NCBI GenBank assembly: GCA_001778875.1
Contig: MFIK01000041.1
Coordinates: 2,033 to 66,032, forward strand
Length of the DNA stretch: 64,000 nucleotides
Reading direction: 5' to 3'
From: Candidatus Giovannonibacteria bacterium RIFCSPLOWO2_02_FULL_43_54
GTDB taxonomy: Bacteria > Patescibacteriota > Minisyncoccia > UBA11713 > 2-01-FULL-45-33
How positions within the stretch are numbered: position 1 is the stretch's first letter; every line of letters starts with the position of its first letter. The notes beneath the pieces were generated by a model. The model saw nothing but the letters and a program-made list of their open reading frames with translations, did not search any database and was not told the DNA's origin. The translations under genes were made by a program, and so were the position numbers. This document shows, piece after piece, positions 1 through 64,000 of the stretch.

Positions 1-1725
1 AAGTATTACAAAAACTTTAGGTTTGATCTAGATTCAGTTTCCAGTATCAAAGCACTGCTTGATAGCGATCTGGCTTTTGCCGTCGAGTTATTCAAGGTAC
101 TTATCACAAGCGACTATATAAAAAATGGGAAGAGCGACCATTTCGGTGCGTACACTGTCGCGGCGTTGTTAAACGAGATCATCAGAAGAAATTATGCTAT
201 GGGATTGTCTATACTTCGCCTACTGGAGAAGGAAGAGAAGTTGAGCGATGACCAGCAAATTATTTATTCATTCAGCTTGTTCAATCATCACGGGAACGAT
301 GACTCGGACGATCAGGAATTGTTACTGAAGGTATATAACGAGGTAGTTAACCCATTCTTAAAAAAACACGGTGATGATATTGGTAAAATCTGCCAAAGAC
401 TAACAGACGCCAACTGTCGTGAAGCTTTTGTCCAGTTTGCGGCCAGACTAGCGGTCAAGAAAAAAATGGCCGATGCGTTAAGGATTATCCGTATTTTCGT
501 AAATGATCCTGATCCATATCTCCCAGGCAAAGACCCTCATGACCCCGAAGATAAATATAATGAACACAAGAGTGTTCTGGAAGGTAAGGAGCCAAGCTCG
601 ATTAGGTCGGTTCGTGGTTGGTGCGGTTGGGTTCTTATGAAATGCTCCGTTCTTGATGGACGGGATCAAGTTCCTGAAGTGATCGAGCTTACCAAAAAGT
701 TAATCAACGATGAAAATTACTATGCGATTCACATGGCCTGTTTTGCCCTCGGTCAAATAGCAAGAAATCGTCTTACTGTTTTGCCCTCTGACAAAAACAC
801 ACTCTTTTTTAACGATGAAAAAGAGAAAGCCCTGCGTATGGCAAAAGAAGTTGAAGCAATAGCCTTCGGGCTTTTAGACAGGCTTATTTCATGGCCAGCA
901 TTAGTGCAAAAAGCTATGACTAAAAGTATTCTGCATGTATTTGACCCACTCAGGGCACTTAATGAGAAAGACTCGCTTAAACTCATTACCACTCTCGCCA
1001 AGCTTCCAGCAGATGTAACAGAGGAATCTGCGCCGTTGTTTATTTATTGTGCCGAGTTCAGAAAGAATGCTTATAAGAATTGGCGATTCGGTATGCCTGG
1101 GCTATATGACGATCTCGGCCCGGAAAAGTATGACGAGGAAAGGTTTAAAAAAATCCTGATTGAGACGATCCAAGAACTGCAGAAAGAAGATCCTGATAGT
1201 TGTTTTCGGTTTGCGTCATCGGTTGAACATGCGATGCGAGAAGCATCGGGTGACGAGATCGAAAGGAATACTGAATTAGCGCTCGAATATCTCAATCTAC
1301 TTTCAAGCGTCTATGCCCACAATATTTTTACCCTGATTTATCAAGTTGCCGAAAGGAAACTCGGGAGCCCAGATAAATATATTAATAGATGGTTTGTTTT
1401 ATTTAACAAATGTCTTGAAATAGAAAAGGGATTTTACGAGAAACAGGTAAAGAGTGGCAATGTAGCAAATGTCCGTTGGTACCCAACTTTATATCACTCG
1501 AGAATTATGGAGTTAATTAATGAGAAATTGGGACAAGACAAATTTATGCAGGCCGCTAAAATATTTTTCGCGTTTCCGAAAGAAATTGACCTTCATGAGT
1601 CAACGGGGTTAGTATCTGCTATTGAAGAAATCGCGAAAACCGACAAAGATGCTAAAAAGATAATTTCTTCACTACTGGATAAGAATCCAAGTAAGTATTG
1701 GCACCTGAAGAATAAAATGAAATGA
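1..1725 (+). CDS. Large all-alpha repeat protein (HEAT/ARM-like), 5-prime partial; the reading frame stays open upstream of the listed TTG at 166 all the way to the window edge
   Basis: 519-aa ORF in the track; in-frame translation upstream of 166 has no stop back to position 1; helix-rich, acidic and Lys-rich composition; 4-nt overlap (ATGA) with the next gene. Confidence 0.5.
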   Translation, partial: KYYKNFRFDLDSVSSIKALLDSDLAFAVELFKVLITSDYIKNGKSDHFGAYTVAALLNEIIRRNYAMGLSILRLLEKEEKLSDDQQIIYSFSLFNHHGNDDSDDQELLLKVYNEVVNPFLKKHGDDIGKICQRLTDANCREAFVQFAARLAVKKKMADALRIIRIFVNDPDPYLPGKDPHDPEDKYNEHKSVLEGKEPSSIRSVRGWCGWVLMKCSVLDGRDQVPEVIELTKKLINDENYYAIHMACFALGQIARNRLTVLPSDKNTLFFNDEKEKALRMAKEVEAIAFGLLDRLISWPALVQKAMTKSILHVFDPLRALNEKDSLKLITTLAKLPADVTEESAPLFIYCAEFRKNAYKNWRFGMPGLYDDLGPEKYDEERFKKILIETIQELQKEDPDSCFRFASSVEHAMREASGDEIERNTELALEYLNLLSSVYAHNIFTLIYQVAERKLGSPDKYINRWFVLFNKCLEIEKGFYEKQVKSGNVANVRWYPTLYHSRIMELINEKLGQDKFMQAAKIFFAFPKEIDLHESTGLVSAIEEIAKTDKDAKKIISSLLDKNPSKYWHLKNKMK

Positions 1726-2372
1726 TGGAAATAGCCGCGATAATTTTATCAATAATTGCCCTCATTCCCTTCTGCGCATATCTCTGGTTGAGATGGTTTT
1801 ATTCGCCGAAAATTATTATCAAAGTTGGCGGAGACCAACAGGGCATGGAGCCGATACAACTATCAGAAAAAGGCAATGTACCATTTGGGATTTCTACGAG
1901 ATCAAAGTTAAAAACATTTATTTCCGAAGTATGGGTGAGTTTTGATGATGACTGTGTTGATTTATCTAAGACAAAAGGTGGTGAAAAAAGAATTACTACA
2001 GACAATCAATTCCCAATGGCTATTCTTTTTTCTGAAAGACGCACAGTAAAACAGGGTTACTTACAAACGAACTATTTTGATTATGAGCCGAAGATCGATA
2101 ACTTTTCTGTGAAAATTATTGTAGGGGCAGAGACCGATGAAACAGAGTTGCCATTCCTGTTAAATATGTTCCCAGCGCCGAGGGTTACCGCAGAACGCCT
2201 TATTAGGTTTAAGGTTGCGAAAGGGATGGGACACGACTTGAAAAAGCTTGGACTAACAATTGGGCCTGGCGAATCAATACAAAGTGAAGGCATTCAGTCG
2301 CAAGGATCATTCTGGGCGGTTGCTGACAAGGGTGTAGTACAAGTAAAAGTTCGCGAAATAATCAAAGATTAA
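1722..2372 (+). CDS. Membrane-anchored hypothetical protein (N-terminal transmembrane helix plus soluble domain)
   Basis: 216-aa ORF; N-terminal hydrophobic helix IAAIILSIIALIPFCAYLWL; start overlaps the upstream stop, so translationally coupled. Confidence 0.5.
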   Translation: MMEIAAIILSIIALIPFCAYLWLRWFYSPKIIIKVGGDQQGMEPIQLSEKGNVPFGISTRSKLKTFISEVWVSFDDDCVDLSKTKGGEKRITTDNQFPMAILFSERRTVKQGYLQTNYFDYEPKIDNFSVKIIVGAETDETELPFLLNMFPAPRVTAERLIRFKVAKGMGHDLKKLGLTIGPGESIQSEGIQSQGSFWAVADKGVVQVKVREIIKD

Positions 2373-2376
2373 AGTC

Positions 2377-2559
2377 ATGCTTCCACAAAAGGCAATTGAA
2401 GAATTTAAGAAGATTTATAAAAAATCCTACGGAGTGGAGCTTTCGGATGAGGAAGCCACGGATAAGGCCAACAGGTTGGTAAATTTGTATAAGGCGGTTT
2501 ACTCTGACGAGGTGTGGAAATTGCCGAAAGATTTGAACGGGGAAATACCAAAGAAGTGA
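2377..2559 (+). CDS. Small hypothetical protein (60 aa)
   Basis: ORF directly follows the upstream gene; no recognisable motif. Confidence 0.3.
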   Translation: MLPQKAIEEFKKIYKKSYGVELSDEEATDKANRLVNLYKAVYSDEVWKLPKDLNGEIPKK

Positions 2560-2597
2560 TTTGACCAGTGGTTGTCGCAAGGTAATATACCCCCGCT

Positions 2598-2750
2598 ATG
2601 AAAAAAACGGATTTCGGGGATATTATCGAAGTGGTTATTCTCTTGGCAGTTCTTGTTGTCGGGTTTTTCTACACCGCTTATGGCCTCTTTGATACGGGTT
2701 CTATTTCGGGTTCTCGTAGTCGCTACTACGAAGCGCGCGAGAACTTCTAA
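2598..2750 (+). CDS. Possible 50-aa single-helix membrane microprotein (MKKTDFGDIIEVVILLAVLVVGFFYTAYGLF...)
   Basis: ATG-initiated ORF with one clear hydrophobic helix; below the 60-aa track cutoff, so translated by hand; its 3-prime end contains nested hairpins, so it may instead be part of a non-coding element. Confidence 0.25.
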   Translation: MKKTDFGDIIEVVILLAVLVVGFFYTAYGLFDTGSISGSRSRYYEARENF

Positions 2751-3040
2751 CAAGCTCTCACAAATCGTCAAAACTGGGTCAATCTGGCGACAGTGGTACA
2801 AAGCTCTGGCCCGTGGGCAATCGCTCGCCACGGGGGCAAAAACAGGGCAACCCGCTTGGGTTGAGTGGGTCAGTGCCTTAACATTCGGCAGAAATTCGGC
2901 AATAATGGTTATGCTGGTTGGCTTGCGTAGTATTTCATGGTTTCCGAGTTGATAAGGATGTGCCAATCGTACAATTCCTTGAGAACCCGGTTCCACTGGG
3001 TTCGCATTAAGTCCACCATAAGATACTCTGTTAAAACTTT
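2751..3040. other. GC-rich (~50%) non-coding island with several hairpins; candidate structured RNA or gene remnant
   Basis: Local GC well above surroundings; the only ORFs through it are low-complexity overlapping ones; hairpins such as CCCGTGG(gcaatcgctcg)CCACGGG; no RNase P, SRP or tmRNA signature recognisable. Confidence 0.25.
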
Positions 3041-3042
3041 GT

Positions 3043-3573
3043 ATGAACAAAACAAATCTTGAACTAAAACACCATTGCTCTGACTTTGTAAGCGTAAGAA
3101 AAGTTTTGAGTAAGATAGGGGCGAAAAAAGAAGTTGTAAAAAGACAAGTAGATTACTTTTTTGAGTTACCCAATAAACGTGGAGGCACTTCTCCGCGACT
3201 GAAGTTACGCGTAGAAGGAAAAGTAAAAACTCTGATTTATTACGAGAGACCAGATTTTGTGAAAGCAAAGGACACGACTTCTGATATAAAGCTATATGAT
3301 GTAAAAGATAATAACTTGCTTCCGTTCTTGAAACGGTCACTTGGTACAAAAGCAGTCGTTGATAAAAAACGTGAGGTGTGGAGAAAAACGAATACTGTTT
3401 TTCATATAGACAATGTAAAAGGTGTTGGTGGTATTTTTGAAATAGAATTGCAAAAGAAGGGTAAAATAACCGAAAACGACAGGAAACTATTTGCTTATTA
3501 TCAAAAAGAGTTACTTCCATATTTGGGTAAAGTGATAAAAGGTTCTAATGTTGACCTAGTGCCAAAGAAGTAA
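3043..3573 (+). CDS. CYTH-domain protein (CyaB-like class IV adenylyl cyclase / triphosphatase fold)
   Basis: 176 aa; N-terminal ExExK-type motif (LELKHH), central basic residues (RLKLRVEGK), C-terminal acidic strand (IFEIELQ), matching the CYTH family pattern and size. Confidence 0.6.
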   Translation: MNKTNLELKHHCSDFVSVRKVLSKIGAKKEVVKRQVDYFFELPNKRGGTSPRLKLRVEGKVKTLIYYERPDFVKAKDTTSDIKLYDVKDNNLLPFLKRSLGTKAVVDKKREVWRKTNTVFHIDNVKGVGGIFEIELQKKGKITENDRKLFAYYQKELLPYLGKVIKGSNVDLVPKK

Positions 3574-3685
3574 GTTCAAGTCGTAGCTCATTCCACAACC
3601 TGAGTTCGGCTACTAAAGAGTTCCAACTAAACCTAATGTAGTCCAAAACATCGTAATTACATCAATTTTATGTTATTATCTCAAT

Positions 3686-4021
3686 ATGAAATATAAAAAT
3701 ACCCTCAAAAAAGGCTCTGTGCGTTTTTTGATTTTTCGCGACGGGGAATCCTATTTTGGGGTCGCTTTGGAATTTAATGTTGTTGTTGAAGCGGCAAATC
3801 CCCAGGAAGCATACATTTTCTTAAATGAGGCGGCCTCGGGTTATTTGGAATCCGCAAGAAAAGCTAAATTAAGACCGATTGTTTTAAACCAAAAACCGGA
3901 GGTTGAATACGAAAAAATGTGGCAGGCAAATCAGGATACTAAATTGAAAGCAAAATACGAAAAGATAGTAAACAACTTGCCGATTTTTAGTTCGGGCGTG
4001 CTGGATCTTGCAGTAAGATAG
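3686..4021 (+). CDS. hicB: HicB-family antitoxin (UPF0150-like)
   Basis: 111 aa; pattern DGESYFGVALEFNVVVEAANPQEA...AASGYLE fits the HicB N-terminal domain; immediately upstream of the hicA-like reading frames. Confidence 0.5.
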   Translation: MKYKNTLKKGSVRFLIFRDGESYFGVALEFNVVVEAANPQEAYIFLNEAASGYLESARKAKLRPIVLNQKPEVEYEKMWQANQDTKLKAKYEKIVNNLPIFSSGVLDLAVR

Positions 4022-4024
4022 ATT

Positions 4025-4268
4025 ATGCCGCGAGGACTCAACAATTGGACATTTAAAGATATCGTAGATTTTCTAAAGAGAAATGGTTTCCGGCAGGCTC
4101 ATTCTCGCGGAAGCCATTTTTATTATGTCGGCCGTTCCGGCGGCGAACTACGCCAGACGCATATTCAATATCATGGCCAAAAATCTATTCACCCCCCGCA
4201 CACTTAAAGCGGTTATCAAACAATCTGGCATTCCGCAATCGGAATGGATTAAATGGGGAAACGGATAA
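4025..4268 (+). pseudogene. hicA: HicA-family toxin gene disrupted by a +1 frameshift in an A5 tract (about 4179-4183)
   Basis: N-terminal half (FKDIVDFLKRNGFRQAHSRGSHFYYVG...) in the frame of ORF 4025..4207; conserved HicA C-terminus (FTPRTLKAVIKQSGI) in the frame of ORF 4083..4268; A4 or A7 at the A5 run would restore one ~80-aa HicA. Confidence 0.55.
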
Positions 4269-4281
4269 ATATAAATAATTT

Positions 4282-4434
4282 ATGCTAAAAAAAATAATCG
4301 GAGTACTTGCAATCATTGTCGGCGTTTTGGCTTTGGTTACGCCTTTCACGCCCGGCGCATGGCTTATTATTATCGGTCTTGGAATTCTCGGTTTCAGAAT
4401 GTTATTTTGGGAAAAAATTAAAAAACGCGTTTAG
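4282..4434 (+). CDS. Small two-helix membrane protein (50 aa; PGPGW-like motif TPFTPGAWLIIIGLGILG)
   Basis: Hand-translated ATG ORF below the track cutoff; two hydrophobic segments. Confidence 0.3.
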   Translation: MLKKIIGVLAIIVGVLALVTPFTPGAWLIIIGLGILGFRMLFWEKIKKRV

Positions 4435-4516
4435 CCAAAATTTTCGAGTTGATTTCGTCCGGAATTAGCGCTACCATTTTTAGAGTTATTTTTTGCGTGT
4501 TAAAAGGGGGCTAAAA

Positions 4517-4819
4517 TTGAAAAGCGAAAGAAAAAGAATAAAGAAAGAAACAAAAAATGCCCAAAAAATAAAAGCCACAGAAATTTCCGCAAAAGAAAAA
4601 GACGCCGAAGAAAAGGCATGGGACGCGGTTTGGGAAGCGAAAAAAAGGCAAAACGAGGCCACGGCTGAATATCGGAAAAGCCGAGGCACGAATGAGTTTT
4701 TGGATAATTTGCAAAAAGTGCAAAAAGCGGCTGATGATTTTATAAAAGCACACTCCGCGTGGGAGGCAGAAGTAAGAGAAAAGAAGATGCGGCAAAACAT
4801 ATACGGTCCCGCCAACTAA
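4517..4819 (+). CDS. Lys/Glu-rich coiled-coil-like hypothetical protein
   Basis: ORF 4493..4819 in the track; TTG at 4517 is preceded by a strong Shine-Dalgarno AAGGGGG; highly charged low-complexity protein. Confidence 0.4.
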   Translation: MKSERKRIKKETKNAQKIKATEISAKEKDAEEKAWDAVWEAKKRQNEATAEYRKSRGTNEFLDNLQKVQKAADDFIKAHSAWEAEVREKKMRQNIYGPAN

Positions 4820-4830
4820 AAAGCGGGACC
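4805..4830 (+). terminator. Stem-loop GGTCCCGC(caactaaaaa)GCGGGACC at the end of the upstream gene, just before tig
   Basis: Perfect 8-bp inverted repeat; no clear T-run, so attenuator or processing site rather than a strong terminator. Confidence 0.3.
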
Positions 4831-4842
4831 ATTCATCAAAAC

Positions 4843-5802
4843 ATGACAAACATAAAAAAAATAGGAGATTCTCAAGTTGAAATAGAGCACGAAGTGCCGG
4901 CGGAAGAATTCGACCGGTTTTTTAAGCTGGCGCTCAAAGATTTTCGGGAAAAAGTCGAATTGCCGGGCTTCAGAAAAGGAACGGTACCCGAGCGCATGGT
5001 TTTAGAAAAGATCGGGGATGCTATGGTTTTGGAGAGCGCGGCGGAACTTGCAATCAAAGATCTTTGGCCAAAAATTCTTCTGGAAGAAAAAATAGAGGCG
5101 ATAGGGCGGCCTGAATTTAGCATTACAAAGTTGGCCAAGGGAAATCCGCTGGGGCTGAAAATAAAAACTTCGGTGCTCCGGCCCATCGAATTGGCGGATT
5201 ATAAAAATATCGCAAAGGAAGCTAACTCGGCGAAAATCGAAGAAGCGGACATAAGCGACGCGGAGATAATTGAAACACTCGAGATGCTTAAAAAAAATAA
5301 TCCGGCGAGGCAGGTAGATGAAGAAAAAATGAAGGATGCCGTCCGCAAAAATCTGGAACTTGAGAAAAAAAGAAAGGCAAAAGACAAGCACCGCATGGAT
5401 CTTTTGGATAAAATAGTTAACAATTCAAAAATTATTGTTCCCGACATACTCGCTATTTCGGAACTGGAAAAAATGGAGCTTGAACTGAAAAACTCGTTAA
5501 AAGATATGGGGCTTAAATGGGAAGATTATCTGGCTCATGTTAAAAAAACAGAGACCGAACTGAAAGACGGCTGGAAAGACGATGCCCTAAAACGAGCAAA
5601 ATTCGGGTTGGTTTTGAGGGAGATCGCCTCACGCGAAAACCTTGTTACGCCGGAAAAAGACCTTGATTCGCAGGTTGATAAGATATTGCTCGAGGCTAGC
5701 GAGGAGGACAGAAAAAAAACATCGCGCGCCGACTTGAAAGAGCACATTTTCGGGAGACTCCAAAACGAGATGGTTCTTGCTTTGTTGGAAAATTTGAAGT
5801 AG
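4843..5802 (+). CDS. tig: Trigger factor, short form (ribosome-binding N domain plus C-terminal arm domain; PPIase domain apparently absent)
   Basis: Conserved N-domain motif LPGFRKGTVPERMVLEKIG (the GFRxGxxP signature); classic tig-clpP synteny; 320 aa versus ~430 aa typical. Confidence 0.8.
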   Translation: MTNIKKIGDSQVEIEHEVPAEEFDRFFKLALKDFREKVELPGFRKGTVPERMVLEKIGDAMVLESAAELAIKDLWPKILLEEKIEAIGRPEFSITKLAKGNPLGLKIKTSVLRPIELADYKNIAKEANSAKIEEADISDAEIIETLEMLKKNNPARQVDEEKMKDAVRKNLELEKKRKAKDKHRMDLLDKIVNNSKIIVPDILAISELEKMELELKNSLKDMGLKWEDYLAHVKKTETELKDGWKDDALKRAKFGLVLREIASRENLVTPEKDLDSQVDKILLEASEEDRKKTSRADLKEHIFGRLQNEMVLALLENLK

Positions 5803-5810
5803 AATTGTTT

Positions 5811-5850
5811 TAATTAGTATATTAGTAGCTTATTTGTAATTAGTATATTA
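5811..5850 (+). promoter_or_regulatory. Two direct copies of TAATTAGTATATTA (5811-5824 and 5837-5850) abutting the first ATG of clpP; candidate operator or promoter element
   Basis: Exact 14-bp direct repeat separated by 12 bp in the tig-clpP intergenic region. Confidence 0.35.
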
Positions 5851-6470
5851 TGGAAGATGAAATGTACAATACTTACTTAATACCGACGGTCATCGAAAAA
5901 GAGCAAGGCGGGGAAAGAGCTTATGATATTTATTCCAGACTTTTGAAAGATAGGATAGTTTTTTTGGGCGGCCCGATCATGGACCCCGTCGCGAATACGG
6001 TTATCGCCCAATTATTGTTTTTGGAATTACAGGATCAGAAAAAAGATATCTGGCTATATATAAATTCCCCCGGCGGTTCGGTTTCGGCAACTTTGGCGAT
6101 CTATGACACTATGCAACACATCAAGCCGGACGTGGCGACGCTTTGCGTGGGTTTCGCCGCATCGGGCGCCGCCATCTTGCTTACGGGAGGCGCGAAAGGC
6201 AAACGCTTCGCGCTCCCAAATGCCGAAGTAATGATTCACCAGGTTTTAGGTGGCACGGAAGGCCAGGCTTCGGATATCGCGATAGACGCGAAGCATATAG
6301 TTCATGTCAAGGAAAAAATAAGTAAAATTTTAGCCAAACATACCGGGAAGCCGTTGTCCGAGATCGAGCGCGACTCCGACCGCAATTTTTATATGGATGC
6401 GGAAGACGCGAAAAAATACGGTCTGGTGGACGAGATAGTGAAATCGAAGAACGGAATACACAAAAAATAA
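5850..6470 (+). CDS. clpP: ATP-dependent Clp protease proteolytic subunit
   Basis: Full-length homology including YINSPGGSV and catalytic Ser/His/Asp context; 206 aa. Confidence 0.95.
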
Positions 6471-6476
6471 CGCGAT

Positions 6477-6510
6477 AAAAAAATCTCTCAGTTGGCTTGA
6501 GAGATTTTAA
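6477..6510. terminator. Bidirectional intrinsic terminator between convergent clpP and ftsH
   Basis: AAATCTCTCA(gttggct)TGAGAGATTT, a 10-bp stem, flanked by an A-run and a T-run. Confidence 0.6.
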
Positions 6511-8356
6511 ATTGTTTAACTATATTGTTTACTTCCTCTCCAGTGAGAGTTTCTTTTTCTAAAAGCGCGCTTGCAAGCGCTTCCAAAATATTCCGGTTTG
6601 CGGCCAAAACATCCGTTGCTTTGCGATAAGCCTTGTCAATGATTTGTTTTTTTTCTTCATCGATCGTTTGAGCGGTTTTTTCGGAATAATCCTGGGCACC
6701 CTGTATTTGAAATCCTAAATATTCATGTTCTCTGTCCTTACCATAATTTAACGGGCCGAGTTTTTCGGACATTCCCCATTTTTTTACCATATTGGACGCA
6801 AGTTCAGTCGCTCTCTCAATATCGTTGCGAGCTCCGGTGGAAATGTCTTTGAAAACAAGTTCTTCCGCGCATCTTCCTCCCATCATCATCGGAAGCAACG
6901 CTTCCAGATACGATTTTGTGTAGTTGTGCCGTTCCTCTTCTGGTAATGTGCCGGTAAGACCCAAACTCATGCCGCGCGGGATAATCGTAACTTTATGGAC
7001 AGGATCGTTTCCTGGCACGAATTTCGCGACCAATGTGTGTCCCGCTTCGTGATAAGCGGTAACTTTTTTTACGGCCGGAGACATAACCATCGATTTTCTT
7101 TCGGCACCGCCCATTATGATCTTGTCTTTTGCTTCCTCAAGATCACTATTGGTTATGGTTTCCTGCTCTTTTTGAGCGGCTTTAAGCGCAGCTTCGTTTA
7201 AAAGATTTTCCAAGTCAGCCCCGACAAACCCCGGCGTGCCTTTTGCGATGGCAGTCAGATTTGCGTTTTCCGCGAGAGGTTTTTTTCTTGCGTGGACTTT
7301 CAAAATTTCTTCTCTTCCCTTAACATCCGGCCGTGGCACGACCACATGCCTATCGAATCTGCCCGGGCGCAATAGCGCGAAATCAAGTGTTTCCGGGCGG
7401 TTAGTTGCCGCCATAATAATTATTCCCACGTTTGGATCAAACCCGTCCATCTCGACCATCAGCTGGTTTAGTGTCTGCTCCTGTTCAGTATGCCCTCCGC
7501 CAATTATCATTCCACGTTTTCCTCCTATGGCGTCGATTTCATCGATGAAAATAATTGAAGGGGCGTTTTTTTTCGCGTTCTCGAAAAGGTCGCGCACCCG
7601 GCTTGCGCCTACTCCCACGAACATCTCGACAAACTCGGAGCCAGATAAGCTAAAAAATGCTACGCCCGCTTCTCCTGCAACCGCGCGCGCGAGAAGGGTT
7701 TTCCCCGTTCCAGGGGGCCCGATGAGCAAGACTCCTTTCGGCATCCGGCCGCCCAATCTGGTAAATTTTTTTGGGTCTTTGAGAAAATTAATCATTTCAA
7801 CAAGCTCTTCTTTTGATTCATCCACTCCGGCAACGTCCGCGAAAGTTACTTGGTGCCCCACGCTCATCTTTGCTTTGCTTTTTCCAAAATTCATGATCCC
7901 GCCAATACCGCCAGCACTCACACCTCCGCCCATTTTACGCATAAAGAAAATCCATATGAAGATGAAAAGCAACATCGGCGCCCAATTTATTAGTATGGAC
8001 ATGAGCCACGATGTTTCCCGAATCGGCCTCGGAAATATTTTGATCTTCGGTTTAGCGCGCAAGATATCCATAAATGCCGGGAGTGCGGCGTTGTTTACAA
8101 AAACATTATACGACGCATCTTTGCCGTCCTTGTCTTTCACACAGCAGCCTGTTATTTCGCTTCCGCCTTTTTCCGTAGATTGTATGACAATGGACTGAAA
8201 TTTATCGCTTTCCACCGTGCGGAGAAATTCATTGTAGTCTATGGATATTGGAGAATCGGTTTGAGATTGCTGGACGAAAGCATTCCAGATTATTAATGCG
8301 AACAAAATAAACAAGATGTATGACAACAGGCCGGATTTCTTCGGCTGATCATTCAT
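6488..8356 (-). CDS. ftsH: ATP-dependent zinc metalloprotease FtsH
   Basis: N-terminal transmembrane segments; AAA Walker A GPPGTGKT; second-region-of-homology; HEAGH zinc motif; 622 aa. Confidence 0.95.
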
Positions 8357-8437
8357 TTAAATACAAAGAACCTCCCTGATTTGTATCAGGATGAGAGAAA
8401 AAAATCAAGGAAACCCCGCAACAATGAGCGGGACAGG

Positions 8438-10006
8438 TCAGAGGATTTTCGGAAGAAGATCTATGCCTGACATCTCTTCTTTTTTAGGAAGCGCTAACAA
8501 TCCGAGAACCGACGGAGCAACGTCCGAAAGCACTCCGCGCACTTCGCCGTAGCGCGCTGCGATTTCAGGATCCGTCCTCGGCTCCTTATTTTTTACGTCA
8601 TTGGAAATTATATAAAATGGAACGGGATTGGCGGTGTGTTTTGTCCTTTTTTCTCCAGAACTTGCGTAAATTTTTTCTTCGGCGTTTCCGTGGTCCGCCG
8701 TAACTATCATGGCGCCGCCCATTTTAAGGATTTCAGGATAAATTTTCGCGATCGCGCCATCAAGCGTTTCTATCGCTTTTACTGTCGCGTCAAAATTGCC
8801 GGTATGCCCGATCATGTCGCCGTTCGCGAAATTCGCGAGAATAAAATCATATTTCACAAGCCCATTCAAAATTTCTTCGGTAATTTTGCCGATCGACATC
8901 TCCGGCACCGAATCAAGCTTCGGTGTTTTTGGCGACGGAACAAGAATCCGCTCCTCGCCTTTGTAAGGAGTTTCTTTTCCGCCGTTAAAAAAATAAGTAA
9001 TATGGGCATATTTTTCAGTTTCCGCGATATGAATCTGTGATAGCCCCGCTTCTGAAATTATTCTGGAGAGAGGCCACGGAACATCCAACGGCGGGAATGC
9101 GACCCGTGCCGGAATTTTGCCGTCATATTCAGTCATCGTGACCGTAAAAATATCCGAAAGCTTATCTCTTGCGAATCCGAAAAAAACGTCTGCGGTGAAA
9201 GAATAGACAAGCTCGCGCATGGAATCTTCCCTAAAATTGAAAAATATCAATGAATCTCCTGAAGATATTTTGCCCTCTCCGCCCTTTAACATCGCGGGTT
9301 CAATGAATTCATCGGAAATTTCTTTTTCGTAAGATTCAGCGATATATTTTGACGCCTTATTAAATTCATTGTGGCAGACGCCTATCATGCATTTGTATGT
9401 TTTTTCAACGCGGTCCCAATTTTCATCTCTATCCATCGCGAAATCTCTACCGGAAACGCTCCCAATCTTTGCATACGGATAAAGAGTCTGAATCCTATTT
9501 TCCAACTGTTGAATGAATTTTGCCCCTTCTTTCATCTGCGTATCCCTGCCGTCGGTAAAAAGATGCAAATATACGTTTTTCAGGCCTTCTTTTCCGGCAA
9601 GCTCCAAAAGCGCGTATAGGTGCTCGACATACGCGTGCACCGAACCGCTTGAAAAAAGCCCAGCTATATGCAGTTTGCTATTATTTGTTTTAACGAAAGC
9701 CACGGCATCTAAAAATGCTTTATTTGTGAAAAAAGAACCGTCGTGGATAGACATGATTATTCTCGGAAAGTGGTGAAAAATCGGACGCCCCGCGCCGATA
9801 GTTAAGTGGCCGACCTCGGAATTTCCTTCTTCACCCCAAGGCAGGCCCGTCGCGGTACCGGAAGCCTGCAAGGTCGTGAACGGGAAAAATTTTTCAATTT
9901 CACGAAATGCGGGCATTTTTGCGTATTTCCAGGTTGAATTTGGAGTTTTGCTTACCCCGAACCCATCCAGAATCAGCAACACCACCGGCTTGTATCGTTT
10001 AGCCAT
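8438..10006 (-). CDS. gpmI: 2,3-bisphosphoglycerate-independent phosphoglycerate mutase
   Basis: 522 aa; N-terminal VVLLILDGFG and conserved metal-binding regions typical of iPGM. Confidence 0.9.
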   Translation of the reverse strand: MAKRYKPVVLLILDGFGVSKTPNSTWKYAKMPAFREIEKFFPFTTLQASGTATGLPWGEEGNSEVGHLTIGAGRPIFHHFPRIIMSIHDGSFFTNKAFLDAVAFVKTNNSKLHIAGLFSSGSVHAYVEHLYALLELAGKEGLKNVYLHLFTDGRDTQMKEGAKFIQQLENRIQTLYPYAKIGSVSGRDFAMDRDENWDRVEKTYKCMIGVCHNEFNKASKYIAESYEKEISDEFIEPAMLKGGEGKISSGDSLIFFNFREDSMRELVYSFTADVFFGFARDKLSDIFTVTMTEYDGKIPARVAFPPLDVPWPLSRIISEAGLSQIHIAETEKYAHITYFFNGGKETPYKGEERILVPSPKTPKLDSVPEMSIGKITEEILNGLVKYDFILANFANGDMIGHTGNFDATVKAIETLDGAIAKIYPEILKMGGAMIVTADHGNAEEKIYASSGEKRTKHTANPVPFYIISNDVKNKEPRTDPEIAARYGEVRGVLSDVAPSVLGLLALPKKEEMSGIDLLPKIL

Positions 10007-10023
10007 AAAATTATTTTAGCATA

Positions 10024-10052
10024 TTGACACTCGAAACCTATTCTGATAAACT
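10024..10052 (+). promoter_or_regulatory. Sigma70-like promoter for rny (TTGACA-N17-TAAACT)
   Basis: Consensus -35 with 17-bp spacer in the divergent gpmI/rny intergenic region. Confidence 0.4.
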
Positions 10053-10105
10053 GTTATTATATTTAATGTATATGTTACCAATTTTAATCGAATTTAAACA
10101 AATAT

Positions 10106-11632
10106 ATGGATTTTCTCACGCTCATCAAGGCGGCGGCGGCTTTATTAGTTGGTACGGCAGTTGGTTATTTTCTCCGTCAATTCATCGCGCTCAAACAAAA
10201 CGATTCGCTCGAACTCAAGGCTAAGCGAATTTTATTGGACGCCAAAGAATCCGCCCAGAAAGTTTTGGACGATGCCAAGTCGCGTGCCGAGAAGGTTTTG
10301 GAGGGGGCAAAGGACGAGCAAAAAGAGCGCGAACGCGACTTAAGAAGGCTGGAAGAAAGGATAACGCACAAAGACGAAACCCTGGAAAGGCGCTCGCAGG
10401 AGCTTGATAAGGAGACCAACGCGATAAAGGAAAAAGTCGAGAAATTGAGGGCGATGAAGGAGAATTTTGAGAAGATTGACGCGGAGAAGCGCCTTGAACT
10501 TGAGAAGGTCGCGAAACTGTCGACTGAGGAGGCAAAAGAAAAACTCATCACGGAAGTCGAGAAAAAATACGAATCAGATATTTTGGCCAGAGTCCAGAAG
10601 ATGGAAAGGTTCGGCCTGGAAGAGTTAGAAAGAAAGGCCCGTGATATTTTGGCCTCAACCATCCAGCGTATCGCGTCATCTACCGCGTCTGAAGTGACGG
10701 TTACTTCGGTTACTATTCCTTCGGATGATTTGAAAGGGAAAATTATCGGGAAAGAAGGCAGAAATATCCGCGCGCTTGAGCGCGCGGCCGGAGTAGAGAT
10801 AATTGTGGACGATACCCCGGGGGCGATATTAATTTCGAGCTTTGATCCTGTACGGAGGCAGATCGCAAGGGTTGCGCTGGAAAATTTGATTTTGGATGGC
10901 AGGATACAGCCTGCAAAGATAGAAGAAATGGTTGAGAAGGCAAAGACAGAAATTGAAAAAATTATCAAAGACGCCGGAGAAAAAGCCATTTACGAGATCG
11001 GCGTTTTTGACATAGATCCAAGACTCATCATGCTTTTGGGGAGATTGAAATTCAGGACATCCTACGGCCAAAATGTTCTTCAGCACTCGATTGAAATGGC
11101 TCATGTCGCGGGAATGCTGGCAAGCGAATTAAAAGCCGATGTAAATATTGCCAAAAAGGGATCCTTGCTCCATGACATAGGAAAAGCGGTTGATCACGAG
11201 ATCCAGGGAACGCACGTTGAGATTGGACGCCGAATTTTGCAGAAATTCAATGTGGATGTCCGCATCATTCAGGCAATGCAGTCGCACCATGAGGAATATC
11301 CTTATGAAACATTGGAATCCATTATCGTCCAGACCGCGGATGCGATTTCCGCATCACGTCCGGGTGCGCGAAGGGACTCGGTTGAAAATTATGTAAAGCG
11401 GCTGGAGGATCTCGAAGGCATCGCGACATCATTCAAAGGAGTTGAGAAAGCATATGCGATCCAGGCGGGACGCGAAATAAGAGTATTTGTTACTCCTGAA
11501 AACTTGTCCGATCTCGAAGCCAAAAAAATGGCCCGCGACATCGCGGACCGGATTGAGAACGAATTAAAATACCCCGGAGAGATCAAAGTGAATGTGATTC
11601 GGGAAATGCGTGCGATTGAATACGCGAGGTAG
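10106..11632 (+). CDS. rny: Ribonuclease Y (N-terminal transmembrane helix, coiled-coil, KH and HD domains)
   Basis: KH segment IIGKEGRNIRALE; HD-domain segment LLHDIGKAVDHE; 508 aa. Confidence 0.9.
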   Translation: MDFLTLIKAAAALLVGTAVGYFLRQFIALKQNDSLELKAKRILLDAKESAQKVLDDAKSRAEKVLEGAKDEQKERERDLRRLEERITHKDETLERRSQELDKETNAIKEKVEKLRAMKENFEKIDAEKRLELEKVAKLSTEEAKEKLITEVEKKYESDILARVQKMERFGLEELERKARDILASTIQRIASSTASEVTVTSVTIPSDDLKGKIIGKEGRNIRALERAAGVEIIVDDTPGAILISSFDPVRRQIARVALENLILDGRIQPAKIEEMVEKAKTEIEKIIKDAGEKAIYEIGVFDIDPRLIMLLGRLKFRTSYGQNVLQHSIEMAHVAGMLASELKADVNIAKKGSLLHDIGKAVDHEIQGTHVEIGRRILQKFNVDVRIIQAMQSHHEEYPYETLESIIVQTADAISASRPGARRDSVENYVKRLEDLEGIATSFKGVEKAYAIQAGREIRVFVTPENLSDLEAKKMARDIADRIENELKYPGEIKVNVIREMRAIEYAR

Positions 11633-11795
11633 AAAAAGTCTAAATAAAAAAATGGGAGCGAAAGAAAACTATCAACGCCACAAAAAGGGCACTTTATCAT
11701 TATACGCTCCTTAAAAAGTTATTATCTGATGTGAAACTAACATATTGTTTTGTGCTTGTAAATAGCAGTATAAAACGCTATGATGAAAAACTAAC

Positions 11796-12812
11796 ATGAA
11801 ACTTCTAATCTATGGGGACGTGGTCGGGAAACTTGGCAGAGAAGGTGTAAAACATACACTATCTTTTTGGCGTGAAAAATATTCTCCGGATGTTGTTATT
11901 GCGAACGTAGAAAATATAATGCATGGGAAAGGGATAGGCCCGGCGCAGATCCGGGAATTGCGCGACGCGGGCGTAAATATTTTTACCGGAGGGAATCATT
12001 CTGTTGAAGGAAAAGATGTTGAGAAAATTTTGAACGATGAAACCATTGCGATTACGCGCCCCGCTAACATGCGCGAAGATCTTCCCGGCAGGGGAGCGGT
12101 GCTTTACCAAATCCGAAACCAGAAATCCGACTCGCCTGCCGGACGGGCAGGAATCCGAAACGAAGGTAGGGTTTCACTCGAAAGCGAAACAGCTGAGTCG
12201 AAGGCAGAGGTTTTTCAAGACTTTTCGCAGTCCCGCCACGGCGGGACGAGACTTAGCAATTCGCCAGCAGGCGAATATGCGGGTCTTGAAAAATCTGCTG
12301 CCGAGACGAAGCTTCTTGTCATCAACCTCATCGGGCAGGTTTTCATGCATCAGGAATATGCCTCCCCTTTTATCGCGATAGACAAAATTTTGGAAGAGTA
12401 CAAGGGAAAAACACCGTTCATTATTTTAGACTGGCACGCGGACGCAACGTCCGAAAAAACTATCATGGGAAGGTATTTGGACGGAAAAGTTTCCGCCGTA
12501 TTCGGAACGCATACTCACGTACCGACCGCGGACGCGAAAATTTTACCCAAGGGTACGGCATATATTTCCGACATAGGAATGGTCGGCCCTTATGAGTCAA
12601 TTATCGGCGTTGAAATTGAACCATCAATCGAAAGATTCGTAAAAAACATCAAGACTCCGAAAAATCCGGTTGAAACCGGACCTATAGAAGTGAACGCGAT
12701 TTTGCTGGAGTTGAGTGATGGAATTAGCAAACCAGCCTCCGCTAAAGCTACGGCGGGTAAAGCTGTGGATATCAGGCATTTGCGGGAAATCGTTACAGAG
12801 TATAAAATTTGA
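11796..12812 (+). CDS. ymdB: YmdB-family calcineurin-like metallophosphoesterase (2',3'-cyclic nucleotide phosphodiesterase) carrying a ~65-aa low-complexity insertion
   Basis: Colinear with B. subtilis YmdB (GDVVGKLGR, RPANMREDLPG, ILDWHADATSEK, GTHTHVPTAD, KGTAYISDIGMVGP); rny-ymdB synteny; the segment between GRGAVLYQ and KLLVINL has no counterpart in YmdB. Confidence 0.8.
   Translation: MKLLIYGDVVGKLGREGVKHTLSFWREKYSPDVVIANVENIMHGKGIGPAQIRELRDAGVNIFTGGNHSVEGKDVEKILNDETIAITRPANMREDLPGRGAVLYQIRNQKSDSPAGRAGIRNEGRVSLESETAESKAEVFQDFSQSRHGGTRLSNSPAGEYAGLEKSAAETKLLVINLIGQVFMHQEYASPFIAIDKILEEYKGKTPFIILDWHADATSEKTIMGRYLDGKVSAVFGTHTHVPTADAKILPKGTAYISDIGMVGPYESIIGVEIEPSIERFVKNIKTPKNPVETGPIEVNAILLELSDGISKPASAKATAGKAVDIRHLREIVTEYKI
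12111..12315 (+). repeat. GC-rich hairpin-rich in-frame insertion within ymdB
   Basis: Three perfect hairpins (CCTGCC/GGCAGG at 12135-12151; GTCCCGCC/GGCGGGAC at 12230-12247; TTCGCC/GGCGAA at 12260-12275) and flanking direct repeats (AATCCGAAAC twice, AGACTT twice); local GC well above the gene average. Confidence 0.45.
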
Positions 12813-12837
12813 GCATTACTAATAATTATTAAAAACA

Positions 12838-13128
12838 ATGAATAAAGCGGAGTTAGGAGAGAAACTGCACGAAATGCACGCCAAGAAAGGCGTTGACGTT
12901 TCGAAAAAACACGCGGATGAAGTAGTCGATTTTATTTTCGACACCATTACAAGCTGTCTTAAAAAAGGAGACGAAGTTTCCATCGCCGGTTTCGGCGCTT
13001 TCATTGTGAAGCAGCGCAAGGCCCGCACTGCGAGAAACCCGAGAACCGGAGAAATGGTCCAGGTTCCCGCGACCACAGTCCCCCGCTTTAAGGCCGGGAA
13101 AGCCTTGAAAGAGGCGGTGAAAGCTTAG
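12838..13128 (+). CDS. hup: HU-family DNA-binding protein
   Basis: 96 aa; motifs GFGAFIVKQRKARTARNPRTGE and the arm region are typical of HU/IHF. Confidence 0.9.
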   Translation: MNKAELGEKLHEMHAKKGVDVSKKHADEVVDFIFDTITSCLKKGDEVSIAGFGAFIVKQRKARTARNPRTGEMVQVPATTVPRFKAGKALKEAVKA

Positions 13129-13133
13129 CTTTC

Positions 13134-13169
13134 ATCCCGCCATTGGCGGGGATCATTGCTAAAGCAATG
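13134..13169 (+). terminator. Two adjacent small hairpins downstream of hup (CCCGCC att GGCGGG, then CATTGC taaa GCAATG)
   Basis: Inverted repeats right after the hup stop; no strong T-run. Confidence 0.3.
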
Positions 13170-13223
13170 AATAGACATTAATTCAAATTATGCTAAGATG
13201 CCACCAGACTTTCTGGGGGCATT

Positions 13224-13775
13224 TTGCTCTTAAAATTTGCCGTATTTATAAAAAACTGGTTTGGCACGTTTATAAAAAACCTGCTGATTTTGGCGATAAC
13301 ATATAAATTTTTCTTATGGCTTTACGGGATAGTATATGATTTTGTCATGCAAACGCACGCGCTCTTTGTGAGGTTTTCCGCATTCAATGATTTTGTATTT
13401 GTTGTGATGGCGGTCATTGTGGCCACAATAACTGTTTTGCTGGGGCTTTACCCGGTTACCAGATTTTGGATATTTAGGCTGAAGAAAGTAGCGGATGAGC
13501 AATCATATTTTCCGATAAAATGCCCGGCAGAAGGCGGAGGATGGATGTACGGATTTTCCAATCACAATTATTTGAGCGGCGGAGAAAGACTATACGATGC
13601 GGTCGTTTTTTGGGGAGGTTTCTCAAGAAAATTTGGCCTCAAAGCAAGCGAATTTAAACGGTTAAACATGACTATTCCTGAAGTAATTATGCTTGCTTAT
13701 GTTACACCGTGGATACCATTCCTCACAAAAGTTTTACCGCACGACGAAGAAAAACAAAACTCTGCCGAAAAGTAG
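13224..13775 (+). CDS. Hypothetical polytopic membrane protein
   Basis: 183 aa with several hydrophobic helices; no recognisable family. Confidence 0.4.
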   Translation: MLLKFAVFIKNWFGTFIKNLLILAITYKFFLWLYGIVYDFVMQTHALFVRFSAFNDFVFVVMAVIVATITVLLGLYPVTRFWIFRLKKVADEQSYFPIKCPAEGGGWMYGFSNHNYLSGGERLYDAVVFWGGFSRKFGLKASEFKRLNMTIPEVIMLAYVTPWIPFLTKVLPHDEEKQNSAEK

Positions 13776-13788
13776 AGTTTTTATTTTG

Positions 13789-13860
13789 TGCGAGCGGCGG
13801 GAGTCGGACCCGCGTCTGCTGCTTGGAAGGCAGCCATAATAGCCGTTATACTACGCTCGC
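13789..13860 (-). tRNA. tRNA-Gly (anticodon TCC)
   Basis: Manual fold: 7-bp acceptor GCGAGCG/CGCTCGC, anticodon stem GCTGC/GCAGC with loop CTTCCAA, T-arm CGGG.TCCGACT.CCCG; unusual T-loop TCCGAYT shared with the neighbouring tRNA. Confidence 0.75.
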
Positions 13861-13879
13861 AAGATTATATTATGCTCTG

Positions 13880-13953
13880 TGGTCGGGGTGCCGAGAATCG
13901 GACTCGGCCTTCGTGCTCCCAAAGCACGCGTACTACCAATATACTACACCCCG
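13880..13953 (-). tRNA. tRNA-Pro (anticodon TGG), CCA encoded
   Basis: Manual fold: acceptor CGGGGTG/CACCCCG, D-arm GTAT.ATTGGTA.GTAC, anticodon stem CGTGC/GCACG with loop TTTGGGA (G37), T-arm CCGAG.TCCGATT.CTCGG, then A-CCA. Confidence 0.75.
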
Positions 13954-14033
13954 CTCTTAACAAAATACTAGCTTTTTTAGGCGCAAAATAAAAGCCCCGA
14001 TCCTTATCAATAGGGTCAGGGGTTATTAAAATT

Positions 14034-15512
14034 TTACAATTCTTGGCGGTAAAGCATTCCTTCCAGTTTACGGAGATCGGAATGAAGTGAGCGGTCTTTG
14101 TCTATGAACGGAATATTCACGGCAAGATTTTCAAAAAAGTTTCTTGTCGGAGGCGAGAGTTTGTCCTCGATCTTCAGCAATGAAACGGCTTGTCTTGTGG
14201 TAATCGCTAGCGCGGCGATAATGGTCCGCAACAAATCATTCATCCGCGTGGCGGAAAGCGCGCTGTTCATCCCCATGCTGACAATATCCTGATTACTAGC
14301 CTCGCCATCGCTCATCGTAAACAGCGATTCCGCAATTGCCTCTTTGCACAGGGAATTATAGACCGATTCTATCGAAAGCCCCGTAAGCCCTTGTAAGCCG
14401 TTGTGTAAACTATCGTTTCCCGCAACCAAATACATCGGCAATGTGTCGTGATTCAGCTTCGAATCGGTCGTACTTCTGATGTATGCACGGGCGATTTCTC
14501 CGGTTCTTTTCATTGAAAGCTTGAGGCAATTCATCGCATCCGCGACGTAAGACCCGTCAAAATGCCCGCCATGCCCTATATCGTTTCCTATGATGACTGG
14601 GTTATCGGAAACGCTGTTTAATTCATCTTCAACCATATGCGCCGAATCTCTGATTCTATGCACAATTGGCCCCAAAATTTGCGGCAGGCATCTTAAAGAA
14701 TATCTGTCCTGAATCGGATCGGTTTCTTTCAGCTCTGTCGGCGACAGATTTATCACGTCTTCAATCTTTCTCAAAGATTTGCTGCCTTCCAGGGCGCGCG
14801 TGAAAATTTCCGCAATCTCCCTTTGCTCTTTGTGCTTCTTTAGCAAGTGAAGTTTTTTAGCAAAAACATTTTCGATACCTCTGTGGCACTGGAACAAAAT
14901 TGCAATCAGTTCCTGTAATATGCTTAGGATATAAGTAAAATCTATCAAAGCCAGAGCGGAAATGCCTGTCATAAAATGGGTGCCGTTCACAAGAGCCAAC
15001 CCTTCTCTTCCTTCAAGCACAAGTTTTTCCATAAATTGCATCGGGATATAGGAAGAAGGCACAAGATCTCCGCTGTTTCCGATGGATCCAAGCGACGGAA
15101 TTTCAGGAATAGAATTCTGATTGAGCATGTCGGTCAAAACGTCTAAAATTTCCATTCTTACGCCGGAATGTCCCTGTCCCAAAACCAAAAGACGCACGAA
15201 TATCGCTGCGCGAACCTGATCTGCTACAAGATTCGGCCCCGACCCGCAATTTAAGGAAAATACCAAATTCCTCTGCTTCTCTTTGTCTTTTTCGGGCGGA
15301 ACATAAAACCGGACCCGCTCACCGTACCCGGTGCCGTCACCGTAAATAATCTTTACTACGCGCATGCGCATATAATTCGCATGGGCTGTGTATATTTTTT
15401 GAGCGCGCGCTCCGTCTTTTTTTAGAAGGATTTTTTCCAATTTTCTAGCCACATCAAAAACATCAAGCAAAGAAATGCGGCCGGCCGGAGGAACGATCAT
15501 TGAAGACTCCAT
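14034..15512 (-). CDS. Aromatic amino acid ammonia-lyase family protein (HAL/PAL/TAL-like) with NSG in place of the canonical ASG MIO-forming triad
   Basis: Colinear with histidine ammonia-lyase (GSIGNSGDLVPSSY vs GSVGASGDLAPLAH; QDRYSLRCLPQILG vs QDPYSLRCQPQVMG; SDNPVII vs SDNPLVF); 492 aa. Confidence 0.75.
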   Translation of the reverse strand: MESSMIVPPAGRISLLDVFDVARKLEKILLKKDGARAQKIYTAHANYMRMRVVKIIYGDGTGYGERVRFYVPPEKDKEKQRNLVFSLNCGSGPNLVADQVRAAIFVRLLVLGQGHSGVRMEILDVLTDMLNQNSIPEIPSLGSIGNSGDLVPSSYIPMQFMEKLVLEGREGLALVNGTHFMTGISALALIDFTYILSILQELIAILFQCHRGIENVFAKKLHLLKKHKEQREIAEIFTRALEGSKSLRKIEDVINLSPTELKETDPIQDRYSLRCLPQILGPIVHRIRDSAHMVEDELNSVSDNPVIIGNDIGHGGHFDGSYVADAMNCLKLSMKRTGEIARAYIRSTTDSKLNHDTLPMYLVAGNDSLHNGLQGLTGLSIESVYNSLCKEAIAESLFTMSDGEASNQDIVSMGMNSALSATRMNDLLRTIIAALAITTRQAVSLLKIEDKLSPPTRNFFENLAVNIPFIDKDRSLHSDLRKLEGMLYRQEL

Positions 15513-15531
15513 AAGTCTATCTCCAGATTAC

Positions 15532-15559
15532 TTGTCAAAATATCTGCTTTGACTATACT
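15532..15559 (+). promoter_or_regulatory. Candidate promoter for the acyl-CoA ligase gene (TTGTCA-N16-TATACT), followed by Shine-Dalgarno TAGGAGGA
   Basis: Near-consensus hexamers in the divergent intergenic region. Confidence 0.4.
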
Positions 15560-15583
15560 ACCGGTAGGAGGAATTGCAATCCT

Positions 15584-17071
15584 ATGGAACCCTTGACAAT
15601 TTGGGAAACTTTTGAGAGAAGTAAAAGTTTTTTTTCCGATAAAACCGCGATACTTTTTGTTAACGCAGAAGGCAAAGAAGAGGCATATTCTTACCACAAA
15701 CTTTCTTATGATACAGAAGTTTTTGCGCGTGGCTTAAAAGAGAGCGGTATAGGCAAGGGAGATAATGTTTGTCTGTGTTTGTCCAATTCCCCGCTTATGA
15801 TAACAGCTTATCTGGCCCTATCTAAATTGGGAGCGGTATCGGTGTTGATTAATCCGGTCTTGCCCAAAAACCGCGTTAAGAAAATCGTTGAAGATGTTTC
15901 CGCCAAATTACTGATAGACCAAAATGGAGCAGGAGAAGTATTTTCTAAAGCGCATTCTCTCGTGGCTTTGACTTGCGGCGCGACGAAAGCGGATTGCGGT
16001 CCGTTGGACACCGCGGCTATCCTTTATTCTTCGGGAACAACCGGCGAACAAAAAGGCGCCGAGCTTACGGTAAGCAATATTCACAGCAATATCAGCTACA
16101 CAAGCGCGCTTACAGGAATGACCCCCGAAGACAGAATGATTTGTTTTCTTCCTCTTACCCATTGCTTCGGGCTCAATTTTATTTTGGGAGCTTGCTTGTA
16201 TACCGGCGCTACTTTGGTGCTCCACGAAAAATTCGATTTGTCGCTGGTTTTGGATTCGCTCGTCAAAAATAAAGTCACCATGTTTTTCGCGGTTCCGCAG
16301 ATTTACAACATGATGCTGAAACAAAAGATTGGTCCGTTTTATTTTTCTTCCGTCAGATACTTTTTCTACGCCGCGGATTCAATGTCCGTCGATTCAATTC
16401 TGGCGTGGGAACAAGAATATGGCAGGAAAATTTATACAGGCTGGGGGCTTACGGAAACCTCACCTTTTGCAACTTCAAATCACGAAGTAATCTATAAGCT
16501 TGGCAGCGTCGGCAAGCAGATTCCCGGAGTTGATGTGAAAGTTGTTGATGAACACAGCGCCGAGTTAAAGATGAAAAAAGCGACAGATATCGAAAACAAG
16601 AGCGGTTTCTTTGGTGAAATATGCGTAAAAGGGCATAACGTGATGAAAGGTTATTGGAACCGTCCGCAAGAAACGGCGGAGGCCATTGATCGCGAAGTAT
16701 GGTTTCACACAGGAGACATCGGGTATATTGATCATGAAGGGTATCTTTTCATCGTTGACCGCCTGAAAGACATGATTAATGTCGGCGGTGAAAAAGCATG
16801 GCCCGCGGAAATTGAAAAGATAATTTTACAGCACCCGGAAGTGGCCGAAGTCGGAGTTGTTGGCGTACCCAATGAAAAAATGGGAGAGGTGCCGAAAGCT
16901 TTCGTGGTCGCCAAAAATCCTGCATTAACCGCGGAAGAAATACATTTTTTTCTGAATCATCCAGAGCCGCAATTATCCAAGCACGAATTCCCGCGTGAGA
17001 TCGAATTCATAGACAAGCTCCCGCGCAATCCGTCAGGAAAAATTTTGCGGAGAGAGTTAAGGGGCAAGTAG
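15584..17071 (+). CDS. AMP-dependent acyl-CoA ligase (4-coumarate/aryl-CoA or fatty-acid CoA ligase family)
   Basis: AMP-binding motif YSSGTTGEQKG; GWGLTETS; C-terminal GDIGYIDHEGYLFIVDRLKDMINVGGEKAWP; 495 aa. Confidence 0.85.
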   Translation: MEPLTIWETFERSKSFFSDKTAILFVNAEGKEEAYSYHKLSYDTEVFARGLKESGIGKGDNVCLCLSNSPLMITAYLALSKLGAVSVLINPVLPKNRVKKIVEDVSAKLLIDQNGAGEVFSKAHSLVALTCGATKADCGPLDTAAILYSSGTTGEQKGAELTVSNIHSNISYTSALTGMTPEDRMICFLPLTHCFGLNFILGACLYTGATLVLHEKFDLSLVLDSLVKNKVTMFFAVPQIYNMMLKQKIGPFYFSSVRYFFYAADSMSVDSILAWEQEYGRKIYTGWGLTETSPFATSNHEVIYKLGSVGKQIPGVDVKVVDEHSAELKMKKATDIENKSGFFGEICVKGHNVMKGYWNRPQETAEAIDREVWFHTGDIGYIDHEGYLFIVDRLKDMINVGGEKAWPAEIEKIILQHPEVAEVGVVGVPNEKMGEVPKAFVVAKNPALTAEEIHFFLNHPEPQLSKHEFPREIEFIDKLPRNPSGKILRRELRGK

Positions 17072-17102
17072 CCCCTTTTTGTTATATTGTTATAATGAAA
17101 TT

Positions 17103-17510
17103 ATGAAAATCATCAAGATCATTTTTATAGTAATTGCTTTTTTGATAGCCGCATTGGTTGCTTTTTGGCGTTTTGCTCCGACTCGGATGATAGAAAAAGC
17201 AGCTGACAACATCGGATCTGCGGCAACCACACTTTGCCAATATCCGGTCAGGGTTAGTGGCGATGCAATGATGCCTATTTTCCAAAATGGGCAACTAGCC
17301 ATATTTTCTAAATGCATAGAAGACCGTAACAATATCGCGCCTGATGCTATAATTTTATATGAACGACCGGGAGGAACATTGCGCATTTCAGTAGTCCGCG
17401 AGCAAATCAGAGACACGAACGGCATTATGTACCGCGTTTCACAAGAAGCGCGCCAAAATGAAATTGACGAAACGCGTTCTGACAGAATCGTCGCGATTTA
17501 TAATAAATAA
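17103..17510 (+). CDS. Membrane-anchored S24/S26-family serine peptidase (LexA/signal-peptidase-like fold)
   Basis: N-terminal transmembrane helix; VRVSGDAMMPIFQNGQLAIF resembles the S24 nucleophile region; start taken at the internal ATG after the upstream stop. Confidence 0.45.
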   Translation: MKIIKIIFIVIAFLIAALVAFWRFAPTRMIEKAADNIGSAATTLCQYPVRVSGDAMMPIFQNGQLAIFSKCIEDRNNIAPDAIILYERPGGTLRISVVREQIRDTNGIMYRVSQEARQNEIDETRSDRIVAIYNK

Positions 17511-17526
17511 ACGGGATAAATTAGCA

Positions 17527-18594
17527 ATGGATCAGAAATTAGGTCTTATGCCAATAGCGCTCTTAATTTTAGTTCTCGCTGTTCTAGGAGTTGGCGGTGC
17601 GACCCTCTTTTATCCTAAAAAGCGCGTGTTTGCGCCACCGCAAATTTTTCAAGAGCAACAAGAAAAAACGAACACGTACCCAAACCAACTTGAAAATAAT
17701 ATTACCGCGCCAACGCCTTCTACGGCTCCAGCCGCAAAACCATCTGAAAATCAGCCAAGCAAACCAAAACCGTTGCCGCCTCTACCGCCAAAACCCGCAA
17801 CACCAAATTCTCTGACGCCAACTCCAAATCCCTCGACGCCAAGCGTGCCGGCTTATACACTCGTGGCGCATACAGGTGAAGTATTTGGCGCCAAAATTCC
17901 GCGTGGCTGGCGGGTAGAATCAAACCAAAGCGGGATAGATATTATTGATCCCGCCGACGCGGACACAGGAGTATCCGGAGTAGTCGCTGTAGGCTGGTTC
18001 GGCACTCAAACGCCGGACGGCTTCATTGATTTTTTGCTTCAATCCATAGGAGCATCAAATATTAAAACCGAAAACGAATCTACCGAGGCGGTTTACAATG
18101 ATCAGTCAACCGGTCTTCCTTGGGTTGTAAAAACCAGAACATTTACTTTTGTAAAAGGTGGAAAGACGCTGAAAGCCAAAGCAAGCGCCGGCGTTATGAA
18201 TGGTTACGGCCAATATATTGCCTTGATGACAGCATTCCAAACAACGCCGGAAAAATGGAGCCAATGGGCGCCGACACTTGAACGCATCGCGAAATCAATC
18301 ACTATAATCAACCCATCTATGGCCGGAGGTGCACACACCGTTCGTCTTCCTACAGCAGCAGACCTCGCAAACGATTCATCGCCACTGATGGAAGCGTGGG
18401 AATACCGAAATCGCTCGGAAGCGCAAACGTCTCACGAGTTTTCCGATGCTATCATGGGACAGGAAACCGATTTGATTTCTCCTTCGACCGGTCAAATCTA
18501 TACAGTGCCTTTTAGCGCGTATGACCCGACTAAAGGCGGATATCATAACCCAAATAATTACGGTGAAATCCTTGTTGATCCGTATCAGAAATAA
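17527..18594 (+). CDS. Membrane-anchored protein with a Pro/Thr-rich linker and a C-terminal globular domain
   Basis: Transmembrane helix LMPIALLILVLAVLGVGG followed by PTPSTAPAAKPSENQPSKPKPLPPLPPKP; start at the internal ATG after the upstream stop. Confidence 0.5.
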   Translation: MDQKLGLMPIALLILVLAVLGVGGATLFYPKKRVFAPPQIFQEQQEKTNTYPNQLENNITAPTPSTAPAAKPSENQPSKPKPLPPLPPKPATPNSLTPTPNPSTPSVPAYTLVAHTGEVFGAKIPRGWRVESNQSGIDIIDPADADTGVSGVVAVGWFGTQTPDGFIDFLLQSIGASNIKTENESTEAVYNDQSTGLPWVVKTRTFTFVKGGKTLKAKASAGVMNGYGQYIALMTAFQTTPEKWSQWAPTLERIAKSITIINPSMAGGAHTVRLPTAADLANDSSPLMEAWEYRNRSEAQTSHEFSDAIMGQETDLISPSTGQIYTVPFSAYDPTKGGYHNPNNYGEILVDPYQK

Positions 18595-18599
18595 AAAAA

Positions 18600-18624
18600 T
18601 TGACGATCCGGGATCGTCAATTTT
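18600..18624. terminator. Bidirectional intrinsic terminator (TTGACGATC-cgg-GATCGTCAA flanked by A7 and T4)
   Basis: 21-nt near-perfect palindrome between convergent genes. Confidence 0.6.
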
Positions 18625-19024
18625 GAATACGTTTCTTGCTTATCCATGCCGGAGTACGGCAATTTTCAATTTGATCTTTCGGATGTCCGGTATAAGGTTT
18701 TATATCAAGCACAGGGCTTCCTTTATACGCATCAATGCCGTCGATTTTTAAAAAATTTCCATGGCGCCTGATTAATTTCACAATGCTTAATCCTATCGGA
18801 TTCGGGCGATATGGCATGCGCGTAGCGAGCACTCCCTTTAATTGATTTATATTACACGGCTTTGCTCTTTTCATCCAACGTTTTTCCGGAGTCACTTCGT
18901 GCATCCAGTATAAAACGATGATATGTGAAAATCCGCTTATGCCGTCAAGCGCCTCATTCCATTCATGCGCAACCTCGATCGTCGACTTATCAAGAACAAC
19001 GCCTATCGGTTTCAAAGATATCAT
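18617..19024 (-). CDS. trmO: TsaA/YaeB-family tRNA methyltransferase (TrmO-like)
   Basis: MISLKPIGVV...GVLATRMPYRPNPIGLSIVKL matches the TsaA family core; start taken at the internal ATG whose codon overlaps the stop of the upstream SDR gene. Confidence 0.65.
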   Translation of the reverse strand: MISLKPIGVVLDKSTIEVAHEWNEALDGISGFSHIIVLYWMHEVTPEKRWMKRAKPCNINQLKGVLATRMPYRPNPIGLSIVKLIRRHGNFLKIDGIDAYKGSPVLDIKPYTGHPKDQIENCRTPAWISKKRIQN

Positions 19025-19794
19025 GCCAGAAATCCCCCATCGACGCGGATGACTTCTCCGGTCAAAAATTGCGGGGCAGATGTTGCGAGCCAATAAATAA
19101 CTTCGGCAATCTCTTCGGGTTTTCCCAGGCGGCCGAATGGAGTGGCAAGCTTATATCCAGCCACCATTTTTTCAGAAAGCTGTTTCGCCATATCCGTATC
19201 AACAATTCCAGGCGCCACAGCATTCACCGCGATATCGTGCGGCGGGCCGTTTTTATTGAACGGCGCTTCTTTTGCAAGAGCTCTCGTAAGCTGTACGACA
19301 GCTGCTTTGGATGCGGAATAAATCATGTTTCCGGGGTCGGCCATGAAAGCAGAAATTGAAGCTACATTAACGATTCGCCCGTAGCCGTTTGCCTGCATGA
19401 ACGGTAATACGGACTGGCACAACTTTGCGGTACCCCAGAAATTCACGGCCATTATTTTATGCACAGCGTCAAGGTCGGTCTTTATGAGCGGGGTCATAAT
19501 TTGCGGTGCGATACCCGCGACATTGATCAAGATATCTATTTTATTACATACAATGATAAGAGACCTAAACCATTGGTTAGCATTTAAATCGGTTAAGTCA
19601 AAACAATAATTCAAAAATCTCTCGCGCTTTATGGATGTTGGAAGTGATGCAATAAATACGTCTAAATATTCGCGTTTGTTTGGCTGATCAATCAATACAA
19701 GTTTTTGAAAATTTTTATCGTCGGCAAAACACTTGACGACCGCTTGTCCTATTCCTCCCGCTGCTCCGGTTATCAAAACGGTTTTTTGGGCCAT
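19021..19794 (-). CDS. Short-chain dehydrogenase/reductase (3-oxoacyl-reductase-like)
   Basis: Rossmann motif VLITGAAGGIGQAV; NVAGIA; catalytic YSASKAA; 257 aa. Confidence 0.8.
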   Translation of the reverse strand: MAQKTVLITGAAGGIGQAVVKCFADDKNFQKLVLIDQPNKREYLDVFIASLPTSIKRERFLNYCFDLTDLNANQWFRSLIIVCNKIDILINVAGIAPQIMTPLIKTDLDAVHKIMAVNFWGTAKLCQSVLPFMQANGYGRIVNVASISAFMADPGNMIYSASKAAVVQLTRALAKEAPFNKNGPPHDIAVNAVAPGIVDTDMAKQLSEKMVAGYKLATPFGRLGKPEEIAEVIYWLATSAPQFLTGEVIRVDGGFLA

Positions 19795-19885
19795 GTTATT
19801 CTCCTCTCAAGGTTATTTTCGTCTATTGGAGTTTTAGCTTATTTGCGCTAGCTTGTAAAGAGATTTGAGAATTATTGGTGTTTTT

Positions 19886-21034
19886 ATGGCTAAGGCGCGA
19901 AAAAACGACTCGTTCATTATAGCGGCGAAACGACTGCCTATCGGCAAACGAAAAGGAATGTTCAAAAAATTTACCGCGGAAACTCTCGCGGCGGCAGTCA
20001 TCAGGAGCATTATCAGAATAGATCATGGCTATATTGATGATGTTATTATCGGTAATTATGGCGGTGTTTATGAATTACCTGATGGAACACTGTGTCTTAA
20101 ACAAAATCCTGCGAAGCAGGCGGTAACGGAAGCGGGTTTCGGATCTCTCAACGCATGGACTCTCAACAAAGTTTGTAGTTCGGGACTCCGGTCCGTAATG
20201 CTTGCGGACTCGATGATACGCGCGGGGCATGCTAAGTGCGTGCTTGCCGGCGGGATGGAAAGTTTGAGCGGATTTTCAAAAGAAAATATTTTGGCGCTTC
20301 TTCGCGACCCTTTTGACGGCTATATGGCATATGAAGCCGGCGAATGGTGTGCGGAAAAATTCGGCATTGGAAGAGATGAACAGGACGATTGGGCAATAGA
20401 AAGCTACAAAAAAGCGCGCTTCGCCGTAAATTCAGATATTTTCCAAGAAGAGATATTGTCGTTTAACGGAATGTATAAAGATGAAGAGCCGCTCATCGGT
20501 CCGGATGAAAAATATATTCTTTCCGATAAAACTATTTTTGAAATATTGAACAAAACTGTCGGCGGGACAATCACCGCAAGTAATGCCTCAAAAAACGCTG
20601 ACGGAACAGCGATGTGTTTAGTGGCAAACGAAACAATCGCGAAAATGCCGGGGCTTCAGCCCCTCGGCAGAATTTTGGAACATGCTTCATATGCTCACCA
20701 TGGAGATACCAAGAGTTTTACTATCGCTCCGCCGTTCGCTATCCGCCTTGCGGTTGAAAAAGCCGGCTTGAAGATTAGCGACATTGATTTTTTTGAAATA
20801 AACGCCGCTTTTGCTTCCGTAGTGCTTTACGCGATGTGCGCGCTCAAACTTCCGGCAGAAAAAGTTAATGTAAATGGAGATGCGATTTCTTTTGGGCACC
20901 CTATCGGCGCGACCGGGACAATTTTGCTGATCAAAATGCTATATTTTTTAAAACACAGTGGCGCGAGATATGGCGTTGTCAGTCTTTGTAATGCCGGAGG
21001 CGAAGCCACAGCTATGGTGGTTGAAAGCTTTTGA
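19886..21034 (+). CDS. Thiolase (acetyl-CoA C-acyltransferase family)
   Basis: Active-site Cys region NKVCSSGLRSVMLA; C-terminal GHPIGATG and CNAGGEATA motifs; start at the ATG inside the listed ORF. Confidence 0.85.
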   Translation: MAKARKNDSFIIAAKRLPIGKRKGMFKKFTAETLAAAVIRSIIRIDHGYIDDVIIGNYGGVYELPDGTLCLKQNPAKQAVTEAGFGSLNAWTLNKVCSSGLRSVMLADSMIRAGHAKCVLAGGMESLSGFSKENILALLRDPFDGYMAYEAGEWCAEKFGIGRDEQDDWAIESYKKARFAVNSDIFQEEILSFNGMYKDEEPLIGPDEKYILSDKTIFEILNKTVGGTITASNASKNADGTAMCLVANETIAKMPGLQPLGRILEHASYAHHGDTKSFTIAPPFAIRLAVEKAGLKISDIDFFEINAAFASVVLYAMCALKLPAEKVNVNGDAISFGHPIGATGTILLIKMLYFLKHSGARYGVVSLCNAGGEATAMVVESF

Positions 21035-21087
21035 GCACAAAACAAAAAACCTGTCCTGATTATGGATCGGCTTTTTTTTATTAATTT

Positions 21088-21119
21088 CCTCACTTAGCAA
21101 TCCGATTGCTAAGTGAGGA
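21088..21119. repeat. 32-nt perfect palindrome CCTCACTTAGCAATC-cg-GATTGCTAAGTGAGG overlapping the yraN stop codon
   Basis: 15-bp arms; related to the second palindrome inside yraN. Confidence 0.6.
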
Positions 21120-21498
21120 TAATATTTTCCAGCATCCGGATTCTAGCCTTTTTACGCTCAAAATCAAGGAAAACGGCGGCGATGTCGATTTGGAAATCGG
21201 TTTCATCAGGAATCTTTCTGTCCAATAGATATGTCTTGATCGCGCGCGTTAGCCTTTGTTTTTTCCATAATCTCATATTGGCCTCCGGCATATATTCGCT
21301 CACTTGGAAACCCGGTTTCCAAGTGAGCGATTTCACCTCAATAAAGTGCAATCCGTCCTTATTTTGAGCCACAATATCGATTTCTCCCCATTTCTTCAAA
21401 TAGTTTCTTTCAACAATTTTATATCCCCTACCCTTCAGAAATCGGCAAGTGAATTCTTCCCCAATATCTCCTATTTTTCGTTTTTCTGATTTCGGCAT
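21109..21498 (-). CDS. yraN: YraN/UPF0102-family endonuclease-like protein
   Basis: GEEFTCRFLKGRGYKIVERNYLKKWGEIDIVAQ...HFIEVKS fits the YraN family; 129 aa. Confidence 0.65.
   Translation of the reverse strand: MPKSEKRKIGDIGEEFTCRFLKGRGYKIVERNYLKKWGEIDIVAQNKDGLHFIEVKSLTWKPGFQVSEYMPEANMRLWKKQRLTRAIKTYLLDRKIPDETDFQIDIAAVFLDFERKKARIRMLENIILT
21297..21329. repeat. 33-nt perfect palindrome CGCTCACTTGGAAAC-ccg-GTTTCCAAGTGAGCG, in-frame inside yraN (encodes SLTWKPGFQVSE)
   Basis: 15-bp arms with a 3-nt loop; about 70% identical to the palindrome at the gene 3-prime end. Confidence 0.6.
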
Positions 21499-21500
21499 TA

Positions 21501-22238
21501 TTAATCCTTAGCATTATCCCAGCTCATTTTCCAAATATTGCGGAACGTATCGGACAAATCTTTGTTTTCTATGATTAAACCTATTTCGTCTTTGCTCGAA
21601 AAAATGGCTATTTTATCGTCATAAATCATGATTTCGTTGGTTATATGATACTTATTTTCCGGAAAAATCCTCGCATTTCTCAAAACTAGTTCACCAATTT
21701 CTTGAGCGTGCTTACCTGCGGGGTTATCCGGCGCTAAGCCGCGAACCGATATTTTGCGTCGAGCTCGTTCGTAAACATATCGGTCAACATATTTTTTGCC
21801 CAAAACCGACTCAATATCTTCAGGATTCGTAAATGTCAAAATCTCGCTTTTTGAGTTTAACGAATCGTCATAGATTGATTTAATCCCACCAATCCCTTCA
21901 AAAAAGTAGATTTTTGGTTTTTTGGCTATTTTGTTTGCGCCAGCCAAAAATTCTGGAACAGCCGCCTCGGCTAGAGCCAGTTTTTCTTTGACTTGTTTCA
22001 CAATAATACGCGGATCTACTGCCACAAAATGTTTTTTTTTCTTTTTTAAAAATATCCGCACAATACCACGCTTTTCCAGCCGCTTCAAAATCTCGTAATT
22101 TGTGATCCTATTTAATCTTGTCCGATTGGAAATTTGGGTATTTGAGCCGTCATCAAGCTCCAAGCAAGCCAAATATACAGTAGCTTCTTTGTCGTCAAAC
22201 CCAATCCCTTCAAGTATTTTTTGTAAATTTTCAGCCAT
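21501..22238 (-). CDS. TrmB-family transcriptional regulator (N-terminal wHTH plus C-terminal sensor domain)
   Basis: N-terminus LEGIGFDDKEATVYLACLELDDGSNTQISNRTRLNRITNYEILKRLEKRGIV matches the TrmB HTH; 245 aa. Confidence 0.6.
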   Translation of the reverse strand: MAENLQKILEGIGFDDKEATVYLACLELDDGSNTQISNRTRLNRITNYEILKRLEKRGIVRIFLKKKKKHFVAVDPRIIVKQVKEKLALAEAAVPEFLAGANKIAKKPKIYFFEGIGGIKSIYDDSLNSKSEILTFTNPEDIESVLGKKYVDRYVYERARRKISVRGLAPDNPAGKHAQEIGELVLRNARIFPENKYHITNEIMIYDDKIAIFSSKDEIGLIIENKDLSDTFRNIWKMSWDNAKD

Positions 22239-22327
22239 TGTCGTAAATTATTTCTACAATATTTAGTATATATTATCCTTATAAAATAAGCAAGTTTTGA
22301 TATGCGAACCAATTTTAGTAAAAGATA

Positions 22328-22356
22328 TTGACCTAATTTAAATTTTAAGCTAAGAT
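22328..22356 (+). promoter_or_regulatory. Candidate promoter TTGACC-N17-TAAGAT with downstream Shine-Dalgarno GGAGG for ORF 22390
   Basis: Consensus-like hexamers in the divergent intergenic region. Confidence 0.35.
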
Positions 22357-22389
22357 ATAGCCAGAAGAATCTGAAATGGAGGAAAAACA

Positions 22390-22839
22390 ATGACCGGACA
22401 ATACTTGTTGGATTTAACTTCAAATTTTGGCGATCCTTTTCCATTCCATAATGTGATGCCGATGCATCCTTTTGACAAAATAAATTGGCAAACCACTATG
22501 CGCTGGGCAAATATATATTTAGTTGCTTACAAGACTAAACAAACTAATAAAAAGGTTATGCATGATTTTGTTAAATTTGCTAGAGGCATGGCAGAAAAGC
22601 CACCGCATCATAGCCTCAAGTCACTATGGAATCTGCGTGAATATTTTGGAATATTAGAACAACACCCTCGTTGTAAAGAATGTGGCCTGGAGATCGCAGG
22701 AACCTCTAGTTTATGGGATCTGGATTATTTTGAAAGAGTTCTTCTTAAACAGCCTAAAAAATATGATTATTTTTTCGAGAATTATCTTTTACCTGAAAAA
22801 TGGGTTTTGTATTATATAAAAAGCCGATCTATAGGCTAA
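22390..22839 (+). CDS. Hypothetical protein (149 aa) containing a CxxC pair
   Basis: ORF with upstream Shine-Dalgarno; no recognisable family. Confidence 0.4.
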   Translation: MTGQYLLDLTSNFGDPFPFHNVMPMHPFDKINWQTTMRWANIYLVAYKTKQTNKKVMHDFVKFARGMAEKPPHHSLKSLWNLREYFGILEQHPRCKECGLEIAGTSSLWDLDYFERVLLKQPKKYDYFFENYLLPEKWVLYYIKSRSIG

Positions 22840-22844
22840 ATACA

Positions 22845-22890
22845 AAAACTCCGATATGAATCGGAGTTTTCTTGTTTCATATGAAACAAG
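22845..22890. terminator. Two adjacent hairpins between convergent genes: AAAACTCCGA(tatgaa)TCGGAGTTTT and the 20-nt palindrome CTTGTTTCATATGAAACAAG
   Basis: Perfect inverted repeats with an A-run and T-run on either side; likely bidirectional terminator. Confidence 0.55.
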
Positions 22891-22909
22891 GGCTTTTCTT
22901 TTACACTTG

Positions 22910-24328
22910 TCAAAGCGTGTTCCAAATCAGTTTGTACAGATTATCAAATCCACGGCAGGACATGATACAAATCGCGTCCCCAGGCTTAATTTGACGTTTC
23001 ATGTGTAACAACATTGGCTTAATATCTTCAAAATTCCATGATTTCACCTGCCTACCGGTAGACAAGGCGTGTAACTTATTAAGCTGGGATGATACATATT
23101 TACCATTAAACGTTTCACGCTTTTTAAGAGAGTTGGCTTTAAAAGGCTTGTAAAGATAAACTAAATCGGCACGTTTGAAAGATTCAATGTATTGTTTCTC
23201 GAACACCCTTCGCTTCGATGAAGCAGAGCCGGGTTCAAACACACAGATAATACGTTTCATGGGAAACTTTTCTCGTACGGCATCGAGCGTAAGGCGTACG
23301 GCAGTTGGGTGATGCGCATAATCATCAATTATAGTTATTCCGTTTTTCTCTCCAATAATTTCTTGTCTGCGTTTTACGCCTTCAAATGATTCAATGGCTT
23401 TTTTAATTTTCGCATCCGGAATTTTTAAGAACTTGGCAATCGCAATCGCCCCAAGAATATTTGAGATATTGTACTTACCGATCAGCTTTGTTCGTATGTC
23501 CGATAGTGCGTGTCCATTATAATGGACATCGAAAGAAATATAATCGCCGGTAAATTTAATATTTCTTGCTTTATAATCTCCGCTTTTTACCCCATAGGTT
23601 GCGATAGGGGATTTGGCCATTTTTTGGCTTAAAATAAGGGTGTTTTTGTTTTCACATGAAACAGCTATCAGGCCGTTTTGAGGTATTAAATTTATGAATC
23701 TTCCGAATGCAAATTTGATGGCATCAAGGTCTTTATAAATATCTACATGGTCTAATTCGATATTATTTACTAAACCAATGAATGGGCGGTAATGCCAGAA
23801 TTTAGGACCTTTATCAAAAAATGCCGTATCGTATTCATCGCCTTCCAAAACAACGTATTTTCCTTTGCCCAATTTAAAACTTGAGTTAAAGTTTTTTGCC
23901 AAACCGCCAACAAAAACTGTTGGATCCAACTTTGCATATTCCAATATCCAACTCACTAAAGCCGTGATGGTTGTTTTGCCATGCGTGCCAGCAATCACAA
24001 TAGATTTTTTACCCTCAATAAATTCAGATCGAAGTATATCGGACATTGACCGATAGAGAAGTCCGTTAGAAATTGCTAATTCAAGTTCCGGATTTCCTCT
24101 GCCTATTGCGTTACCTACAACTACGATGTCCGGCTTCCAGCGTTTCATATGAAACCCATTATATGGTGTAAATACAGGTATTTTTAAGGATCTCAACATA
24201 TCTGACATTGGTGGGTAGACATCCTGATCGGATCCAGCAACCTCATATCCTTTCTTTTTCAAGAGCCCTGCAAGGCTGGCCATGGCAACGCCAGCAATTC
24301 CAATCAAATAATATTTTTTCTTCTGCAT
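22910..24328 (-). CDS. mpl: Mur ligase family protein, Mpl-like (UDP-N-acetylmuramate:L-Ala-D-Glu-meso-DAP ligase) or MurC
   Basis: N-terminus YYLIGIAGVAMASLAGLLKKKGYEVAGSDQDVYPPMSDML (Mpl signature DxNVYPPMS); ATP site GTHGKTT; 472 aa. Confidence 0.7.
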   Translation of the reverse strand: MQKKKYYLIGIAGVAMASLAGLLKKKGYEVAGSDQDVYPPMSDMLRSLKIPVFTPYNGFHMKRWKPDIVVVGNAIGRGNPELELAISNGLLYRSMSDILRSEFIEGKKSIVIAGTHGKTTITALVSWILEYAKLDPTVFVGGLAKNFNSSFKLGKGKYVVLEGDEYDTAFFDKGPKFWHYRPFIGLVNNIELDHVDIYKDLDAIKFAFGRFINLIPQNGLIAVSCENKNTLILSQKMAKSPIATYGVKSGDYKARNIKFTGDYISFDVHYNGHALSDIRTKLIGKYNISNILGAIAIAKFLKIPDAKIKKAIESFEGVKRRQEIIGEKNGITIIDDYAHHPTAVRLTLDAVREKFPMKRIICVFEPGSASSKRRVFEKQYIESFKRADLVYLYKPFKANSLKKRETFNGKYVSSQLNKLHALSTGRQVKSWNFEDIKPMLLHMKRQIKPGDAICIMSCRGFDNLYKLIWNTL

Positions 24329-24378
24329 TACAAAATGATAGCACTCTAGGCATAATTTAGAATAGTTTTGTTATAAAA

Positions 24379-24404
24379 AAAGCACAGATTTTACTCTGTG
24401 CTTT
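24379..24404 (-). terminator. Intrinsic terminator AAAGCACAGA(ttttac)TCTGTGCTTT with a T-run on the minus strand
   Basis: 10-bp perfect stem downstream of the LysM protein gene. Confidence 0.55.
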
Positions 24405-24494
24405 GTGTAATACCGCATTTTATCAAGCTTTGGCTCTTTTCGGGCCTCCGCTTAATCTTGTTATTTTTTCCTTTGACTTTCTCGCCGGAAAAAA

Positions 24495-25421
24495 TTATGC
24501 GTTATCTACAGTTTCTTTTAGTTCTGATTCCTTTGTTTTTCCGTGTTGTTGGAAATAATGTGAAAGAGCGTTTTGTGGCGAAACTTCGGTATTGCAGTCC
24601 TTGAATTTACATCTCACCTTGACCGTGTCGAACATTATGTATTGACCGCTTCGAGTCTTAAATCGTGGCATATATGCGGCGGTAGCAAGCTCTACGTATA
24701 GCGCCCCTCTTTCAATGCGAGTGCGGTCCAATTCCGTCATACATTCATTAAGTTTTAAAACCAAGCTGTCATTTTCAGTTTTCAGTCTTTTAATTTCATC
24801 ACATGAGCCTTCCTGCAGGCTCAATTCCTCGGTTTTTAGACTTAATTTGGTTTTTAGATTATTTATTTGGTTTACGGCGCCATCTCTCCAAAGCTCCAGT
24901 CCTTTCAGGGCCGTTTCTTTTTCTTTCAGGGCCACATCTTTTTCTTCTAAGTCTTTTTCCATTCCGTCTTTAAATGCTGCAGTACGGATCATTATGACGA
25001 GCAGTCCTATGAAGAGAAATCCGGCTATAATACCCACTCCGCCAAGCAAAAATGATTTTTTGGAATTTGCTTTTGTTAATTCAGCGTTTTTCTGCTTCAC
25101 CGCAATCGCTTTACGGCTTTCTTCGTTTAAAACCCTTAAAGCTTCTTTTACGGAAACGATATCGGGTATAGTGATTTTGCATCCTCTCAAAATAAGATTT
25201 TCATTTTTAATGCAACGACTGCCCTCGTTGGCCCACAAAAGCCTTTCTTTGGTGGTATCAAACCGCTTCGCGATGCGAGGCAGATTATCACCCCTTTGGA
25301 TATTATATTTGAATGTTCTTAATATGACTTGACCTCGTTCCTCAGCAAAAGACGCATCGTTATAACCAACGCTTATTACAAAACCCAAAACCACCAAAAC
25401 CGCTAAAATAATCTTTTTCAT
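24495..25421 (-). CDS. LysM-domain membrane protein with a coiled-coil and a C-terminal C2H2-type zinc-finger-like motif
   Basis: Signal/transmembrane MKKIILAVLVVLGFV; LysM YNIQRGDNLPRIAKRFDTTKERLLWAN; second transmembrane segment; C-terminal C-X4-C-X12-H-X4-H (RCKFKDCNTEVSPQNALSHYFQQH). Confidence 0.5.
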   Translation of the reverse strand: MKKIILAVLVVLGFVISVGYNDASFAEERGQVILRTFKYNIQRGDNLPRIAKRFDTTKERLLWANEGSRCIKNENLILRGCKITIPDIVSVKEALRVLNEESRKAIAVKQKNAELTKANSKKSFLLGGVGIIAGFLFIGLLVIMIRTAAFKDGMEKDLEEKDVALKEKETALKGLELWRDGAVNQINNLKTKLSLKTEELSLQEGSCDEIKRLKTENDSLVLKLNECMTELDRTRIERGALYVELATAAYMPRFKTRSGQYIMFDTVKVRCKFKDCNTEVSPQNALSHYFQQHGKTKESELKETVDNA

Positions 25422-25465
25422 TGTCAAAACCCTCCAAAATCGAAAAATAATCTGTACAAACCTTA

Positions 25466-25494
25466 ACAAAAAAGCCGCCTTTTTGCAAGGCGGC
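25466..25494 (-). terminator. Intrinsic terminator GCCGCCTT(tttgc)AAGGCGGC with a T6 run on the minus strand, downstream of the acyl-CoA dehydrogenase gene
   Basis: 8-bp perfect stem plus T-run. Confidence 0.6.
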
Positions 25495-25500
25495 AGGGTT

Positions 25501-27006
25501 TTACCTGCTTTGAAGCAGATATTCTTTGGCGCTTTCCAGCAAATGTTCCGTTTCCGCGTGGTATTTATTTGGCCACTTTAGGCGGATTTGATCGAAAATA
25601 AGATCACGCAAAAGTTCCGAATTTTGGAAAATCATAAATTCTTTAGGCCATTCCTTGGAAAACTCGCTTTTTATGAGATCCCATGCGGCCACCAAAGGCA
25701 TGATATTCGCGGTTTTTGCAGAAAGCCTTTGGTTTTTGAGTTTTAAGAAATTTCCGCCTCCCATTTCGACTTTAAGCCTGTGTTTCAGCTCCATAAGCTC
25801 CAAATGCTCCACATAAGCAGAAAACAAAAATTTGTTTTTGAACCATGCGTCTAAAATAACGCCGATCTGGACTTCCGACGCGCCTTCATAAATGTCAAAA
25901 ACAAGACTGTCCGCGACAAGCGGCGTTATCGGAGTTTCCATAACATATCCAGATCCTCCAAAAATTCGGTTTACCGCCTGAATTCTCTTTCTCGCGGCTT
26001 GCGATGCGTAAAGCTTAGCCAGCGATGCGTAATGATAAAATTCCTTGCCTTCGTCCTCCAGTTTTGCCGAATAGAAAAGTAAAATTTTGGAAATATCTAT
26101 ATCTCGCGCCAGCTCGCTGATCTCATCATAAATTTTTGAATGATTAATCAGGGGCTCTCCGAAAGTTGTGCGAAGCTGCGCGTATTCTAAAGCCAGTTCC
26201 ATGGCGTGTTCCATAACGCCGATGGCCTGCGCCGCGATCCAGTTTCTTCCATGCGCGAGTGTTGACATTGCGATTTTGAAACCATTTTCGTATTCGCCGA
26301 AAAGATTACTCTCAAACAGATGATAATTATCAAAGAAAATTTTTCCCATATGCGCGGCGTGATTTCCTAGCTTGTGGTCCGGTAATGGAATGGTCAAACT
26401 TGGAGGAGTAGGCCTAAGAAGATGTGGCAAAAAAGCTGTAATGCCTTTGGGGCCCGGCTTATTACGATTGGTGCGGGCAAACAGGATAATAAACTCTGCG
26501 ACCGGTATGTTTGTGATGAATTGTTTTTGTCCGCTTGCCAGCCATCCTCCCACAACTTTTTCCGCGAAAGTTTTGATGCCTCCCGCGTCTGATCCGTAAT
26601 CCGGCTCCGTTAGCCCAAAGGAACCCAAAATTTTCCCCACAGCAAGACGCGGAAGATATGCTTCTTTTTGGCTCTTGCTTCCGAATTTTGAAAGGGGATA
26701 GCTGACAAGAGAATTTCCGACAGCAAGTATCAATGATCCGCCCGACCAAACTCTTGCCATCTCAATCATGGCAAGCACGCCGGACAAATTGTCCGCACCC
26801 TGCCCGCCAAATTCTTCCGGAATATTTATCCCGGTCAGCCCGAGCTCTGCCATCGCATGCACAAATTCCCATGGAAAAGGCGCCCCGTGAAATTCGTATT
26901 TTATGATCATTTCTTTGATGTCTTTTCGTATATTTTGCGTCTTTTCATCCCAAAGCCGGTGTCTGACGTTATTCCTCACCATCAGATGCTCTTCGGAAAA
27001 CTTCAT
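25501..27006 (-). CDS. Acyl-CoA dehydrogenase family protein with a ~100-aa C-terminal extension
   Basis: ACAD N/M/C-domain motifs (GLTEPDYGSDAGGIKT, QKQFITN, IFGGSGYVMETPI); 501 aa. Confidence 0.85.
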   Translation of the reverse strand: MKFSEEHLMVRNNVRHRLWDEKTQNIRKDIKEMIIKYEFHGAPFPWEFVHAMAELGLTGINIPEEFGGQGADNLSGVLAMIEMARVWSGGSLILAVGNSLVSYPLSKFGSKSQKEAYLPRLAVGKILGSFGLTEPDYGSDAGGIKTFAEKVVGGWLASGQKQFITNIPVAEFIILFARTNRNKPGPKGITAFLPHLLRPTPPSLTIPLPDHKLGNHAAHMGKIFFDNYHLFESNLFGEYENGFKIAMSTLAHGRNWIAAQAIGVMEHAMELALEYAQLRTTFGEPLINHSKIYDEISELARDIDISKILLFYSAKLEDEGKEFYHYASLAKLYASQAARKRIQAVNRIFGGSGYVMETPITPLVADSLVFDIYEGASEVQIGVILDAWFKNKFLFSAYVEHLELMELKHRLKVEMGGGNFLKLKNQRLSAKTANIMPLVAAWDLIKSEFSKEWPKEFMIFQNSELLRDLIFDQIRLKWPNKYHAETEHLLESAKEYLLQSR

Positions 27007-27122
27007 TTTTTGGTCCTTTCAATCTGCAAAAAATATAGCACCAGTTAGCATCAAGTACTATTGACAAGATTTATATACTATGATATTCTCAAAATAGAAA
27101 ATTTTCCCTACCGACAGGGCTC

Positions 27123-27310
27123 AATCCGAACACCTTAAATCTTGTTGTAGGATAAGGAATTTCCTGTAGAGGAACGGAGAAAGCGTAGAATTTTGTTGTA
27201 TTTTATACGTTTTCTTCGTTCCTTGAAAATTAGGAATGGTTGAATTTAGCTTGCAGAATTGGTCTGCAAGTGTTCGGATTCAAATGAGACATAAGGTTTC
27301 AGGAGGAAAA
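27123..27310 (+). ncRNA. Candidate structured 5-prime leader or cis-regulatory RNA upstream of a small ORF
   Basis: 10-nt long-range complementarity ATCCGAACAC (27123-27132) with GTGTTCGGAT (27270-27279) enclosing several local hairpins (TTCCTgtagAGGAA; GCAGAattggTCTGC); an AGGAGG Shine-Dalgarno follows; no match to a riboswitch class I can recognise. Confidence 0.25.
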
Positions 27311-27526
27311 ATGAAAATCGTTAATATCCGAATATACGATTTAACTGTGTTTATGAAAGAAGATTTTTTAGAAGTACCAAACAACCTGAATGTTAGTAAA
27401 GAAAAAAAAGATTGGCAAAAATCGCAAAAGGGTTTCAATTGTCAGTCTTTTGCAGATTATTTAATCAGTAGACGAGGAGCCAAAAGAGTGAACTTAGAAG
27501 TTTATTCAACTGAATATAAACGATGA
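27311..27526 (+). CDS. Small hypothetical protein (71 aa)
   Basis: Strong Shine-Dalgarno (CAGGAGGAAAA) 6 nt upstream of the ATG; followed by a terminator. Confidence 0.4.
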   Translation: MKIVNIRIYDLTVFMKEDFLEVPNNLNVSKEKKDWQKSQKGFNCQSFADYLISRRGAKRVNLEVYSTEYKR

Positions 27527-27555
27527 GCCTCCAAATGAGGCTTTTTTGTTTTTTT
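27526..27555 (+). terminator. Intrinsic terminator AGCCTC(caaat)GAGGCT plus T-run
   Basis: Hairpin followed by TTTTTGTTTTTTT. Confidence 0.6.
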
Positions 27556-27620
27556 AACTTAAATAAACAATCTTATCCGATCGGTTGCGTTTGTTTAGTT
27601 TGATCGGATATAGTTTGATT

Positions 27621-27662
27621 AAAAAAACGGCTAAGTGGCAGGCTTAGCCGTTTGTTTTTTTT
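27621..27662. terminator. Bidirectional terminator CGGCTAAG(tggcagg)CTTAGCCG flanked by A7 and T-rich runs; overlaps the meaB stop codon
   Basis: 8-bp perfect stem with flanking homopolymers. Confidence 0.55.
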
Positions 27663-28374
27663 CTATAAATTTTTTATGGATAAAAAGTCCTTCAACGACC
27701 TCTGTGATACCCGAACCGGTTTCGGCGTTCGCAAGATATACTTTCTTTCGCCAGCCGTCATCCAGACATTGTTCGCCGAGAACCAGCTTTGCCGAGGCAA
27801 AGAATTTTTTGCCTGATCTGAAATCTTCGCGGTCGTTAACCACAAAAATATTCGCTTCTTCGCTCTGTCCGGCCTTTTCCAGATTTAAGGAGTCTCCCAG
27901 AGGCTCTATTACCTGGACGAGCGTATCAACGTGTTCGCGTATTTCAACATCGGTTTGTCCCGCTCCAGCGGTTTCGACGATAACGACATCGGAGAATAAT
28001 TTTGAATAAGCGATGATCTTGGAAAAGGAATCTGTGAGAGCAAACCCTTCTCCTCTTGTCGCGAGGCTTCTGATAAATAGTCCTTTGTCACAATCCAATT
28101 CGTCACTCCTTAAATTCCTGCGGTCTCCCAGTATTGCCCATCCTCTTTTTTTTGAGCTTGGATCAATAAGCAGAGCGACTACTCGCATGCCCTTTTTTCT
28201 GAATGATGGGATAAGCCGGCCGATAAGGGTGCTTTTCCCTGCGCCGGTAACGCCCGTGACGCCGATGACCCAGGTATCCGAGCTGTCGATATGCATTTCC
28301 ATAGTCGGATATTTTTGGAAGCAGCCGATAATATAAGCCAAAGCTTGCCTTTCAAGTATTCCTATTTTTTTCAT
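27631..28374 (-). CDS. meaB: MeaB/ArgK-type G-protein chaperone of methylmalonyl-CoA mutase
   Basis: P-loop GVTGVTGAGKSTL; LIDPSS; ETAGAGQ; 1-nt overlap (TAATG) with the mutase gene. Confidence 0.85.
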   Translation of the reverse strand: MKKIGILERQALAYIIGCFQKYPTMEMHIDSSDTWVIGVTGVTGAGKSTLIGRLIPSFRKKGMRVVALLIDPSSKKRGWAILGDRRNLRSDELDCDKGLFIRSLATRGEGFALTDSFSKIIAYSKLFSDVVIVETAGAGQTDVEIREHVDTLVQVIEPLGDSLNLEKAGQSEEANIFVVNDREDFRSGKKFFASAKLVLGEQCLDDGWRKKVYLANAETGSGITEVVEGLFIHKKFIEKKQTAKPAT

Positions 28375-30413
28375 TATTCGGCCCTCTTTTTCATGTTTTG
28401 GATGATCTCGCCGAAATCAGACGATCCCGGGACATAAATATTTTTTATTCCGAGATTTTCTTTGATATATTTTTCGTGCGCGGGAAGCATGATACCCCCG
28501 CCGATTATTTCGATGTCCGAGCCGCCGTAAGACTTCAGAGAATTTTTGAGGTCTTCAAAAAATCCGGGAACATATCCTATCAGCGCGGACAAACCGATAA
28601 AATCAACTCCTTCCTCAACCGCCGCTTTGGCTACCGCTTCGGGGGTTGTCCGAAATCCCAAATGAATGACTTCCGCTCCCATTGCCTGGAAAATATCACG
28701 GAGAATATAAAATCCGACAGTATGGCCGTCATGTCCGCCTTTTGCAAGCAAAACCCGTACCGGTCTCGGAAACCTATATCCTTTTGTAAATTTCAAAGCT
28801 TTTTTATGTGAAAAGGACGATGAAACGCCAGCAGATTCCTTTGCGGAACCCCAGACATCGCGAAGCGCTCCGCAAATTTCCCCGAGCGTTGCCGAAAATT
28901 CAACGGCTTCCTGCAAGACGGGCATCAGGCTCTCTTTTTTTTCGGCGGCTCTCCGCACTTTATCCAACGCTTTCAAAGCGCCGGTCTGATATCTTTGTTT
29001 CTTAAATTTAGACAGCCTGTCCTTTTGTTCGCTTTCGTATCCGTGCCGTTTTTCCACTTCTTCGGAAATTTCGGCCAGATCTTCATTCGCCGTGTCATCC
29101 TGTTCAAAAAAATATTTCTTATTCGGATCATTTTTCCATTGTTCAAAGGTTTCGCGGTCTGCGATGGCGTTTTCGTGGATCTTTTTTTGCGGATACAATT
29201 CTTCGATTGCCTGCACCATTCCCCCGAAACTCTCGATAACCGAAATTTCTTTTTTCGCTTCTTCGTAGATCTTTTCGGTAAGAAATTCTACCTGATAGGA
29301 GCCTGCCAGCGGGTCAACCCAGTTCGTGATGTTCGTTTCTTCAAGCAATATCTGCTGTGTGCGGATGGCCATTCGAACGCCTTTCTCCGTCGGAACGCAC
29401 AAAACCTCGTCATAAGAGTTGGTATGTATGCTCTGAACTCCTCCCAAAAGTGCGGCAAGCGCTTGATTATTTATCCGCATTAGATTTGTCAGTGGTTGAT
29501 TGCGGGTTAAGGTACATCCGGCCGTTTGAGCGTGCATCCGGCACCATAGCGACTGAAGCTTCGTGTCCTTCAAATTGTAATTTTCAGGAATCGGCATGTG
29601 GAATCTTTTATGCATGATCTCCGCCCAGAGCCTCCGCGCCGCGCGGAACTTCGCGATTTCTTCAAAAAAATCATTATGCGAATCAAAGAAAAAAGAAAAT
29701 CTCGGAGCGAATTCCTCGACCTTCAAGTCTCTTTTTAAAAGCTCCTCAACATACGCAATACCGTCCGCAAGCGTGTATGCAACTTCTTGAACCGCGGACG
29801 AACCTGCTTCGCGGATGTGATATCCGCTGATGGAAACTTTATGAAAATTAGAAGGCATCGCCATAAGATCGACCGCAAGCCGGACACCATGCTTTAGAAG
29901 ATACAAAACTTCGTTTTGGGCGATATGTTCTTTAAAAATATCGTTTTGAATAGTACCGCCCAAAGAGGAAAGTGGGATGCCGCGTTTTTTCGCAACGGCA
30001 ATATACATTGCCATGATCACGGCGGCAGGCGCGTTGATAGTCATGGAAACCGTAAGCTTGTTTATCGGTATTCCTGAAAATAATTCATCCATGTCTTCGA
30101 TCGTGTCTATTGCAACGCCGTCCCAGCCGACTTCGTGCCGCGAGAGCGGCGCATCGGAGTCGTCTCCGTATAGCGTCGGCAGGTCGAAGGCGGTTGAAAG
30201 TCCCGTGCCTCCCAAAGAAATGATTTTCTTGAATCTTTCGTTTGTGTGCCGCGCGCACCCATGCCCGGCAAATTGTCTTACCGTCGGTTTTTTATTCCGA
30301 TACATTTCCGGGAAAATCCCGCGCGTAAAAGGATATTTGCCCGGGTCGTTCAGCTTTGTCAAATAATCTATAAGCACTTCCGCCGGCCCGAAAAATCCAT
30401 TTTCAAGGGACAT
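28374..30413 (-). CDS. Methylmalonyl-CoA mutase large subunit (substrate-binding barrel plus C-terminal B12-binding domain)
   Basis: N-terminal FTRGIFPEMYRNKKPTVRQFAG...; C-terminal DxHxxG-type B12 motif LAKGGHDGHTVGF; 679 aa. Confidence 0.85.
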   Translation of the reverse strand: MSLENGFFGPAEVLIDYLTKLNDPGKYPFTRGIFPEMYRNKKPTVRQFAGHGCARHTNERFKKIISLGGTGLSTAFDLPTLYGDDSDAPLSRHEVGWDGVAIDTIEDMDELFSGIPINKLTVSMTINAPAAVIMAMYIAVAKKRGIPLSSLGGTIQNDIFKEHIAQNEVLYLLKHGVRLAVDLMAMPSNFHKVSISGYHIREAGSSAVQEVAYTLADGIAYVEELLKRDLKVEEFAPRFSFFFDSHNDFFEEIAKFRAARRLWAEIMHKRFHMPIPENYNLKDTKLQSLWCRMHAQTAGCTLTRNQPLTNLMRINNQALAALLGGVQSIHTNSYDEVLCVPTEKGVRMAIRTQQILLEETNITNWVDPLAGSYQVEFLTEKIYEEAKKEISVIESFGGMVQAIEELYPQKKIHENAIADRETFEQWKNDPNKKYFFEQDDTANEDLAEISEEVEKRHGYESEQKDRLSKFKKQRYQTGALKALDKVRRAAEKKESLMPVLQEAVEFSATLGEICGALRDVWGSAKESAGVSSSFSHKKALKFTKGYRFPRPVRVLLAKGGHDGHTVGFYILRDIFQAMGAEVIHLGFRTTPEAVAKAAVEEGVDFIGLSALIGYVPGFFEDLKNSLKSYGGSDIEIIGGGIMLPAHEKYIKENLGIKNIYVPGSSDFGEIIQNMKKRAE

Positions 30414-30508
30414 TTTTGACTGTATATTCTGCCAAAACTATAGCACCAGAACGCTTATTTGCAATAAGTGTTTTTTTGTGCTTTTCTGAAAGAAGATAGG
30501 TTCAAAAA

Positions 30509-30898
30509 ATGAGAACGATTACCAAGCATGTTCCCGCGAAAACAATCACATCGTATCAGTGTAGCAGATGTAAAACCAAATATCGGAGCAAAGCAAAGGC
30601 ACTACAATGTGAAGCCCAGATTACGGAAGAAAAAGTATTCAAAATTGGGGAGAGGGTGACTTGGTGTGAGCCTCGTCATTGCCAAAGCTATGATAAGTAT
30701 TACAAGCTTGACGGCAAAGTGAGGAAAATTCTCGGCCCAACGTTACCGGACGAGGAATATAATCTTAAATGGCTCGGTGGTAGGCTTACCGGAAAACATG
30801 TCTTTATATATAATGTTAGTTGGCGATGTCCGCATTGCAAAGAGGTTTTCGACGGCCAATTTTACTCGGCCGAACTAAAAAAAATCAAAACCCGCTAA
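30509..30898 (+). CDS. Hypothetical zinc-ribbon protein (two CxxC pairs)
   Basis: CSRCK...C and CPHCK motifs; 129 aa. Confidence 0.4.
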   Translation: MRTITKHVPAKTITSYQCSRCKTKYRSKAKALQCEAQITEEKVFKIGERVTWCEPRHCQSYDKYYKLDGKVRKILGPTLPDEEYNLKWLGGRLTGKHVFIYNVSWRCPHCKEVFDGQFYSAELKKIKTR

Positions 30899-30913
30899 GC
30901 GTAGCGGGTTTTT
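30889..30913. terminator. Hairpin AACCCGCT(aagcgt)AGCGGGTT plus T5; overlaps the stop codon of the upstream gene
   Basis: 8-bp perfect stem and T-run between convergent genes. Confidence 0.5.
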
Positions 30914-31595
30914 ATGTAAAGTTTTCTATTTTTGCTTTGAGCAAGCCAAGAAACTTGGCTGGGTCTTTTCCATCAAGCGGGCGATGATCAAAAGTTATTT
31001 TAACGTTCATCATTGGCCTTATTACAACCTGCCCCTTGTAAACGACCGGAATTTCTGTAATTCTAAACGCGCTTATCATAAATGTGTGCTCTGCGAGCAG
31101 GGCCGGCGAACCGTTGACGATGTTCGGATACACTCCTATATTATTAAAAATAATGTTTGGTTTCGGCTCAAAGTGCTGGGTTTTCAATTTACCCTCTGTG
31201 GCGATGATTGAAAGCTCTTTTATCTCCGCATTCAATTGCCAAACATTTTTGTGCTCCACATCTTTTATCGTCACAACAGTAAGGCCGTTTTTGGATTCCA
31301 TCGCGAGCCCGAAATTCAATTCGTCGTATAAAAATATTTTTGGCTCCGCCTCCTTTTTAGTAATAGGATCTTTTTTGCCATCTATCCAGACAATGTTCAT
31401 CTGGGGCATTTTACAATAAACTATTTCAGCCATCGCTGAAAGGAATATAGCGTCAATTTTAAACCCATATTGCTTTATTTCAAGGATCGCCCTTGCGTCA
31501 ACGGATACTTCGCATGATGGTCTTGGTATTGCGCCCCCCTTCATCAAGTTCCGCGCCACGGCTTTTCGAAGCTGGGAGACTTTTATTTCTCTCAT
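30912..31595 (-). CDS. 2-oxoacid dehydrogenase E2 catalytic (acyltransferase) domain protein; no lipoyl or subunit-binding domain
   Basis: Catalytic motif DHRPLDG (canonical DHRxxDG) and the CAT-like fold; 227 aa. Confidence 0.8.
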   Translation of the reverse strand: MREIKVSQLRKAVARNLMKGGAIPRPSCEVSVDARAILEIKQYGFKIDAIFLSAMAEIVYCKMPQMNIVWIDGKKDPITKKEAEPKIFLYDELNFGLAMESKNGLTVVTIKDVEHKNVWQLNAEIKELSIIATEGKLKTQHFEPKPNIIFNNIGVYPNIVNGSPALLAEHTFMISAFRITEIPVVYKGQVVIRPMMNVKITFDHRPLDGKDPAKFLGLLKAKIENFT

Positions 31596-31632
31596 GGAGC
31601 TTTTTCGTCTGCCGCAATACTAGCGCTTCCTG

Positions 31633-31663
31633 TTAAAAAATAAAACCCCGCTATTTAGCGGGG
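31633..31663 (-). terminator. Strong intrinsic terminator (CCCCGCT attt AGCGGGG plus TTTTATTTTTT on the minus strand) between the lipoyl-protein gene and the E2 catalytic-domain gene
   Basis: 7-bp GC-rich stem followed by an 11-nt T-rich tract on the coding strand of both flanking genes. Confidence 0.6.
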
Positions 31664-31921
31664 TCACTTTTCTTCAATTATACAGATAACGGCATCGTAT
31701 TTGGCCTTGTCGCCGACCTTCATAAGAATTTCAACTATTTCTCCGGTTGCGGAAGAATATATTTCAACGGCTGCTTTTGCGGTTTCAACAATAGCTATTG
31801 TCTCGTCTTTTTTTACATTTGATCCAATGCCGACCAACAAATCAACCAACTCAAATTCTTGCTCTTCTTTTCCCTCTGAACTGTCTTGCCACTCTGCCTT
31901 TATCTCAATTTTCTTTCCCAT
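31664..31921 (-). CDS. Free-standing lipoyl-domain protein (lipoyl-Lys in ETAKA)
   Basis: 85 aa; VETAKAAVEI lipoyl attachment motif; gene overlaps the E1 gene end by 22 nt. Confidence 0.7.
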   Translation of the reverse strand: MGKKIEIKAEWQDSSEGKEEQEFELVDLLVGIGSNVKKDETIAIVETAKAAVEIYSSATGEIVEILMKVGDKAKYDAVICIIEEK

Positions 31922-33963
31922 AATACGACTCCTTTTGCTGCTTTCACTATATCTTCAACTTGCGGCAGGCGCAATATTTCCAATTCTTGCCGCGCTGTTG
32001 CTGGTCCTTCTTTTGCGCCTAGACGCTCAACCGGCGCCCAGAGTTTATCAAATAGTTCCCGATTAATCAAGTCGGAAATTTCTGCCCCGACTCCAAAATC
32101 TTTTTTCGCTTCATGGATGATCAGAGCTCGCGACGTTTTATCCACGGATTCTAAAACAGCCTCTTTGTCCATCGGGACGATTGTTCTTAAGTCTAGAATT
32201 TCTGCATTTATATTATGGCTTGTTTTCAGAATTTCCGCCGCTTTTAGCGTTCGTTCAACCATTAACGCGCCGTAAGTAATCAAAGAAATATCTTCGCCGT
32301 TTTTGCGAAGAGCCGCTTTTCCGATCGGAACATAATATGGTTCTATGGGAACCAGCCCCTTTTTTGTGTAATGTTCTATTTGTTCGCAAAAAATTACTGG
32401 ATTTCCGTCAGATAGTGAGGATAGGAGCAGTCCTTTGGCGTCAAAAGCGGTTGAAGGAAAAACAATTTTCAGCCCGCCAGCATGAGCCAAAGACGATTCA
32501 ATCATTTTTTGATGTTCTTCATTTGATACGAACCCTCCTCCGCATGGCGCACGGAGAACCATTCGCAAATTTTCTCCTGTTACTGCAAAATGCGTTCCGG
32601 CAAATCTTGTGAGAAAAGCTAACCCGTATTCGGTAAACGGGAAAAATTGAATTTCGCCACAGGGAACAACACCGCTTAATGCCTGCCCAATCATAAACGC
32701 GACAATACAATTTTCATCTAACGGCATATTAAATATACGCTCGCTTCCAAATTTTTCAAATATTTTTTTGGTAATTCCGTGCACGCCGCCAAGCTCGACA
32801 TCTTCCCCGAAAATTCTGATTTTTGGATTTATATCCATGGCTTGACAAAGCGCTTCCGTAATGGCGTCCCCGTAGCGAAGCTCTCTTTCGACGCTTGCAG
32901 GCGTTGCCGGGACTTGAATGGACGGCTTGAAAGTAGGCCGGAGTTTTGATGGCGCGGTAAATTTTTTCTTAATTTCAAATGCTTTTTCTATTTTTTCTTT
33001 GGCGGCAGACAAAAGTTCCTGTTTTTTCTTTTCGTTAAAAACATCTTCTTTTTGTGAAAGAAGCAATAAAGAAAAAAGTTCCAAAGGGTTTCGGCCTTCC
33101 CATTCTCTTTTAAGTTCGCGCGGAAAATATTTCCACATTTCACCTGTTTCGTGCGCGTTGTGTCCCGACACGCGCACCGTCTGGCATTCAATAAAGTGCG
33201 GCGGATGCGGGTCTTTGGCGCTTCTGATCCGGTGCGCGGCCTCTTTGACTGTCCGCCAGACCAAAACCGTGTCATTGCCGAAAATAGTTCTGGTATGCAT
33301 CCCGTAACCGGCGGCTCTTTTGGCAAATTCCGGCTCAGGATTTTGATACTCATTCGGCGTTCGTATTGCCAGACAGTTATTGTTTAAAATAAAAATTACC
33401 GGAAGGTGTCTAGTTGAGGCCAGCTCAAAGGCCGAATGGATGTTTCCGTGCGACATTGCCCCATCACCAAAAAATGCAAGTAGAATTGGATTTTCATCGG
33501 CGCCGTTTTTATCAATATAATCGCGCAGATAATAAATTCCATCAATTACACCGGCGCCTATCGTTGTATTCGCTCCCATATCGGAAATAAATCTGATGGT
33601 GCGACGCTTGATGTCGCCGATATGAATCCCGAAGTCGTACCCGCCGTAAAGCGACTCGGCATATGCGCCATATTGAGCGATTATTTCTTCTTCGGTAATT
33701 CCCCAGATGGGAAGAGCGCAGGTTGAGCGGTGGTCTGGAGCCAACAGGTCGTAAGACGATTCCGCCGCCAACATTGCGCCGACATAGATCGCTTCTTGGC
33801 CGAGGCCTGTAAAAACTTTCAGTGGCTTGAATTCCTCTTTTCGTTCGTCGAGCATTTTTCCGAAATAGGTCATCTCGGCGAGCCGGCGATACATCAACAA
33901 ATATTCTTCAGGAGTCGGAATAAAAATCTTCCGTCTCGGGGTAAAATCCCGTGAGTGCGGCAT
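31900..33963 (-). CDS. Fused E1 alpha-beta component of a 2-oxoacid (pyruvate / branched-chain) dehydrogenase
   Basis: TPP-binding GDGAMSHGNIHSAFELA...NN in the N-terminal half; transketolase-like beta half (FGEDVELGGVHGITKK, IQFFPFTEYG); 687 aa. Confidence 0.85.
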   Translation of the reverse strand: MPHSRDFTPRRKIFIPTPEEYLLMYRRLAEMTYFGKMLDERKEEFKPLKVFTGLGQEAIYVGAMLAAESSYDLLAPDHRSTCALPIWGITEEEIIAQYGAYAESLYGGYDFGIHIGDIKRRTIRFISDMGANTTIGAGVIDGIYYLRDYIDKNGADENPILLAFFGDGAMSHGNIHSAFELASTRHLPVIFILNNNCLAIRTPNEYQNPEPEFAKRAAGYGMHTRTIFGNDTVLVWRTVKEAAHRIRSAKDPHPPHFIECQTVRVSGHNAHETGEMWKYFPRELKREWEGRNPLELFSLLLLSQKEDVFNEKKKQELLSAAKEKIEKAFEIKKKFTAPSKLRPTFKPSIQVPATPASVERELRYGDAITEALCQAMDINPKIRIFGEDVELGGVHGITKKIFEKFGSERIFNMPLDENCIVAFMIGQALSGVVPCGEIQFFPFTEYGLAFLTRFAGTHFAVTGENLRMVLRAPCGGGFVSNEEHQKMIESSLAHAGGLKIVFPSTAFDAKGLLLSSLSDGNPVIFCEQIEHYTKKGLVPIEPYYVPIGKAALRKNGEDISLITYGALMVERTLKAAEILKTSHNINAEILDLRTIVPMDKEAVLESVDKTSRALIIHEAKKDFGVGAEISDLINRELFDKLWAPVERLGAKEGPATARQELEILRLPQVEDIVKAAKGVVLWERKLR

Positions 33964-34075
33964 ATGCTGTCAAAGTGTATCTAAGGCCATCTTAATCCGA
34001 TAATGCGCGTCCGCAAGGATTGACTTGCAATAATATTTATGCTCTACTAATGAGAGACAGAATAAGGAGGTTTAC

Positions 34076-34813
34076 ATGAAGGATTTGTTGCTTAGAATGC
34101 TGCCTGCTCCTATAATCGTCTATATGGCAAGGAAAATGGAAAAATTACTTCCAAGCGAAAGGCTCGTTCAAAATAGATATTTTGAGGGCCTGAGAGTTCC
34201 TGAAAGGAAAACTCGGCATTCGGTAATTGTTGCTGCGATCGGGCTTGTCGGCTCTGGTAAGAGTACGGTTGCAAAATACCTAGCGGATTTGATTGGTGCG
34301 GTAGTAATTTCCGGAGACGAGATCCGGATTCTCCTAAGAAATGAGGGCGTTGGATATGATAAGGCGCGCCTAATCGGAGAAAATGTTTTGCGCGCTGTGA
34401 TTACTGCCGGTGGAAGTATCGTGCTCGACTCCGATTTTGTAGATAAAAATAAGCGGGAAAGTTTGCGGCAAATCGCTAAAAAAGCAGGCGCGAAGCTTTA
34501 TTTTGTCCGTACGATCTGCGATTTTGATGTGCTTTCGCAGAGAATCAGAGAAAATGATCCTGGAGAATTTTTTAATGAGGCAGAGACAAAATCGGCGTCG
34601 GTAAATCATGGCAGAGACGTGAAATTTCGTGAAATGCTTCGCCGCCTGCCTCAGCATTATAAATGGCAAAATATAAGCGGCGGAAAATTGGCCTTAAGGA
34701 AATTTCCATTTGTAACTTTCGAAACAGTTGATACAACTACGGATGCATGGAAAGACAGTATTAATTCAATTGCTGTAAGTATTTTACACGAATTACAAAA
34801 AAAGAGCGGGTAG
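34076..34813 (+). CDS. P-loop NTPase / small-molecule kinase-like protein (zeta-toxin / AAA_33-like fold)
   Basis: Walker A GLVGSGKST; 245 aa. Confidence 0.5.
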   Translation: MKDLLLRMLPAPIIVYMARKMEKLLPSERLVQNRYFEGLRVPERKTRHSVIVAAIGLVGSGKSTVAKYLADLIGAVVISGDEIRILLRNEGVGYDKARLIGENVLRAVITAGGSIVLDSDFVDKNKRESLRQIAKKAGAKLYFVRTICDFDVLSQRIRENDPGEFFNEAETKSASVNHGRDVKFREMLRRLPQHYKWQNISGGKLALRKFPFVTFETVDTTTDAWKDSINSIAVSILHELQKKSG

Positions 34814-34849
34814 GTTTCTGAAAAAAAGAAACCGCCCGCTTTTTATTTT
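34806..34849 (+). terminator. Intrinsic terminator (long bulged stem GCGGGTAGGTTTCT...AGAAACCGCCCGC plus TTTTTATTTT)
   Basis: Extended inverted repeat and T-run at the 3-prime end of the kinase-like gene. Confidence 0.6.
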
Positions 34850-35694
34850 GTATAAACCTTTGAATTATTTTTTATGAAATCAATCATCTCGTTTCGCGAG
34901 ATGAGGCCGTTTTTTTCGATCATATTTTTTAATGAGCCTGTTTGCGCGGCTTCCGTCAGGATCGACTCGAAATATTTGAGCGTGAGGCGCAAAGGTGTCA
35001 CGGGAATAAGGACGATTTGATAGCCCAAAACAAAAAGTTTTTCCGCGGTAAGATCAGACGGGGATTTTCCTCCCTCGGCCATATTTGCAGCGAGCGGGAT
35101 ATTTATGACATCTCTCCCGAATATCCGAAATTCATCTTCCGACTCCAGCGCTTCAGGGAATATTATGTCCGCTCCGGCTTGTTTGTATCCATAACCGCGC
35201 CATTTTGCTTCGGAGAGGCCGTCTGTCGCTCTTGAATCAGTTCTTGCGACAATAAGAAAATCCTGATTTTTTCTGGCGGATACCGCGGCCTTGATCTTCT
35301 TTTCCATCTCGTCTATTGGAATGATTTTTTTTGCGTCCAAATGCCCGCATCTTTTTTCTGAAGGAACTTGATCTTCTATTTGAACAGCGCTTGCTCCGGA
35401 GGCTTCAAGCGCTTTAACGGTTTTTGCGATCGATTGAAAGCCTGTATCGCAATCAACCAAAAGAGGCATATCGCTCGCGCGTCTTATTTCGCGGACTAGG
35501 CTTGTTATTCTTGCGAGCGTTATTTTCCCTTCGTCCAAAAAACCCAAAGAAGTGGAGAGCGCTGCGCCAGAAATATAACACGCCTTAAAATCTGCCTTTT
35601 CCGCAAGCAACGCTTCGATAGGGGACAAAATTCCCGGCAGGATAAGATTTTCATTCTCCGATAACAGCTCGCGGAGAGTTTTTCTTCCGGCCAT
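34843..35694 (-). CDS. Isocitrate lyase / PEP mutase family protein, 2-methylisocitrate lyase (PrpB)-like
   Basis: ILPGILSPIEALLAEKADFKACYISGAA, DCDTGF, SAVQIEDQVPSEKRCGHL motifs; start at the internal ATG (MAGRKTL). Confidence 0.7.
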   Translation of the reverse strand: MAGRKTLRELLSENENLILPGILSPIEALLAEKADFKACYISGAALSTSLGFLDEGKITLARITSLVREIRRASDMPLLVDCDTGFQSIAKTVKALEASGASAVQIEDQVPSEKRCGHLDAKKIIPIDEMEKKIKAAVSARKNQDFLIVARTDSRATDGLSEAKWRGYGYKQAGADIIFPEALESEDEFRIFGRDVINIPLAANMAEGGKSPSDLTAEKLFVLGYQIVLIPVTPLRLTLKYFESILTEAAQTGSLKNMIEKNGLISRNEMIDFIKNNSKVYTK

Positions 35695-35767
35695 TTTTAA
35701 TCTCGCAATCTGACAAAAAGAATAGCATAGCAATAATAAGAAAATCAAAAACCCGGCGGATGCCGGG

Positions 35768-36289
35768 TTATTTTTTCGGCGGATAGAGCAGTGCGTGTAT
35801 TTCATTTGGATCAGGTTCGACTCTGACTGCAAAAAATCTTGCCTCCGCGCAAATCACGCCTTTTACAACAAGTTCTGCAAAAATAGTGCAACGCCTGCTT
35901 TCTGTTTTCAGCTCTTCAACTCTGGCAAGAACAGTGATTATTTCCGAGTCAATCGGTATCGGCTTTAAATATTTTACGTAGTCGGAACCGCCGGTTACAT
36001 ACATAATGACGGGGTCGCTTGCAAAAGGACGTTTTTCAAAATCGTACCTTGCCGCAATCGCCGTCCAGATGGAATGACAGTCCATCAATGCGTATTGGAT
36101 GGCGCCATTGATTCTGCCCCTGGTAGTCGCGGTGCAAAATTTTCTAATTCGCCAATTGCAAATGGTTTCTTTGTGGTCAGGACCCACCCAATAGCTTTTT
36201 GTGACGTGAATGCCTCTTTTGTTCGCCGGTCCGCAACCAAAACAGATATTGCCCGGAAAATGTTCCTGAAAGGATTTTTCTTTTTTCAT
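35768..36289 (-). CDS. Hotdog-fold thioesterase (PaaI/4HBT family)
   Basis: INGAIQYALMDCHSIWTAIA and the C-terminal hotdog-helix region; 173 aa. Confidence 0.6.
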   Translation of the reverse strand: MKKEKSFQEHFPGNICFGCGPANKRGIHVTKSYWVGPDHKETICNWRIRKFCTATTRGRINGAIQYALMDCHSIWTAIAARYDFEKRPFASDPVIMYVTGGSDYVKYLKPIPIDSEIITVLARVEELKTESRRCTIFAELVVKGVICAEARFFAVRVEPDPNEIHALLYPPKK

Positions 36290-36298
36290 GCCGACACC

Positions 36299-36853
36299 TC
36301 AATCCACCGGCACCCATGCTAGATCAAGGATGGTGTAAGTCGGGTTTCGTCTCCGAAAGACCGGCTTGACCGGCATTCCTATGTAAGGCTCATCTTCGGC
36401 AAATTTTGAAAGATAGCTCATTGGCCGTGTCCACACTTTTGGTATTTCAAGCGATATCAAGGGACACGGGACTGTTCCCTTAAATCCTGCTCCCGGCAAA
36501 TTTGTTGTTGAGTGGCTGTAAATTTTAGCACCCGTCGGATCAATGGTCATCCAAGTCATCTTGCGCCAGCAGTCCGGACAATGAACCCGGGGAGGCAGCC
36601 AAATATTTCCTTCCGGCCCTCCGCAATTCCAGCATTTAGTTCCCAAAAGCGCGCCTTCCGTAAGTCCTTTGAAAAATTTGGAAAGGCCTCCATAAGTATG
36701 TACGTGGACGATCTCCCGCGGATTGAATCTCACCAGTAAATCGTCCGGAATTTTTTCCTTGAACCATTCTTTGGCAAGTTTCGGCGCGCCGTCCGACGGT
36801 ATCATTACATGTTGTCTTATTTTTCTGTTATTCATTTTACCAGCCCCTTTCAA
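36299..36853 (-). CDS. DUF35 OB-fold / rubredoxin-like zinc-ribbon protein (partner subunit of SCP2-type thiolases)
   Basis: Cys-rich CWNCG...CPDC zinc ribbon plus OB fold; sits directly downstream of the SCP2-thiolase gene, as in known thiolase/DUF35 pairs. Confidence 0.65.
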   Translation of the reverse strand: MKGAGKMNNRKIRQHVMIPSDGAPKLAKEWFKEKIPDDLLVRFNPREIVHVHTYGGLSKFFKGLTEGALLGTKCWNCGGPEGNIWLPPRVHCPDCWRKMTWMTIDPTGAKIYSHSTTNLPGAGFKGTVPCPLISLEIPKVWTRPMSYLSKFAEDEPYIGMPVKPVFRRRNPTYTILDLAWVPVD

Positions 36854-38216
36854 GGATCAGTGCGGTTACGTGCGAGCCGGTTCCTGCGTGGCTGATTGCC
36901 ATTCCGCGCGTCGCGTTCGGCACCTGAAGACTTTTGAAATCTTTCGGCTTTGTTTTGCCATATTTATTCCAATATTTTTCGTCCGCGTGGAATTTTTCCC
37001 ATTCATTGCGGATTTGCCAAAAAATTTCCGCGATCTGGAAAATTCCGGTGGCTCCAACCGAATGCATCGAGCCGATAAGGCCGCCAGAAAGATTTGTCGG
37101 CAATTTGCGTTCTGACGGCAGATCACTTTCCAGATATGCCTCACCCGACTCAATAAATTCGGCGCCTCTGCCATAGGGGCGCAACCCGATATCTTCGTAG
37201 GTTATGATGTCTGAAACCGTGAACGCGTCGTGCGTTTCAAGCAGGTCAAGTTCGCGGATTGGATTATGAATTCCTGCCATATTATACGCCTGCCAGGCGG
37301 CGAAACGGGCTGCAAGAAAGCTTATAAAACCTGGCCAATCTCTTTCTGGCCAATCTTTATACATCTCCGGTGTTTCGCTTGGGAGAAGCAAGATCGGCAT
37401 GTTCCTGCGATCTGCCGTGCGCAATGTGTGCGATCCCGCGCCCATTCCCAAAACGCGCACTGGCTTGTCTGTAAACCGGAACGCGGTTTCTTCGTCCGCA
37501 ATTATCACGGATGCCGCTCCCGTGCTCATTACGCAGCACTCTGGAAATGTAAGCGGGTCTGAAACTATCTGCGAGTTCAGTATCTCTTCAATCGTATAAT
37601 CTTTCGGCGACTGCGAATACGGAGAGAAGCGCGCGTAATGATGGTTTTTTTGTGCGATCTTTGCAAGCGTTTCTCGTAGCGGCTTGTTTTCGTGGATATA
37701 TCTTTGCATTGGCAAACCGTAATAAGTTGTGTAGCTTCTGCCAAGTTCGTATTCAAAATCTTTGCACGCGGCGGATGCGATGTATGAGTTGCCTTGCCTG
37801 GTCGAAACTTCATCCATTCTCTCCCAGCCGATTACAGGCACGCAAGAAGCAACGCCTGACGCAACAGCCATTATGGCTGCCTGCGCTGCCGAACCGCCTG
37901 TTGCTCCACCTGTTTTCACCTCGATATTTCCGAGAGGATCAAATCCAGCATAGTCATGCACTTTTGCTGCGGCAAGCAATTGGTCGCCGAAATGGTCGGC
38001 AAATTGCGAATGCACGCAATAATTCGGCTCTTCCAGAAATTTTTTAGGTTCCATCCCGAGGCCATCCATAACGGCCATTCTTATTGCTTCAAGGCACAAT
38101 TCAACGGTCTGCTTTTCCGGATAAAATTTCCTGAAATCCGTCATCCCAGCGGCTACAATATAAACATTCCGCGATAGCTTAGGCACCCTCAAATTTCCTT
38201 TGCCGAATGTTAGCAT
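36837..38216 (-). CDS. SCP2/thiolase-like 3-ketoacyl-CoA thiolase
   Basis: Thiolase fold throughout (VYIVAAGMTDFRKF, catalytic Cys region, C-terminal HAGTGSH); 459 aa. Confidence 0.8.
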   Translation of the reverse strand: MLTFGKGNLRVPKLSRNVYIVAAGMTDFRKFYPEKQTVELCLEAIRMAVMDGLGMEPKKFLEEPNYCVHSQFADHFGDQLLAAAKVHDYAGFDPLGNIEVKTGGATGGSAAQAAIMAVASGVASCVPVIGWERMDEVSTRQGNSYIASAACKDFEYELGRSYTTYYGLPMQRYIHENKPLRETLAKIAQKNHHYARFSPYSQSPKDYTIEEILNSQIVSDPLTFPECCVMSTGAASVIIADEETAFRFTDKPVRVLGMGAGSHTLRTADRRNMPILLLPSETPEMYKDWPERDWPGFISFLAARFAAWQAYNMAGIHNPIRELDLLETHDAFTVSDIITYEDIGLRPYGRGAEFIESGEAYLESDLPSERKLPTNLSGGLIGSMHSVGATGIFQIAEIFWQIRNEWEKFHADEKYWNKYGKTKPKDFKSLQVPNATRGMAISHAGTGSHVTALILERGW

Positions 38217-38357
38217 TTATGCTCCTTTTCCTGTTTTCAATCCCGCCTTAGGCGGGTAAATCTATTCAAAAGCTAGCAAAAGAAAATTCTGACGTAAAGT
38301 CGATTGCCGGTTTGCAGATAGAAAATAACTCCCTTCTATTTTTCTACTTTTCATACA

Positions 38358-38393
38358 TTGATCAACTTTACGCGATCGCGTAAAGTTGAACCA
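38358..38393 (+). promoter_or_regulatory. Candidate autoregulated promoter: TTGATC (-35), 17-bp spacer that is the core of the perfect palindrome CAACTTTACGCGATCGCGTAAAGTTG (38363-38388), TAAAGT (-10), then the ATG 7 nt downstream (leaderless-type)
   Basis: 26-nt perfect palindrome overlapping consensus-like promoter hexamers immediately upstream of the ATG at 38394. Confidence 0.45.
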
Positions 38394-38951
38394 ATGGCAA
38401 AGTATTATTATAGCCCGATAAAACAGCGCGTTGTTATGCTTCTCGCGGCAGGTTTCATGCTTGGTTTTTCAAAGTCGCCGCGCACCCACGCAAAAATATG
38501 GAAAAGCCTTCCGAAAGTATGGAAAGAAATAGGGCGTATTACGCTCCGGCGCATCATTAAAGAATTTAAATATAAACGGTTAGTTGATTTCAAAGAAGAA
38601 AAAGACGGCACAGTGTCGGTCGTATTAACGAAACTCGGACAACATCATGCCTTAAAATATAATCCGGAAAAGATCAAAATTTCAATTCCGACGAAATGGG
38701 ACGGAAAATGGAGAGTTGTTATTTTTGATATACCGGAGAAGAAAAAGAAGGCAAGGGACGCTTTGCGTTGGGAACTCAAGAAAATAGGTTTTATAGAGCT
38801 TCAAAAAAGCGCCTGGATTTTCCCTTACGAATGCGAAAACGCGATTGATTTTATTGTTGAGTTATTTGATGTCCGCAATTATGTGCGGATATTGGAAGTA
38901 GCAAGCATGAATCATGATGCCGATTTGCTATTGGATTTTGATCTCACATAA
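38394..38951 (+). CDS. Predicted transcriptional regulator: N-terminal winged-helix-like region plus C-terminal Cas2/VapD-fold-like domain (PaaX-like architecture)
   Basis: C-terminal KWRVVIFDIPEKKKKARDALRWELKKIGFIELQKSAWIFP follows the Cas2 beta1-alpha1-beta2 pattern; flanked by two related palindromes; start at the ATG inside the listed ORF. Confidence 0.5.
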   Translation: MAKYYYSPIKQRVVMLLAAGFMLGFSKSPRTHAKIWKSLPKVWKEIGRITLRRIIKEFKYKRLVDFKEEKDGTVSVVLTKLGQHHALKYNPEKIKISIPTKWDGKWRVVIFDIPEKKKKARDALRWELKKIGFIELQKSAWIFPYECENAIDFIVELFDVRNYVRILEVASMNHDADLLLDFDLT

Positions 38952-38976
38952 TACTATAAACAGTAATGTAACTAGT

Positions 38977-39004
38977 CCAACTTTCCGCGGTCGCGAGAAG
39001 TTGG
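38977..39004. promoter_or_regulatory. Second, imperfect copy of the palindromic site (CCAACTTTCCGCGGTCGCGAGAAGTTGG) downstream of the regulator gene
   Basis: 22 of 26 positions identical to the upstream palindrome; no T-run, so unlikely to be a simple terminator. Confidence 0.4.
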
Positions 39005-39039
39005 ACGGATAGGTTTAAAGAAAATAAAAATCTAAAAAA

Positions 39040-39636
39040 TTATTTACAAGAATGAGAAGTGTGGAGTGCAGAAATAACTCCAGAAAAATTTGTACTGTCT
39101 GCACAATAATATTCTCCACTATATAGTTTGGCTGATACTGCGTAGGACTCTCCATCAGTACAACGAAATGGTTGACTCCCTAATTTTTCTTTTATCTCTG
39201 CCAACGTTCTATGTGCGGGCTCTTCTTTTGTATTACAAAAACCTGCATAATTTGGATGGGAATCCCTGTACATTTCAGCTGAAGGACGTGTGGTCGCTAT
39301 TAAGTTTAAGAGAGCAAGATCATCTTGGACTCTGTCTTTTTGAGTTTCCGCTGTCGCGCTCTTGCTCTGATCAATAATCATCGTCAAAGTTGCTTTGTAT
39401 CCTTGCGAGAGCCACTCGTCTGAACCATCTCGAGCTACCACAGAAATAACAATGAATTTGTTGTTATTTAGTGGTATAACATATGAGTCGCTTTTAGCTT
39501 TGGTTTCTTTGTAAATTATTTGTTTGGAATCAATCCCACTTATTTTTACTTTTTCTTCAACATAAGGACGACCTGAATATTCTGCCATACCTCTTGCCTC
39601 TATTGCCGGGTCTTTATCGACAAGATAAATTCCCAT
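39040..39636 (-). CDS. Hypothetical secreted or membrane-associated protein; possibly the C-terminal part of a frameshifted gene continuing from ORF 39695..39994
   Basis: 198-aa ORF; the upstream ORF lies in a different frame (offset 1 mod 3), separated by 58 nt. Confidence 0.35.
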   Translation of the reverse strand: MGIYLVDKDPAIEARGMAEYSGRPYVEEKVKISGIDSKQIIYKETKAKSDSYVIPLNNNKFIVISVVARDGSDEWLSQGYKATLTMIIDQSKSATAETQKDRVQDDLALLNLIATTRPSAEMYRDSHPNYAGFCNTKEEPAHRTLAEIKEKLGSQPFRCTDGESYAVSAKLYSGEYYCADSTNFSGVISALHTSHSCK

Positions 39637-39694
39637 CTCATGATCAAAGTAAGTATAATTTGAGGTGTATCCAATCGGTTCCTTTTTTCCAAGA

Positions 39695-39994
39695 TCAGAA
39701 AAAGGCTACTCCTTCTCTTACATCACTGACAATCCAATTTGATGGAATTGAGATATTATATAACCCTGATGGATGGCGATATGTTTTATTAGAAATTGAT
39801 TTCGCTGTCGCTGGCGAGGATGGTGTAGAAACTTCCAAATTAGTGTCCTCTATTTTCGAAGATTCGGATTTATTTTCAGATTTTGTAATTCCTTTATTTA
39901 AATAAATATATGTTCCTCCTCCAATCAAAACTAAACCTACAATGATTGCTATTGCCAAACCAATAAAACCTTGCTGTGAGTTTTTCATATTCAT
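39695..39994 (-). CDS. Hypothetical protein with an N-terminal transmembrane anchor (possible N-terminal part of a split gene)
   Basis: FIGLAIAIIVGLVLIGGGTYIY helix followed by a Ser/Thr-rich linker. Confidence 0.35.
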   Translation of the reverse strand: MNMKNSQQGFIGLAIAIIVGLVLIGGGTYIYLNKGITKSENKSESSKIEDTNLEVSTPSSPATAKSISNKTYRHPSGLYNISIPSNWIVSDVREGVAFF

Positions 39995-40095
39995 ATCATA
40001 TTCTTATTTTAGCAATTTATCAACCGAAACTCCAAGCGATTGAGCTAAACAGATTTCAGGCCAGAGTGCAGGAGAAAATAAAAGCCGCCTCTTTA

Positions 40096-40605
40096 TTAGA
40101 AGGCGGACAGTTCTTTTTTTTCGATCTGTTTCAATTTTTCTTCCCAAAGTACGGCAGGCCGGACGGCGTAATGAAAAATATATTGAGCTTTTAGAGTATG
40201 CGGCCGGCTGACATTGTTTAGATTTTTTACCTCAACGGCCACCGAAATGAGGTCCGGTTTAGCAAGCCTGTCATTTATGACGCGCGCGTTTATTCTCAAA
40301 CCTCTTTCGGCCTGGATGGTCGGGGCGTATAGTTTGCCCTTTTCGGTCTTTATATAAAGAACATATTCCTCGGGAGTTGTTAAAGTCATCGCGGCATAGA
40401 TGCCGACCATTACTGCGAAATCTTCGATTCTTTTTCCGCGCACCATCGGAAAGTTGTGCATTGTAAGGATTTCTTTGTTGCCCTCGAGTTCGAGAATGGC
40501 GTAAGCCTTTCCTGTCAGCAGAAGCCGTAATTTTAAATGATTTTCTTTCGCCGAATACAATTCTCCAAAAGACCTTTCAAGCTCAAGAATCCGCCCCACC
40601 GACAC
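40096..40605 (-). CDS. Hypothetical protein (169 aa)
   Basis: ORF with coherent coding statistics; no recognisable motif. Confidence 0.4.
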   Translation of the reverse strand: MSVGRILELERSFGELYSAKENHLKLRLLLTGKAYAILELEGNKEILTMHNFPMVRGKRIEDFAVMVGIYAAMTLTTPEEYVLYIKTEKGKLYAPTIQAERGLRINARVINDRLAKPDLISVAVEVKNLNNVSRPHTLKAQYIFHYAVRPAVLWEEKLKQIEKKELSAF

Positions 40606-40657
40606 TCCTTTTTTAAATTTAATCTATCCGGATACTAGCAAAATAAAAACGCCGGTG

Positions 40658-42364
40658 TCAAGGCACTGGCATTTTTTTATCAATAATTTTCTGCGCGATT
40701 TCCGCCATTTTCTTCCGGCTTTTTTTGCCGGTGTCTCCGAGTTCTATCTTTTCAATAAAAATTATTTCTTTTATTTTGATATGTTTTTCGAGTTTTTCGT
40801 TTTTCCGTCCGGCTTCGAAAAAATTGAGCAGGTCGGTTTTAGCCTCGCCCTCCTCGAAATCCTTCCCTGGCGAGGTTTTAAGAACAACACAAACAGCTGT
40901 CTCCGTTTCTCCGTCCATGTTAACCGGCACAGCCATCGCATCGTCCACAGACTCATGGGTTTTGGCACATTCGTCTATCGCGGGTCCTTGCACGAATTCT
41001 CCGCGCACTTTCCAGGCATCGGCGGACGCGCGCCAGCCGAAATAAAAAACATTTTTTGTTTCGAAAGGTTTTCGGCAGGTATCTCCCGTGTCAAACCATT
41101 TTCCTCCCCAGCGTTCGGACGGTGCGAAAGCTTTCCTTGTTGCTTCGGGGTTTTTAAAATATTCCCTGAAAACATTGTCTCCGCTGACGATAAGCCTGCC
41201 CCATTTTCCACCCTTTATTTCTTCCCAATTATTTTCCGGATCAACTATTTTAATATTGTCGTGAGAGAGCGCCGTGCCGATGGAGCCCCAATATATCGGG
41301 TCATCAATGTCCGTGCCCGTGCACCAGCAAAGAGTTTCGGTAAGGCCATAGCCCGGGCGGACCTGGATGCCGGTAAACGACATGAATCTTTTGTGTAGTT
41401 CCGGAGAAAGTATGTCGGCGCCGACTATCAGGAAGCGCATATCTTTTCGATGCTCTGCCGGAGGGATGCGGTGCGCGAGCACGTATTTGAGGAACGGGGG
41501 GATGACACTCGAATAAGTAATGTTCCAATCTCCAAGCGTTTTCAAAAATGTTTTCGGATTAGGAGAAGCGAGCACGGTCGTGCCGCCAAGTAGCGTCATC
41601 GCAAACACGTTGGTAACCTGCGCGTTAACGTGAAAAAGCTTATTTATCAGAAGACTTCTGTCATTTTCCGTAAGGCGGTAAGTTTTTATGATGTCCCTCA
41701 CGTTCGGCTCAAACATCCCGCAATGTTGAACTACGGCTTTGGGCTTTCCCGTCGTTCCAGAAGTGCAAATAAGCTGGAAAGGGTCATCTAATGTACGGTG
41801 AACTAGACGATAGTACGGTCGAATAAATTGTTTTAGAATATTCCAGGTGTAAGTTCCAGGATAGCCCTGTCCAATACGCTGCTTGTGGCTTTCAAATCTT
41901 TCGGCATCGTGCATTACAACGATGCGCAATCCGGGGAATTGTTTTAGTAAAAGTTCCAGGAGTAGCGACGGCTTGTTATTTATTTTATCCCAAACGTAGC
42001 GCTCTTGCGTGACCAAAAGTTTTGTTTCGCAAAGTTCCAGTGCGTAGAGCACCTGTTCCGACGTGTATAGGCAATTGACCGGATGGACTTTCGCTCCGAT
42101 GCGCATTGCGCCGATCCACGGCATGAAAAAGTGGAGGCCGTTTTCCAAAAGCAGGCTTACGGTGTCTCCCGGCTCTACGTAGAACGATTTGAGAAGTCCG
42201 GCCGCAAGCGCGGTTTCATCTTCCATTTGAGAATAAGTAAAGGCGCGGCAGGTGTCGGAATCTACCAAGCACAGTTTATTTTTTAAAAGAGGGTCCCGAA
42301 ACATAGTTACAAGGAGATCTGCCGGCGTGCGTCTGCCTGCCGATAAGCAGGATATTTTTTCCAT
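40658..42364 (-). CDS. AMP-forming acyl-CoA synthetase
   Basis: TSGTTGKPKAV, GYGLTET, GDTCRK... motifs of the ANL superfamily; 568 aa. Confidence 0.85.
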   Translation of the reverse strand: MEKISCLSAGRRTPADLLVTMFRDPLLKNKLCLVDSDTCRAFTYSQMEDETALAAGLLKSFYVEPGDTVSLLLENGLHFFMPWIGAMRIGAKVHPVNCLYTSEQVLYALELCETKLLVTQERYVWDKINNKPSLLLELLLKQFPGLRIVVMHDAERFESHKQRIGQGYPGTYTWNILKQFIRPYYRLVHRTLDDPFQLICTSGTTGKPKAVVQHCGMFEPNVRDIIKTYRLTENDRSLLINKLFHVNAQVTNVFAMTLLGGTTVLASPNPKTFLKTLGDWNITYSSVIPPFLKYVLAHRIPPAEHRKDMRFLIVGADILSPELHKRFMSFTGIQVRPGYGLTETLCWCTGTDIDDPIYWGSIGTALSHDNIKIVDPENNWEEIKGGKWGRLIVSGDNVFREYFKNPEATRKAFAPSERWGGKWFDTGDTCRKPFETKNVFYFGWRASADAWKVRGEFVQGPAIDECAKTHESVDDAMAVPVNMDGETETAVCVVLKTSPGKDFEEGEAKTDLLNFFEAGRKNEKLEKHIKIKEIIFIEKIELGDTGKKSRKKMAEIAQKIIDKKMPVP

Positions 42365-42428
42365 TATTTCAAAACGAATCTAGCAAAAAATTAGCATAAA
42401 AAAACAGCCCGCACAACAATGCGAGCCG

Positions 42429-42797
42429 TTAACGGAACGGGATGAACCAGCCAAAATATTTCACCGGCACCCTGTCGTAACCATAAACAGTAAACGTTGC
42501 CGGCGGCGTGCATTGTGAATCCCGCCTGCATCCGGCATAGATCATTTCCATGCCGGGAACACGCAACATCACAAAGGTGCTTTTCGGATTCCACATAACG
42601 AACGGCTCCGTAAAAGCGATATTCTTAATTCCATCGCGCAACATTTCTGCGGATGTTGCGTGCTCGCACATCTGGTCGAGAGCGATTTTTAGGTTTTGGC
42701 GAGCAAGCGCTTTGCAATCTATCGGTATTTCTTGCGGCACCGTTTCCTTTTCCATGTTTTCCGGTTCAAACCATTTACGCCAATTAAAAAAAATCAT
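42429..42797 (-). CDS. Hypothetical protein (122 aa)
   Basis: ORF; 4-nt overlap with the upstream gene. Confidence 0.35.
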   Translation of the reverse strand: MIFFNWRKWFEPENMEKETVPQEIPIDCKALARQNLKIALDQMCEHATSAEMLRDGIKNIAFTEPFVMWNPKSTFVMLRVPGMEMIYAGCRRDSQCTPPATFTVYGYDRVPVKYFGWFIPFR

Positions 42798-43174
42798 CGG
42801 TCTCTCCTTTTATTGGATTCGGACAACACCGTCTTTACTATGGAGAATTTCACCCCCCGGACCGTGCCAAGAAAAATCGTTCCACACCGCTCGCACTCAA
42901 ACGCTTTTTCATTAAAGCCGGTGTGATAGCCGATTTCTTTGGCCTCGTCTTCGGCATAAATGCCGCACTTCGGACATATTCTTCTGGCGATATCAAAGAT
43001 TTCGTCATCCGACGGCGCGTCTTCCACAAAATCATCTTTCCAATTAAATATGTCTTTGCCGGTAAAGATGACGGCAACATGGCGAATCGCCAAGAGGAAG
43101 AACCACATTGTCCCAAAGATTAGGTTTGTGATGATTGCCACGATATTATTACATGCATATCTTTTCATTGCCAT
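42794..43174 (-). CDS. Membrane protein with a cytoplasmic zinc ribbon (CPKCG...CERCG)
   Basis: N-terminal transmembrane helix plus two CxxC pairs; 126 aa. Confidence 0.4.
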   Translation of the reverse strand: MAMKRYACNNIVAIITNLIFGTMWFFLLAIRHVAVIFTGKDIFNWKDDFVEDAPSDDEIFDIARRICPKCGIYAEDEAKEIGYHTGFNEKAFECERCGTIFLGTVRGVKFSIVKTVLSESNKRRDR

Positions 43175-43213
43175 AATTTTCTCCTTCTGGTTTTTTCCTT
43201 ATTTATTTTTTTC

Positions 43214-43650
43214 AAACTACTCCCATCGCAAGATTCGTTCGCTCATGAGAACAAATCCTCGGATGGAAATTTGACTATTTTAGAGTCAATTTGCTACATT
43301 ATATGCATGCGATCGGATGCTTACTCGCGCACATTTTCTGAGTTTTTTCTTGACGGCGCCAAGATTATTTTCGGCTCTGTTTTTTTATACACTTGCCAGC
43401 ATTTTCGGTTTAACTGTGCTGGTTTGGCTTTTTATTACCCAAAATAAACACCGATAATTATGAACATTCAAGATTTAATTCCTTATATTCCCGTAACTTT
43501 GGTGCTTTTGCTCGGCTTTATTCTTGCATATCTGCTTTCTAAAAAAACCCGCTAAATTTTCAAAAGAACATCCCTTCGGTTTCGATTTTTAAATCTACTC
43601 CCATCGCAGAGCCCGAACTTGCTTCAGGCTCTCTGATGGAAGGGGAAATT
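43214..43650 (+). ncRNA. Intergenic region with two copies of a conserved motif, CTACTCCCATCGCA-(hairpin)-GATGGAA (about 43216-43270 and 43596-43640), flanking a 31-aa transmembrane microprotein ORF (43449-43544); candidate small RNAs or cis-elements
   Basis: Two ~50-nt segments with identical 14-nt 5-prime boxes, internal hairpins and complementary 3-prime boxes; the second is followed by a GGGGAAATTATTTTTTCCCC stem. Confidence 0.25.
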
Positions 43651-43895
43651 ATTTTTTCCCCCGTTTCCGAAGCAATCGTTTGATTGTTTTGGAGAGGCTT
43701 GCACCTCCGCCAATTGGCATATACTTCATAACAACCTCCCGCTTTCATCCAATAAATTTTTCTAAAGAACTCCCAAGCCTCAATCCATGGATACAAATCT
43801 TACGGCGTAATTATAGCACCTAAATAGGAAAAAGTCAATAGCATAGCAAAAAACGGCATGGTCAGGCCGTATTTTGGGTTGGCACGCTTATTTTT

Positions 43896-45923
43896 CTATA
43901 AAAACGGTATCAGCAAAAGCGCCACAATATTCACCACTTTTATCATCGGGTTGATCGCGGGGCCGGCGGTATCTTTGTACGGGTCTCCGACGGTATCGCC
44001 GGTGACGGCGGCTTTGTGCGCGTCGGAACCTTTTCCTCCGTAATTTCCTTCTTCAATGAATTTTTTGGCATTATCCCACGCGGCCCCTCCCGAAGTCATT
44101 GAGATGGCGACGAAAAATCCTGTGAGAATTGTTCCGATAAGCAATCCGCCGAGCGCTTTTGGTCCTAACCAAAGGCCCACGACGAGCGTTACTAAAATCG
44201 GAAGTAGTGCCGGCAATATCATTTCGCGCAGTGCCGCTTTCGTTACAATATCCACGGTGGCGGCATAGTCCGGCTTTGCTTCGCCTGTCATAATTCCTTT
44301 AATCTCCTTAAATTGCCTTCTTACTTCAAGCACCACTCCGCCGGCACTGTTGCCGACAGCTTTCATCGCGAGCGAAGCGAAAACATATGGGAGCATTCCT
44401 CCGAGAAAAAGTCCGGTAACGACTAAAGGATCTGAAAGATCAAAAACGGCAGCCAATCCTCGGGCAACGAGGTCCGTAGTATATGCGGCGAACAAAACCA
44501 TTGCGGCGAGTCCCGCGGAGGCGATAGCATAACCTTTTGTAATAGCTTTTGTCGTGTTGCCGACTGCGTCCAGCGGATCGGTAATTGCGCGGACACTTTT
44601 TGAAAGCCCCGCCATTTCAGCAATCCCGCCGGCATTGTCGGTTATCGGCCCGAACGAATCTATCGCAACAATTATCCCGGCCATTGAAAGCATTGAAACT
44701 GCGGCCAAAGCCACGCCGTAGAGCCCCGCGAATTGGAATGCGGCGTACGCGCCGAAGGCGATGACGAGCGAAGGGAGAGCGGTGGATTCCAAAGACATCG
44801 CAAGTCCCATGATAACGTTTGTGCCGTGTCCGGATTCGGAACTTTTTGCTATTGATTTAACGGGCCTGAATTTTTTTGAAGTGTAGTATTCCGTAATGAG
44901 CACTATCGCTAAAACTACAACAAGTCCGACAAGCGAGGCCAAAAAATAATCCATAGGTTTCCCGGGAATTTTTACTATATTCGTAAAAAAATCTGTTCCG
45001 CCATTTCCTGGGCTTGAGACAAGCCGTGAAATTCCCCAATAAAAACCGAGAGCGGATAATATTCCGGAAGCAATGAGCCCTTTATATAATCCCCACATTA
45101 TTTTTGTTTCGTCTGCTACCCTTACGAAATAAAAACCTATGATAGACGCCCAAATCGCAGTACCTCCCAAAAGAATCGGCAGAAGTATCGCGGCGTTTGA
45201 GCCCATAAATATCGCTCCTCCTAAAAGCATTCCGGCGATAAGCGTTACAGTGTATGTTTCAAAAAGATCCGCTGCCATTCCCGCGCAATCTCCCACGTTG
45301 TCTCCGACATTGTCCGCGATAACCGCCGGATTTCTCGGGTCGTCCTCGGGAATTCCTGCTTCGGTTTTTCCGACAAGGTCCGCGCCGACATCAGCAGCTT
45401 TTGTATAAATTCCTCCGCCTAAGCGTGAAAAAACGGAGATCAGTGATCCTCCGAACCCCAAACCTATTAAGGCTCGAAGATTTTCCGTTGTACTCCAGAA
45501 TCCTGCGACAACCAAAAGCCCCAAACCGACGACAAGAAATCCGGTAACCGCGCCTCCGCGGAACGCGAGCTGGAAAGCGGGCCGCAAACCGCGCTTCGCG
45601 GCTTCTGTAACGCGTGAATTTGCCATGACCGCAGTTTGCATTCCCAAAAACGCGGCGAGGGATGATGCGAGCGCGCCTACGATAAATCCAGAGGTAACCG
45701 TTAAATCAAATGCCCACCAAAGAGCAAGCGCGATGACAGCGCCTACTACGAAGATCGATTTAAATTGTCTTTTTAAAAAAGCTTTAGAACCCTCGCGGAT
45801 AGCTTCCGCTATCTCTTTCATTTTCTCGTCTCCTTCCGACTGTTTTTTTACCCCGCGCCTTAACCAGAGCGCGAAAACTATGGAAACGACGGCGGTGGCC
45901 AGCGCAAAATTTTCAATTGTCAT
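43896..45923 (-). CDS. hppA: Membrane-bound proton/sodium-translocating pyrophosphatase
   Basis: 675 aa, polytopic; conserved [12 protein letters not shown] motifs of V-type H+-PPase. Confidence 0.95.
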
Positions 45924-45990
45924 AATGGTTTTTAGTATAATAAATTAAACAAATTTAGGCACCATTGACAAATATTATAAATCTAAGTGG

Positions 45991-47253
45991 TTACTCTGCC
46001 GCTATGCCATCCCCCGAAACATCGCCTTCGGTGGTTGCTTCGGCTACAACTTCGCCGCCGCGAGAGCGGATGTCTATTTTATAACCGGTTAGTTTCGCGG
46101 CAAGACGCACATTTTGTCCGCCTTTGCCGATAGCTAATGATAACTGGTCTTCGGCAACCGTCACTTTGGCGTGTTTTCTTTCTTCGTCAATGTCCACTTC
46201 CAAAATTTTCGCCGGGGAGAGCGAGGACGAAATATATTTTTCCGCGTTATCGTTAAATTGGATAATATCGATCTTCTCGCCTCCCAATTCCGATATCACG
46301 GTGCTGACCCTGACGCCTTTCTGTCCGACGCAGGAGCCGACCGGGTCGATGTTGTCTTCGTGCGACGAGACCGCGATCTTTGTCCTGGAACCGGCTTCTC
46401 TCGCGATATTTTTTATTTCAACGACGCCTGACGCGATTTCCGGCACCTCCATTTCAAATAGTTTTGCCACGAATTTCGGGTGGGATCTCGAAAGATATAT
46501 ATTAGGGCCGCGTTGCGATTTATCAACCGTAAGAAGCAGAGTTTTTATCCGCTCTCCTATCCTGTATCTTTCGCCTCTTACTTGTTCATCCGGAGGCAGG
46601 AGGCCTATGGCGCGGACAAGATCCAAAAATACCAGCCTTCCTTCCACTCTTTGGACGATTCCGCTCACGATTTCGCCTTCTTTGCCGGAAAATTCATCGT
46701 AAATTGAATCTCTTTCCGCCTCTCTTATTCTCTGCAGAATTACCTGCTTGGCTGTTTGCGCGGCTATGCGCCCGTAATCCTCTTTTGTTTCCAAAGGAAA
46801 AGTCAGCTCCTCCCCGAGTTTAACGCCTTTTTTGAGCGCTTTCGCTTCATCGATCATAATATGCCGGTCGGGGTTGAAGCGCACTTTTTTTACTTCTCCC
46901 TCGGCCAGACTTTCTCCCATTTCTTCCCTGGCCGCTTCTCTTGCTTCTTCGCGCTCGCTTTTGTATTCGGAAACATATGCACCGCCCGCGGCTTCACGCG
47001 CGGCTTCCTCGGCGGCGATTTCTTCCTCGGATTTGATCATTGATTCATCTACCACAGTTTTTACCTGCCAAAAAGCGGCGCCGCCGGTTGAGGCGTCGAA
47101 TTTTGACCGAACAATCTGGGTTTTCTTGCCGTAGTCTTTTTTATATGCCGCGGCCAAAGCCATCTCGATGGTCTCGATTATTTTTTCCTTTGAAATTCCT
47201 TTATCCTGGGCCAATTGGTCCAGCGCGGCGTTCAAGTTTTTGAGGTCTAACAT
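45991..47253 (-). CDS. nusA: Transcription termination/antitermination factor NusA
   Basis: N-terminal domain, S1 and two KH regions recognisable (RAIGLLPPDEQVRGERYRIGERI; KH GQKGVRV...); 420 aa with an acidic tail. Confidence 0.9.
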   Translation of the reverse strand: MLDLKNLNAALDQLAQDKGISKEKIIETIEMALAAAYKKDYGKKTQIVRSKFDASTGGAAFWQVKTVVDESMIKSEEEIAAEEAAREAAGGAYVSEYKSEREEAREAAREEMGESLAEGEVKKVRFNPDRHIMIDEAKALKKGVKLGEELTFPLETKEDYGRIAAQTAKQVILQRIREAERDSIYDEFSGKEGEIVSGIVQRVEGRLVFLDLVRAIGLLPPDEQVRGERYRIGERIKTLLLTVDKSQRGPNIYLSRSHPKFVAKLFEMEVPEIASGVVEIKNIAREAGSRTKIAVSSHEDNIDPVGSCVGQKGVRVSTVISELGGEKIDIIQFNDNAEKYISSSLSPAKILEVDIDEERKHAKVTVAEDQLSLAIGKGGQNVRLAAKLTGYKIDIRSRGGEVVAEATTEGDVSGDGIAAE

Positions 47254-47285
47254 AAAATACTAATTACTAATAAAATACGAATATA

Positions 47286-47330
47286 CTAATAAATTTTGAA
47301 TACCAATTTGTATATTCGTACGATATTAGT
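47286..47330. promoter_or_regulatory. 11-bp inverted repeat TACGAATATAC ... GTATATTCGTA (24-nt spacer) in the nusA / histidine-kinase intergenic region
   Basis: Perfect inverted repeat within an AT-rich region that also has TACTAAT repeats. Confidence 0.35.
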
Positions 47331-47472
47331 AATTGGTACTCGGTAACAAAAAATCCATGCTAATCATGGACATTATCAAGTCTAGCGCAAAGTAAACAAG
47401 ATGTCAAGCCAGCCAGCTTATTCCCAATCTAGAATTATGTATAAACCAATAAATTTAATATAATAGGTAAAT

Positions 47473-48426
47473 ATGGAGAATAAGTGGTATGACGGGTTAA
47501 ATTTGAGAAAGATTTGCGGAAAATACAGGGTAAGCGTGTTGCAATGCCCGCAATTCCTGTTTTTAGTAATGGGCCTCATTATTATTGTGACAGTTTTGGC
47601 GGCCTATGTGGCGGCAAGCGCCTATGATCAGCCGGAGCTTGCCGCCTTGTCGGTCTTGATCTTAGCTTCAGTGCTCTTTGTTATCGGTCACATGATTATT
47701 TCCGCTTTCGAAAAAGTGGCGCTGTCTTCGCTTTCAAAATCCGAATTCATAAGTATAATGTCGCACCAGCTCCGCTCGCCGTTATCCGCGGTAAAATGGC
47801 AATTAAACGTAATGCTGTCAGAGGATGCGAAGCAGGAAGACAAATTGAACGACCGCGCGCGCGCGTATCTGGAGGCAATCTACGGACAAAATGAAAGAAT
47901 GATAAGGGCGGTAAATGACTTGCTGGAGGTAAATCGCATCGAGGACCGCGATCTTATTCTGCGGCCGACGGCCTTTTCTTTGCGCGCACTTACCGAGCGG
48001 GTCATGAAAAATTACGAAAAATTTTCTTCGGCCAATAATGTGCAGATAGGCGTTTTTGCACAGGACGACTTGCCGATGGTCCTGGCCGATGAAGAACGGA
48101 TAAAAAGGGTGATCGAGCATTTGACGGATAACGCGGTAAGGTATTCGACAAAAAAGAGCGAAATAAAAATAAGCATAAAAAATTACGGGGACAGGATCGA
48201 TTGGAAAATAATCGACCAGGGCGCAGGAATACCGGACACTGACAAGCCGAGAATATTCGATAAATTTTTCCGCTCCGTGAATGCAAGCCGTTATCAAACT
48301 GAAGGTTCAGGAGTTGGATTATTTATCGCGAAATCTATAATAAAAATGCACGGGGGAGTTATCGGATTTTCCTCCGAATTAGAAAAAGGGTCGACATTTT
48401 GGTTTTCCCTTCCAATTAAGAAATGA
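47473..48426 (+). CDS. Sensor histidine kinase (membrane-anchored; HisKA plus HATPase_c)
   Basis: H-box SHQLRSPLSAV; N, G1 (DQGAGIP) and G2 (GSGVGL) boxes; 317 aa. Confidence 0.8.
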   Translation: MENKWYDGLNLRKICGKYRVSVLQCPQFLFLVMGLIIIVTVLAAYVAASAYDQPELAALSVLILASVLFVIGHMIISAFEKVALSSLSKSEFISIMSHQLRSPLSAVKWQLNVMLSEDAKQEDKLNDRARAYLEAIYGQNERMIRAVNDLLEVNRIEDRDLILRPTAFSLRALTERVMKNYEKFSSANNVQIGVFAQDDLPMVLADEERIKRVIEHLTDNAVRYSTKKSEIKISIKNYGDRIDWKIIDQGAGIPDTDKPRIFDKFFRSVNASRYQTEGSGVGLFIAKSIIKMHGGVIGFSSELEKGSTFWFSLPIKK

Positions 48427-48490
48427 GGAGGCCAGCCTCGCCGAGTCTAGGCGGGCAAACATTATAAATTTATTAATTAAATAAAAAAAT

Positions 48491-48862
48491 ATGAAAAAGA
48501 TTTTATTTATCGAGGACGAGGAATCTCTGCAGCGGGCTATGGGCTCGATGTTGGAGCAGAAAAAAATGCAGATATTAAAAGCGCTTAACGGCGAGGATGG
48601 GCTTAATATCGCAAAAAAAGAAACGCCCGACCTCATTCTGTTAGACCTTATTTTGCCGAAGAAAAACGGTTTCGAGGTGCTTGGGGAATTAAAAAAAGAT
48701 CCGGGAACGAAAGATATACCGATAATAGTGCTCACCAATCTTGAGGGAAGCACTGACATTGAGCGCGCCTTGGCTTTGGGTGCAACGACCTATCTTGTTA
48801 AGGCAAATTACACACTCGAAGACATAATGGCCAAGATCGAGAGCGTTTTGGAGCATAAGTAA
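48491..48862 (+). CDS. Receiver-domain-only response regulator (CheY-like)
   Basis: DLILLDLILP phospho-acceptor Asp context, T and K residues; 123 aa with no output domain. Confidence 0.8.
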   Translation: MKKILFIEDEESLQRAMGSMLEQKKMQILKALNGEDGLNIAKKETPDLILLDLILPKKNGFEVLGELKKDPGTKDIPIIVLTNLEGSTDIERALALGATTYLVKANYTLEDIMAKIESVLEHK

Positions 48863-48923
48863 AAATGGATCTAAAAAAACTTGTATTTGTTGATTAACAG
48901 TCATTTCATGCTATTATCCGAAT

Positions 48924-49151
48924 ATGGAAACAATGATACAAAAAGGATATAAAGAGATTTTACGCAGACAAAATAAGCTCGAAATGGAATTGGCATTGAT
49001 TAAAAAAACCGTTTTGGCGAATGATGAATCAAACATAAAACCTTCTGTTTTAAAGCGCTGGGAAAGGATTAGTCGCGATATGGATCGAGGCAAAGCGGCG
49101 CGCGCGTTTAATTCTGTGCAAGAGATGAAAAAATGGCTTAAGAATTTGTAA
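48924..49151 (+). CDS. Putative antitoxin partner of the downstream RelE/ParE-like toxin
   Basis: 75-aa ORF immediately upstream of the toxin gene with a 1-nt spacer. Confidence 0.4.
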   Translation: METMIQKGYKEILRRQNKLEMELALIKKTVLANDESNIKPSVLKRWERISRDMDRGKAARAFNSVQEMKKWLKNL

Positions 49152-49152
49152 G

Positions 49153-49440
49153 GTGTTTGAAAAACAATCAAGCGCGATAAACAAAATTACTAATTCTCAA
49201 GAATTTGAGAAAGTTATTATCAAATTAAAAAAGAAAGACGATTCTCTTTTTGATCAGCTTACCGTCCAAATGGAAAAAGCAGTAAGAATTCCAAATATTG
49301 GAAAACCTCTTCGCTATACATTAAAGAATCGCAGGCGTCTGCATGTCGGTTCTTTTGTTTTGGTTTATGAATTTTTTAACGGAGAATTGAAATTTTTAGA
49401 TTTCGACCATCATGATAAGATTTATAAAAAGTATAAATAA
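49153..49440 (+). CDS. RelE/ParE-family toxin
   Basis: C-terminal GKPLRYTLKNRRRLHVGSFVLVYEFFNGELKFLDFDHHDKIY fits the RelE/ParE core pattern (R...R.hvG.YRhlY...h.hl.h.HR...Y); 95 aa. Confidence 0.55.
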   Translation: MFEKQSSAINKITNSQEFEKVIIKLKKKDDSLFDQLTVQMEKAVRIPNIGKPLRYTLKNRRRLHVGSFVLVYEFFNGELKFLDFDHHDKIYKKYK

Positions 49441-49468
49441 CAAAATTATTTTGTAATTTTTTAACGGA

Positions 49469-51220
49469 ATGAAAATTGAACAGCAACAATTAAAGGCTTT
49501 TTTGCTTGATTCGGAGCTGGTAAGCAAAGCGGATATCGAGAAGGCGGAAAAAGAGGCGAAAACATCCGGGAAAAAGATCGACGACGTTCTTTTGGCCCAA
49601 AAAAAAGTATCTGAAGCGGATATTACGCGCGTTAAAGCCTATATTTTAGGCATACCGTTCGTAAATCTTGAAGGGGAAAAGATCGACCCGAAAATTTTAG
49701 GGATAATTCCGGAACCGATCGCTAAAAAAAATAATATCGTGGCTTTCAAAAAAAACGGACCAAACCTTGAGGTCGCCATGCTCGATCCCGAGGACCTCGG
49801 GACAATAGAATTTATCAAGAAAAAAGCCGACCTCAAAATTCTGCCGAGGTTAACCAGTATCGCGTCTATAAAATATGTTTTGGCGCAGTATCAGAAAAGC
49901 CTCGAGGCTGAATTTGGAGATATCATTAAGGGCGAAACCGAAACTTTAGCAAAAGTTGCGAAAGATTCCGGCGCGGTTGCGGATGCCGGGGAATTAAAAA
50001 AGATTGCTGAAGACCTCCCGATTATAAGGATAGTAGATACCTTGATCCGCCACGCTATTCTTGGAAGAGCATCGGACATTCATATCGAGCCGATGGAGAA
50101 GGAAGTTTTGGTCCGTTATAGAATAGACGGGATTCTCCATGACGCGATGGTTTTGCCGGCACAAGTCGCCGCCGGCATCGTGGCCCGCATAAAAGTACTT
50201 TCAAATTTAAAGTTAGATGAACATAGGCTGCCACAAGATGGGCGGTTTAAAATTGAGACTCCGGAATACAAGATATCTTTTCGTGTCTCGGTGCTTCCAG
50301 TATTTGACGGCGAAAAAGTCGTAATGAGGCTCCTTCCCGAAGATTCCAAAGGATTCGGACTTGAGGATCTTGGCTTTCACGGAGAGGCGCTTGAACTTTT
50401 GTATAAAAATATAAAAAAACCGGTCGGTATGATCTTGGCTACCGGTCCTACCGGTTCCGGGAAAACAACGACGCTCTATTCAATCCTTGCCATACTTAAC
50501 GTGCCGGGAGTAAATATTTCCACGATTGAAGACCCTATTGAATACAGGATGCCGCGAGTAAATCAAACGCAGGTTCGTCCGGACATCGGTTTTACTTTCG
50601 CAACCGGGTTGAGGTCTTTGGTTCGTCAGGATCCGGACATCATAATGGTAGGAGAGATCAGAGACAGAGAGACCGTTGATCTTGCTATAAACGCCGCGTT
50701 GACAGGACATCTCGTGCTTTCAACCTTGCATACGAATTCCGCCGCGGGCGCGCTGCCAAGAATGCTCGACATGGGTGTGGAACCGTTTTTGATAGTTTCT
50801 ACCGTGAATATAATGATCGGCCAGAGGCTGGTAAGGAGACTGGCAAAAGAAAAAACCGCATACAATCTTTCGGATACCGAATTCAAAGAATTGGGCAAAG
50901 AAGTGGATCTAGACCGGGTTTTGGCCGTTTTAAAAAAAGAAAAAATAATTTCCCCGAAAGCGTCCTGGAAAGATGTAAGTTTTTACAAGCCAAAGCCGTC
51001 GTCTGACACGGAAGACGGCTACTTGAGCCGGATAGGAATACATGAGGTTTTGGCTGTTACTCCAACTATCAAGGAGCTTGTGATGAAGGGTGCTACAGCT
51101 GACACTATTGAAGCGCAGGCGAAATCGGAAGGAATGATGACGATGCTGGAAGACGGCATTTTCAAATGCGTTCAAGGTATTACTACTATTGAAGAGATAT
51201 TGAGGGTTACGAGGGAATAG
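49469..51220 (+). CDS. pilB: Type IV pilus assembly ATPase PilB (GspE family)
   Basis: Walker A GPTGSGKTTT, Asp box, His box, tetracysteine-less T2SS-E architecture; 583 aa. Confidence 0.9.
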   Translation: MKIEQQQLKAFLLDSELVSKADIEKAEKEAKTSGKKIDDVLLAQKKVSEADITRVKAYILGIPFVNLEGEKIDPKILGIIPEPIAKKNNIVAFKKNGPNLEVAMLDPEDLGTIEFIKKKADLKILPRLTSIASIKYVLAQYQKSLEAEFGDIIKGETETLAKVAKDSGAVADAGELKKIAEDLPIIRIVDTLIRHAILGRASDIHIEPMEKEVLVRYRIDGILHDAMVLPAQVAAGIVARIKVLSNLKLDEHRLPQDGRFKIETPEYKISFRVSVLPVFDGEKVVMRLLPEDSKGFGLEDLGFHGEALELLYKNIKKPVGMILATGPTGSGKTTTLYSILAILNVPGVNISTIEDPIEYRMPRVNQTQVRPDIGFTFATGLRSLVRQDPDIIMVGEIRDRETVDLAINAALTGHLVLSTLHTNSAAGALPRMLDMGVEPFLIVSTVNIMIGQRLVRRLAKEKTAYNLSDTEFKELGKEVDLDRVLAVLKKEKIISPKASWKDVSFYKPKPSSDTEDGYLSRIGIHEVLAVTPTIKELVMKGATADTIEAQAKSEGMMTMLEDGIFKCVQGITTIEEILRVTRE

Positions 51221-51246
51221 CGGCTATATTATGTTAAAATATAGTC

Positions 51247-52485
51247 ATGCCGGTTTTTCATTATAAAGCGAGGGATACGCAGGGCGCGGAGCTCGAGGGA
51301 GACAGGGAAGCGAAAGATCAGTATGAACTTGCAAAGGCGCTTAGGGCGGAGAATCTCCAGCCGGTTTTTATCACGGATCAGAAAAACGCAAAAAGGGGGA
51401 TTTTTTCTGCAAATATTAAACTGAATCATTATACCCCATCTTTCTTGGCGCGGATTAGTTTGGAGGAAAAAATGAATTTCGCGAGGAATGCCGCCGTTAT
51501 GATCGGAGCGGGACTATCGCTGTCCAAGGCGCTCGATGTAATGACCAGGCAGACCACGAATGAAAAATTCAAAGGAATAATTTTTGCGATGGTAGATACG
51601 ATCAAGCGGGGAAAAACATTTGCCGAGGCCTTGGAAGAATATCCGAATGTTTTTCCGGGCTATTTTCGGGAAATGGTGAGGGCCGGAGAAAAATCCGGAA
51701 AATTGGAAGACTCGCTGAAGCTGGTTGCGATGCAATTAAAGAAAGATTACACGCTCCGCAGGAAGATCAGAAGCGCCATGATCTATCCGGCGATAATTAT
51801 TCTTGCGATGATCGGCATCGGCATTTTGATGCTGATCTACGTGGTTCCGACGCTTGTGCAGACTTTCGGCGAATTAAAAGTCGAACTTCCTGCCTCAACG
51901 AAGTTTATTGTTTTCTTAAGCCAGGCTCTCGTTGACAGCTGGTATTTAATGCTGTTGGGGGCAGCTGTTATAGGATATGGCGCGTTTCGGGCGATTAAAA
52001 CTGCGGCGGGGAAAATGGTCGCTGATTGGGCATTCATACATGCCCCGGTGATCAAGGGTATTAATCAAAAATTCAACGCCGCGCGCACATGCAGGACATT
52101 ATCATCGCTGCTTTCTTCCGGAGTCGATGTTCTCGAGGCTCTTTCCATAACCAAAGGGGTTTTACAAAACAGCTATTATCAGGCGGTGCTGGAAAACGCA
52201 CGCGGCCTGATCCAAAAAGGAGAAACTATCTCCAAAGCTTTTGTCGCGGCTGAAGGCCTTTTTCCACCGCTTGTCGGAGAGATGATGTCGGTTGGCGAAG
52301 AGACTGGTGAACTTTCAAATATGCTTTTGAGGCTTTCGATCTTTTATGAAAATGAAGTTTCCGTGGCCACAAAAGACCTTTCCACGATAATCGAACCGCT
52401 GCTTATGATAATTATAGGTATTGTCGTCGGTTTTTTCGCGATATCGATGATTTCGCCGATGTATAACTTGGTAGGAGCTTTCTAA
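51247..52485 (+). CDS. pilC: Type IV pilus platform protein PilC (GspF family)
   Basis: Two GspF repeats, polytopic; 412 aa. Confidence 0.9.
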   Translation: MPVFHYKARDTQGAELEGDREAKDQYELAKALRAENLQPVFITDQKNAKRGIFSANIKLNHYTPSFLARISLEEKMNFARNAAVMIGAGLSLSKALDVMTRQTTNEKFKGIIFAMVDTIKRGKTFAEALEEYPNVFPGYFREMVRAGEKSGKLEDSLKLVAMQLKKDYTLRRKIRSAMIYPAIIILAMIGIGILMLIYVVPTLVQTFGELKVELPASTKFIVFLSQALVDSWYLMLLGAAVIGYGAFRAIKTAAGKMVADWAFIHAPVIKGINQKFNAARTCRTLSSLLSSGVDVLEALSITKGVLQNSYYQAVLENARGLIQKGETISKAFVAAEGLFPPLVGEMMSVGEETGELSNMLLRLSIFYENEVSVATKDLSTIIEPLLMIIIGIVVGFFAISMISPMYNLVGAF

Positions 52486-52490
52486 CGGCG

Positions 52491-52937
52491 ATGCGTGGAA
52501 TAACCTTATTGGAAATGCTTGTGGCGATGGGAATATTGATTATTGCCGCCACGATGATCGAAAGCGTTTTTTCGAATTTTTCGGACTCTGGCAAATTGAT
52601 CGAAGCGCATTCCGGCCTAATCGGAGTATTAAGGGACGCGAGAAGCAGGACGCTCGCGTCAGAATCATCTTCAAATTACGGAGTGCATTTCCAATCCGAC
52701 AGGGCCATACTCTTTCGCGGAAACACATATAATGCCGCCGACCCGGCGAATGAAGCTTATGTTTTGTCCGGCCGCTCCGAGATAGGCGCGATCGCGCTAT
52801 CCGGCGGCGCGAGCGACCTGATCTTTACCCGCTTGCATGGCACAACCACCGCGTCGGGCACGATAACGATAAGATCGACAAATAATCCGTCAAAAACCCG
52901 CATAATTACGATCTTGCCTTCAGGAGGAGTTCAGTAG
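52491..52937 (+). CDS. Type IV pilin / pseudopilin
   Basis: Class III signal MRGITLLEMLVAMGILIIAA (G-1, E+5). Confidence 0.7.
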   Translation: MRGITLLEMLVAMGILIIAATMIESVFSNFSDSGKLIEAHSGLIGVLRDARSRTLASESSSNYGVHFQSDRAILFRGNTYNAADPANEAYVLSGRSEIGAIALSGGASDLIFTRLHGTTTASGTITIRSTNNPSKTRIITILPSGGVQ

Positions 52938-52964
52938 GGGCGTAAATATGTTAAAATAATAGTA

Positions 52965-53459
52965 ATGCGAATTGTCAAAAAAATCACCGGTTTCGGGGTG
53001 ATCGAGATCCTAATCGCTTCAGGAATCATTGGGGCTACGCTTTTTTCCTTATATTATGTTTTTGCGCTTGGAACACGCCTCTCTTCGGACGCCGGCAGCA
53101 AGGTCAGCGGAAATTTTTTGGCGGAAGAAGGCCTGGAAGCGGCAAGGTTTTTGCGCGATTCAAGCTGGCAGGCGAATATTTCAGGTTTAACTCCCGGAAT
53201 AAATTATTATATTTTATTCGATAAAATAAATTCCGCGTGGAGCATAGCAGCTTCTGCACCGGCGCCGATCGACGGCGTGTTTTACAGGACATTAACGGTG
53301 GAAAATGTTTTCCGCGATTCAGACGATAATATCGTAAGCTCCGGCGGAACAGTCGATCCAGACACAAAAAAAATAAATATCGAAATTGCGTGGCAGGGCA
53401 GGGGGGCGACTTCCACAATACTGCTTAGCACTTATTTAGCGGATTTATTCGAAAACTGA
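52965..53459 (+). CDS. Pilin-like (minor pilin) protein
   Basis: N-terminal GFGVIEILIASGIIGATLFSL prepilin-type helix. Confidence 0.55.
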   Translation: MRIVKKITGFGVIEILIASGIIGATLFSLYYVFALGTRLSSDAGSKVSGNFLAEEGLEAARFLRDSSWQANISGLTPGINYYILFDKINSAWSIAASAPAPIDGVFYRTLTVENVFRDSDDNIVSSGGTVDPDTKKINIEIAWQGRGATSTILLSTYLADLFEN

Positions 53460-53460
53460 C

Positions 53461-53943
53461 GTGAAAAAAAGTGGCTATTCATTATTAGAGGCGGTCATCT
53501 ATATTGCAATACTTTCCGTTGTCGCAATCGTTGTGGTCGAGTCGGTTTTTGTGCTCTACAAAGCTTATGGAAGGTCCCGTGTTGAACGGCGACTGAATCT
53601 AAATGGAGATCACGCGATCGAAAGAATCATAAGAGAGATCCGCCAGGCTACTTCCACGGACCTTGCCGGAAGCAGCTTTGGAACGAGCCCCGGAGTTCTT
53701 TTGGTCGGAGGCAAAACTTTTTCATTGGTCGGGCCCAACGGGCCGCTGCAAGCGGAGGAACAAGGAGGAGTCGCGGAAGCGATCACTTCCGATGTTGATG
53801 TTGTATCGCTTTATTTTTACCGGCAATCTACCTCTACTCCGTCAGAGATCATTAAAGCGGAAATTACGCTATCTGCCGGCGAAGGTTCGTTTTCTAAAAC
53901 AAAAAATTTTTATGGAAGCGCCGTTTTAAGAAAAAAATACTAA
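53461..53943 (+). CDS. Pilin-like (minor pilin) protein
   Basis: N-terminal SGYSLLEAVIYIAILSVVAIVVV prepilin-type helix. Confidence 0.55.
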   Translation: MKKSGYSLLEAVIYIAILSVVAIVVVESVFVLYKAYGRSRVERRLNLNGDHAIERIIREIRQATSTDLAGSSFGTSPGVLLVGGKTFSLVGPNGPLQAEEQGGVAEAITSDVDVVSLYFYRQSTSTPSEIIKAEITLSAGEGSFSKTKNFYGSAVLRKKY

Positions 53944-53974
53944 GCACTAAATTCTAAATACTAAACAAATCATA

Positions 53975-55795
53975 ATGACCAAAATCTCAAAATTTAAAAC
54001 ATTAGAATTTAGAATTTTGAATTTATTTAGGGTTTGGTGCTTAGGATTTAGGATTTCCGCGCAGAAGCGCGGCCAGGCTGCGTTGATTGCCGTAGTATTC
54101 ATGCTCGCAATAACTTTATCCGCAGTTTTTGGGATAGTTGGTTTAGCTTTCAGGGAGATCAGGGTCTCAAGCGAGAATAATAAGGCGAAAAATTCGTATT
54201 TTACAGCGGAGGCAGGCATCGAGGATGCGGTTTACCGCCTAATGCGAGGTAAAAATTTGAGTTCTTCGTATTCCGTTACGCTAAATAATGCTACCGCGAA
54301 TATCGAGGTTACTGATATTGCTGCTTCACAAAAAGAAATCAATGCTTCCGGAGATTTTTCCGGCGCGCAACGAATTCTCAAAGCTTCTTTACTCACAGGA
54401 ACGGATTCCGCAAGTTTTTTTTACGGAGTGCAAGTGGGCGACGGAGGCCTAGAGATGGAAAATAATTCAATAGTCAATGGAAATGTTTATTCAAACGGCA
54501 GTATTGAGGGCGAAAATGGAGCGCACATAACAGGGGACGTGGTTGTTGCCGGCGGAATAACAATTCTGCCGAGCGTTGAGTGGGCGACTCATAACACAGA
54601 CCAGTTTTTTGCAACAGCTTCTTCGAATAGAGACATAGCGCAGTCTTTCACGGCGGCTTCCGAAGGAAATTTGGCTAAAGTGTCGGTTTATTTGGGAAAA
54701 GTCGGCGCTCCCTCCGGAAATATTACTTTGAAAATTGCCAATGATAATTCCGGAAAACCGTCTACCGGCAATATAGCTAGTGCGACAATCCCGAATTCTT
54801 CCGTCGGAGCGACTCCGTCATGGATAGATGTTTCTTTTTCTTCTTCTCCAAATCTCACTAACGGAAATAAATATTGGATAGTTTTGGATTATGGCTCGAA
54901 TTCAGCAACTAATTATTGGAATTGGAGGAAAGATAATACAGATGCTTACGCGAATAATACCGGAAAATATACAAGCAATTGTTGTTCAGGAAGCCCGACT
55001 TGGATCAACGCTGGCGGCGATTTGGCATTCAAGGTTTGGATAGGCGGGGTTAATACATCTATCGATGGTTTAACAATCGGCGACAGTATTAGCGGCAGCG
55101 GACGGGCGAATCTTTTCATAAACACAACAATACATGGTTCAGTCTGCCCTAACCAATATTGCATTACGGACAATCCATCGAAAGAAAATATGCCGATATC
55201 TGATGGTTTAGTTCAGGACTGGAAGAACGCTGCTTTGGCCGGCGGCACATGCGCGCCTCCAACTTGCTCAAGCTCGGGAGATTACACATTAGACAATTTT
55301 ACCTCCGGAAGTTTGGGCCCCATTAAAATACCCGGAAGCATGACTATTAGCAATGGGGCAACACTTACTGTGACCGGCACCATATGGGTGCAAGGCACGA
55401 TTTCACTTTCGAATAATGCGATTATACGGCTAGATCCTTCTTATAGCGAAAATTCAGGTTTAATTATTGCGGACGGAGACATCTCCGTCAGTAATGGCGT
55501 TACATTTTTTGGATCCGGACAGGCAGGAAGTTATTTCATGCTTTTATCGGCTCAAAATGATCCGAATGGCGTTGTAATAAATATCAGCAACAACGCGTTG
55601 GGTGTGATATATTATGCCAATAATGGTAAAATACATTTTTCAAATAATGCAACGGCGAAGGAAGCAACAGGATACGGGATAGAGCTTGATAATAATGCTT
55701 CTATTACTTATGAATCAGGCCTTGCAAATATAAATTTTTCTTCCGGCCCTTCGGGCGGGTGGGATATTAGAAGCTGGCAGGAAGTAATTCCTTAA
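53975..55795 (+). CDS. Large pilus-associated protein (PilX/minor-pilin-like N-terminus plus Asn/Gly/Ser-rich beta-rich body)
   Basis: KRGQAALIAVVFMLAITLSAVFGIV anchor; 606 aa with repetitive NxS/T-rich segments; embedded in the pilus gene cluster. Confidence 0.5.
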   Translation: MTKISKFKTLEFRILNLFRVWCLGFRISAQKRGQAALIAVVFMLAITLSAVFGIVGLAFREIRVSSENNKAKNSYFTAEAGIEDAVYRLMRGKNLSSSYSVTLNNATANIEVTDIAASQKEINASGDFSGAQRILKASLLTGTDSASFFYGVQVGDGGLEMENNSIVNGNVYSNGSIEGENGAHITGDVVVAGGITILPSVEWATHNTDQFFATASSNRDIAQSFTAASEGNLAKVSVYLGKVGAPSGNITLKIANDNSGKPSTGNIASATIPNSSVGATPSWIDVSFSSSPNLTNGNKYWIVLDYGSNSATNYWNWRKDNTDAYANNTGKYTSNCCSGSPTWINAGGDLAFKVWIGGVNTSIDGLTIGDSISGSGRANLFINTTIHGSVCPNQYCITDNPSKENMPISDGLVQDWKNAALAGGTCAPPTCSSSGDYTLDNFTSGSLGPIKIPGSMTISNGATLTVTGTIWVQGTISLSNNAIIRLDPSYSENSGLIIADGDISVSNGVTFFGSGQAGSYFMLLSAQNDPNGVVINISNNALGVIYYANNGKIHFSNNATAKEATGYGIELDNNASITYESGLANINFSSGPSGGWDIRSWQEVIP

Positions 55796-55799
55796 AAAT

Positions 55800-56852
55800 A
55801 TGCAACTGCCAAATTTTTTAAAACTGCCGGTTTATGCGTTCGATATTTCGGACCAGTCTTATAAGTATTTATTGTTAAAAGAAGAGAAAGAAGGAGTTGT
55901 CGTGGATGATTTTGGCGGCGCGAATATTCCAAACGGGGTTATTGAGAGGGGGGAGATCAAAAAACCTGATGTTCTTGTCGCTCAGCTTCGCGCGCTTTTC
56001 CTGCTTCGGGGAATAAAATATGCCGCGCTTGCGTTGCCGGAGGAAAAAGGATTTTTAAGAACGGTAAAGCTATCGGGCATTAAAGAGGAAGAAGTTGGCC
56101 GGGCGCTTGAATTTCAATTGGAAGAGCATATTCCGCTTTCCGCGGCCGACGCGGTTTTTAATTACACGATAAGCAAAAGAGAAAAAGACCATTTAGACGT
56201 AGTTCTTTCCGCGTTCCCGAAAATAACGGTTGAATCGTATCTCGATGTTTTTTCGAAGGCAGGCGCTTTGCCGGTATATATTGAATCGGAGCTCAACGCC
56301 TCGGTCGCCGCGGTTATTCCCGTGGATTTCAAAAAAACCGCGATGCTCATCAATTGGGGGCATACGCGGACAAGCTTTTCCATAGTAGATAGCGGTGTTT
56401 TGGGGTTTACCACGACAGTTCCGATAGGCGGGTCGGGGCTCGATGAGGTGATCGCGAAGAGTCTAAATGTCGGTTTAGCAAAAGCGGAGCTGTTAAAGAA
56501 GGAAAAAGGATTCATAAAAAGCGCGTCTTCGGCGGATGTTTTTGAGGCAATGATTCCGTTTATAACGGCTTTTAGCGAAGAAGTTGAAAAGTACATCAAT
56601 TATTGGCAGACGCATTCAGAAACAAAAGAAGCTCCAGAGAGGATATTTCTTTACGGCGGAGAAGCCAATCTTGCGGGTTTTAAAGAATATTTATCAAAAC
56701 AGCTTAATATTGAGGTGTCTTTAGCTGATCCATGGGTAAATATGCGTTTTCCCGGGCATTATTTGCCGGAGATAGAATTAAAAGATTCATTGCGTTTTGC
56801 CACCTCGATCGGATTATCCCTAAACGCATTAAGAGAAAATAAATTTTTATAA
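55800..56852 (+). CDS. pilM: Type IV pilus assembly protein PilM (actin-like ATPase fold)
   Basis: 350 aa; PilM-like N-terminus and ASKHA-fold regions. Confidence 0.75.
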   Translation: MQLPNFLKLPVYAFDISDQSYKYLLLKEEKEGVVVDDFGGANIPNGVIERGEIKKPDVLVAQLRALFLLRGIKYAALALPEEKGFLRTVKLSGIKEEEVGRALEFQLEEHIPLSAADAVFNYTISKREKDHLDVVLSAFPKITVESYLDVFSKAGALPVYIESELNASVAAVIPVDFKKTAMLINWGHTRTSFSIVDSGVLGFTTTVPIGGSGLDEVIAKSLNVGLAKAELLKKEKGFIKSASSADVFEAMIPFITAFSEEVEKYINYWQTHSETKEAPERIFLYGGEANLAGFKEYLSKQLNIEVSLADPWVNMRFPGHYLPEIELKDSLRFATSIGLSLNALRENKFL

Positions 56853-56853
56853 A

Positions 56854-57408
56854 ATGTTGCTTGCGGAAAATTACAAAAAGCTGGTCAGGCGTGAAAAAAT
56901 ATTGCGGCTTTCGGCGTATTTTTTCTTTATGCTTTCCGCCGCAGGCATTCTTGGCCTTGCTCTTATGCTGCCATCTTATTTTTTACTGATATTTTCCAAG
57001 GATGATCATTTAAGGACGCTCCGTATCGAAGAAGAGATATTGGCCAGAAAAGAGCTCGGTAAATTGGAGGGGGAGATATCAAAAGTGAACGAAGCTATTG
57101 ATGCGTTCGAGCGAAACGAAAAAAAACGTCGCTCTATTTCAGGCGTTCTTATCCGCCTTTTTAGAACAACTCCATCCGCCGGGATCCGGATATTCAGCCT
57201 GAATTTGAAACGGGAAAAGACCGGCGAGTTTTTGCTCGCGATCCAGGGAAGCGCCGATCGAAGAGAGGATTTTCTTAAATACAAGGCCGCTCTCGAGGCT
57301 TCCCCGGATTTCTCCGGCGTGATCTCACCGATAAAGAATCTACTTTCAGAATTTAACCTTGAATTCAACATCGAGCTTAAAATTAAGCCGGAAATATACG
57401 GTATATGA
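56854..57408 (+). CDS. pilN: PilN-like bitopic protein
   Basis: Single transmembrane helix plus coiled-coil; 1-nt intergenic spacing; position after pilM. Confidence 0.6.
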   Translation: MLLAENYKKLVRREKILRLSAYFFFMLSAAGILGLALMLPSYFLLIFSKDDHLRTLRIEEEILARKELGKLEGEISKVNEAIDAFERNEKKRRSISGVLIRLFRTTPSAGIRIFSLNLKREKTGEFLLAIQGSADRREDFLKYKAALEASPDFSGVISPIKNLLSEFNLEFNIELKIKPEIYGI

Positions 57409-57929
57409 GGAAGCTCAACGGAAAAACATTATGGGTCGTGATTGCGGGGATCTTTATGCTCGGAATAATATCCTCGGCTGTTTGGTTCTTAAATTCGGAG
57501 ATCAACGAGACAAGCAGAGTGATCAGCGAGGCATCGATAAGTCTCGCCATGCTCCGGGAGAAAGAGCGGGAATTTGAAGAATCCTCGGCTAATTTGAAAA
57601 AATTTTCATTAGAGATAGCGAATTTGAACAAGGCATTTTTGAGCGAAGAAACATTTGTTGATCTTTTGAGACTCTTTGAAGATCTTGCGAGATCAGCCGG
57701 CGTGAAGTTCAAGGCGCAGAGCGCGAAAGTGCCGACAGCCTCGGATGATAAGGCGAGCTTGTCATTCGAGCTGGAAGGAGAAAAAGAATCGCTGGTCAGA
57801 TTTTTCATACTGCTTGATAGAATGCCTTATTCCGGCATCGCGGATAACATAAATTGGAGCCAACAAGGCAAAGAGCCGGATAATATAAAAGTAAACGCAA
57901 ATTACATAATTTTTAATTACGTGAAATAA
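57405..57929 (+). CDS. pilO: PilO-like bitopic protein
   Basis: Single transmembrane helix plus coiled-coil plus C-terminal domain; 4-nt overlap with pilN. Confidence 0.55.
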   Translation: MRKLNGKTLWVVIAGIFMLGIISSAVWFLNSEINETSRVISEASISLAMLREKEREFEESSANLKKFSLEIANLNKAFLSEETFVDLLRLFEDLARSAGVKFKAQSAKVPTASDDKASLSFELEGEKESLVRFFILLDRMPYSGIADNINWSQQGKEPDNIKVNANYIIFNYVK

Positions 57930-57933
57930 TATT

Positions 57934-58221
57934 ATGAAAATAAATTTTATTCCAAAAATACCAAAATTCGAATCCAACAATATCCAAAAAATTTGGAAAT
58001 ACGAATTAATATTGACGGCGCTTTTGCTGGCGGTGTTTTTGGGCTGGGATCTCTGGATATATTATAAAAAGGCGGAAGCAAACAGAAACATATCGGCTTC
58101 CCCCGACACATCCAAAGTCGTTTCCCTAAAAAAAGAAAGCCTTTTGGCAATAGATAAAAAACTGCAGGGATACAAAGACTTCCTCAAAAACCCGAAATTT
58201 ACCCCGTATGAAAATTTTTAA
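57934..58221 (+). CDS. Small membrane protein at the end of the pilus operon
   Basis: Transmembrane helix YELILTALLLAVFLGW; 95 aa. Confidence 0.4.
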   Translation: MKINFIPKIPKFESNNIQKIWKYELILTALLLAVFLGWDLWIYYKKAEANRNISASPDTSKVVSLKKESLLAIDKKLQGYKDFLKNPKFTPYENF

Positions 58222-58439
58222 TAATTTTTTGTAAGAAATAAAGTTTTCAAAAGCATGGTAGTAATTTAGGTGGTAAAAAATGTTTAAGAAATTGTACGCT
58301 AAAAACAAAAGACTGTTAATTGTAGTCGCCGAACGGACAAAAACTCATCTTAAAATCATCACAATCATAGATACTTCAAATATAAATAAACATTTATGAA
58401 AAAAATAATCCAAAAATTTCATACGACAAAGAAAGCAAA

Positions 58440-58634
58440 GTGCTTTCAGTAGAAGTAGAAAAAACAAAGAGCGCGGACTCCGACATCAGCGGTAATGTCG
58501 TTGTTGACTACGATAAAAATGGCAAAATTTCACATATTAATTTCTACGAATTTAATTTCGATAACTTCAAAAGCAACCTCAAGGCGCTGAAAGATTTTTC
58601 ACGCAATCGAGAAGTGGCTTTGTCCGTAAAATAA
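58440..58634 (+). CDS. Solitary DUF2283-family small protein
   Basis: VVVDYDKNGKISHINFYEF resembles the DUF2283 core, as does the protein at 62446. Confidence 0.45.
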   Translation: MLSVEVEKTKSADSDISGNVVVDYDKNGKISHINFYEFNFDNFKSNLKALKDFSRNREVALSVK

Positions 58635-58684
58635 AAAACCGCCGAAATTTTCCGGACGGCTTGTGAAAGATATTTTGCGTTTTT

Positions 58685-58834
58685 TTATTTAGTATCAATG
58701 GCCGCCGTAATCGCGACCAATGCCAATGCGATGCCTGTGCCCAATCTGGCTACCCACACCATCTCTGCTGGAGCGGAAACGTAGCCTAATACAATAAAAA
58801 ACACAGCACACGACCCAAAGATTATTGCAGTCAT
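58685..58834 (-). CDS. 49-aa membrane microprotein
   Basis: Hand-translated ORF MTAIIFGSCAVFFIVLGYVSAPAEMVWVARLGTGIALALVAITAAIDTK with a strong Shine-Dalgarno GGGAGG 8 nt upstream. Confidence 0.4.
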   Translation of the reverse strand: MTAIIFGSCAVFFIVLGYVSAPAEMVWVARLGTGIALALVAITAAIDTK

Positions 58835-59005
58835 TTTTAATTTCCTCCCTGCATTGAGGTTATCATATTATCCAAATCCTGTCAATACTTTGACTTTTTA
58901 GCCAAATAATATATTATTTACTCATTATTAATAACCGCGGTGGTCTTTAGATAGATAGGCTATTTAAGTAGTCTAGAATCTGGAGGGCATCGCTCATAAA
59001 ATAGT

Positions 59006-61240
59006 ATGCAAAGTAAAAAATTTACGGCGGAAGTCGGCGGAAGGACTTTAACCGCCGAGTTTACCGACATGGCACATCAGGCCAATGGTTCCTGTTTAAT
59101 AACTTACGGGGGCACGGTCATCTTGGCAACGGCGGTGCAATCCAAAAACGCCCGCGAAGGAACGGACTTTTTTCCGCTAACAGTTGACTATGAGGAAAAA
59201 TTTTACGCCGCGGGAATGATATTGGGTTCGCGTTTTATGCGAAGGGAGGGCAAGGCTTCCGACGAAGCTGTTTTGGTATCGCGGCTTATTGATCGCTCCA
59301 TCCGCCCTCTATTTTCGCAAAAAACCAGGAATGAGGTTCAGGTAATTATTTTGGCGCTCTCAATCGATGAAGATAACGATCCGGATATTTTATCTATTTT
59401 GGGCGCATCTTTGGCGCTCGGCACCTCAAATATTCCCTGGGCAGGCCCGATAGGCGCCGTAAGAATAGGAAAAAAAGATGGCAAATTGATAATCAATCCT
59501 TCCTACTCGGACAGGCTCGATGCTTCGCTAGATACAGTTATCTGCGGAAAGGACGGGAAAGTAAACATGATTGAGGCCGGCGCTCTCGAAATCTCCGAAG
59601 ACGAAATGATGGAAGCGCTAGAAACCGCGAGTCGCGAAATTGACAAGCTTTGCGATTTCCAAAAAAAGATAATTTCCGAACTTGGAGAGAAAAAAAACGA
59701 AATCAAATTGGTCGAGGCGCCAGCGGATATGAAAGAGATGTTCAAAAAAAATGTCGTAAAAAAACTCGAGGAATCTATCTATATCAAAGAAAAATTGAAT
59801 AGATACGAGGCGCTGAACCAATTAAAAAAGGGCTGGGTGGAAACCTGTGTTGAATTTTTCCCCGAAGTTTCCAAATCTATCTCCGACGGGCTTTTTGAAG
59901 AGGCGATAGATGAGATTGTGCATAAAAATATTATTGAGAAAGAAAAGAGACCGGACGGCAGGGGAACAAAGGAAATCCGCAAACTTTTTGCGAAAGCAGG
60001 ATTATTTCCAAGAACACACGGCTCGGGATTATTTTACCGCGGAGAGACGCATATATTATCTATAACAACCCTCGGCGCGCCTTCGGATGTCCAGCTTATC
60101 GAAGGAATGGAAATTCGCGCAAAAAAAAGATTCATGCACCATTACAACTTCCCGCCTTTCTCGGTCGGCGAAATCAAACCGATGAGGGGCCCAGCAAGAA
60201 GAGATATCGGACACGGCGCTTTGGCCGAGCGTGCTCTCTTGGCGATCATCCCGAAGCCGGAAGATTTTCCGTACACGATTCGCGTGGTTTCCGAAACACT
60301 TTCGTCAAATGGATCATCCTCGATGGGCTCGGTTACAGCTGGCGCCTTGTCCCTGATGGACGCGGGAGTGCCGATCAAAGCCCCGGCCGCGGGAATCGCG
60401 ATGGGATTGATGTTGAGCGAAGCGAAATCCGCCTCAGGCGGAATGGATGACTACCGCTACAAAATTCTCACCGACATCCAGGGACCGGAAGACCATCACG
60501 GGGACATGGATTTCAAAGTTGCCGGAACGAAAGACGGAATTACGGCAGTTCAAATGGACGTTAAAGTGGCAGGAATTCCTTTGAAAATAATGAAAGAGGT
60601 GTTTTTGCAGGCACGCGAGGCGCGCATCCAAATACTTGAAGTGGTTACAAAAGAGCTTCACGCGCCGAGACCGGAGCTTTCGGAATACGCTCCGCGTATT
60701 CTTACAATGCATATTAATCCTGATAAAATTAGGGACGTTATCGGACCTGGTGGTAAAATGATCCAGTCGATAATCGCGGAAACCGGCACGGAAATAGACA
60801 TTGAGCAGGACGGGACTATTTTCATTACCGCGACAAATCCTGACGGCATGAAAGCCGCGGAAGCAAAAATACAAATGCTCACGAAAGAATTCGTTGTCGG
60901 AGAAACATTTGAAGGAAAGATAACGCGCATCTTCCCGTTCGGTGCGATGGTTGAAATTGGCCCAAAACAGGAGGGCTTGGTGCATATCTCGGAGTTGGCG
61001 CCTTTTCGCGTGAATCAGGTGACAGACGTGGTTTCTCCGGGAGATGAAGTAAAAGTAAAAGTTGTCGGCATCGACGATCAGGGAAGGGTGAACCTTTCGA
61101 TCAAGGCGGCAATGGAACTCAAATTAAAATCTCCCGAAGCGCGCGCAAGCGGCGAATCGGAAGCCAGGCGTCAGCAAGACTCGCGTGAACGAAGGGACGG
61201 AGGCGGGTTTGGCGGACGAGGCGGAGGACACAGAAGATAA
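59006..61240 (+). CDS. pnp: Polyribonucleotide nucleotidyltransferase (PNPase) with a C-terminal RGG-rich tail
   Basis: Two RNase PH domains, KH (GPGGKMIQSI) and S1 domains; 744 aa. Confidence 0.95.
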   Translation: MQSKKFTAEVGGRTLTAEFTDMAHQANGSCLITYGGTVILATAVQSKNAREGTDFFPLTVDYEEKFYAAGMILGSRFMRREGKASDEAVLVSRLIDRSIRPLFSQKTRNEVQVIILALSIDEDNDPDILSILGASLALGTSNIPWAGPIGAVRIGKKDGKLIINPSYSDRLDASLDTVICGKDGKVNMIEAGALEISEDEMMEALETASREIDKLCDFQKKIISELGEKKNEIKLVEAPADMKEMFKKNVVKKLEESIYIKEKLNRYEALNQLKKGWVETCVEFFPEVSKSISDGLFEEAIDEIVHKNIIEKEKRPDGRGTKEIRKLFAKAGLFPRTHGSGLFYRGETHILSITTLGAPSDVQLIEGMEIRAKKRFMHHYNFPPFSVGEIKPMRGPARRDIGHGALAERALLAIIPKPEDFPYTIRVVSETLSSNGSSSMGSVTAGALSLMDAGVPIKAPAAGIAMGLMLSEAKSASGGMDDYRYKILTDIQGPEDHHGDMDFKVAGTKDGITAVQMDVKVAGIPLKIMKEVFLQAREARIQILEVVTKELHAPRPELSEYAPRILTMHINPDKIRDVIGPGGKMIQSIIAETGTEIDIEQDGTIFITATNPDGMKAAEAKIQMLTKEFVVGETFEGKITRIFPFGAMVEIGPKQEGLVHISELAPFRVNQVTDVVSPGDEVKVKVVGIDDQGRVNLSIKAAMELKLKSPEARASGESEARRQQDSRERRDGGGFGGRGGGHRR

Positions 61241-61266
61241 AAAGTATTTTTGGTATAATTGATATT

Positions 61267-62190
61267 ATGCCTCCTGAAGAAAATATAAAATCCGCGCCAC
61301 CTATGCCACAGGGCATTCCCAAGATCCGCACGTTCAAGTCAGATGCCCAGACCTATATGCACGAAAATCAGGTCACGCGCCTTGAGATGGACACAAAAAA
61401 TTATGTTTCGCAGACAGCAGAGCGCTGGAAGATACCAGCAGTCAATTACAAAATTTATGCTTATGTTTTGGGTGGAGTAATTTTGCTCGCAAGCGCGGGA
61501 TACTTTGGATATCAAATGTATTTGGGCAATATTTCGACTAAAGAGCCCGCCACGGAAAAACCGCGAGCTCATCCGGTTTTTCTGCAAGTTGAATCGGAAA
61601 CGGAGATAATATATTCAAAAGCCGACGGCGGGTCGCTTACCAACGCGATAAAAAACGCTCTAGGCCAGCAATATAAATTTGGAACAATAAATTATTTAAA
61701 AATCAGGCAGAACGAAAACCAGCCCTATTTGAATGCCGGAGAATTCATAAAAATAATGCTGTGGAGCCCGCCAAACAGCTTTTTGGAAAATTTGGATTCT
61801 GCGTTTAATGTGCTTGTTGTTTATCAGGGTTCTGTTTCGGCGGCAGACGGGCTCAACAACGCACCTGTTTTCGTTTTTAAAACAAAGAATTTCGCAAGCT
61901 CATATGCCGCGCTTCTCGAATGGGAAACAGGAAACGCAGAAAAAACCAATACGCTTTGGCAAGATTTAAAACCGTTCATTAATCTTCAAAATATTGATCC
62001 GGCTTCTCTTTACAGAAAAGAATTTGAGGACAATCTTATCAAAAACAATGACGCCCGCGCCTTTAGAGCAGCTGACGGCAGAATGCTTTTGGAATACGCA
62101 CTGTTCAACAAAAAATTTATTATCATAAGCCCCTCCCGCGAAGCGCTCTCCCTCGTCCTCGGCCGGTTTATTGTCCTGCCTCCGCAATAA
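61267..62190 (+). CDS. Hypothetical bitopic membrane protein
   Basis: Transmembrane helix IYAYVLGGVILLASAGYFGY; 307 aa. Confidence 0.5.
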   Translation: MPPEENIKSAPPMPQGIPKIRTFKSDAQTYMHENQVTRLEMDTKNYVSQTAERWKIPAVNYKIYAYVLGGVILLASAGYFGYQMYLGNISTKEPATEKPRAHPVFLQVESETEIIYSKADGGSLTNAIKNALGQQYKFGTINYLKIRQNENQPYLNAGEFIKIMLWSPPNSFLENLDSAFNVLVVYQGSVSAADGLNNAPVFVFKTKNFASSYAALLEWETGNAEKTNTLWQDLKPFINLQNIDPASLYRKEFEDNLIKNNDARAFRAADGRMLLEYALFNKKFIIISPSREALSLVLGRFIVLPPQ

Positions 62191-62242
62191 GCCGCACTAT
62201 CATTTTGACTAAGTGGTCGTAATCATCTAAAATTTACCGTAA

Positions 62243-62455
62243 ATGATTATTTTTACCAATCATGCGAAAAAACGCATGCGGGAGAGAAAGATATTAAAAT
62301 CGCAAATTATTGCGGCCATAGAAAATCCTGAATCTGCAGAGTCGCAAGAAAATGATCTTAAAATTCTTCGAAGAAAGTTTGGGGATAAGATTTTGGAATT
62401 AGTCATTGAAAGTGGAAAAAACAAAGTTATTGTGGTAACATTATATTGGTTATGA
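62243..62455 (+). CDS. DUF4258-family protein (predicted toxin of a DUF4258/DUF2283 pair)
   Basis: N-terminal IFTNHAKKRMRERKI matches the DUF4258 H-A-x-x-R-M-x-x-R signature; 10-nt overlap with the DUF2283 gene. Confidence 0.55.
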   Translation: MIIFTNHAKKRMRERKILKSQIIAAIENPESAESQENDLKILRRKFGDKILELVIESGKNKVIVVTLYWL

Positions 62456-62661
62456 AAATACAATACGATAAACAGGCCGATGCCTTATACATATATATTG
62501 GCAAAGGAAAAATTAAGAAAACCATAAAAGCCGGTAAAAATGCTCTTATTGATATGGGCGACAAAGACCGTGTTATTGGCGTCGAGTTTTATAAAATTTC
62601 GCTCTCTGCTTCTAAAGAAAGACTGCAAAGCGTATCAGTAGAATTACCGGTTAACGCATAA
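62446..62661 (+). CDS. DUF2283-family protein (predicted antitoxin partner)
   Basis: KIQYDKQADALYIYI ... VIGVEF matches the DUF2283 core. Confidence 0.6.
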   Translation: MVMKIQYDKQADALYIYIGKGKIKKTIKAGKNALIDMGDKDRVIGVEFYKISLSASKERLQSVSVELPVNA

Positions 62662-62664
62662 TTT

Positions 62665-63024
62665 ATGTTTATAGATACGAAATTTTTTAAAAAGCAGCTG
62701 GATGAGGAAAAGCAAAAGCTGGAGGGAGAATTGGAAACCGTTGCCAAAAGAAACCCCGACCAGCCGAAAGACTGGAACGCAACCTACCCCGACATGAATA
62801 TAATGGCCGCGGACAAAGAAGAGGTCGCCGACCAGGAAGAGGAATACGAGAACCGCGCAAGCTTCGAACTTGAGCTGGAATCGCGTCTGCGGGACATTAA
62901 TGATGCGCTGGTTCGCGTTGAAACAGGAAAATTCGGCAAATGTACCGTTGGTGGAGAAAATATCGATGAGGCGCGACTCCGCGCAAACCCGGCCGCCGCA
63001 ACATGCATCAAACACGCAGGGTAA
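62665..63024 (+). CDS. DksA/TraR-family protein with a degenerate (2-Cys plus His) zinc finger
   Basis: N-terminal coiled-coil plus C-terminal GKCTVGGENIDEARLRANPAAATCIKH (the canonical CxxC...CxxC reduced to C...C plus His). Confidence 0.6.
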   Translation: MFIDTKFFKKQLDEEKQKLEGELETVAKRNPDQPKDWNATYPDMNIMAADKEEVADQEEEYENRASFELELESRLRDINDALVRVETGKFGKCTVGGENIDEARLRANPAAATCIKHAG

Positions 63025-63076
63025 GATGCAAATCTACAAATCTAATGCGAATCCACAAATTGCGAATAAAATTCTT

Positions 63077-63121
63077 AATTAGCAATTAGCATTATTGGCA
63101 TAAAATTAGCATATTGGCATC
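63077..63121 (+). promoter_or_regulatory. Tandem direct repeats AATTAGCA(T)TATTGGCAT (three AATTAGCA boxes) abutting the peroxiredoxin start codon; candidate redox-regulator operator or promoter
   Basis: Two near-identical 17/18-nt units plus a partial third, ending 1 nt before the ATG. Confidence 0.4.
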
Positions 63122-63706
63122 ATGTATAATATTGACCAAAAATTTCCGGATTTTTCTTTGGAGATCTATGACCCTGAAAAAGACGATGTAGGGAAAATAA
63201 CCATATCTGATTTTAGCGGCAGGTGGTTGGTTTTATTTTTCTACCCGGCAGATTTTACTTTTGTCTGCCCAACTGAGCTTGTTGACCTGCAAAGGCGGTA
63301 TGACGATTTCAAAAAACTGAACGCAGAAATAGTTTCCGTTTCCACGGATACGGTCCACTCGCACAAGGCATGGGTTGAGATGGAGGAAATTTTGAAAGGA
63401 ATAAAATATAAAATGGCCGCCGACCACAATGGGAAATTTTCCAAAGATCTCGGAATTTATTATGAGGAGAGCGGGAAATCGCACCGCGCCGTGTTTATCA
63501 TCGACCCCGACGGCGTTTTAAGATCTGTCCAGATAGTCGCCGACGCAATAGGGCGCTCCGTGGGAGAAATTTTCAGACAGTTAAAAGCACTCGACTTCGT
63601 CCGTAAAAACCCTGGTCATGTTTGTCCTGCCTCCTGGGACGAGGGAGCTCAAACCCTGATACCCTCCATCAAAAAGGCGGGCAAGGTTTACAAAGACCTG
63701 AAATAA
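63122..63706 (+). CDS. 2-Cys peroxiredoxin (AhpC/TSA family)
   Basis: Peroxidatic Cys motif FTFVCPTE and resolving Cys near the C-terminus (VCP); 194 aa. Confidence 0.9.
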   Translation: MYNIDQKFPDFSLEIYDPEKDDVGKITISDFSGRWLVLFFYPADFTFVCPTELVDLQRRYDDFKKLNAEIVSVSTDTVHSHKAWVEMEEILKGIKYKMAADHNGKFSKDLGIYYEESGKSHRAVFIIDPDGVLRSVQIVADAIGRSVGEIFRQLKALDFVRKNPGHVCPASWDEGAQTLIPSIKKAGKVYKDLK

Positions 63707-63739
63707 AGATAGCCTCAAATTAGAGGCTGTTTTTAAACA

Positions 63740-63901
63740 TGGAAGAAACCTATTGCCCGTTTTGCAAGCTGGTGCATAATACGCTGGTTGAGGACTGTTG
63801 CATCTGCGGCGCAGAATTGATCTTAAAGCCAGACAGCTCGAACGGCGAAGACCACAGTTGTCCAATGTGCGTCAGCCACGATAAAATAGAAATGGCTTGA
63901 A
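63740..63901 (+). CDS. 53-aa zinc-ribbon microprotein (three CxxC-type pairs)
   Basis: Hand-translated MEETYCPFCKLVHNTLVEDCCICGAELILKPDSSNGEDHSCPMCVSHDKIEMA. Confidence 0.35.
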
Positions 63902-64000
63902 AGGAGCTATAAATGGAAAAATATGTTTTGATCCTGTTGGGATTAGGATCGATATCGCTATTTATCGCCATCTGGCTCGCAAATTTGCTTGTTTAAAAAG

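Follow-up and report, generated by a model that had tools for sequence, protein, structure and literature searches.

The RPE of Rickettsia are palindromic repeats of ~100-150 bp that lie in frame in many unrelated housekeeping genes (Ogata et al. 2000, 2002; PMC10969869). They encode a conserved peptide compatible with the host fold, inhabit a small gene-dense genome, and have no transposase of their own (PMC10969869). Classical MITEs (Correia, ERIC, BOX, RUP) are short, non-autonomous, and foldable, with terminal inverted repeats and some intragenic in-frame fusions; they are chiefly intergenic, make direct target-site duplications, and often have a recognisable parent insertion sequence (PMC10969869). 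Long inverted repeats also occur within translated coding sequence of Nematomorpha mitochondrial genes, where protein and hairpin are both kept; those palindromes are locus-specific, and conserved protein segments are encoded by each of the two arms (PMC6649704).

Selfish palindromes lying in frame within housekeeping genes have so far been treated as nearly a Rickettsia peculiarity, and for CPR bacteria our literature search turned up no description of elements of this kind. The GC clusters of yeast mitochondria are small GC-rich hairpin elements that spread in an AT-rich genome, coding sequence included. The byp elements of Magnusiomyces reportedly interrupt the coding sequence, and the ribosome passes over them. 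REP and BIME sequences are short extragenic hairpin repeats that act as single-strand structures and have a conserved GTAG head, mobilised by RAYT transposases, and some insertion sequences target REP loops.

Here we analyse a 64-kb stretch of DNA (hereafter the window) from Candidatus Giovannonibacteria, a groundwater bacterium with a tiny genome, in which ymdB carries an in-frame insert containing one copy of a dispersed hairpin element. We regard it as highly probable that selfish palindromic DNA has settled at a surface loop where YmdB tolerates it, and that it is translated along with the enzyme. The element resembles RPE in being palindromic, dispersed, in frame, peptide-encoding, located at a fold-compatible loop (YmdB and UvrB sites), and without a transposase, and in occurring in a small, gene-dense genome. 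It occurs, however, in a different phylum (Patescibacteria/CPR) and is likened to RPE by its features, as an analogue and not a demonstrated homologue. It differs further in being GC-rich in an AT-rich genome and modular, with 15-30-nt hairpin modules nested or inserted alone; its flanks extend the stem, and orthologous copies of it are better conserved than the genes that carry them. Like MITEs it is short and foldable with terminal inverted repeats. Direct target-site duplication of fixed length was not found, the flanks being complementary instead, which does not fit a classical cut-and-paste DDE element. In contrast to the Nematomorpha palindromes it is dispersed and comes as an addition to the protein, within a loop that is disordered, and unlike byp its copies are open and in frame. 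It also differs from REP/BIME in being intragenic and lacking a conserved GTAG head, and no RAYT gene was seen in the loci examined.

The ymdB Gene and Its Insert

The host gene and the insert were delimited as follows.

11796..12812, + strand: ymdB (TIGR00282 / YmdB-family metallophosphoesterase), 338 aa; Pfam match and 4B2O alignment
12111..12311, + strand: whole in-frame insert, 67 codons (IRNQKS...SAAETK), residues 106-172; homologue alignment and 4B2O

The ORF at 11796..12812 matches the Pfam YmdB family (PF13277) with an E-value of 5e-82, the match being split over two stretches. It lies between genes for RNase Y (10106-11632) and HU (12838-13128), and the order rny-ymdB-hup is kept in relatives. 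A 98%-identical YmdB is present as database protein P0001. Aligned to the solved Bacillus subtilis YmdB (4B2O), query residues 1-103 correspond to 1-102 and 171-313 to 108-248, with ~67 residues in the window's protein facing 5 residues in 4B2O at the insert position. Similarly, in an alignment of 30 close homologues the spacing from GRGAxLY to KLLVINL is 0-10 residues in most sequences and 67 in the window. The initial annotation had described an in-frame insertion at 12111-12315 where YmdB has ~5 residues; the insertion stands, but its true end is 12311, about one codon earlier. The accompanying description of the segment as markedly GC-richer holds in direction, although the difference is moderate (54.6% for the insert versus 45.3% for the remainder of ymdB, with 43.6% for the entire window).

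In an AlphaFold2 model the insert is predicted to be a disordered segment on the tip of a beta-hairpin, with pLDDT <50 at residues 110-168 between strands at 101-105 and 172-179.

The insert contains the three perfect hairpins with 6-8 bp stems reported previously, together with a long-range stem absent from that report.

12135-12140 / 12146-12151, + strand: perfect hairpin, 6 bp; inverted-repeat scan
12230-12237 / 12240-12247, + strand: perfect hairpin, 8 bp; inverted-repeat scan
12259-12265 / 12270-12276, + strand: perfect hairpin, 7 bp; inverted-repeat scan
12208-12221 / 12283-12296, + strand: long-range stem, 14 nt

GC-rich perfect hairpins of >=6 bp number 38 in the 64-kb window, those at 12135 and 12230 included; the one at 12259, with a stem of 57% G+C, falls below the GC-rich filter and so is not among the 38. 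Two listed hairpins in 205 nt compare with ~0.12 expected, a ~16-fold excess, and the third makes the run denser. The 205 nt fold at -89.7 kcal/mol (z = -6.1, reached by 0/200 dinucleotide shuffles; minus strand z = -4.9), the signal being located 3' (z = -6.5 for 12189-12316, against a nonsignificant z = -1.6 for 12108-12198). The insert is a composite. The 205 nt had been taken as a single element, and this applies only to the 3' 107 nt (12199-12305), which are dispersed; the 5' 88 nt are a separate, weakly structured layer distinct from the dispersed ~100-nt element.

The Dispersed Element

The 3' part of the insert comprises the following features.

12199..12305, + strand: dispersed palindromic element, subfamily A copy, 107 nt, encoding KAEVFQDFSQSRHGGTRLSNSPAGEYAGLEKSAAE; blastn and nhmmer against fetched loci
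12191..12313, + strand: full stem with site-specific outer pairs, AGCT..GTC at 12191-12198 with GAC..AGCT at 12306-12313; minimum-free-energy structures
12208..12221, + strand: 5' long arm AGGTTTTTCAAGAC, pairing with 12283-12296; inverted repeat and covariation
12230..12247, + strand: central hairpin GTCCCGCC ac GGCGGGAC, the module that varies between copies; inverted repeat and comparison of copies
12259..12276, + strand: conserved inner hairpin ATTCGCC agca GGCGAAT; inverted repeat
12283..12296, + strand: 3' long arm GTCTTGAAAAATCT; inverted repeat and covariation

The terminal inverted repeats are GGCAGAGGTTTTTCAAGAC paired to GTCTTGAAAAATCTGCTGCC. The hairpin is preserved by covariation across copies: among 12 copies, 92.9% of cells are paired and 19/42 pairs are altered on both sides, compared with 8.0 +/- 1.9 both-side changes in shuffled data (0/500 as high) and 3-11 in slid controls. 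The long arms covary between subfamilies (TTTTTCAAG/CTTGAAAAA versus TTTTGCAAG/CTTGCAAAA), and the inner hairpin has compensatory variants in loci L081 (ATCCGCC/GGCGGAT) and L161 (ATCCCGC/GCGGGAT). The central module of other copies is GCGCGACGGCGC, or GCGCGACGGCGC plus a nested 20-nt palindrome, CCTGCCTGCCGGCAGGCAGG. G-U pairs occur on the element's forward strand at several positions (pairs 23-111 and 38-98). Tryptic peptides encoded in the insert region include AEVFQDFSQSR and LSNSPAGEYAGLEK.

The 5' Layer and Direct Repeats

Three features make up the 5' part of the insert.

12131..12151, + strand: 21-nt GC mini-hairpin CTCGCCTGCCGGACGGGCAGG, peptide SPAGRAG; inverted repeat, member of a second, smaller module family
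12110..12161, + strand: exact 10-nt direct repeat AATCCGAAAC around the mini-hairpin, copies at 12110-12119 and 12152-12161; 10/10, spacing 42
12162..12198, + strand: linker between the two layers with a weak GTTTC...GAAAC hairpin; repeat scan, z = -1.6 for 12108-12198

The mini-hairpin module recurs in relatives in other YmdB loops and also nested within the larger element. L089 and L088 have related 21-nt units (CCTGCCTCGCTGGCAGGCGGG and a variant), placed at two separate loops of YmdB; L098 shares the 17-nt core, and L154 has a close variant of it. The linker partly repeats the 5' end of the element (CGAAGGTAGGGTTT versus CGAAGGCAGAGGTT).

Short direct repeats in the insert had been compared to target-site duplications. 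Both repeats are present. The two copies of AGACTT, however, lie within the consensus of the dispersed element and are therefore not a duplication made at the ymdB locus, so that we rejected this reading for AGACTT. The AATCCGAAAC repeat, of which a third, partial copy (AATCCGA) lies at 12124-12130, may reflect duplication at insertion or slippage. The sequences just outside the element are mutually complementary, that is, inverted and not direct (12 sites, p < 1e-5).

Copies in Unrelated Genes

All sequences compared were from metagenome assemblies. When metagenomes were scanned with the YmdB protein, eight loci matched only within query residues 111-212, essentially the insert. Element copies were identified by ORF reading in genes for LeuRS (L153), UvrB (L154), and GatB (L151), and another L151 copy lies in an ORF that reaches the contig end, putatively MiaA-like as named from its translation. 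Two glycosyltransferase genes in L158 carry three copies within 3 kb. Further copies lie within a cysteine desulfurase gene (L160) and a putative holA-like gene (L161; named by reading, with no Pfam hit on record), the orthologue of which in L163 is without the element. The L159 copy represents a second GatB site. We initially suspected this locus of being a chimera; its flanks are complementary as in other copies, yet the upstream sequence is not GatB, and L159 is not relied on.

Copies in different genes share 78-96% nucleotide identity across about 12 distinct host sites, with nhmmer E-values from 1e-22 to 1e-35 among the fetched loci, and the closest named relatives of the contigs bearing them are Candidatus Giovannonibacteria (Patescibacteria/CPR). 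Every ~100-nt copy found sits in an ORF. Two copies run opposite to the host gene, and reversed copies encode different peptides. Orthologous ymdB genes of relatives lack the segment or have other palindromes at that site, L081 having a subfamily B copy there, and L084, L001, and L093 a perfect palindrome of 30 nt. The presence of copies in unrelated genes and of ymdB orthologues without the insert supports the original proposal of an RPE-like in-frame palindromic insertion, as opposed to ordinary protein evolution.

The window itself contains no second copy by blastn or by an nhmmer profile, and ~210 kb of flanks not selected for the element yielded one further copy, so that the copy number per genome is probably modest. 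In database proteins P0038 and P0012, half of the window's YmdB is fused to a glycosyltransferase and a phosphoglucomutase, respectively, exactly at the element, and P0072 has a comparable fusion at the element for the L081-type YmdB. These three look like assembly collapses at a repeat, and therefore point to further copies in the same populations. Searching the 67-aa insert with HMMER against 1.84 billion cluster representatives gave three hits, one spurious and two further carriers; clustering at 50% identity hides carriers. A word-indexed protein search with the element-peptide alignment produced two candidates, none of which was scored, and viral contigs scanned for the element core gave no match.

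The host ORF continues through every copy read in its host gene. Three of the six frames of the element are stop-free (+0, +2, and -0), the nested insertion is 21 nt long, and subfamily B has an internal frame shift followed by a return to the host frame. As the copies are stop-free in the host frame, they are most likely translated with the host protein. The UvrB site is a short turn, empty in many orthologues and variously filled in others. Compared with the empty L161 allele, the filled allele in L154 has ~13 extra codons beyond the element; because of these codons, and because empty sites are too diverged, exact UvrB junctions are not readable.

Proposed Origin and Spread of the Insert

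We propose that the 107-nt part is a non-autonomous hairpin element with long inverted arms enclosing a variable central and a conserved inner hairpin. New copies would arise by insertion or by site-to-site copying, in either case dependent on the hairpin, and only those that keep the frame open and fall at a loop would survive. Through read-through, the beta-hairpin would gain at its tip a disordered peptide, ~35 aa long for the element and 67 aa for the composite insert, and the catalytic fold of YmdB would stay intact. Arm complementarity and the likeness of copies could be upheld by arm-to-arm and copy-to-copy copying or, alternatively, by selection on a hairpin required for further spread. 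We infer mobility from the distribution of copies alone, because no transposase, solitary terminal repeat, or parent insertion sequence was found in ~1.3 Mb of fetched loci.

A more elaborate possibility, which we put forward tentatively, is that Giovannonibacteria harbour a layered system of translation-compatible 15-30-nt modules and ~100-nt units that insert preferentially at or into existing hairpins and so produce nested palindromes, have complementary flanks, and are homogenised between copies. If so, it would imply mobility or copying of single-stranded hairpins outside the described routes of transposition, and would steadily supply ultra-small bacteria with fresh surface loops on their essential proteins.

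It is unlikely that no transposition is involved, with palindromes arising and growing in place by template switching at replication (quasi-palindrome correction and extension) and identical units spreading only by ectopic gene conversion from one pre-existing hairpin to another. Template switching would accommodate the extension of stems into site-specific flanks, the compensatory arm-to-arm changes, and the finding of neither direct duplication nor transposase. Orthologous LeuRS copies are 97% identical versus 67-81% for the host flanks, and at the ymdB site the window has subfamily A but L081 has B, despite 87-88% identity of the host flanks; the overwriting of copies is thus independent of the gene around them. 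Conversion requires a homologous recipient, however, and so does not account for first arrival at short empty sites such as that in UvrB (EKIS-GGN-KIFP in L161) or the holA-like gene of L163, and it would be hard to build locally, in each of about a dozen unrelated genes, ~100-nt units that are 78-96% identical.

We consider it less likely still that the host has co-opted the hairpin as a functional structure in RNA or DNA, for instance to stabilise mRNA, to be cleaved by an RNase, or to pause replication or transcription, with selection maintaining it for that role and not for mobility. The strong covariation, the greater conservation of orthologous copies than of the surrounding host gene, the forward-strand G-U pairs (23-111, 38-98), and the adjacency of ymdB to rny are compatible with such a role, but the host genes are functionally unrelated, many orthologues lack the element, and the central module is freely variable. 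The initial annotation had named a nested structured RNA as its alternative, and this finds no support in Rfam: 11900-12500 has no match even at E <= 10, and the whole window at gathering thresholds contains two tRNAs only. Copies lie in both orientations relative to transcription, which argues against an RNA-level role such as splicing.

Removal or skipping of the segment at the RNA level, as a small intron or translational bypass yielding a protein without the insert, is very improbable. The long stem would draw the two host flanks together, and intervening sequences in rRNA are familiar in CPR bacteria. Against this, copies read stop-free and in frame, even with nested insertions and self-cancelling frame shifts, an upkeep that is unnecessary for a removed segment. 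Moreover, reversed copies exist, neither group I nor group II introns give an Rfam signal in 11900-12500 at E <= 10, self-splicing introns are far larger than ~100 nt, and no copy read has the stop or net frameshift of a bypass element. Ordinary lineage-specific loop expansion with incidental hairpins, although loop length does vary within the family, is refuted by dispersed copies in which identical nucleotide sequence recurs in unrelated genes, by reversed copies specifying different peptides, and by fold z-scores and covariation far past chance.

Implications and a Second Loop in YmdB

An independent family of in-frame selfish palindromes in CPR/Patescibacteria, which also have very small, gene-dense genomes, suggests that such elements are a general outcome: where intergenic space is scarce, small mobile DNA may persist by being translatable. 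Given the hairpin covariation and the complementary flanks, the mechanism is open to direct testing. On the practical side, the repeats yield chimeric contigs and chimeric database proteins (P0012, P0038, P0072, P0077), which can lead to errors when metagenome-assembled genomes are annotated and binned and their proteins clustered into families.

The element would also offer a concrete mechanism for many short lineage-specific loop insertions in CPR proteins. Short loop insertions in YmdB and UvrB orthologues include PAGG, PASxAGG, SAKGG, and KSDF, and the window's YmdB has a second small insert.

12729..12761, + strand: second, smaller lineage-specific insert, KPASAKATAGK, in the C-terminal beta-hairpin of YmdB; variable alignment block

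Judging from its sequence, this insert looks like a decayed GC hairpin: the stem CCCGCC...GGCGGG is intact at this site in L084, and the window has CCAGCC. The AlphaFold2 model gives pLDDT <50 for residues 311-316 in this region.

Host Gene and Insert

The window encodes a 338-aa protein of the YmdB metallophosphoesterase family (Pfam PF13277, E 5e-82). Its gene is flanked by those for RNase Y and HU, an order kept in relatives that have Candidatus Giovannonibacteria (Parcubacteria/CPR) as their nearest named records. Residues 1-103 and 171-313 are colinear with the solved B. subtilis YmdB (4B2O), and ~67 residues occupy the place of five, in line with the initial annotation (~65 against ~5).

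Window features discussed here
11796-12812 (+), ymdB
12111-12311, insert in ymdB
12131-12151, 21-nt GC hairpin CTCGCCTGCCGGACGGGCAGG, within the 5' 88 nt of the insert
12199-12305, copy of the dispersed element, the 3' 107 nt of the insert
12729-12761, smaller lineage-specific insert in ymdB (KPASAKATAGK)
13136-13150, terminator-like hairpin CCCGCC att GGCGGG, 3' of the HU gene
60428-60442, GC hairpin TCCGCC tca GGCGGA in the PNPase gene (59006-61240, +)

The insert, previously described as markedly GC-richer than its gene, is indeed richer (54.6% vs. 45.3% for the remaining gene). All three perfect hairpins reported earlier are present, together with a 14-nt long-range stem. The predicted folding energy is -89.7 kcal/mol (z = -6.1 vs. 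dinucleotide-shuffled sequence), with the signal located in the 3' part (12189-12316, z = -6.5); the 5' part (12108-12198), at z = -1.6, shows no significant folding.

Around this gene, the window rny-ymdB spacer (11633-11795) has no small mobile-looking genes of the kinds found in relatives, where a free-standing GIY-YIG ORF and PemK, ParE, and HicAB toxin-antitoxin pairs occur (L082 7430-7690, L084 9080-9602, L087 9470-9981, and L088 9518-9998; L-numbers are metagenome contig loci). The HU gene and a 183-aa ORF are followed downstream by two tRNA genes (13789-13860 and 13883-13953, -).

A Dispersed Palindromic Element

Searching metagenome contigs with the YmdB protein gave eight loci whose matches are confined to query residues within 111-212, essentially the insert, and these loci, when read, carry the same sequence within other genes. 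The search for further copies proposed in the initial annotation was thus productive.

Element copies in other genes
Leucyl-tRNA synthetase (LeuRS): L152, L153, L155-L157
UvrB: L154, L163
GatB: L151
Putative MiaA-like ORF, named by reading its translation: L151, minus strand
Two glycosyltransferases: L158, three copies within 3 kb, one reversed
Cysteine desulfurase: L160
Second GatB site: L159
Putative holA-like gene, named by reading (no Pfam match): L161

Copies from different genes share 78-96% nucleotide identity and match a profile with E 1e-22 to 1e-35; the holA-like orthologue in L163 is without the element. The consensus is GCC GAA GGCAGAGGTTTTTCAAGACTTTTCGCAG, a variable central hairpin, then AGACTTAGCAATTCGCCAGCAGGCGAATATGCGGGTCTTGAAAAATCTGCTGCC GA GGC. 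Paired changes in the long arms set apart subfamilies A (TTTTTCAAGAC/GTCTTGAAAAA) and B (TTTTGCAAGACC/GTCCTTGCAAAA). Comparison with the ymdB of relatives found 0-10 residues at the loop in most of 29 aligned close homologues; window ymdB carries subfamily A, and the L081 orthologue (76% protein identity) holds subfamily B at the same site. In L159, an 803-nt contig with coverage of about 1, the C-terminal part of GatB follows an element copy, and the upstream sequence is not GatB; the contig, possibly chimeric or carrying a disrupted gene, was not relied on.

All sequences compared are metagenome assemblies. The 64-kb window holds no second copy. In two database proteins, P0038 and P0012, however, halves of window YmdB are joined to a glycosyltransferase and a phosphoglucomutase exactly at the element, the kind of join that assemblers make at repeats. 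About 210 kb of unselected flanks contained one extra copy.

Maintenance of the Hairpin

The element hairpin is maintained. The consensus structure from 12 copies comprises 42 pairs (92.9% of cells paired), and in 19 both sides have changed with pairing kept, vs. 8.0 +/- 1.9 in column shuffles (0/500 reach 19) and 3-11 with a slid partner. The stem runs past the conserved core into outer 4-9 nt that are mutually complementary and site-specific (GTTGCC/GGCAAC in UvrB, TGGGCC/GGCCCA in a glycosyltransferase, AGCTGAGTC/GACGAAGCT in window ymdB). Outside the conserved GCC/GGC, own flanks pair at 4.0/7 positions vs. 2.36 for flanks from different sites (permutation p < 1e-5). Flanking repeats had been likened to target-site duplications; complementary flanks are the opposite of direct duplication. 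Exact insertion junctions are unreadable because filled sites hold additional layers.

Orthologous LeuRS copies are 97% identical in the element vs. 67-81% in surrounding host sequence, and the window and L081 ymdB copies are 72% identical vs. 87-88% in host flanks, which argues that copies evolve, or are replaced, independently of the host gene. In UvrB, L154 has the element in forward orientation, and L162 has a reversed, much diverged copy. At 7306-8683 in L162, which comes from a relative, a reverse transcriptase (RVT_1) adjoins a bAvd gene, the signature of a diversity-generating retroelement, beside ruvA and uvrB.

Reading Frame and Protein Fold

Wherever a copy was read within its host gene, the host ORF continues through it. 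The element is stop-free in frames +0, +2, and -0, its nested insertion is 21 nt, and in subfamily B and reversed copies the frame changes inside the element and the host frame is then regained, with the stops of the remaining frames avoided. None of these features would be needed if the element were removed from the mRNA, so in-frame, stop-free copies count against removal, and the reversed copies argue against an orientation-dependent RNA process; judged from sequence, the ymdB insert is most likely translated. Two alternative-frame ORFs crossing it (12037-12381, +, 114 aa; 12174-12350, -, 58 aa) do not count as evidence for genes, being a by-product of an element stop-free in 3/6 frames.

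The AlphaFold2 model of window YmdB is good outside the insert (189 residues with pLDDT >= 90) and predicts residues 110-168 as disordered between strands 101-105 and 172-179; whether the insert forms a disordered loop was a question raised in the initial annotation. A second low-confidence stretch (residues 311-316, pLDDT < 50) coincides with the KPASAKATAGK insert.

Smaller Hairpin Modules

The ymdB insert is layered. Close relatives of the 21-nt hairpin in its 5' 88 nt occur at two different YmdB loops (L089 and L088) and, as CCTGCCTGCCGGCAGGCAGG, nested within the element's central hairpin (L157 and L158); in L157 a terminator-like hairpin ahead of a T run is another. Members of a second stem family, TCCGCC...GGCGGA, code for PPAGG, SAKGG, and peptides like them in other YmdB, LeuRS, and holA-like genes. 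In L084, L001, and L093, the 30-nt perfect palindrome GAAGTCCGACTTCCC|GGGAAGTCGGACTTC (peptide KSDFPGKSDF) occupies the YmdB loop that holds the window insert, and the KSDF motif also fills the UvrB loop in other species. In this clade, UvrB orthologues are 636-714 aa long, with such peptides at a dozen loops. The KPASAKATAGK insert, at the C-terminal beta-hairpin, is a decayed GC hairpin (CCAGCC in the window; intact CCCGCC...GGCGGG in L084). The YmdB loop is thus a hot spot filled several times, and the window insert exemplifies a clade-wide habit.

The PNPase hairpin, whose stem family is also that of small coding hairpins in YmdB and LeuRS of relatives, encodes part of a ~10-residue insert (SEAKSASGGMD) missing from solved PNPase structures. 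The terminator-like hairpin 3' of HU is conserved across relatives (L081 11308, L084 11211, L093 4198, and L157 6753). L157 has the 20-nt palindrome CCTGCCTGCCGGCAGGCAGG twice, in one case ahead of a T run and in the other nested within the LeuRS element, and terminator-like and coding hairpins seem to draw on one common pool. CCGCC N3-9 GGCGG occurs four times in the window vs. 0.39 expected.

Known Systems and Proposed Mechanism

At the tip of a YmdB beta-hairpin lies a dispersed, hairpin-forming, frame-compatible repeat whose arms co-vary and whose flanks extend the stem. The repeat is probably non-autonomous mobile DNA. Insertion or copying that depends on the hairpin would give rise to new copies, probably with a preference for existing palindromes, which would explain nesting and hot spots. 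Selection would then retain only in-frame copies falling in loops. Arms may stay matched through arm-to-arm copying in replication (quasi-palindrome template switching, known from the E. coli literature) or through selection for structure needed to spread. Searches found no transposase partner in the fetched loci and no copy in viral contigs.

Unlike classical MITEs, the element has neither direct duplication nor a known parent element; it is intragenic, unlike REP elements, open and in frame, unlike bypass elements and introns, and an added, dispersed unit, unlike the coding palindromes of Nematomorpha mitochondria (PMC6649704). Its nearest counterpart among known systems is the Rickettsia palindromic element (RPE), 100-150 bp, palindromic, and in frame within dozens of unrelated genes in a manner compatible with protein folds (PMC10969869). 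Every structural RPE feature examined was found here, upholding the RPE-like insertion first proposed; the likeness is one of structure. As full-text literature searches on CPR/Patescibacteria turned up nothing relevant on palindromic or miniature inverted-repeat elements, we regard the element as a new instance of the RPE kind from a phylum not previously represented, unusual in some of its traits.

Public YmdB Proteins

Four public protein clusters (P0038, P0012, P0072, and P0077) are chimeric, with a glycosyltransferase, phosphoglucomutase, or membrane protein as fusion partner of the YmdB half and the junction exactly at the palindromic element; P0077 has instead a short unrelated N-terminal leader, which meets YmdB at the KSDF palindrome. 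Collapse of assemblies at the repeat is the probable cause. P0001, a YmdB with 98% identity, departs from the window protein at seven residues, all confined to the element's 5' arm and central hairpin (window residues 138-150; AEVFQDFSQSRH against AEFLQVFPRPRR).

What the first reader, a model, noticed from the sequence alone, without database searches (positions are those of the whole stretch)
14034..17071. Divergent HAL/PAL-family lyase (with an NSG instead of ASG MIO triad) and aryl/acyl-CoA ligase pair
The 492-aa protein is clearly an aromatic amino acid ammonia-lyase family member, but the MIO-forming Ala-Ser-Gly is Asn-Ser-Gly (GSIGNSGDL). It is transcribed divergently from an ANL-family CoA ligase, the same logic as PAL/TAL plus 4-coumarate-CoA ligase pairs that make cinnamoyl- or coumaroyl-CoA. 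Such a module is unexpected in a genome of this style. Together with the thiolase/DUF35, PaaI thioesterase, SDR and ACAD genes nearby it could define an aromatic acid activation and beta-oxidation route.
Basis: partly seen in the sequence, partly recalled or inferred. Interest (0 to 1): 0.55.

Follow-up and report, generated by a model that had tools for sequence, protein, structure and literature searches.

The report
CPR lyase–CoA ligase gene pair
A tiny-genome (CPR, Giovannonibacteria) bacterium carries a very divergent phenylalanine/tyrosine-ammonia-lyase-type enzyme with Asn-Ser-Gly in place of the usual Ala-Ser-Gly cofactor motif; it is always paired with a CoA ligase and usually sits beside beta-oxidation enzymes, so it probably strips ammonia and acetyl-CoA from an aromatic amino acid.

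Summary
ORF 14034-15512(-) is a 492-aa PF00221 (MIO lyase family) protein with GSIG-N146-S147-G148-DL. It is transcribed divergently from a 495-aa ANL ligase, 15584-17071(+), across 71 bp that hold overlapping back-to-back promoters.

The Asn is not an error. NSG occurs in four 91-94%-identical variants from independent assemblies and in two distant relatives, and one relative has DSG. It is not a family trait either: 17 of 21 clade members have ASG.

The protein belongs to a very small, long-branched clade seen mostly in Giovannonibacteria/Patescibacteria. The clade lacks a ~23-aa hairpin after the MIO loop, has YGD, xL and HGGHFDG motifs, and keeps every catalytic residue. It is not HutH.

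The ligase co-occurs with the lyase throughout the clade. Its homologues sit beside MIO-enzyme genes in 31 of 80 loci from other phyla, so PAL/TAL + 4CL logic is well supported. An SDR + thiolase pair, or a FadB-like hydratase/dehydrogenase + thiolase, lies beside the pair in most relatives. This fits chain-shortening of an arylacryloyl-CoA.

Open points: no hydratase in this window, substrate unproven (Phe-like favoured), MIO formation from NSG untested, and no PaaI thioesterase found.

Verdict: a new variant of a known kind, of moderate interest.

The parts
14034..15512 (-). 492-aa MIO-family (class I lyase-like) enzyme, the divergent CPR clade; proposed aromatic amino acid ammonia-lyase
   Evidence: PF00221 E=7e-100; below every NCBIfam equivalog cut-off; AF2 pLDDT 93.3 and TM ~0.9 to SgTAM, AvPAL and RsTAL; catalytic residues Y57, S147, G148, D149, N176, Q268, Y271, R274, F318, N407 and Q408 invariant across 97 sequences
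15069..15077 (-). Codons for N146-S147-G148, the putative MIO-forming tripeptide (normally Ala-Ser-Gly)
   Evidence: Translates to NSG. Census of held family sequences: non-clade 237 ASG, 5 TSG, 1 SSG; clade 17 ASG, 3 NSG, 1 DSG
15003..15065 (-). Residues 150-170, the segment shortened by ~23 aa relative to other family members (clade-defining deletion of the hairpin after the MIO helix)
   Evidence: 21 residues between L150 and E170 in 19 of 22 clade sequences (22 in P0019, 26 in P0022; P0021 is a fragment), against a mode of 44 (183 of 243) in non-clade sequences
15513..15583 (.). 71-bp divergent intergenic region with overlapping back-to-back sigma-70-like promoters
   Evidence: Ligase promoter: -35 TTGTCA at 15532, -10 TATACT ending 15559. 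Lyase promoter: -35 TTGCAA at 15579, -10 TATAGT ending 15552. The TTGCAA...GTATAGTCAAA...TTTGACAAG block is conserved in W, L001 and L004, and its core (GTATAG...TTTGACAAG) also in L008, although the lyases are only 46-58% identical. GGAGG and GGAG Shine-Dalgarno sequences precede both start codons
15584..17071 (+). 495-aa ANL (AMP-forming) acyl-CoA ligase; proposed arylacrylate (cinnamate-type):CoA ligase
   Evidence: AMP-binding + AMP-binding_C. Best PDB match Nt4CL2 5bsw at 242 bits, against MenE, FadD13 and feruloyl-CoA synthetase at 213-215. Its clade P0121-P0154 lies on the same contigs as the lyase clade. Homologues lie next to MIO genes in 31 of 80 loci
17059..17077 (+). Intrinsic-terminator-like hairpin at the end of the ligase gene (the ligase looks monocistronic)
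   Evidence: 7-bp stem with 5 GC pairs followed by a T-run
19021..19794 (-). 257-aa classical SDR (FabG-like); candidate 3-hydroxyacyl-CoA dehydrogenase of the module
   Evidence: adh_short and adh_short_C2. Orthologues at 56-59% beside the pair in L001 and L004, a different SDR in L008, and a 3HCDH domain replacing it in L011. PDB relatives are generic FabG
19865..21034 (+). 389-aa thiolase (acetyl-CoA C-acyltransferase), divergent from the SDR
   Evidence: Thiolase_N and Thiolase_C; TIGR01930 scores 284.7 against a 240.55 cut-off. A thiolase lies beside the pair in L001-L006, L008 and L011

Best explanation
This is a CPR-specific version of the 'MIO lyase + arylacrylate-CoA ligase' module, coupled to a short beta-oxidation set. 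Proposed mechanism: (1) the 492-aa enzyme autocatalytically forms an MIO electrophile from N146-S147-G148. The side chain of the first residue is not part of the ring chemistry, so Asn or Asp can replace Ala. The enzyme then eliminates ammonia from an aromatic L-amino acid, most likely Phe or another non-phenolic substrate with a hydrophobic ring, to give the trans-2-enoic acid (cinnamate type). (2) The divergently co-transcribed ANL ligase converts that acid to the enoyl-CoA thioester. (3) Because the lyase has already installed the C2=C3 double bond, no acyl-CoA dehydrogenase is needed. Hydration, oxidation by the SDR 19021-19794 and thiolysis by the thiolase 19865-21034 would yield an aryl-CoA (benzoyl-CoA type) plus acetyl-CoA. 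This gives a fermentative, biosynthetically poor cell ammonia and a thioester for ATP. The hydratase is a FadB-like ECH fusion in some relatives and is unidentified in this genome. Shown: family membership, intact catalytic residues, conserved pairing, conserved promoters, and neighbourhood composition. Inferred: MIO formation, lyase rather than mutase chemistry, substrate identity, and the catabolic direction.
For: Family and fold. All residues needed for MIO formation and catalysis are invariant in 97 sequences. The motifs are PAL/TAL-class (QDRYSLRC, E-x-x-NQD, LALVNGT, invariant Leu at the second switch position), not HAL-class (SH, QDAYTLRC, SGGNFHG, NQED). The NJ tree places the clade with xL/FL-type sequences, outside the large SH group. 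The ligase family partners MIO genes across phyla: 31 of 80 loci, including a Saccharibacteria pair with a 58%-identical ligase. The best solved relative of the ligase is 4-coumarate-CoA ligase. Beta-oxidation enzymes recur by non-orthologous replacement: SDR + thiolase in W, L001-6 and L008; FadB-like (3HCDH + ECH) + thiolase in L011; and the same FadB-like gene beside the ligase in L007. Overlapping divergent promoters are conserved. The PAL -> CoA ligase -> hydratase/dehydrogenase -> thiolase route to benzoyl-CoA is established in plants (PMC8195509, listed but not read) and, from my own knowledge, in Streptomyces maritimus (EncP/H/I/J).
Against: No enoyl-CoA hydratase was found in the 64-kb window (Pfam; tblastn), and no Giovannonibacteria homologue of the FadB-like protein appeared among the top hits. 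The SDR and thiolase are generic FabG-like and acetoacetyl-CoA-thiolase-like proteins and could be an unrelated PhaA/PhaB-type pair. The P0017/L013 lineage has the lyase alone, and the Saccharibacteria pair has no beta-oxidation genes nearby. The first switch position varies (S/M/G/N/A/T) and matches no characterised specificity code. Several polar clade-specific residues near the MIO (D59, H179, H317, D319) have no characterised precedent among the sequences compared here. The best PDB sequence hit is an aminomutase (SgTAM). The ligase pocket residues F195 and F199 are shared with its 'fatty-acid ligase' relatives, so they do not discriminate. MIO formation from Asn-Ser-Gly has never been demonstrated, as far as my literature searches show.
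Confidence: 0.5

Rival explanations
1. The pair makes an arylacryloyl-CoA, but as an acyl donor or starter unit (for example for modifying a protein, lipid or small molecule, as TAL + p-coumaroyl-CoA ligase do for the photoactive yellow protein chromophore), or as an electron sink. It is not made for beta-oxidative breakdown, and the neighbouring SDR and thiolase are an independent acetoacetyl-CoA (PhaA/PhaB-like) pair.
For: The minimal conserved unit is lyase + ligase only. Saccharibacteria L031 has the pair with no SDR, thiolase or ECH. The cyanobacterial and other homologous pairs lie in different contexts. The SDR and thiolase are generic. No hydratase is present in this window.
Against: Dehydrogenase + thiolase functions recur next to the pair through non-orthologous replacement (SDR vs the FadB-like fusion, thiolases only 30-46% identical), which is hard to explain by inherited synteny alone. 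No acceptor, acyltransferase or PKS gene is seen nearby.
Confidence: 0.2
2. The enzyme is a 2,3-aminomutase, not a lyase. It makes a beta-aryl-beta-amino acid that the ligase activates as a beta-aminoacyl-CoA, as Taxus PAM + beta-phenylalanine-CoA ligase do.
For: The best sequence and structure match in the PDB is tyrosine aminomutase SgTAM. The clade's GFG-E65-R motif aligns with SgTAM's GYG-E-M. CoA-dependent handling of beta-amino acids is known (PMC4619459, listed).
Against: The score advantage of SgTAM over PAL, TAL and HAL structures is small (176 vs 165 vs 160 bits; TM is 0.89-0.91 for the bacterial TAM, PAL and TAL structures). The TAM and PAM equivalog models score far below their cut-offs (218 vs 501 and 249 vs 800). 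E65 is not conserved (14 E, 4 A, 3 D). The neighbouring hydratase/dehydrogenase/thiolase act on enoyl, hydroxy and keto thioesters, so a mutase followed by deamination would be a detour. Lyase and mutase cannot be told apart from sequence.
Confidence: 0.12
3. The NSG (and DSG) variants cannot form MIO. This copy is then either catalytically dead or decaying, or a MIO-less enzyme acting on a different substrate (as ergothionase does in this fold).
For: N or D at the first triad position was seen in 0 of 243 non-clade sequences. The module genes are far more diverged than their flanks between this genome and L001 (lyase 58%, thiolase 44%, flanks 82-88%), which is compatible with relaxed constraint. 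One lineage has lost the partner genes.
Against: Ser147, Gly148, Asp149, Phe318, Tyr271 and every other catalytic residue are intact in the NSG and DSG proteins. NSG is stably inherited in variants 91-94% identical and arose in at least three branches. The ORF is full length with a promoter and Shine-Dalgarno sequence. From general knowledge, the first residue's side chain is outside the imidazolone-forming chemistry, as in GFP-type chromophores where that position varies widely.
Confidence: 0.1
4. It is an ordinary histidine ammonia-lyase (HutH), mis-seen as unusual.
For: One public record names it 'Histidine ammonia-lyase'. The NCBIfam HAL subfamily model is nominally the top hit.
Against: 277 bits against a 524 cut-off, and hutH 255 against 539. 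Leu replaces the essential His83-equivalent in all 21 clade members. NQD replaces NQED, and HGGHFDG replaces SGGNFHG. No urocanase or imidazolonepropionase is present in the window. The NJ tree places it outside the SH group.
Confidence: 0.03

Closest known systems
Bacterial/plant PAL (or TAL) + cinnamate/4-coumarate:CoA ligase modules, including the beta-oxidative benzoyl-CoA route (plant PAL-CNL-CHD-KAT1; Streptomyces maritimus EncP/EncH/EncI/EncJ)
   Same: A MIO-family lyase adjacent to an ANL ligase. The best solved relative of the ligase is 4CL. A hydratase/dehydrogenase and a thiolase are associated in relatives. The lyase supplies the double bond, so no ACAD is needed.
   Different: The host is a CPR bacterium with a minimal genome. 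The lyase is <=34% identical to anything outside its clade, lacks the ~23-aa hairpin, and carries SL instead of FL/HL and HGGHFDG instead of GGNF(H/Q)G. No hydratase lies next to the pair in this genome. There is no downstream polyketide or phenylpropanoid machinery.
Streptomyces globisporus tyrosine 2,3-aminomutase SgTAM (PDB 2OHY, 2QVE, 3KDZ)
   Same: Top sequence (E=1.5e-50) and fold (TM 0.91) match. Shares the Y-G-x-x-T-G-[FY]-G-E inner-loop motif and the NQD motif.
   Different: 28% identity. SgTAM has Ser-His at the switch (His binds the phenol) where this clade has x-Leu. SgTAM keeps the hairpin and the ASG triad, and it works with an NRPS-type partner.
Histidine ammonia-lyase HutH (Pseudomonas putida 1B8F; TIGR01225)
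   Same: Same fold and MIO chemistry, similar length, Ser at the first switch position.
   Different: Lacks the His83 and Glu414 equivalents. Scores less than half the family cut-off. No hut operon. Partnered with a CoA ligase.
Saccharibacteria MIO enzyme + ligase pair (locus L031, uncharacterised)
   Same: Divergent arrangement with a ~100-bp gap. The ligase is 58% identical. The lyase also has YGD and SL motifs. CPR host.
   Different: The lyase is only 29% identical, keeps the 44-residue hairpin and has HTGNFSG. Its neighbours are an ELFV-type amino acid dehydrogenase rather than SDR and thiolase.

Membership tests
MIO-dependent aromatic amino acid lyase/aminomutase family (PF00221) | Profile match above the curated cut-off, and the family fold | tested here: met
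   335 bits against 27.3; AF2 pLDDT 93.3; Foldseek TM 0.9 to TAM, PAL and TAL structures
MIO-dependent aromatic amino acid lyase/aminomutase family (PF00221) | Ser-Gly of the MIO tripeptide followed by Asp, plus the Phe and Tyr needed for cyclisation (HAL S143, G144, D145, F329, Y280) | tested here: met
   S147, G148, D149, F318 and Y271 invariant in 97 aligned sequences
MIO-dependent aromatic amino acid lyase/aminomutase family (PF00221) | Ala (rarely Thr or Ser) as the first residue of the tripeptide | tested here: not met
   Asn146 here. Non-clade census: 237 ASG, 5 TSG, 1 SSG, no N or D
MIO-dependent aromatic amino acid lyase/aminomutase family (PF00221) | Catalytic base Tyr on the inner loop, carboxylate-binding Arg, and Asn/Gln around the MIO | tested here: met
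   Y57, R274, N176, Q268, N407 and Q408 invariant
MIO-dependent aromatic amino acid lyase/aminomutase family (PF00221) | A mature MIO cofactor is actually present | not testable with these tools
   Needs UV difference spectra, mass spectrometry or a crystal structure
Histidine ammonia-lyase HutH (TIGR01225 / NF006871) | Score above the equivalog or subfamily cut-off | tested here: not met
   255 against 539.15 and 277 against 524
Histidine ammonia-lyase HutH (TIGR01225 / NF006871) | Ser-His switch (His83) and the NQED (Glu414) motif | tested here: not met
   S86-L87 and N407-Q408-D409. HAL-like reference sequences show SH and (N)QED
Histidine ammonia-lyase HutH (TIGR01225 / NF006871) | Genomic association with urocanase and imidazolonepropionase | tested here: not met
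   None among the ORFs of the 64-kb window that were scanned, nor in 13 related loci
Phenylalanine ammonia-lyase (TIGR01226; FL switch) | Equivalog score and Phe-Leu at the selectivity switch | tested here: not met
   229 against 519. The switch is x-Leu with x = S/M/G/N/A/T; the Leu is invariant and the Phe is absent
Phenylalanine ammonia-lyase (TIGR01226; FL switch) | PAL/TAL-class motifs QDRY(A/S)LR, E-x-x-NQD and GLALVNGT | tested here: met
   QDRYSLRC, E404-x-x-N407-Q408-D409 and GLALVNGT. The PcPAL motif strings are recalled from memory; the class contrast with HAL-like sequences is
Tyrosine ammonia-lyase / tyrosine aminomutase (NF053541, NF041222, TIGR03832) | Equivalog score and a His at either switch position to bind the phenol | tested here: not met
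   274 against 700, 179 against 1000 and 218 against 501. No His at position 86 or 87 in any clade member
ANL superfamily acyl/aryl-CoA ligase of the 4CL-like type | AMP-binding + C-terminal domain, full-length alignment to 4CL | tested here: met
   Nt4CL2 5bsw residues 39-534 aligned to query residues 18-495, 242 bits
ANL superfamily acyl/aryl-CoA ligase of the 4CL-like type | Arylacrylate substrate specificity | not testable with these tools
   Indirect evidence only: adjacency to MIO genes in 31 of 80 loci. The pocket residues do not discriminate. NCBIfam PRK06187 'long-chain-fatty-acid-CoA ligase' scores 400 against 476, below its cut-off
Beta-oxidative phenylpropanoid chain-shortening pathway (lyase, ligase, hydratase, dehydrogenase, thiolase) | Enoyl-CoA hydratase present with the other genes | tested here: not met
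   None in this window. Present as a FadB-like ECH fusion beside the pair in relatives L007 and L011
Beta-oxidative phenylpropanoid chain-shortening pathway (lyase, ligase, hydratase, dehydrogenase, thiolase) | 3-hydroxyacyl-CoA dehydrogenase | tested here: inconclusive
   An SDR of generic FabG type. Its position is taken by a 3HCDH domain in L011
Beta-oxidative phenylpropanoid chain-shortening pathway (lyase, ligase, hydratase, dehydrogenase, thiolase) | 3-ketoacyl-CoA thiolase | tested here: met
   TIGR01930 scores 284.7 against 240.55. Substrate chain and aryl preference are unknown

The most novel reading that the evidence does not exclude
The Giovannonibacteria-type clade is a functionally new MIO-enzyme subfamily. 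Its remodelled active site (YGD, NGTHF, HGGHFDG, loss of the hairpin) tolerates or exploits an Asn- or Asp-derived MIO variant and acts on a non-canonical substrate. It would give ultra-small CPR bacteria an ACAD- and ETF-independent entry into beta-oxidation, harvesting both ammonia and acetyl-CoA from aromatic amino acids scavenged from hosts or necromass.
Probability: 0.12. Interest if true: 0.7.

Novelty: new variant of a known kind. Interest (0 to 1): 0.45.

Why it matters
CPR/Patescibacteria are thought to be metabolically minimal fermenters, and beta-oxidation-type metabolism was called unprecedented in them as recently as 2017 (PMC5220378). A lyase-initiated route that needs no flavin dehydrogenase would be a neat, low-cost way for such cells to obtain nitrogen and a high-energy thioester from aromatic amino acids. 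It would add a catabolic role to a gene pair usually linked to secondary metabolism.

For enzymologists, natural Asn-Ser-Gly and Asp-Ser-Gly triads sit alongside Ala-Ser-Gly in near-identical scaffolds. This is a ready-made experiment on how much the first residue matters for MIO biogenesis. A compact 490-aa scaffold lacking a surface hairpin could also interest biocatalysis.

The cross-phylum pairing found here also suggests that many proteins annotated 'long-chain fatty-acid-CoA ligase' are really arylacrylate-CoA ligases.

Tried and rejected
- Sequencing error: rejected. NSG appears in four independent variants and two distant relatives, and DSG in three sequences.
- NSG as the hallmark of the clade: rejected. 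17 of 21 members have ASG.
- Ordinary HutH: rejected.
- Hydratase search: Pfam at relaxed E-values on every unannotated ORF near the pair and across the window, plus tblastn with the ECH/FadB-like proteins of relatives, found none. A search with the FadB-like protein found only three close relatives and no Giovannonibacteria entry.
- PaaI thioesterase: searched for and not found.
- 4CL pocket mapping: Nt4CL2 Y239/S243 align with F195/F199, but these residues are shared with the non-CPR relatives, so nothing can be inferred.
- Fold search: could not separate TAM, PAL and TAL (all TM ~0.9).
- 3D pocket analysis: the model coordinates are not exposed, so pocket residues were mapped only through motifs.
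- Literature searches for CPR MIO enzymes, Asn-Ser-Gly or Thr-Ser-Gly MIO, and SgTAM Glu71 returned nothing usable.

Full report
**1. What is in the sequence**

ORF 14034-15512 (- strand, 492 aa) and ORF 15584-17071 (+ strand, 495 aa) exist as described and diverge across a 71-bp spacer.

- The first is an unambiguous member of the aromatic amino acid lyase family: PF00221, E=7e-100, 335 bits against a 27.3 cut-off.
- It reads SLGSIG-N146-S147-G148-DLVP where the family has Ala-Ser-Gly. Codons 15069-15077(-) translate to NSG.
- The second has the AMP-binding and AMP-binding_C domains of the ANL superfamily.
- The window comes from a CPR bacterium. Both proteins are 99-100% identical to entries from Candidatus Giovannonibacteria bacterium RIFCSPHIGHO2_02_43_13 and related assemblies, named 'hypothetical protein', 'Histidine ammonia-lyase' or 'Phenylalanine ammonia-lyase' depending on the source.

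**2. The Asn is real but not diagnostic**

- The exact protein occurs on 36 contigs. Four cluster variants at 91-94% identity all carry GSIGNSGDL.
- Two distant relatives (P0016 at 54% and P0019 at 46%) also have NSG. P0018 and its two variants have DSG.
- Within the clade, 17 of 21 sequences have the canonical ASG.
- So Asn or Asp at the first triad position is a genuine, recurrent polymorphism that, in this sample, only this clade shows.

**3. A tiny, isolated, remodelled clade**

- A word-indexed search of 5.8 billion proteins found about 22 relatives at 42-59% identity, then an abrupt drop to <=34%.
- A profile of the clade searched against 1.84 billion cluster representatives found only four clusters above 500 bits. 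The next hit scored 382 bits, among 9577 family hits.
- A scan of 185,579 species-representative genomes returned one clade member, a Patescibacteria MAG.
- In a neighbour-joining tree of 259 family members the clade is monophyletic (21 of 21). It sits on one of the longest internal branches (0.29; median 0.028).
- Its sister group is a mixed set of xL/FL-type sequences that includes a Saccharibacteria enzyme. It lies outside the large Ser-His group (no bootstraps, so weak).
- No curated subfamily model is reached: HAL 277 against 524, hutH 255 against 539, flexirubin TAL 274 against 700, PAM 249 against 800, PAL 229 against 519, TAM 218 against 501.

Features that define the clade:

- A deletion of ~23 residues immediately after the MIO helix. 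Nearly all members have 21 residues between L150 and E170, against a mode of 44 elsewhere.
- Y-G-D instead of Y-G-[IV] next to the catalytic Tyr.
- G-[FY]-G-E-R-V.
- NGT-H-F.
- H-G-G-H-F-D-G instead of G-G-N-F-[HQY]-G.
- An invariant Leu at the second 'selectivity switch' position, with a variable first position (S/M/G/N/A/T).

All residues known to be needed for MIO formation and catalysis are invariant: Y57, S147, G148, D149, N176, Q268, Y271, R274, F318, N407 and Q408. The AlphaFold model is confident (pLDDT 93.3) and superposes at TM ~0.9 on tyrosine aminomutase, Anabaena PAL and Rhodobacter TAL alike.

**4. Which kind of MIO enzyme?**

- HAL-like sequences in the same alignment (Thermoplasmatales, Peptoniphilaceae) show SH, QDAYTLRC, SGGNFHG and (N)QED.
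- This clade shows xL, QDRYSLRC and E-x-x-NQD, as PAL/TAL-class sequences do. Ordinary HutH is therefore excluded.
- By the published switch rule (FL = PAL; YH or HL = TAL; SH = HAL/TAM; PMC5651878, plus general knowledge), the absence of any His argues against Tyr or His. It favours a hydrophobic aromatic substrate such as Phe. The variable first position and several new polar residues near the MIO leave the substrate open.
- Lyase and aminomutase cannot be distinguished by sequence. The nominal top PDB hit is the aminomutase SgTAM, but only by about 10 bits over PAL.

**5. The ligase is a dedicated partner**

- The divergent ligase is present next to the lyase in relatives at 58% (L001-3), 48% (L004-6), 46% (L008) and 44% (L007) lyase identity, in otherwise rearranged surroundings.
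- The ligase forms its own clade (47-100% identity). The contig lengths of its members coincide one-for-one with those of lyase clade members.
- Its best solved relative is tobacco 4-coumarate-CoA ligase 2 at 242 bits, with 213-215 bits for MenE, FadD13 and feruloyl-CoA synthetase.
- The most telling result comes from the 80 MIO-gene loci fetched from other genomes. In 31 of them a full-length homologue (36-58% identity) of this ligase lies 0.1-2.1 kb from the MIO gene.
- Those loci include many cyanobacteria, a myxobacterium, Chloroflexota, Chitinophagales and Bacteroidota. One is a Saccharibacteria contig where the ligase is 58% identical and divergent, although its lyase is only 29% identical to ours.
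- These are the same proteins that sources label 'long-chain fatty-acid-CoA ligase'. The ligase family is thus a habitual partner of MIO lyases, which is strong indirect evidence that it activates the lyase's acrylate product.
- Pocket residues did not add discrimination.

**6. Regulation**

- The 71-bp spacer holds two face-to-face sigma-70-like promoters. Their -10 boxes overlap on opposite strands and each -35 box lies near the other gene's start.
- Ligase promoter: TTGTCA-16-TATACT. Lyase promoter: TTGCAA-16-TATAGT.
- This block is conserved in W, L001 and L004, and its core also in L008.
- A terminator-like hairpin closes the ligase gene at 17059-17077.
- Both genes have Shine-Dalgarno sequences.

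**7. Downstream chemistry**

- In this window an SDR (19021-19794, -) and a thiolase (19865-21034, +; TIGR01930 above its cut-off) form a second divergent pair 2 kb from the ligase.
- They are separated from the ligase by a membrane S24/S26-like protein, a secreted Pro-rich protein and a TrmO_N-only protein.
- An SDR-thiolase pair also lies beside the lyase-ligase pair in L001-6 and L008. The L008 copies are only ~33% identical to ours.
- In L011/L012 the lyase is followed instead by a 731-aa FadB-like fusion (3HCDH_N + ECH_1) and a thiolase.
- In L007 the gene next to the ligase is the C-terminal (ECH) part of the same FadB-like protein, at 57% identity.
- Taken together, the neighbourhoods supply hydratase, 3-hydroxyacyl-CoA dehydrogenase and thiolase. 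These are exactly what is needed after an enoyl-CoA, and no ACAD is required because the lyase creates the double bond.
- This matches the established PAL-CNL-CHD-KAT1 route of plants (PMC8195509, listed but not read). From my own knowledge it also matches EncP/H/I/J of Streptomyces maritimus.

**8. Gaps and caveats**

- No enoyl-CoA hydratase is present in this 64-kb window. The FadB-like protein has no visible homologue from this organism.
- The SDR and thiolase are generic.
- One lineage (P0017/L013) carries the lyase alone.
- The Saccharibacteria pair has an ELFV-type dehydrogenase, not beta-oxidation genes, beside it.
A PaaI thioesterase was not found.

**9. Conclusion**

The best-supported reading (about 0.5) is a CPR variant of the MIO-lyase + arylacrylate-CoA ligase module feeding a short beta-oxidation to aryl-CoA + acetyl-CoA and releasing ammonia.

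| Rival reading | Confidence |
|---|---|
| The thioester is used for something other than catabolism | 0.2 |
| The enzyme is an aminomutase | 0.12 |
| The NSG/DSG forms are MIO-less or inactive | 0.1 |
| Ordinary HutH | 0.03 |

It is a new variant of a known kind. It is interesting for CPR physiology, where beta-oxidation is rare (PMC5220378), and for MIO biogenesis, but it does not break a paradigm.

Noticed in passing
window 25501-42364: A dense acyl-CoA and organic-acid block that is unusual for a CPR genome. It holds an ACAD (25501-27006), MeaB GTPase (27631-28374), a fused MCM/ICM-like B12 mutase (28374-30413), 2-oxoacid dehydrogenase E2 (30912-31595) and fused E1 (31900-33963), a PEP-mutase/isocitrate-lyase-like protein (34843-35832), DUF35 + SCPx-type thiolase (36299-38216), a PaaX_M-domain protein (38358-38951) and a second ANL enzyme without a recognisable C-domain (40658-42364). 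An H+-pyrophosphatase follows at 43896-45923. It suggests branched-chain or odd-chain acyl-CoA fermentation.
   Followed up: partly
window 14034-24328 vs L001: Between this genome and the L001 genome the flanking housekeeping genes are 82-88% identical (Mur ligase, TrmB-like, UPF0102, a 149-aa protein). The module genes are much more diverged: ligase 78%, lyase 58%, SDR 56%, thiolase 44%. The module is either fast-evolving or exchanged among lineages.
   Followed up: no
L031 7396-11931 (Saccharibacteria MAG): A divergent ligase-lyase pair in another CPR lineage. The ligase is 58% identical to the window's, but the MIO enzyme only 29% (it has YGD and SL but keeps the hairpin). An ELFV-family (Glu/Leu/Phe/Val) dehydrogenase is the next gene, and an ELFV dehydrogenase also lies next to the module in L008. 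This may link the module to handling of the released ammonia or to amino acid deamination.
   Followed up: partly
L040-L092 (Nostoc, Microcoleus, Tychonema, Enhygromyxa, Chloroflexota, Bacteroidota loci): MIO enzymes (the sampled 569-aa Nostoc proteins carry a Tyr-His switch) are followed within 0.1-2.1 kb by a ~40%-identical homologue of this ligase, and in several by an SDR. The ligases carry the public name 'long-chain fatty acid-CoA ligase', which is probably a systematic mis-annotation of arylacrylate-CoA ligases.
   Followed up: partly
window 17079-19093: Three genes lie between the ligase and the SDR: a membrane-anchored S24/S26 peptidase-like 143-aa protein, a 378-aa secreted Pro-rich protein with no family match, and a 158-aa TrmO_N-only protein co-directional with the SDR. 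The first and third are 74-76% identical to genes in the same relative position in L004.
   Followed up: no
L004 5821-6243: A Trp-repressor-family (PF01371) gene lies directly downstream of the ligase in the DSG-carrying relative. It is a possible hint at an aromatic amino acid effector, but this family is common in CPR and Firmicutes.
   Followed up: no
L014-L034, L041, L051 (Legionella / Fluoribacter spp.): A conserved Legionella MIO enzyme (32% identical). The copy examined (L015) has an S-L switch and HSANFMG, and no strongly similar ligase lies nearby. It appears to be an uncharacterised specificity type.
   Followed up: no
P0241 (2535 aa), P0259, P0295, P0310, P0352, P0373: The best non-clade profile hits include very long proteins with an embedded MIO domain (for example residues 618-1120 of a 2535-aa protein, with an HL switch). 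These are presumably fusions to other enzyme modules.
   Followed up: no
window 49469-57929: A type IV pilus gene set (T2SSE ATPase, T2SSF platform, several N-methyl pilin-like ORFs, PilM), typical of CPR cell-cell attachment machinery.
   Followed up: no

Follow-up and report, generated by a model that had tools for sequence, protein, structure and literature searches.

Two palindromes in and at the end of a Giovannonibacteria yraN gene as probable solo REP-like hairpin repeats with a RAYT-like Y1/HUH transposase in the Candidate Phyla Radiation

REP/RAYT systems count as extragenic repeats that are found mainly in Proteobacteria. The insertion sequences of the IS200/IS605 group carry sub-terminal hairpins that are recognised on single-stranded DNA, and the Rickettsia palindromic elements (RPEs), of ~100-150 bp, are restricted to Rickettsia and are not known to have an associated transposase. 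Both the REP/RAYT and the IS200/IS605 systems are well described (PMC5581495, PMC6006769, PMC3733652), and a classical REP hairpin has a conserved tetranucleotide, GTAG or CGTC, at one of its feet (PMC3733652), the guide tetranucleotide (PMC6006769). No paper tying REP or RAYT to CPR, Patescibacteria, Parcubacteria or Saccharibacteria was found in the literature searched.

In this study, we analysed a 64-kb stretch of DNA (64,000 nucleotides, hereafter the window) from a Candidatus Giovannonibacteria genome, whose host clade is CPR/Parcubacteria and whose yraN-region contig has a G+C content of 43.6%. Two palindromes in and at yraN, P1 and P2, are probably solo REP-like hairpin repeats with a cognate RAYT-like Y1/HUH transposase of the IS200 superfamily in CPR. 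The features of the locus are the following.

P1, positions 21087-21119, unstranded: solo hairpin repeat, a 33-nt perfect palindrome TCCTCACTTAGCAATC-C-GATTGCTAAGTGAGGA with 16-bp arms and one central base.
P2, positions 21296-21330, unstranded: solo hairpin repeat, a 35-nt perfect palindrome TCGCTCACTTGGAAACC-C-GGTTTCCAAGTGAGCGA with 17-bp arms.
yraN, positions 21109-21498, minus strand: UPF0102 gene for a predicted PD-(D/E)xK nuclease, which hosts P2 and has its stop codon within P1.
Thiolase gene, positions 19865..21034, plus strand: convergent with yraN, with Pfam Thiolase_N/C; context, outside the hairpin element.
TrmB-family gene, positions 21501-22238: abuts yraN, immediately upstream, in the same operon.

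The two perfect palindromes that the original prediction had placed in and at yraN are indeed there, one (P2) in frame within the gene and the other (P1) overlapping its stop codon, and each is slightly longer than first described. The yraN product matches Pfam UPF0102 with 64 bits. P1 sits in the 74-bp gap separating the stop codons of yraN and the thiolase gene, and the yraN stop codon TAG (CTA on the plus strand, 21109-21111) lies inside its right arm; P1 supplies the final Leu-Thr codons and the TAG of yraN (…ATC CTC ACT TAG). P2 encodes the peptide S57-L-T-W-K-P-G-F-Q-V-S-E68, and both P1 and P2 have CTC ACT translated as Leu-Thr, in one and the same frame. From centre to centre, the two palindromes are 210 bp apart. 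Aligned in register, they are identical at 26/34 positions, and each core arm at 11/14, which puts the identity nearer 76-79% than the ~70% first given.

That long perfect palindromes are rare by chance was borne out by several counts. The pattern CTCACTT-N8-20-AAGTGAG has two matches in the 64-kb window versus 0 in 100 dinucleotide-preserving shuffles, a stricter family detector picked up P1 and P2 alone in the window and had no hit in any of 20 shuffles, and only four perfect palindromes with arms of at least 13 bp exist in the 64 kb. When folded as single-stranded DNA, P1 gives -15.0 kcal/mol (z = -12) and P2 gives -18.1 kcal/mol (z = -9.6). A chance origin of P1 and P2 is excluded. A terminator scan found P1 to be terminator-like on the plus strand, with the tail TAATATTTTC. 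On the yraN strand P1 is followed by AAATTAATAAAAAAAA, which has no T-run, and P1 is not a terminator for yraN. Merely sub-threshold miRNA and leader noise came from an Rfam search (E-value mode) of positions 20800-21700.

The place of P2 in the protein can be read from an alignment of 32 YraN homologues. The loop in question falls into four classes. Some close relatives have P2-type loops (WKPGFQV, WRPGRQV), some have other inserts at this place (ARPSYAKASEGKD, WRPSVFAKATTDV or LRERQF), and some have a short loop, EVKSIS-NPNFRPE, that is 6 residues shorter; the fourth class is made up of the more distant Parcubacteria YraN, whose loop length is similar to that of the window's YraN. Even a homologue 90% identical to the window's YraN (P0004) has the third-type peptide ARPSYAKASEGKD in its loop. 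The loop had been described as longer than in typical YraN proteins, which is true, by six residues, with respect to the short-loop close homologues, but not with respect to other Parcubacteria YraN, which are about equal. Likewise, the orthologue alignment that had been proposed as a check shows that the encoded loop is not conserved and varies among close relatives, but not that it is a clean 12-residue insertion: both the alignment and a DNA comparison identify S-L-T as the end of the ancestral catalytic E-V-K strand rather than added sequence, and the net gain over the short-loop alleles is 6 residues. In the AlphaFold model of YraN (pLDDT 84), the strand formed by residues 49-59 ends with E-V-K-S-L-T, and residues 60-70, the P2-encoded peptide, are coil with the lowest model confidence (block mean 63). 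As it coincides with the least confident coil of the model, P2 appears to occupy a permissive loop after the catalytic E-V-K strand.

The yraN loci of relatives differ from one another in their hairpins, as follows.

L049, YraN 79% identical: P2 identical (36/36 nt); P1 absent.
L048, YraN 74% identical: ACTTGGCGACC-A-GGTCGCCAAGT, with two fully compensated inner pairs (K/F to R/R) and decayed outer arms; P1 absent.
L139, YraN 91% identical: P2 lacking 3 nt in the right outer arm; P1 intact, with the same flanks.
L138, YraN 85% identical: an unrelated perfect palindrome, TTGACGCTCC-G-GGAGCGTCAA; P1 present with one mismatch.
L137 and L050, YraN 86% and 73% identical: a third hairpin type, with the loop GCTAAAGCT or GCCAAGGCT; P1 absent.
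L051, YraN 83% identical: short loop without hairpin; P1 absent.

The comparison with L049 is the most telling for P2. Outside P2 the gene is 75% identical to that of the window, and none of the 12 codons in P2 differs synonymously, versus 35 of the 92 identical-residue codons outside it. P2 is held at the nucleotide level far above its gene. P1 occurs only in the closest relatives, those sharing the convergent thiolase gene, and the yraN genes without P1 (L048, L049, L051, L137 and L050) end with ...VIL*/NL*, one codon earlier, and then continue into unrelated sequence. By eye, the sequence 3' of yraN is terminator-like in L048, L051 and L137. The two palindromes also come apart, L049 having P2 alone of the two and L138 P1 alone. 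Taken together, the yraN loop appears to be a turnover hot spot for palindromes, occupied by P2, by a decayed P2, by two other hairpin families or by none. No empty site with the flanks of P1 or P2 was found in the loci compared. A further locus, L005, looked similar in its flank and was considered as an orthologous yraN P2 site; it was rejected, as its copy lies just after a gene, which we take to be pheS from its sequence.

P1 and P2 belong to a dispersed family of hairpins that brackets a Y1/HUH transposase gene, throughout the CPR and in the genome that we call the same, namely Ca. Giovannonibacteria RIFCSPHIGHO2_02_43_13 (GCA_001778555.1, MFHI01000034.1). The members have the foot (CT)CACTT[G/A]G...C[C/T]AAGTG(AG) and a short loop, usually with CNG, and the 4-5 variable base pairs of their inner arms always change in compensating pairs. 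The pattern CTCACTT-N6-CCG-N6-AAGTGAG was matched at 43 loci in 185,579 species genomes, versus ~35 estimated by chance and with at most two exact-pattern hits per genome, so the raw count is uninformative; the signal lies in which of the matches are perfect palindromes, nearly all of them from CPR. The non-CPR matches are mostly not palindromic. Perfect or near-perfect palindromes were seen in Giovannonibacteria, Yonathbacteria, other Patescibacteria, Saccharibacteria and one bin labelled Bdellovibrionales. Among them are an identical 29-nt P2 core in a Saccharibacteria genome (L016) and a P1-like core, AGCAACC, in L029. A P1-type copy, TTCTCACTTAGCAATCCGATTGCTAAGTAAC, also lies at an unrelated intergenic site of a related genome (L051:6034-6059).

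An nhmmer profile built from 11 family copies extended these observations within the same 8-kb loci, with two copies in L029, three in L014 and L011 together, three each in L024 and L030, and a tandem pair of family hairpins in L015. In several CPR genomes there are two or three solo copies per 8-kb locus, with genome-specific inner arms, and ~34 dispersed candidate copies were counted in ~420 kb of transposase-gene flanks. Beyond P1 and P2, neither the profile nor the strict and one-mismatch detectors found a family copy in the window. The search for further copies that had been suggested was productive (three copies at the transposase locus P0172 described below, the P1-type copy in L051 and many across CPR phyla), and the family is not particular to this genome, as had been supposed, since it spans the CPR and has only two copies in the window.

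Solo copies are found at intergenic gene ends and at in-frame positions in genes. The proposal that palindromic elements of this kind tolerate coding sequence applies well outside yraN. Copies lie in frame in RsmI (L029), LigA (L011) and RecJ (L012), where the ORFs are intact and the Pfam domain spans the hairpin, and, in the flanks of transposase genes, in DnaG primase, Fmt, ApbE and a PMT-family glycosyltransferase, with the Pfam domains of DnaG, Fmt and ApbE spanning or flanking them. Members of the family thus tolerate both in-frame coding positions and overlap with a stop codon. Two frames of the GG variant are free of stops (LTW.P..QVS and HL.T..PSE), and one frame of the TAG variant reads Leu-Thr-stop, exactly the way in which P1 ends yraN.

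The transposase came to light at L030, where family copies precede the start of a Pfam Y1_Tnp (IS200-like) gene, lie within it and run over its 3' end. Its protein has 6,263 homologues at E ≤ 1e-10, one of which, P0172 (A2W54_00025), is a Y1/HUH transposase on another contig of the genome called the same, outside the window. With the L030 protein as query, tblastn found no transposase gene in the window or at the other pattern-hit loci. Three family hairpins are associated with the P0172 gene.

Upstream hairpin: CTCACTTGGCAACCGGGTTGCCAAGTG, which begins at the stop codon of the preceding gene and ends 13 nt before the ATG.
Internal hairpin: CAACTTGGCAACCGGGTTGCCAAATTG, in frame, encoding QLGNRVAKL.
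Downstream hairpin: TCACTTGGCAACCGGGTTGCCAAGTGA, which starts directly after the stop codon.

The inner arm at this locus, GGCAACC, is one base per arm away from that of P2 (GGAAACC) and two from that of P1 (AGCAATC). Because their inner arms differ, P1 and P2 do not appear to be recent copies of the hairpins that flank the transposase gene.

Several lines of evidence point to P0172 as a Y1 HUH enzyme of the IS200 superfamily that is RAYT-like. The L030 homologue matches Pfam Y1_Tnp with 29 bits, and a precomputed Y1_Tnp match exists for P0172. In an alignment of the family (A2), H80 and H82 of the HUH motif and Y140 are invariant. The sole NCBIfam match is the REP-associated tyrosine transposase NF047646, at 23.3 bits versus a cut-off of 80, and a sequence-profile search of the PDB with the P0172 family gave no match. 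The AlphaFold model of P0172 is of moderate confidence (pLDDT 63) and has the order β-α-β-β-α-β-α; its top Foldseek matches are exclusively the TnpA proteins of IS608, ISDra2 and IS200 and the E. coli RAYT (4er8), with 2a6m and 2xm3 among the entries. Some of these CPR proteins are labelled RayT by JGI on the basis of homology.

The arrangement was then compared over 80 metagenomic loci with P0172 homologues that are 50-100% identical. A hairpin lies just upstream of the gene in 66/77 scorable loci, with a modal distance of 15 nt from CYAAG to the ATG, and just downstream in 55/76 scorable loci, most often 3 nt after the stop codon. In all, 191 perfect family hairpins were found in 476 kb, versus 0-1 in each of 10 shuffles. 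The transposase gene itself has two fixed in-frame sites, which hold a hairpin in 44/80 and 40/80 genes and at which CTT is a Leu codon in 84/85 cases; the internal copies use the third frame, and their altered feet avoid TGA. The inner arms are locus-specific, and the internal and the flanking copy have theirs in common in 40/41 loci, which indicates that the hairpins of one transposase locus evolve in concert, presumably by copying or homogenisation. The gene has kept its TrxB/GAPDH neighbourhood in L058, L068, L093, L097 and L103 at 52-74% protein identity, which would suit vertical inheritance of a RAYT-like gene more than the movements of an insertion sequence, although this does not settle the matter. 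Two homologues, P0141 and P0218, have a longest contig of the same length, 651,549 bp, and are probably diverged paralogues from a single complete genome.

Of the described systems, the REP/REPIN-RAYT systems (E. coli TnpA_REP, PDB 4ER8; Pseudomonas REPINs) resemble this one in most respects. They, too, consist of short hairpin palindromes with dispersed solo copies, and these hairpins also stand on either side of a Y1/HUH transposase gene, one that appears to be inherited vertically and not to be multi-copy. Their hairpin variants are genome-specific, their copies cluster, and inverted doublets like those of REPINs occur occasionally in CPR as well (L015, L072 and L102). P1 (33 nt) and P2 (35 nt) are also REP-like as stable stem-loops. 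However, the CPR feet, CTCACTT.../...AAGTGAG, have neither GTAG nor CGTC and show a conserved CAC/GTG foot instead; the arms are usually perfect, and the copies apparently number tens at most, not hundreds. Many CPR copies are intragenic and in frame, P2 inside yraN and P1 over its stop codon being two cases at hand, and the CPR transposase gene itself has in-frame copies at two fixed sites. Unlike the two halves of a REPIN, P1 and P2 have 176 nt of conserved yraN coding sequence (21120-21295) between them, differ in their inner arms and occur singly. In contrast to the known RAYTs, P0172 is not an NCBIfam RAYT equivalog and has its host in CPR instead of Proteobacteria.

Insertion sequences of the IS200/IS605 group (IS200, IS608, ISDra2) share with the CPR loci the Y1 HUH fold, the hairpins bracketing the gene and a unit of ~0.7 kb, but the CPR loci show conserved synteny, independently dispersed solo hairpins and internal in-frame hairpins. 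No sign of the gene and its ends moving as one unit was seen in the CPR loci compared. The RPEs are also similar, as palindromic repeats of a reduced genome that lie in frame in genes and add tolerated peptides. The CPR elements, of 21-35 nt and with a cognate Y1 enzyme, are set apart from them by length and host, and the two are not known to be related in sequence.

If P1 and P2 are REP-like repeats, as we think probable, their history may be pictured by analogy with IS608 TnpA and the E. coli RAYT. At replication forks, the Y1 enzyme would attach to the hairpin in its single-stranded form and cleave at the foot, after which it would copy or exchange hairpins, either at new sites or where one is already present; by the same analogy, P0172 may be the mobilising enzyme. 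Existing hairpins would draw further events, which would account for the 210-bp spacing of P1 and P2, the clusters at other loci, the concerted evolution of the transposase locus, and the way in which one hairpin family has taken the place of another in the yraN loop. Within genes, selection would retain only in-frame, stop-free copies. With intergenic space almost lacking in CPR genomes, copies would survive only at gene ends, as with P1, which would have taken the place of the final yraN codon and the stop, or in frame in permissive loops, as with P2. P1 may also provide a hairpin at the 3' ends of the convergent transcripts. Some of our observations sit less well with this reading, namely the apparently low copy number (two in 64 kb, and at most two exact hits per genome in 185,579 genomes), the missing GTAG or CGTC tag, the score of P0172 far below the RAYT cut-off together with the pLDDT of 63 of its model, the inner arms of P1 and P2 that differ from those of the transposase-flanking hairpins, the failure to find an empty site with identical flanks in the loci compared, and the occurrence of various hairpins at one codon position, which could mean selection for any hairpin.

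The alternative nearest to this reading takes the hairpins as the ends of an autonomous IS200-type insertion sequence, a gene plus two hairpins of ~0.7 kb, with P1 and P2 as orphan ends or MITE-like derivatives instead of parts of a domesticated REP/RAYT system; its chemistry would be no different, only its lifestyle. The transposase gene is tightly bracketed by hairpins, Foldseek places the TnpA proteins of IS608 and ISDra2 at least level with RAYT, the NCBIfam RAYT cut-off is missed, and by a rough count ~60% of the loci have their two flanking loops in the same orientation, like the ends of IS200/IS605. Nevertheless, we consider it unlikely. No identical multi-copy units were seen, the retention of the TrxB/GAPDH neighbourhood at 52-74% transposase identity looks vertical, P0141 and P0218 are probably diverged paralogues in one genome, and solo hairpins are more numerous than genes. 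Moreover, the transposase has two in-frame internal hairpin sites, and we know of no such feature in IS200.

The remaining alternatives would dispense with a mobile element for the yraN hairpins, and each explains part of the data. If the hairpins acted in the yraN transcript itself as a functional structure, of RNA or DNA, for processing, translational pausing or termination, with any stable hairpin at that position being selected and the family likeness secondary, then the conservation of P2 at 36/36 nt versus 75% for its gene, the compensated pairs of L048 and the three unrelated hairpin sequences in the same loop, where structure is kept without sequence, would all be understandable, as would the match of P1 to the plus-strand terminator pattern. 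The idea becomes improbable in view of the close short-loop homologue in L051, which has no hairpin at all, the same sequences in unrelated genes, at intergenic sites, around the transposase and across phyla, and the lack of both an Rfam match and a T-run after P1 on the yraN strand. Local intra-strand template switching (quasi-palindrome correction) in independent events, a very improbable source in our judgement, may well keep the arms perfect and the differences between copies compensated, and the ancestral S-L-T codons (TCG CTC ACT) were indeed reused as a left arm. However, it does not explain a family that has an identical 29-mer in a Saccharibacteria genome, feet in common with the transposase-flanking hairpins of the genome called the same, and a P1-type copy elsewhere in a relative. 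We give almost no credence to the palindromes being operators of a dimeric DNA-binding regulator, such as the TrmB-family protein encoded upstream, that loops over the 210 bp between them: the symmetry of the palindromes, a spacing equal to 20 helical turns and the TrmB gene abutting yraN would suit it, but the family copies elsewhere are not beside TrmB genes but in housekeeping genes and around the transposase, and some relatives with a yraN-adjacent TrmB gene are without P1, P2 or both.

More tentatively, the REP-like repeats and their enzyme could form a phylum-spanning, largely vertical Y1-hairpin system of CPR that mainly exchanges or homogenises hairpins at occupied sites, in place of classical transposition; we regard this as possible but somewhat doubtful. 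It would fit the four hairpins per transposase locus (two flanking and two in frame) that evolve in concert, the three unrelated hairpin families at the same yraN codon position in close relatives, and the in-frame copies in the essential genes DnaG, LigA, RecJ, Fmt and RsmI. Such a system may have a host role, e.g., in autoregulation of the transposase or in marking gene ends in genomes that are nearly free of intergenic space.

The present case points to a REP/RAYT-related system spread through the Candidate Phyla Radiation. It departs from classical REP/RAYT in having no GTAG/CGTC tag and frequent in-frame copies in essential genes, as well as two fixed in-frame copies in the transposase gene and several hairpin families at one codon position. 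Its confirmation would give a reason for many odd short insertions in proteins of CPR, which affect annotation, alignment and structure prediction, and would offer both a natural experiment on the tolerance of hairpin-encoded peptides in proteins and a simple, testable enzyme-substrate pair, P0172 plus a 27-35-nt hairpin, in a lineage for which hardly any biochemistry exists. For the window, it accounts for both palindromes and for the altered C-terminus of YraN.

An insert in ymdB (12106-12315), which had been taken for another member of the family, does not belong to it: the profile did not match it, and no other copy was found in the window or in the loci compared. The C-terminus of YmdB bears a hairpin of a different family.

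Y1 transposase genes hold copies of their own hairpin, in frame, at two fixed sites, the first about 150-210 nt from the ATG and the second about 420-480 nt from it (for example, L052:4180-4200). Among the 80 transposase-homologue loci that were compared (L057-L136), the two sites are occupied in 44 and 40 genes, respectively, in the same frame in every case; in 40 of 41 loci, the internal hairpin and the flanking copies share their inner arm. The Y1 transposase gene of a Saccharibacteria genome (L030:1055-1715, minus strand) carries one in-frame TGA directly before its internal hairpin, a stop that could stem from recoding or a sequencing error or could mark a pseudogene.

Two allele types occur for the central segment of YraN, where the palindrome P2 lies in frame: one, EYMPEANMRLWKKQR, has a hairpin loop, and the other, NFRPEDAVRAWKKER, a short loop (the window versus the yraN relatives L051, L048, and L049). 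As the proteins bearing them are about 80% identical elsewhere, the two types suggest that the middle of the gene was exchanged by recombination. Both P2 and P1, the palindrome overlapping the yraN stop codon, are also present in MHYA01000143.1 (L039), likewise 210 bp apart and with immediate flanks identical to those in the window. That contig was deposited under the name ‘Planctomycetes bacterium GWF2_42_9’; it probably belongs to Giovannonibacteria and was mis-binned.

Further palindromic features of the window are as follows.

12106-12315, in-frame insert of about 70 residues inside ymdB (11796-12812)
12726-12764, hairpin of a third family at the YmdB C-terminus, SKPASAKATAGKA
18596-18624 (core 18600-18620), perfect palindrome AAAATTGACGATCC-G-GGATCGTCAATTTT in the gap between two convergent genes
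38362-38389, intergenic 28-nt perfect palindrome without a loop, TCAACTTTACGCGATCGCGTAAAGTTGA

The palindrome at 18596-18624 begins 2 nt past the TAA of the plus-strand gene, and the TGA stop (18617-18619) of the minus-strand TrmO-like gene falls within it. In the close relative L138, the P2 position of yraN holds TTGACGCTCC-G-GGAGCGTCAA, a near-identical palindrome that differs by one compensated pair. These two look like a second hairpin family, and they are its only members among the sequences compared. A third family, with the loop GCTAAAGCT and the layout CCTCC-GCTAAAGCTAC-GGCGGG, encodes a recurrent peptide motif, AKA[ST]. Besides the copy in ymdB, it has siblings in the yraN loop (L050 and L137), at L096:4208 and L129:4906, and at L050:1388, which by its coordinates lies within a Mur-ligase gene called at 699-1982.

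The original prediction had placed the ymdB insert alongside the yraN palindromes. This grouping did not hold, as 12106-12315 does not belong to their CTCACTT hairpin family and has no second copy in the window or the fetched loci. The insert, which interrupts the Pfam match of YmdB so that it falls in two parts, holds several short G+C-rich hairpins, e.g., GTCCCGCC-AC-GGCGGGAC and CCTGCC-GGAC-GGGCAGG, and may be an accumulation of small hairpin elements.

The loop-less palindrome at 38362-38389, which includes GCGATCGC, stops 4 nt short of an ATG and could be an operator. Elsewhere on this CPR contig, the region at about 14000-33000 encodes methylmalonyl-CoA mutase with MeaB, an acyl-CoA dehydrogenase, a thiolase, and an SDR, together with an AMP-dependent ligase and an aromatic amino-acid ammonia-lyase. 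Acyl-CoA metabolism this rich is, to our knowledge, unusual for a Parcubacteria genome.
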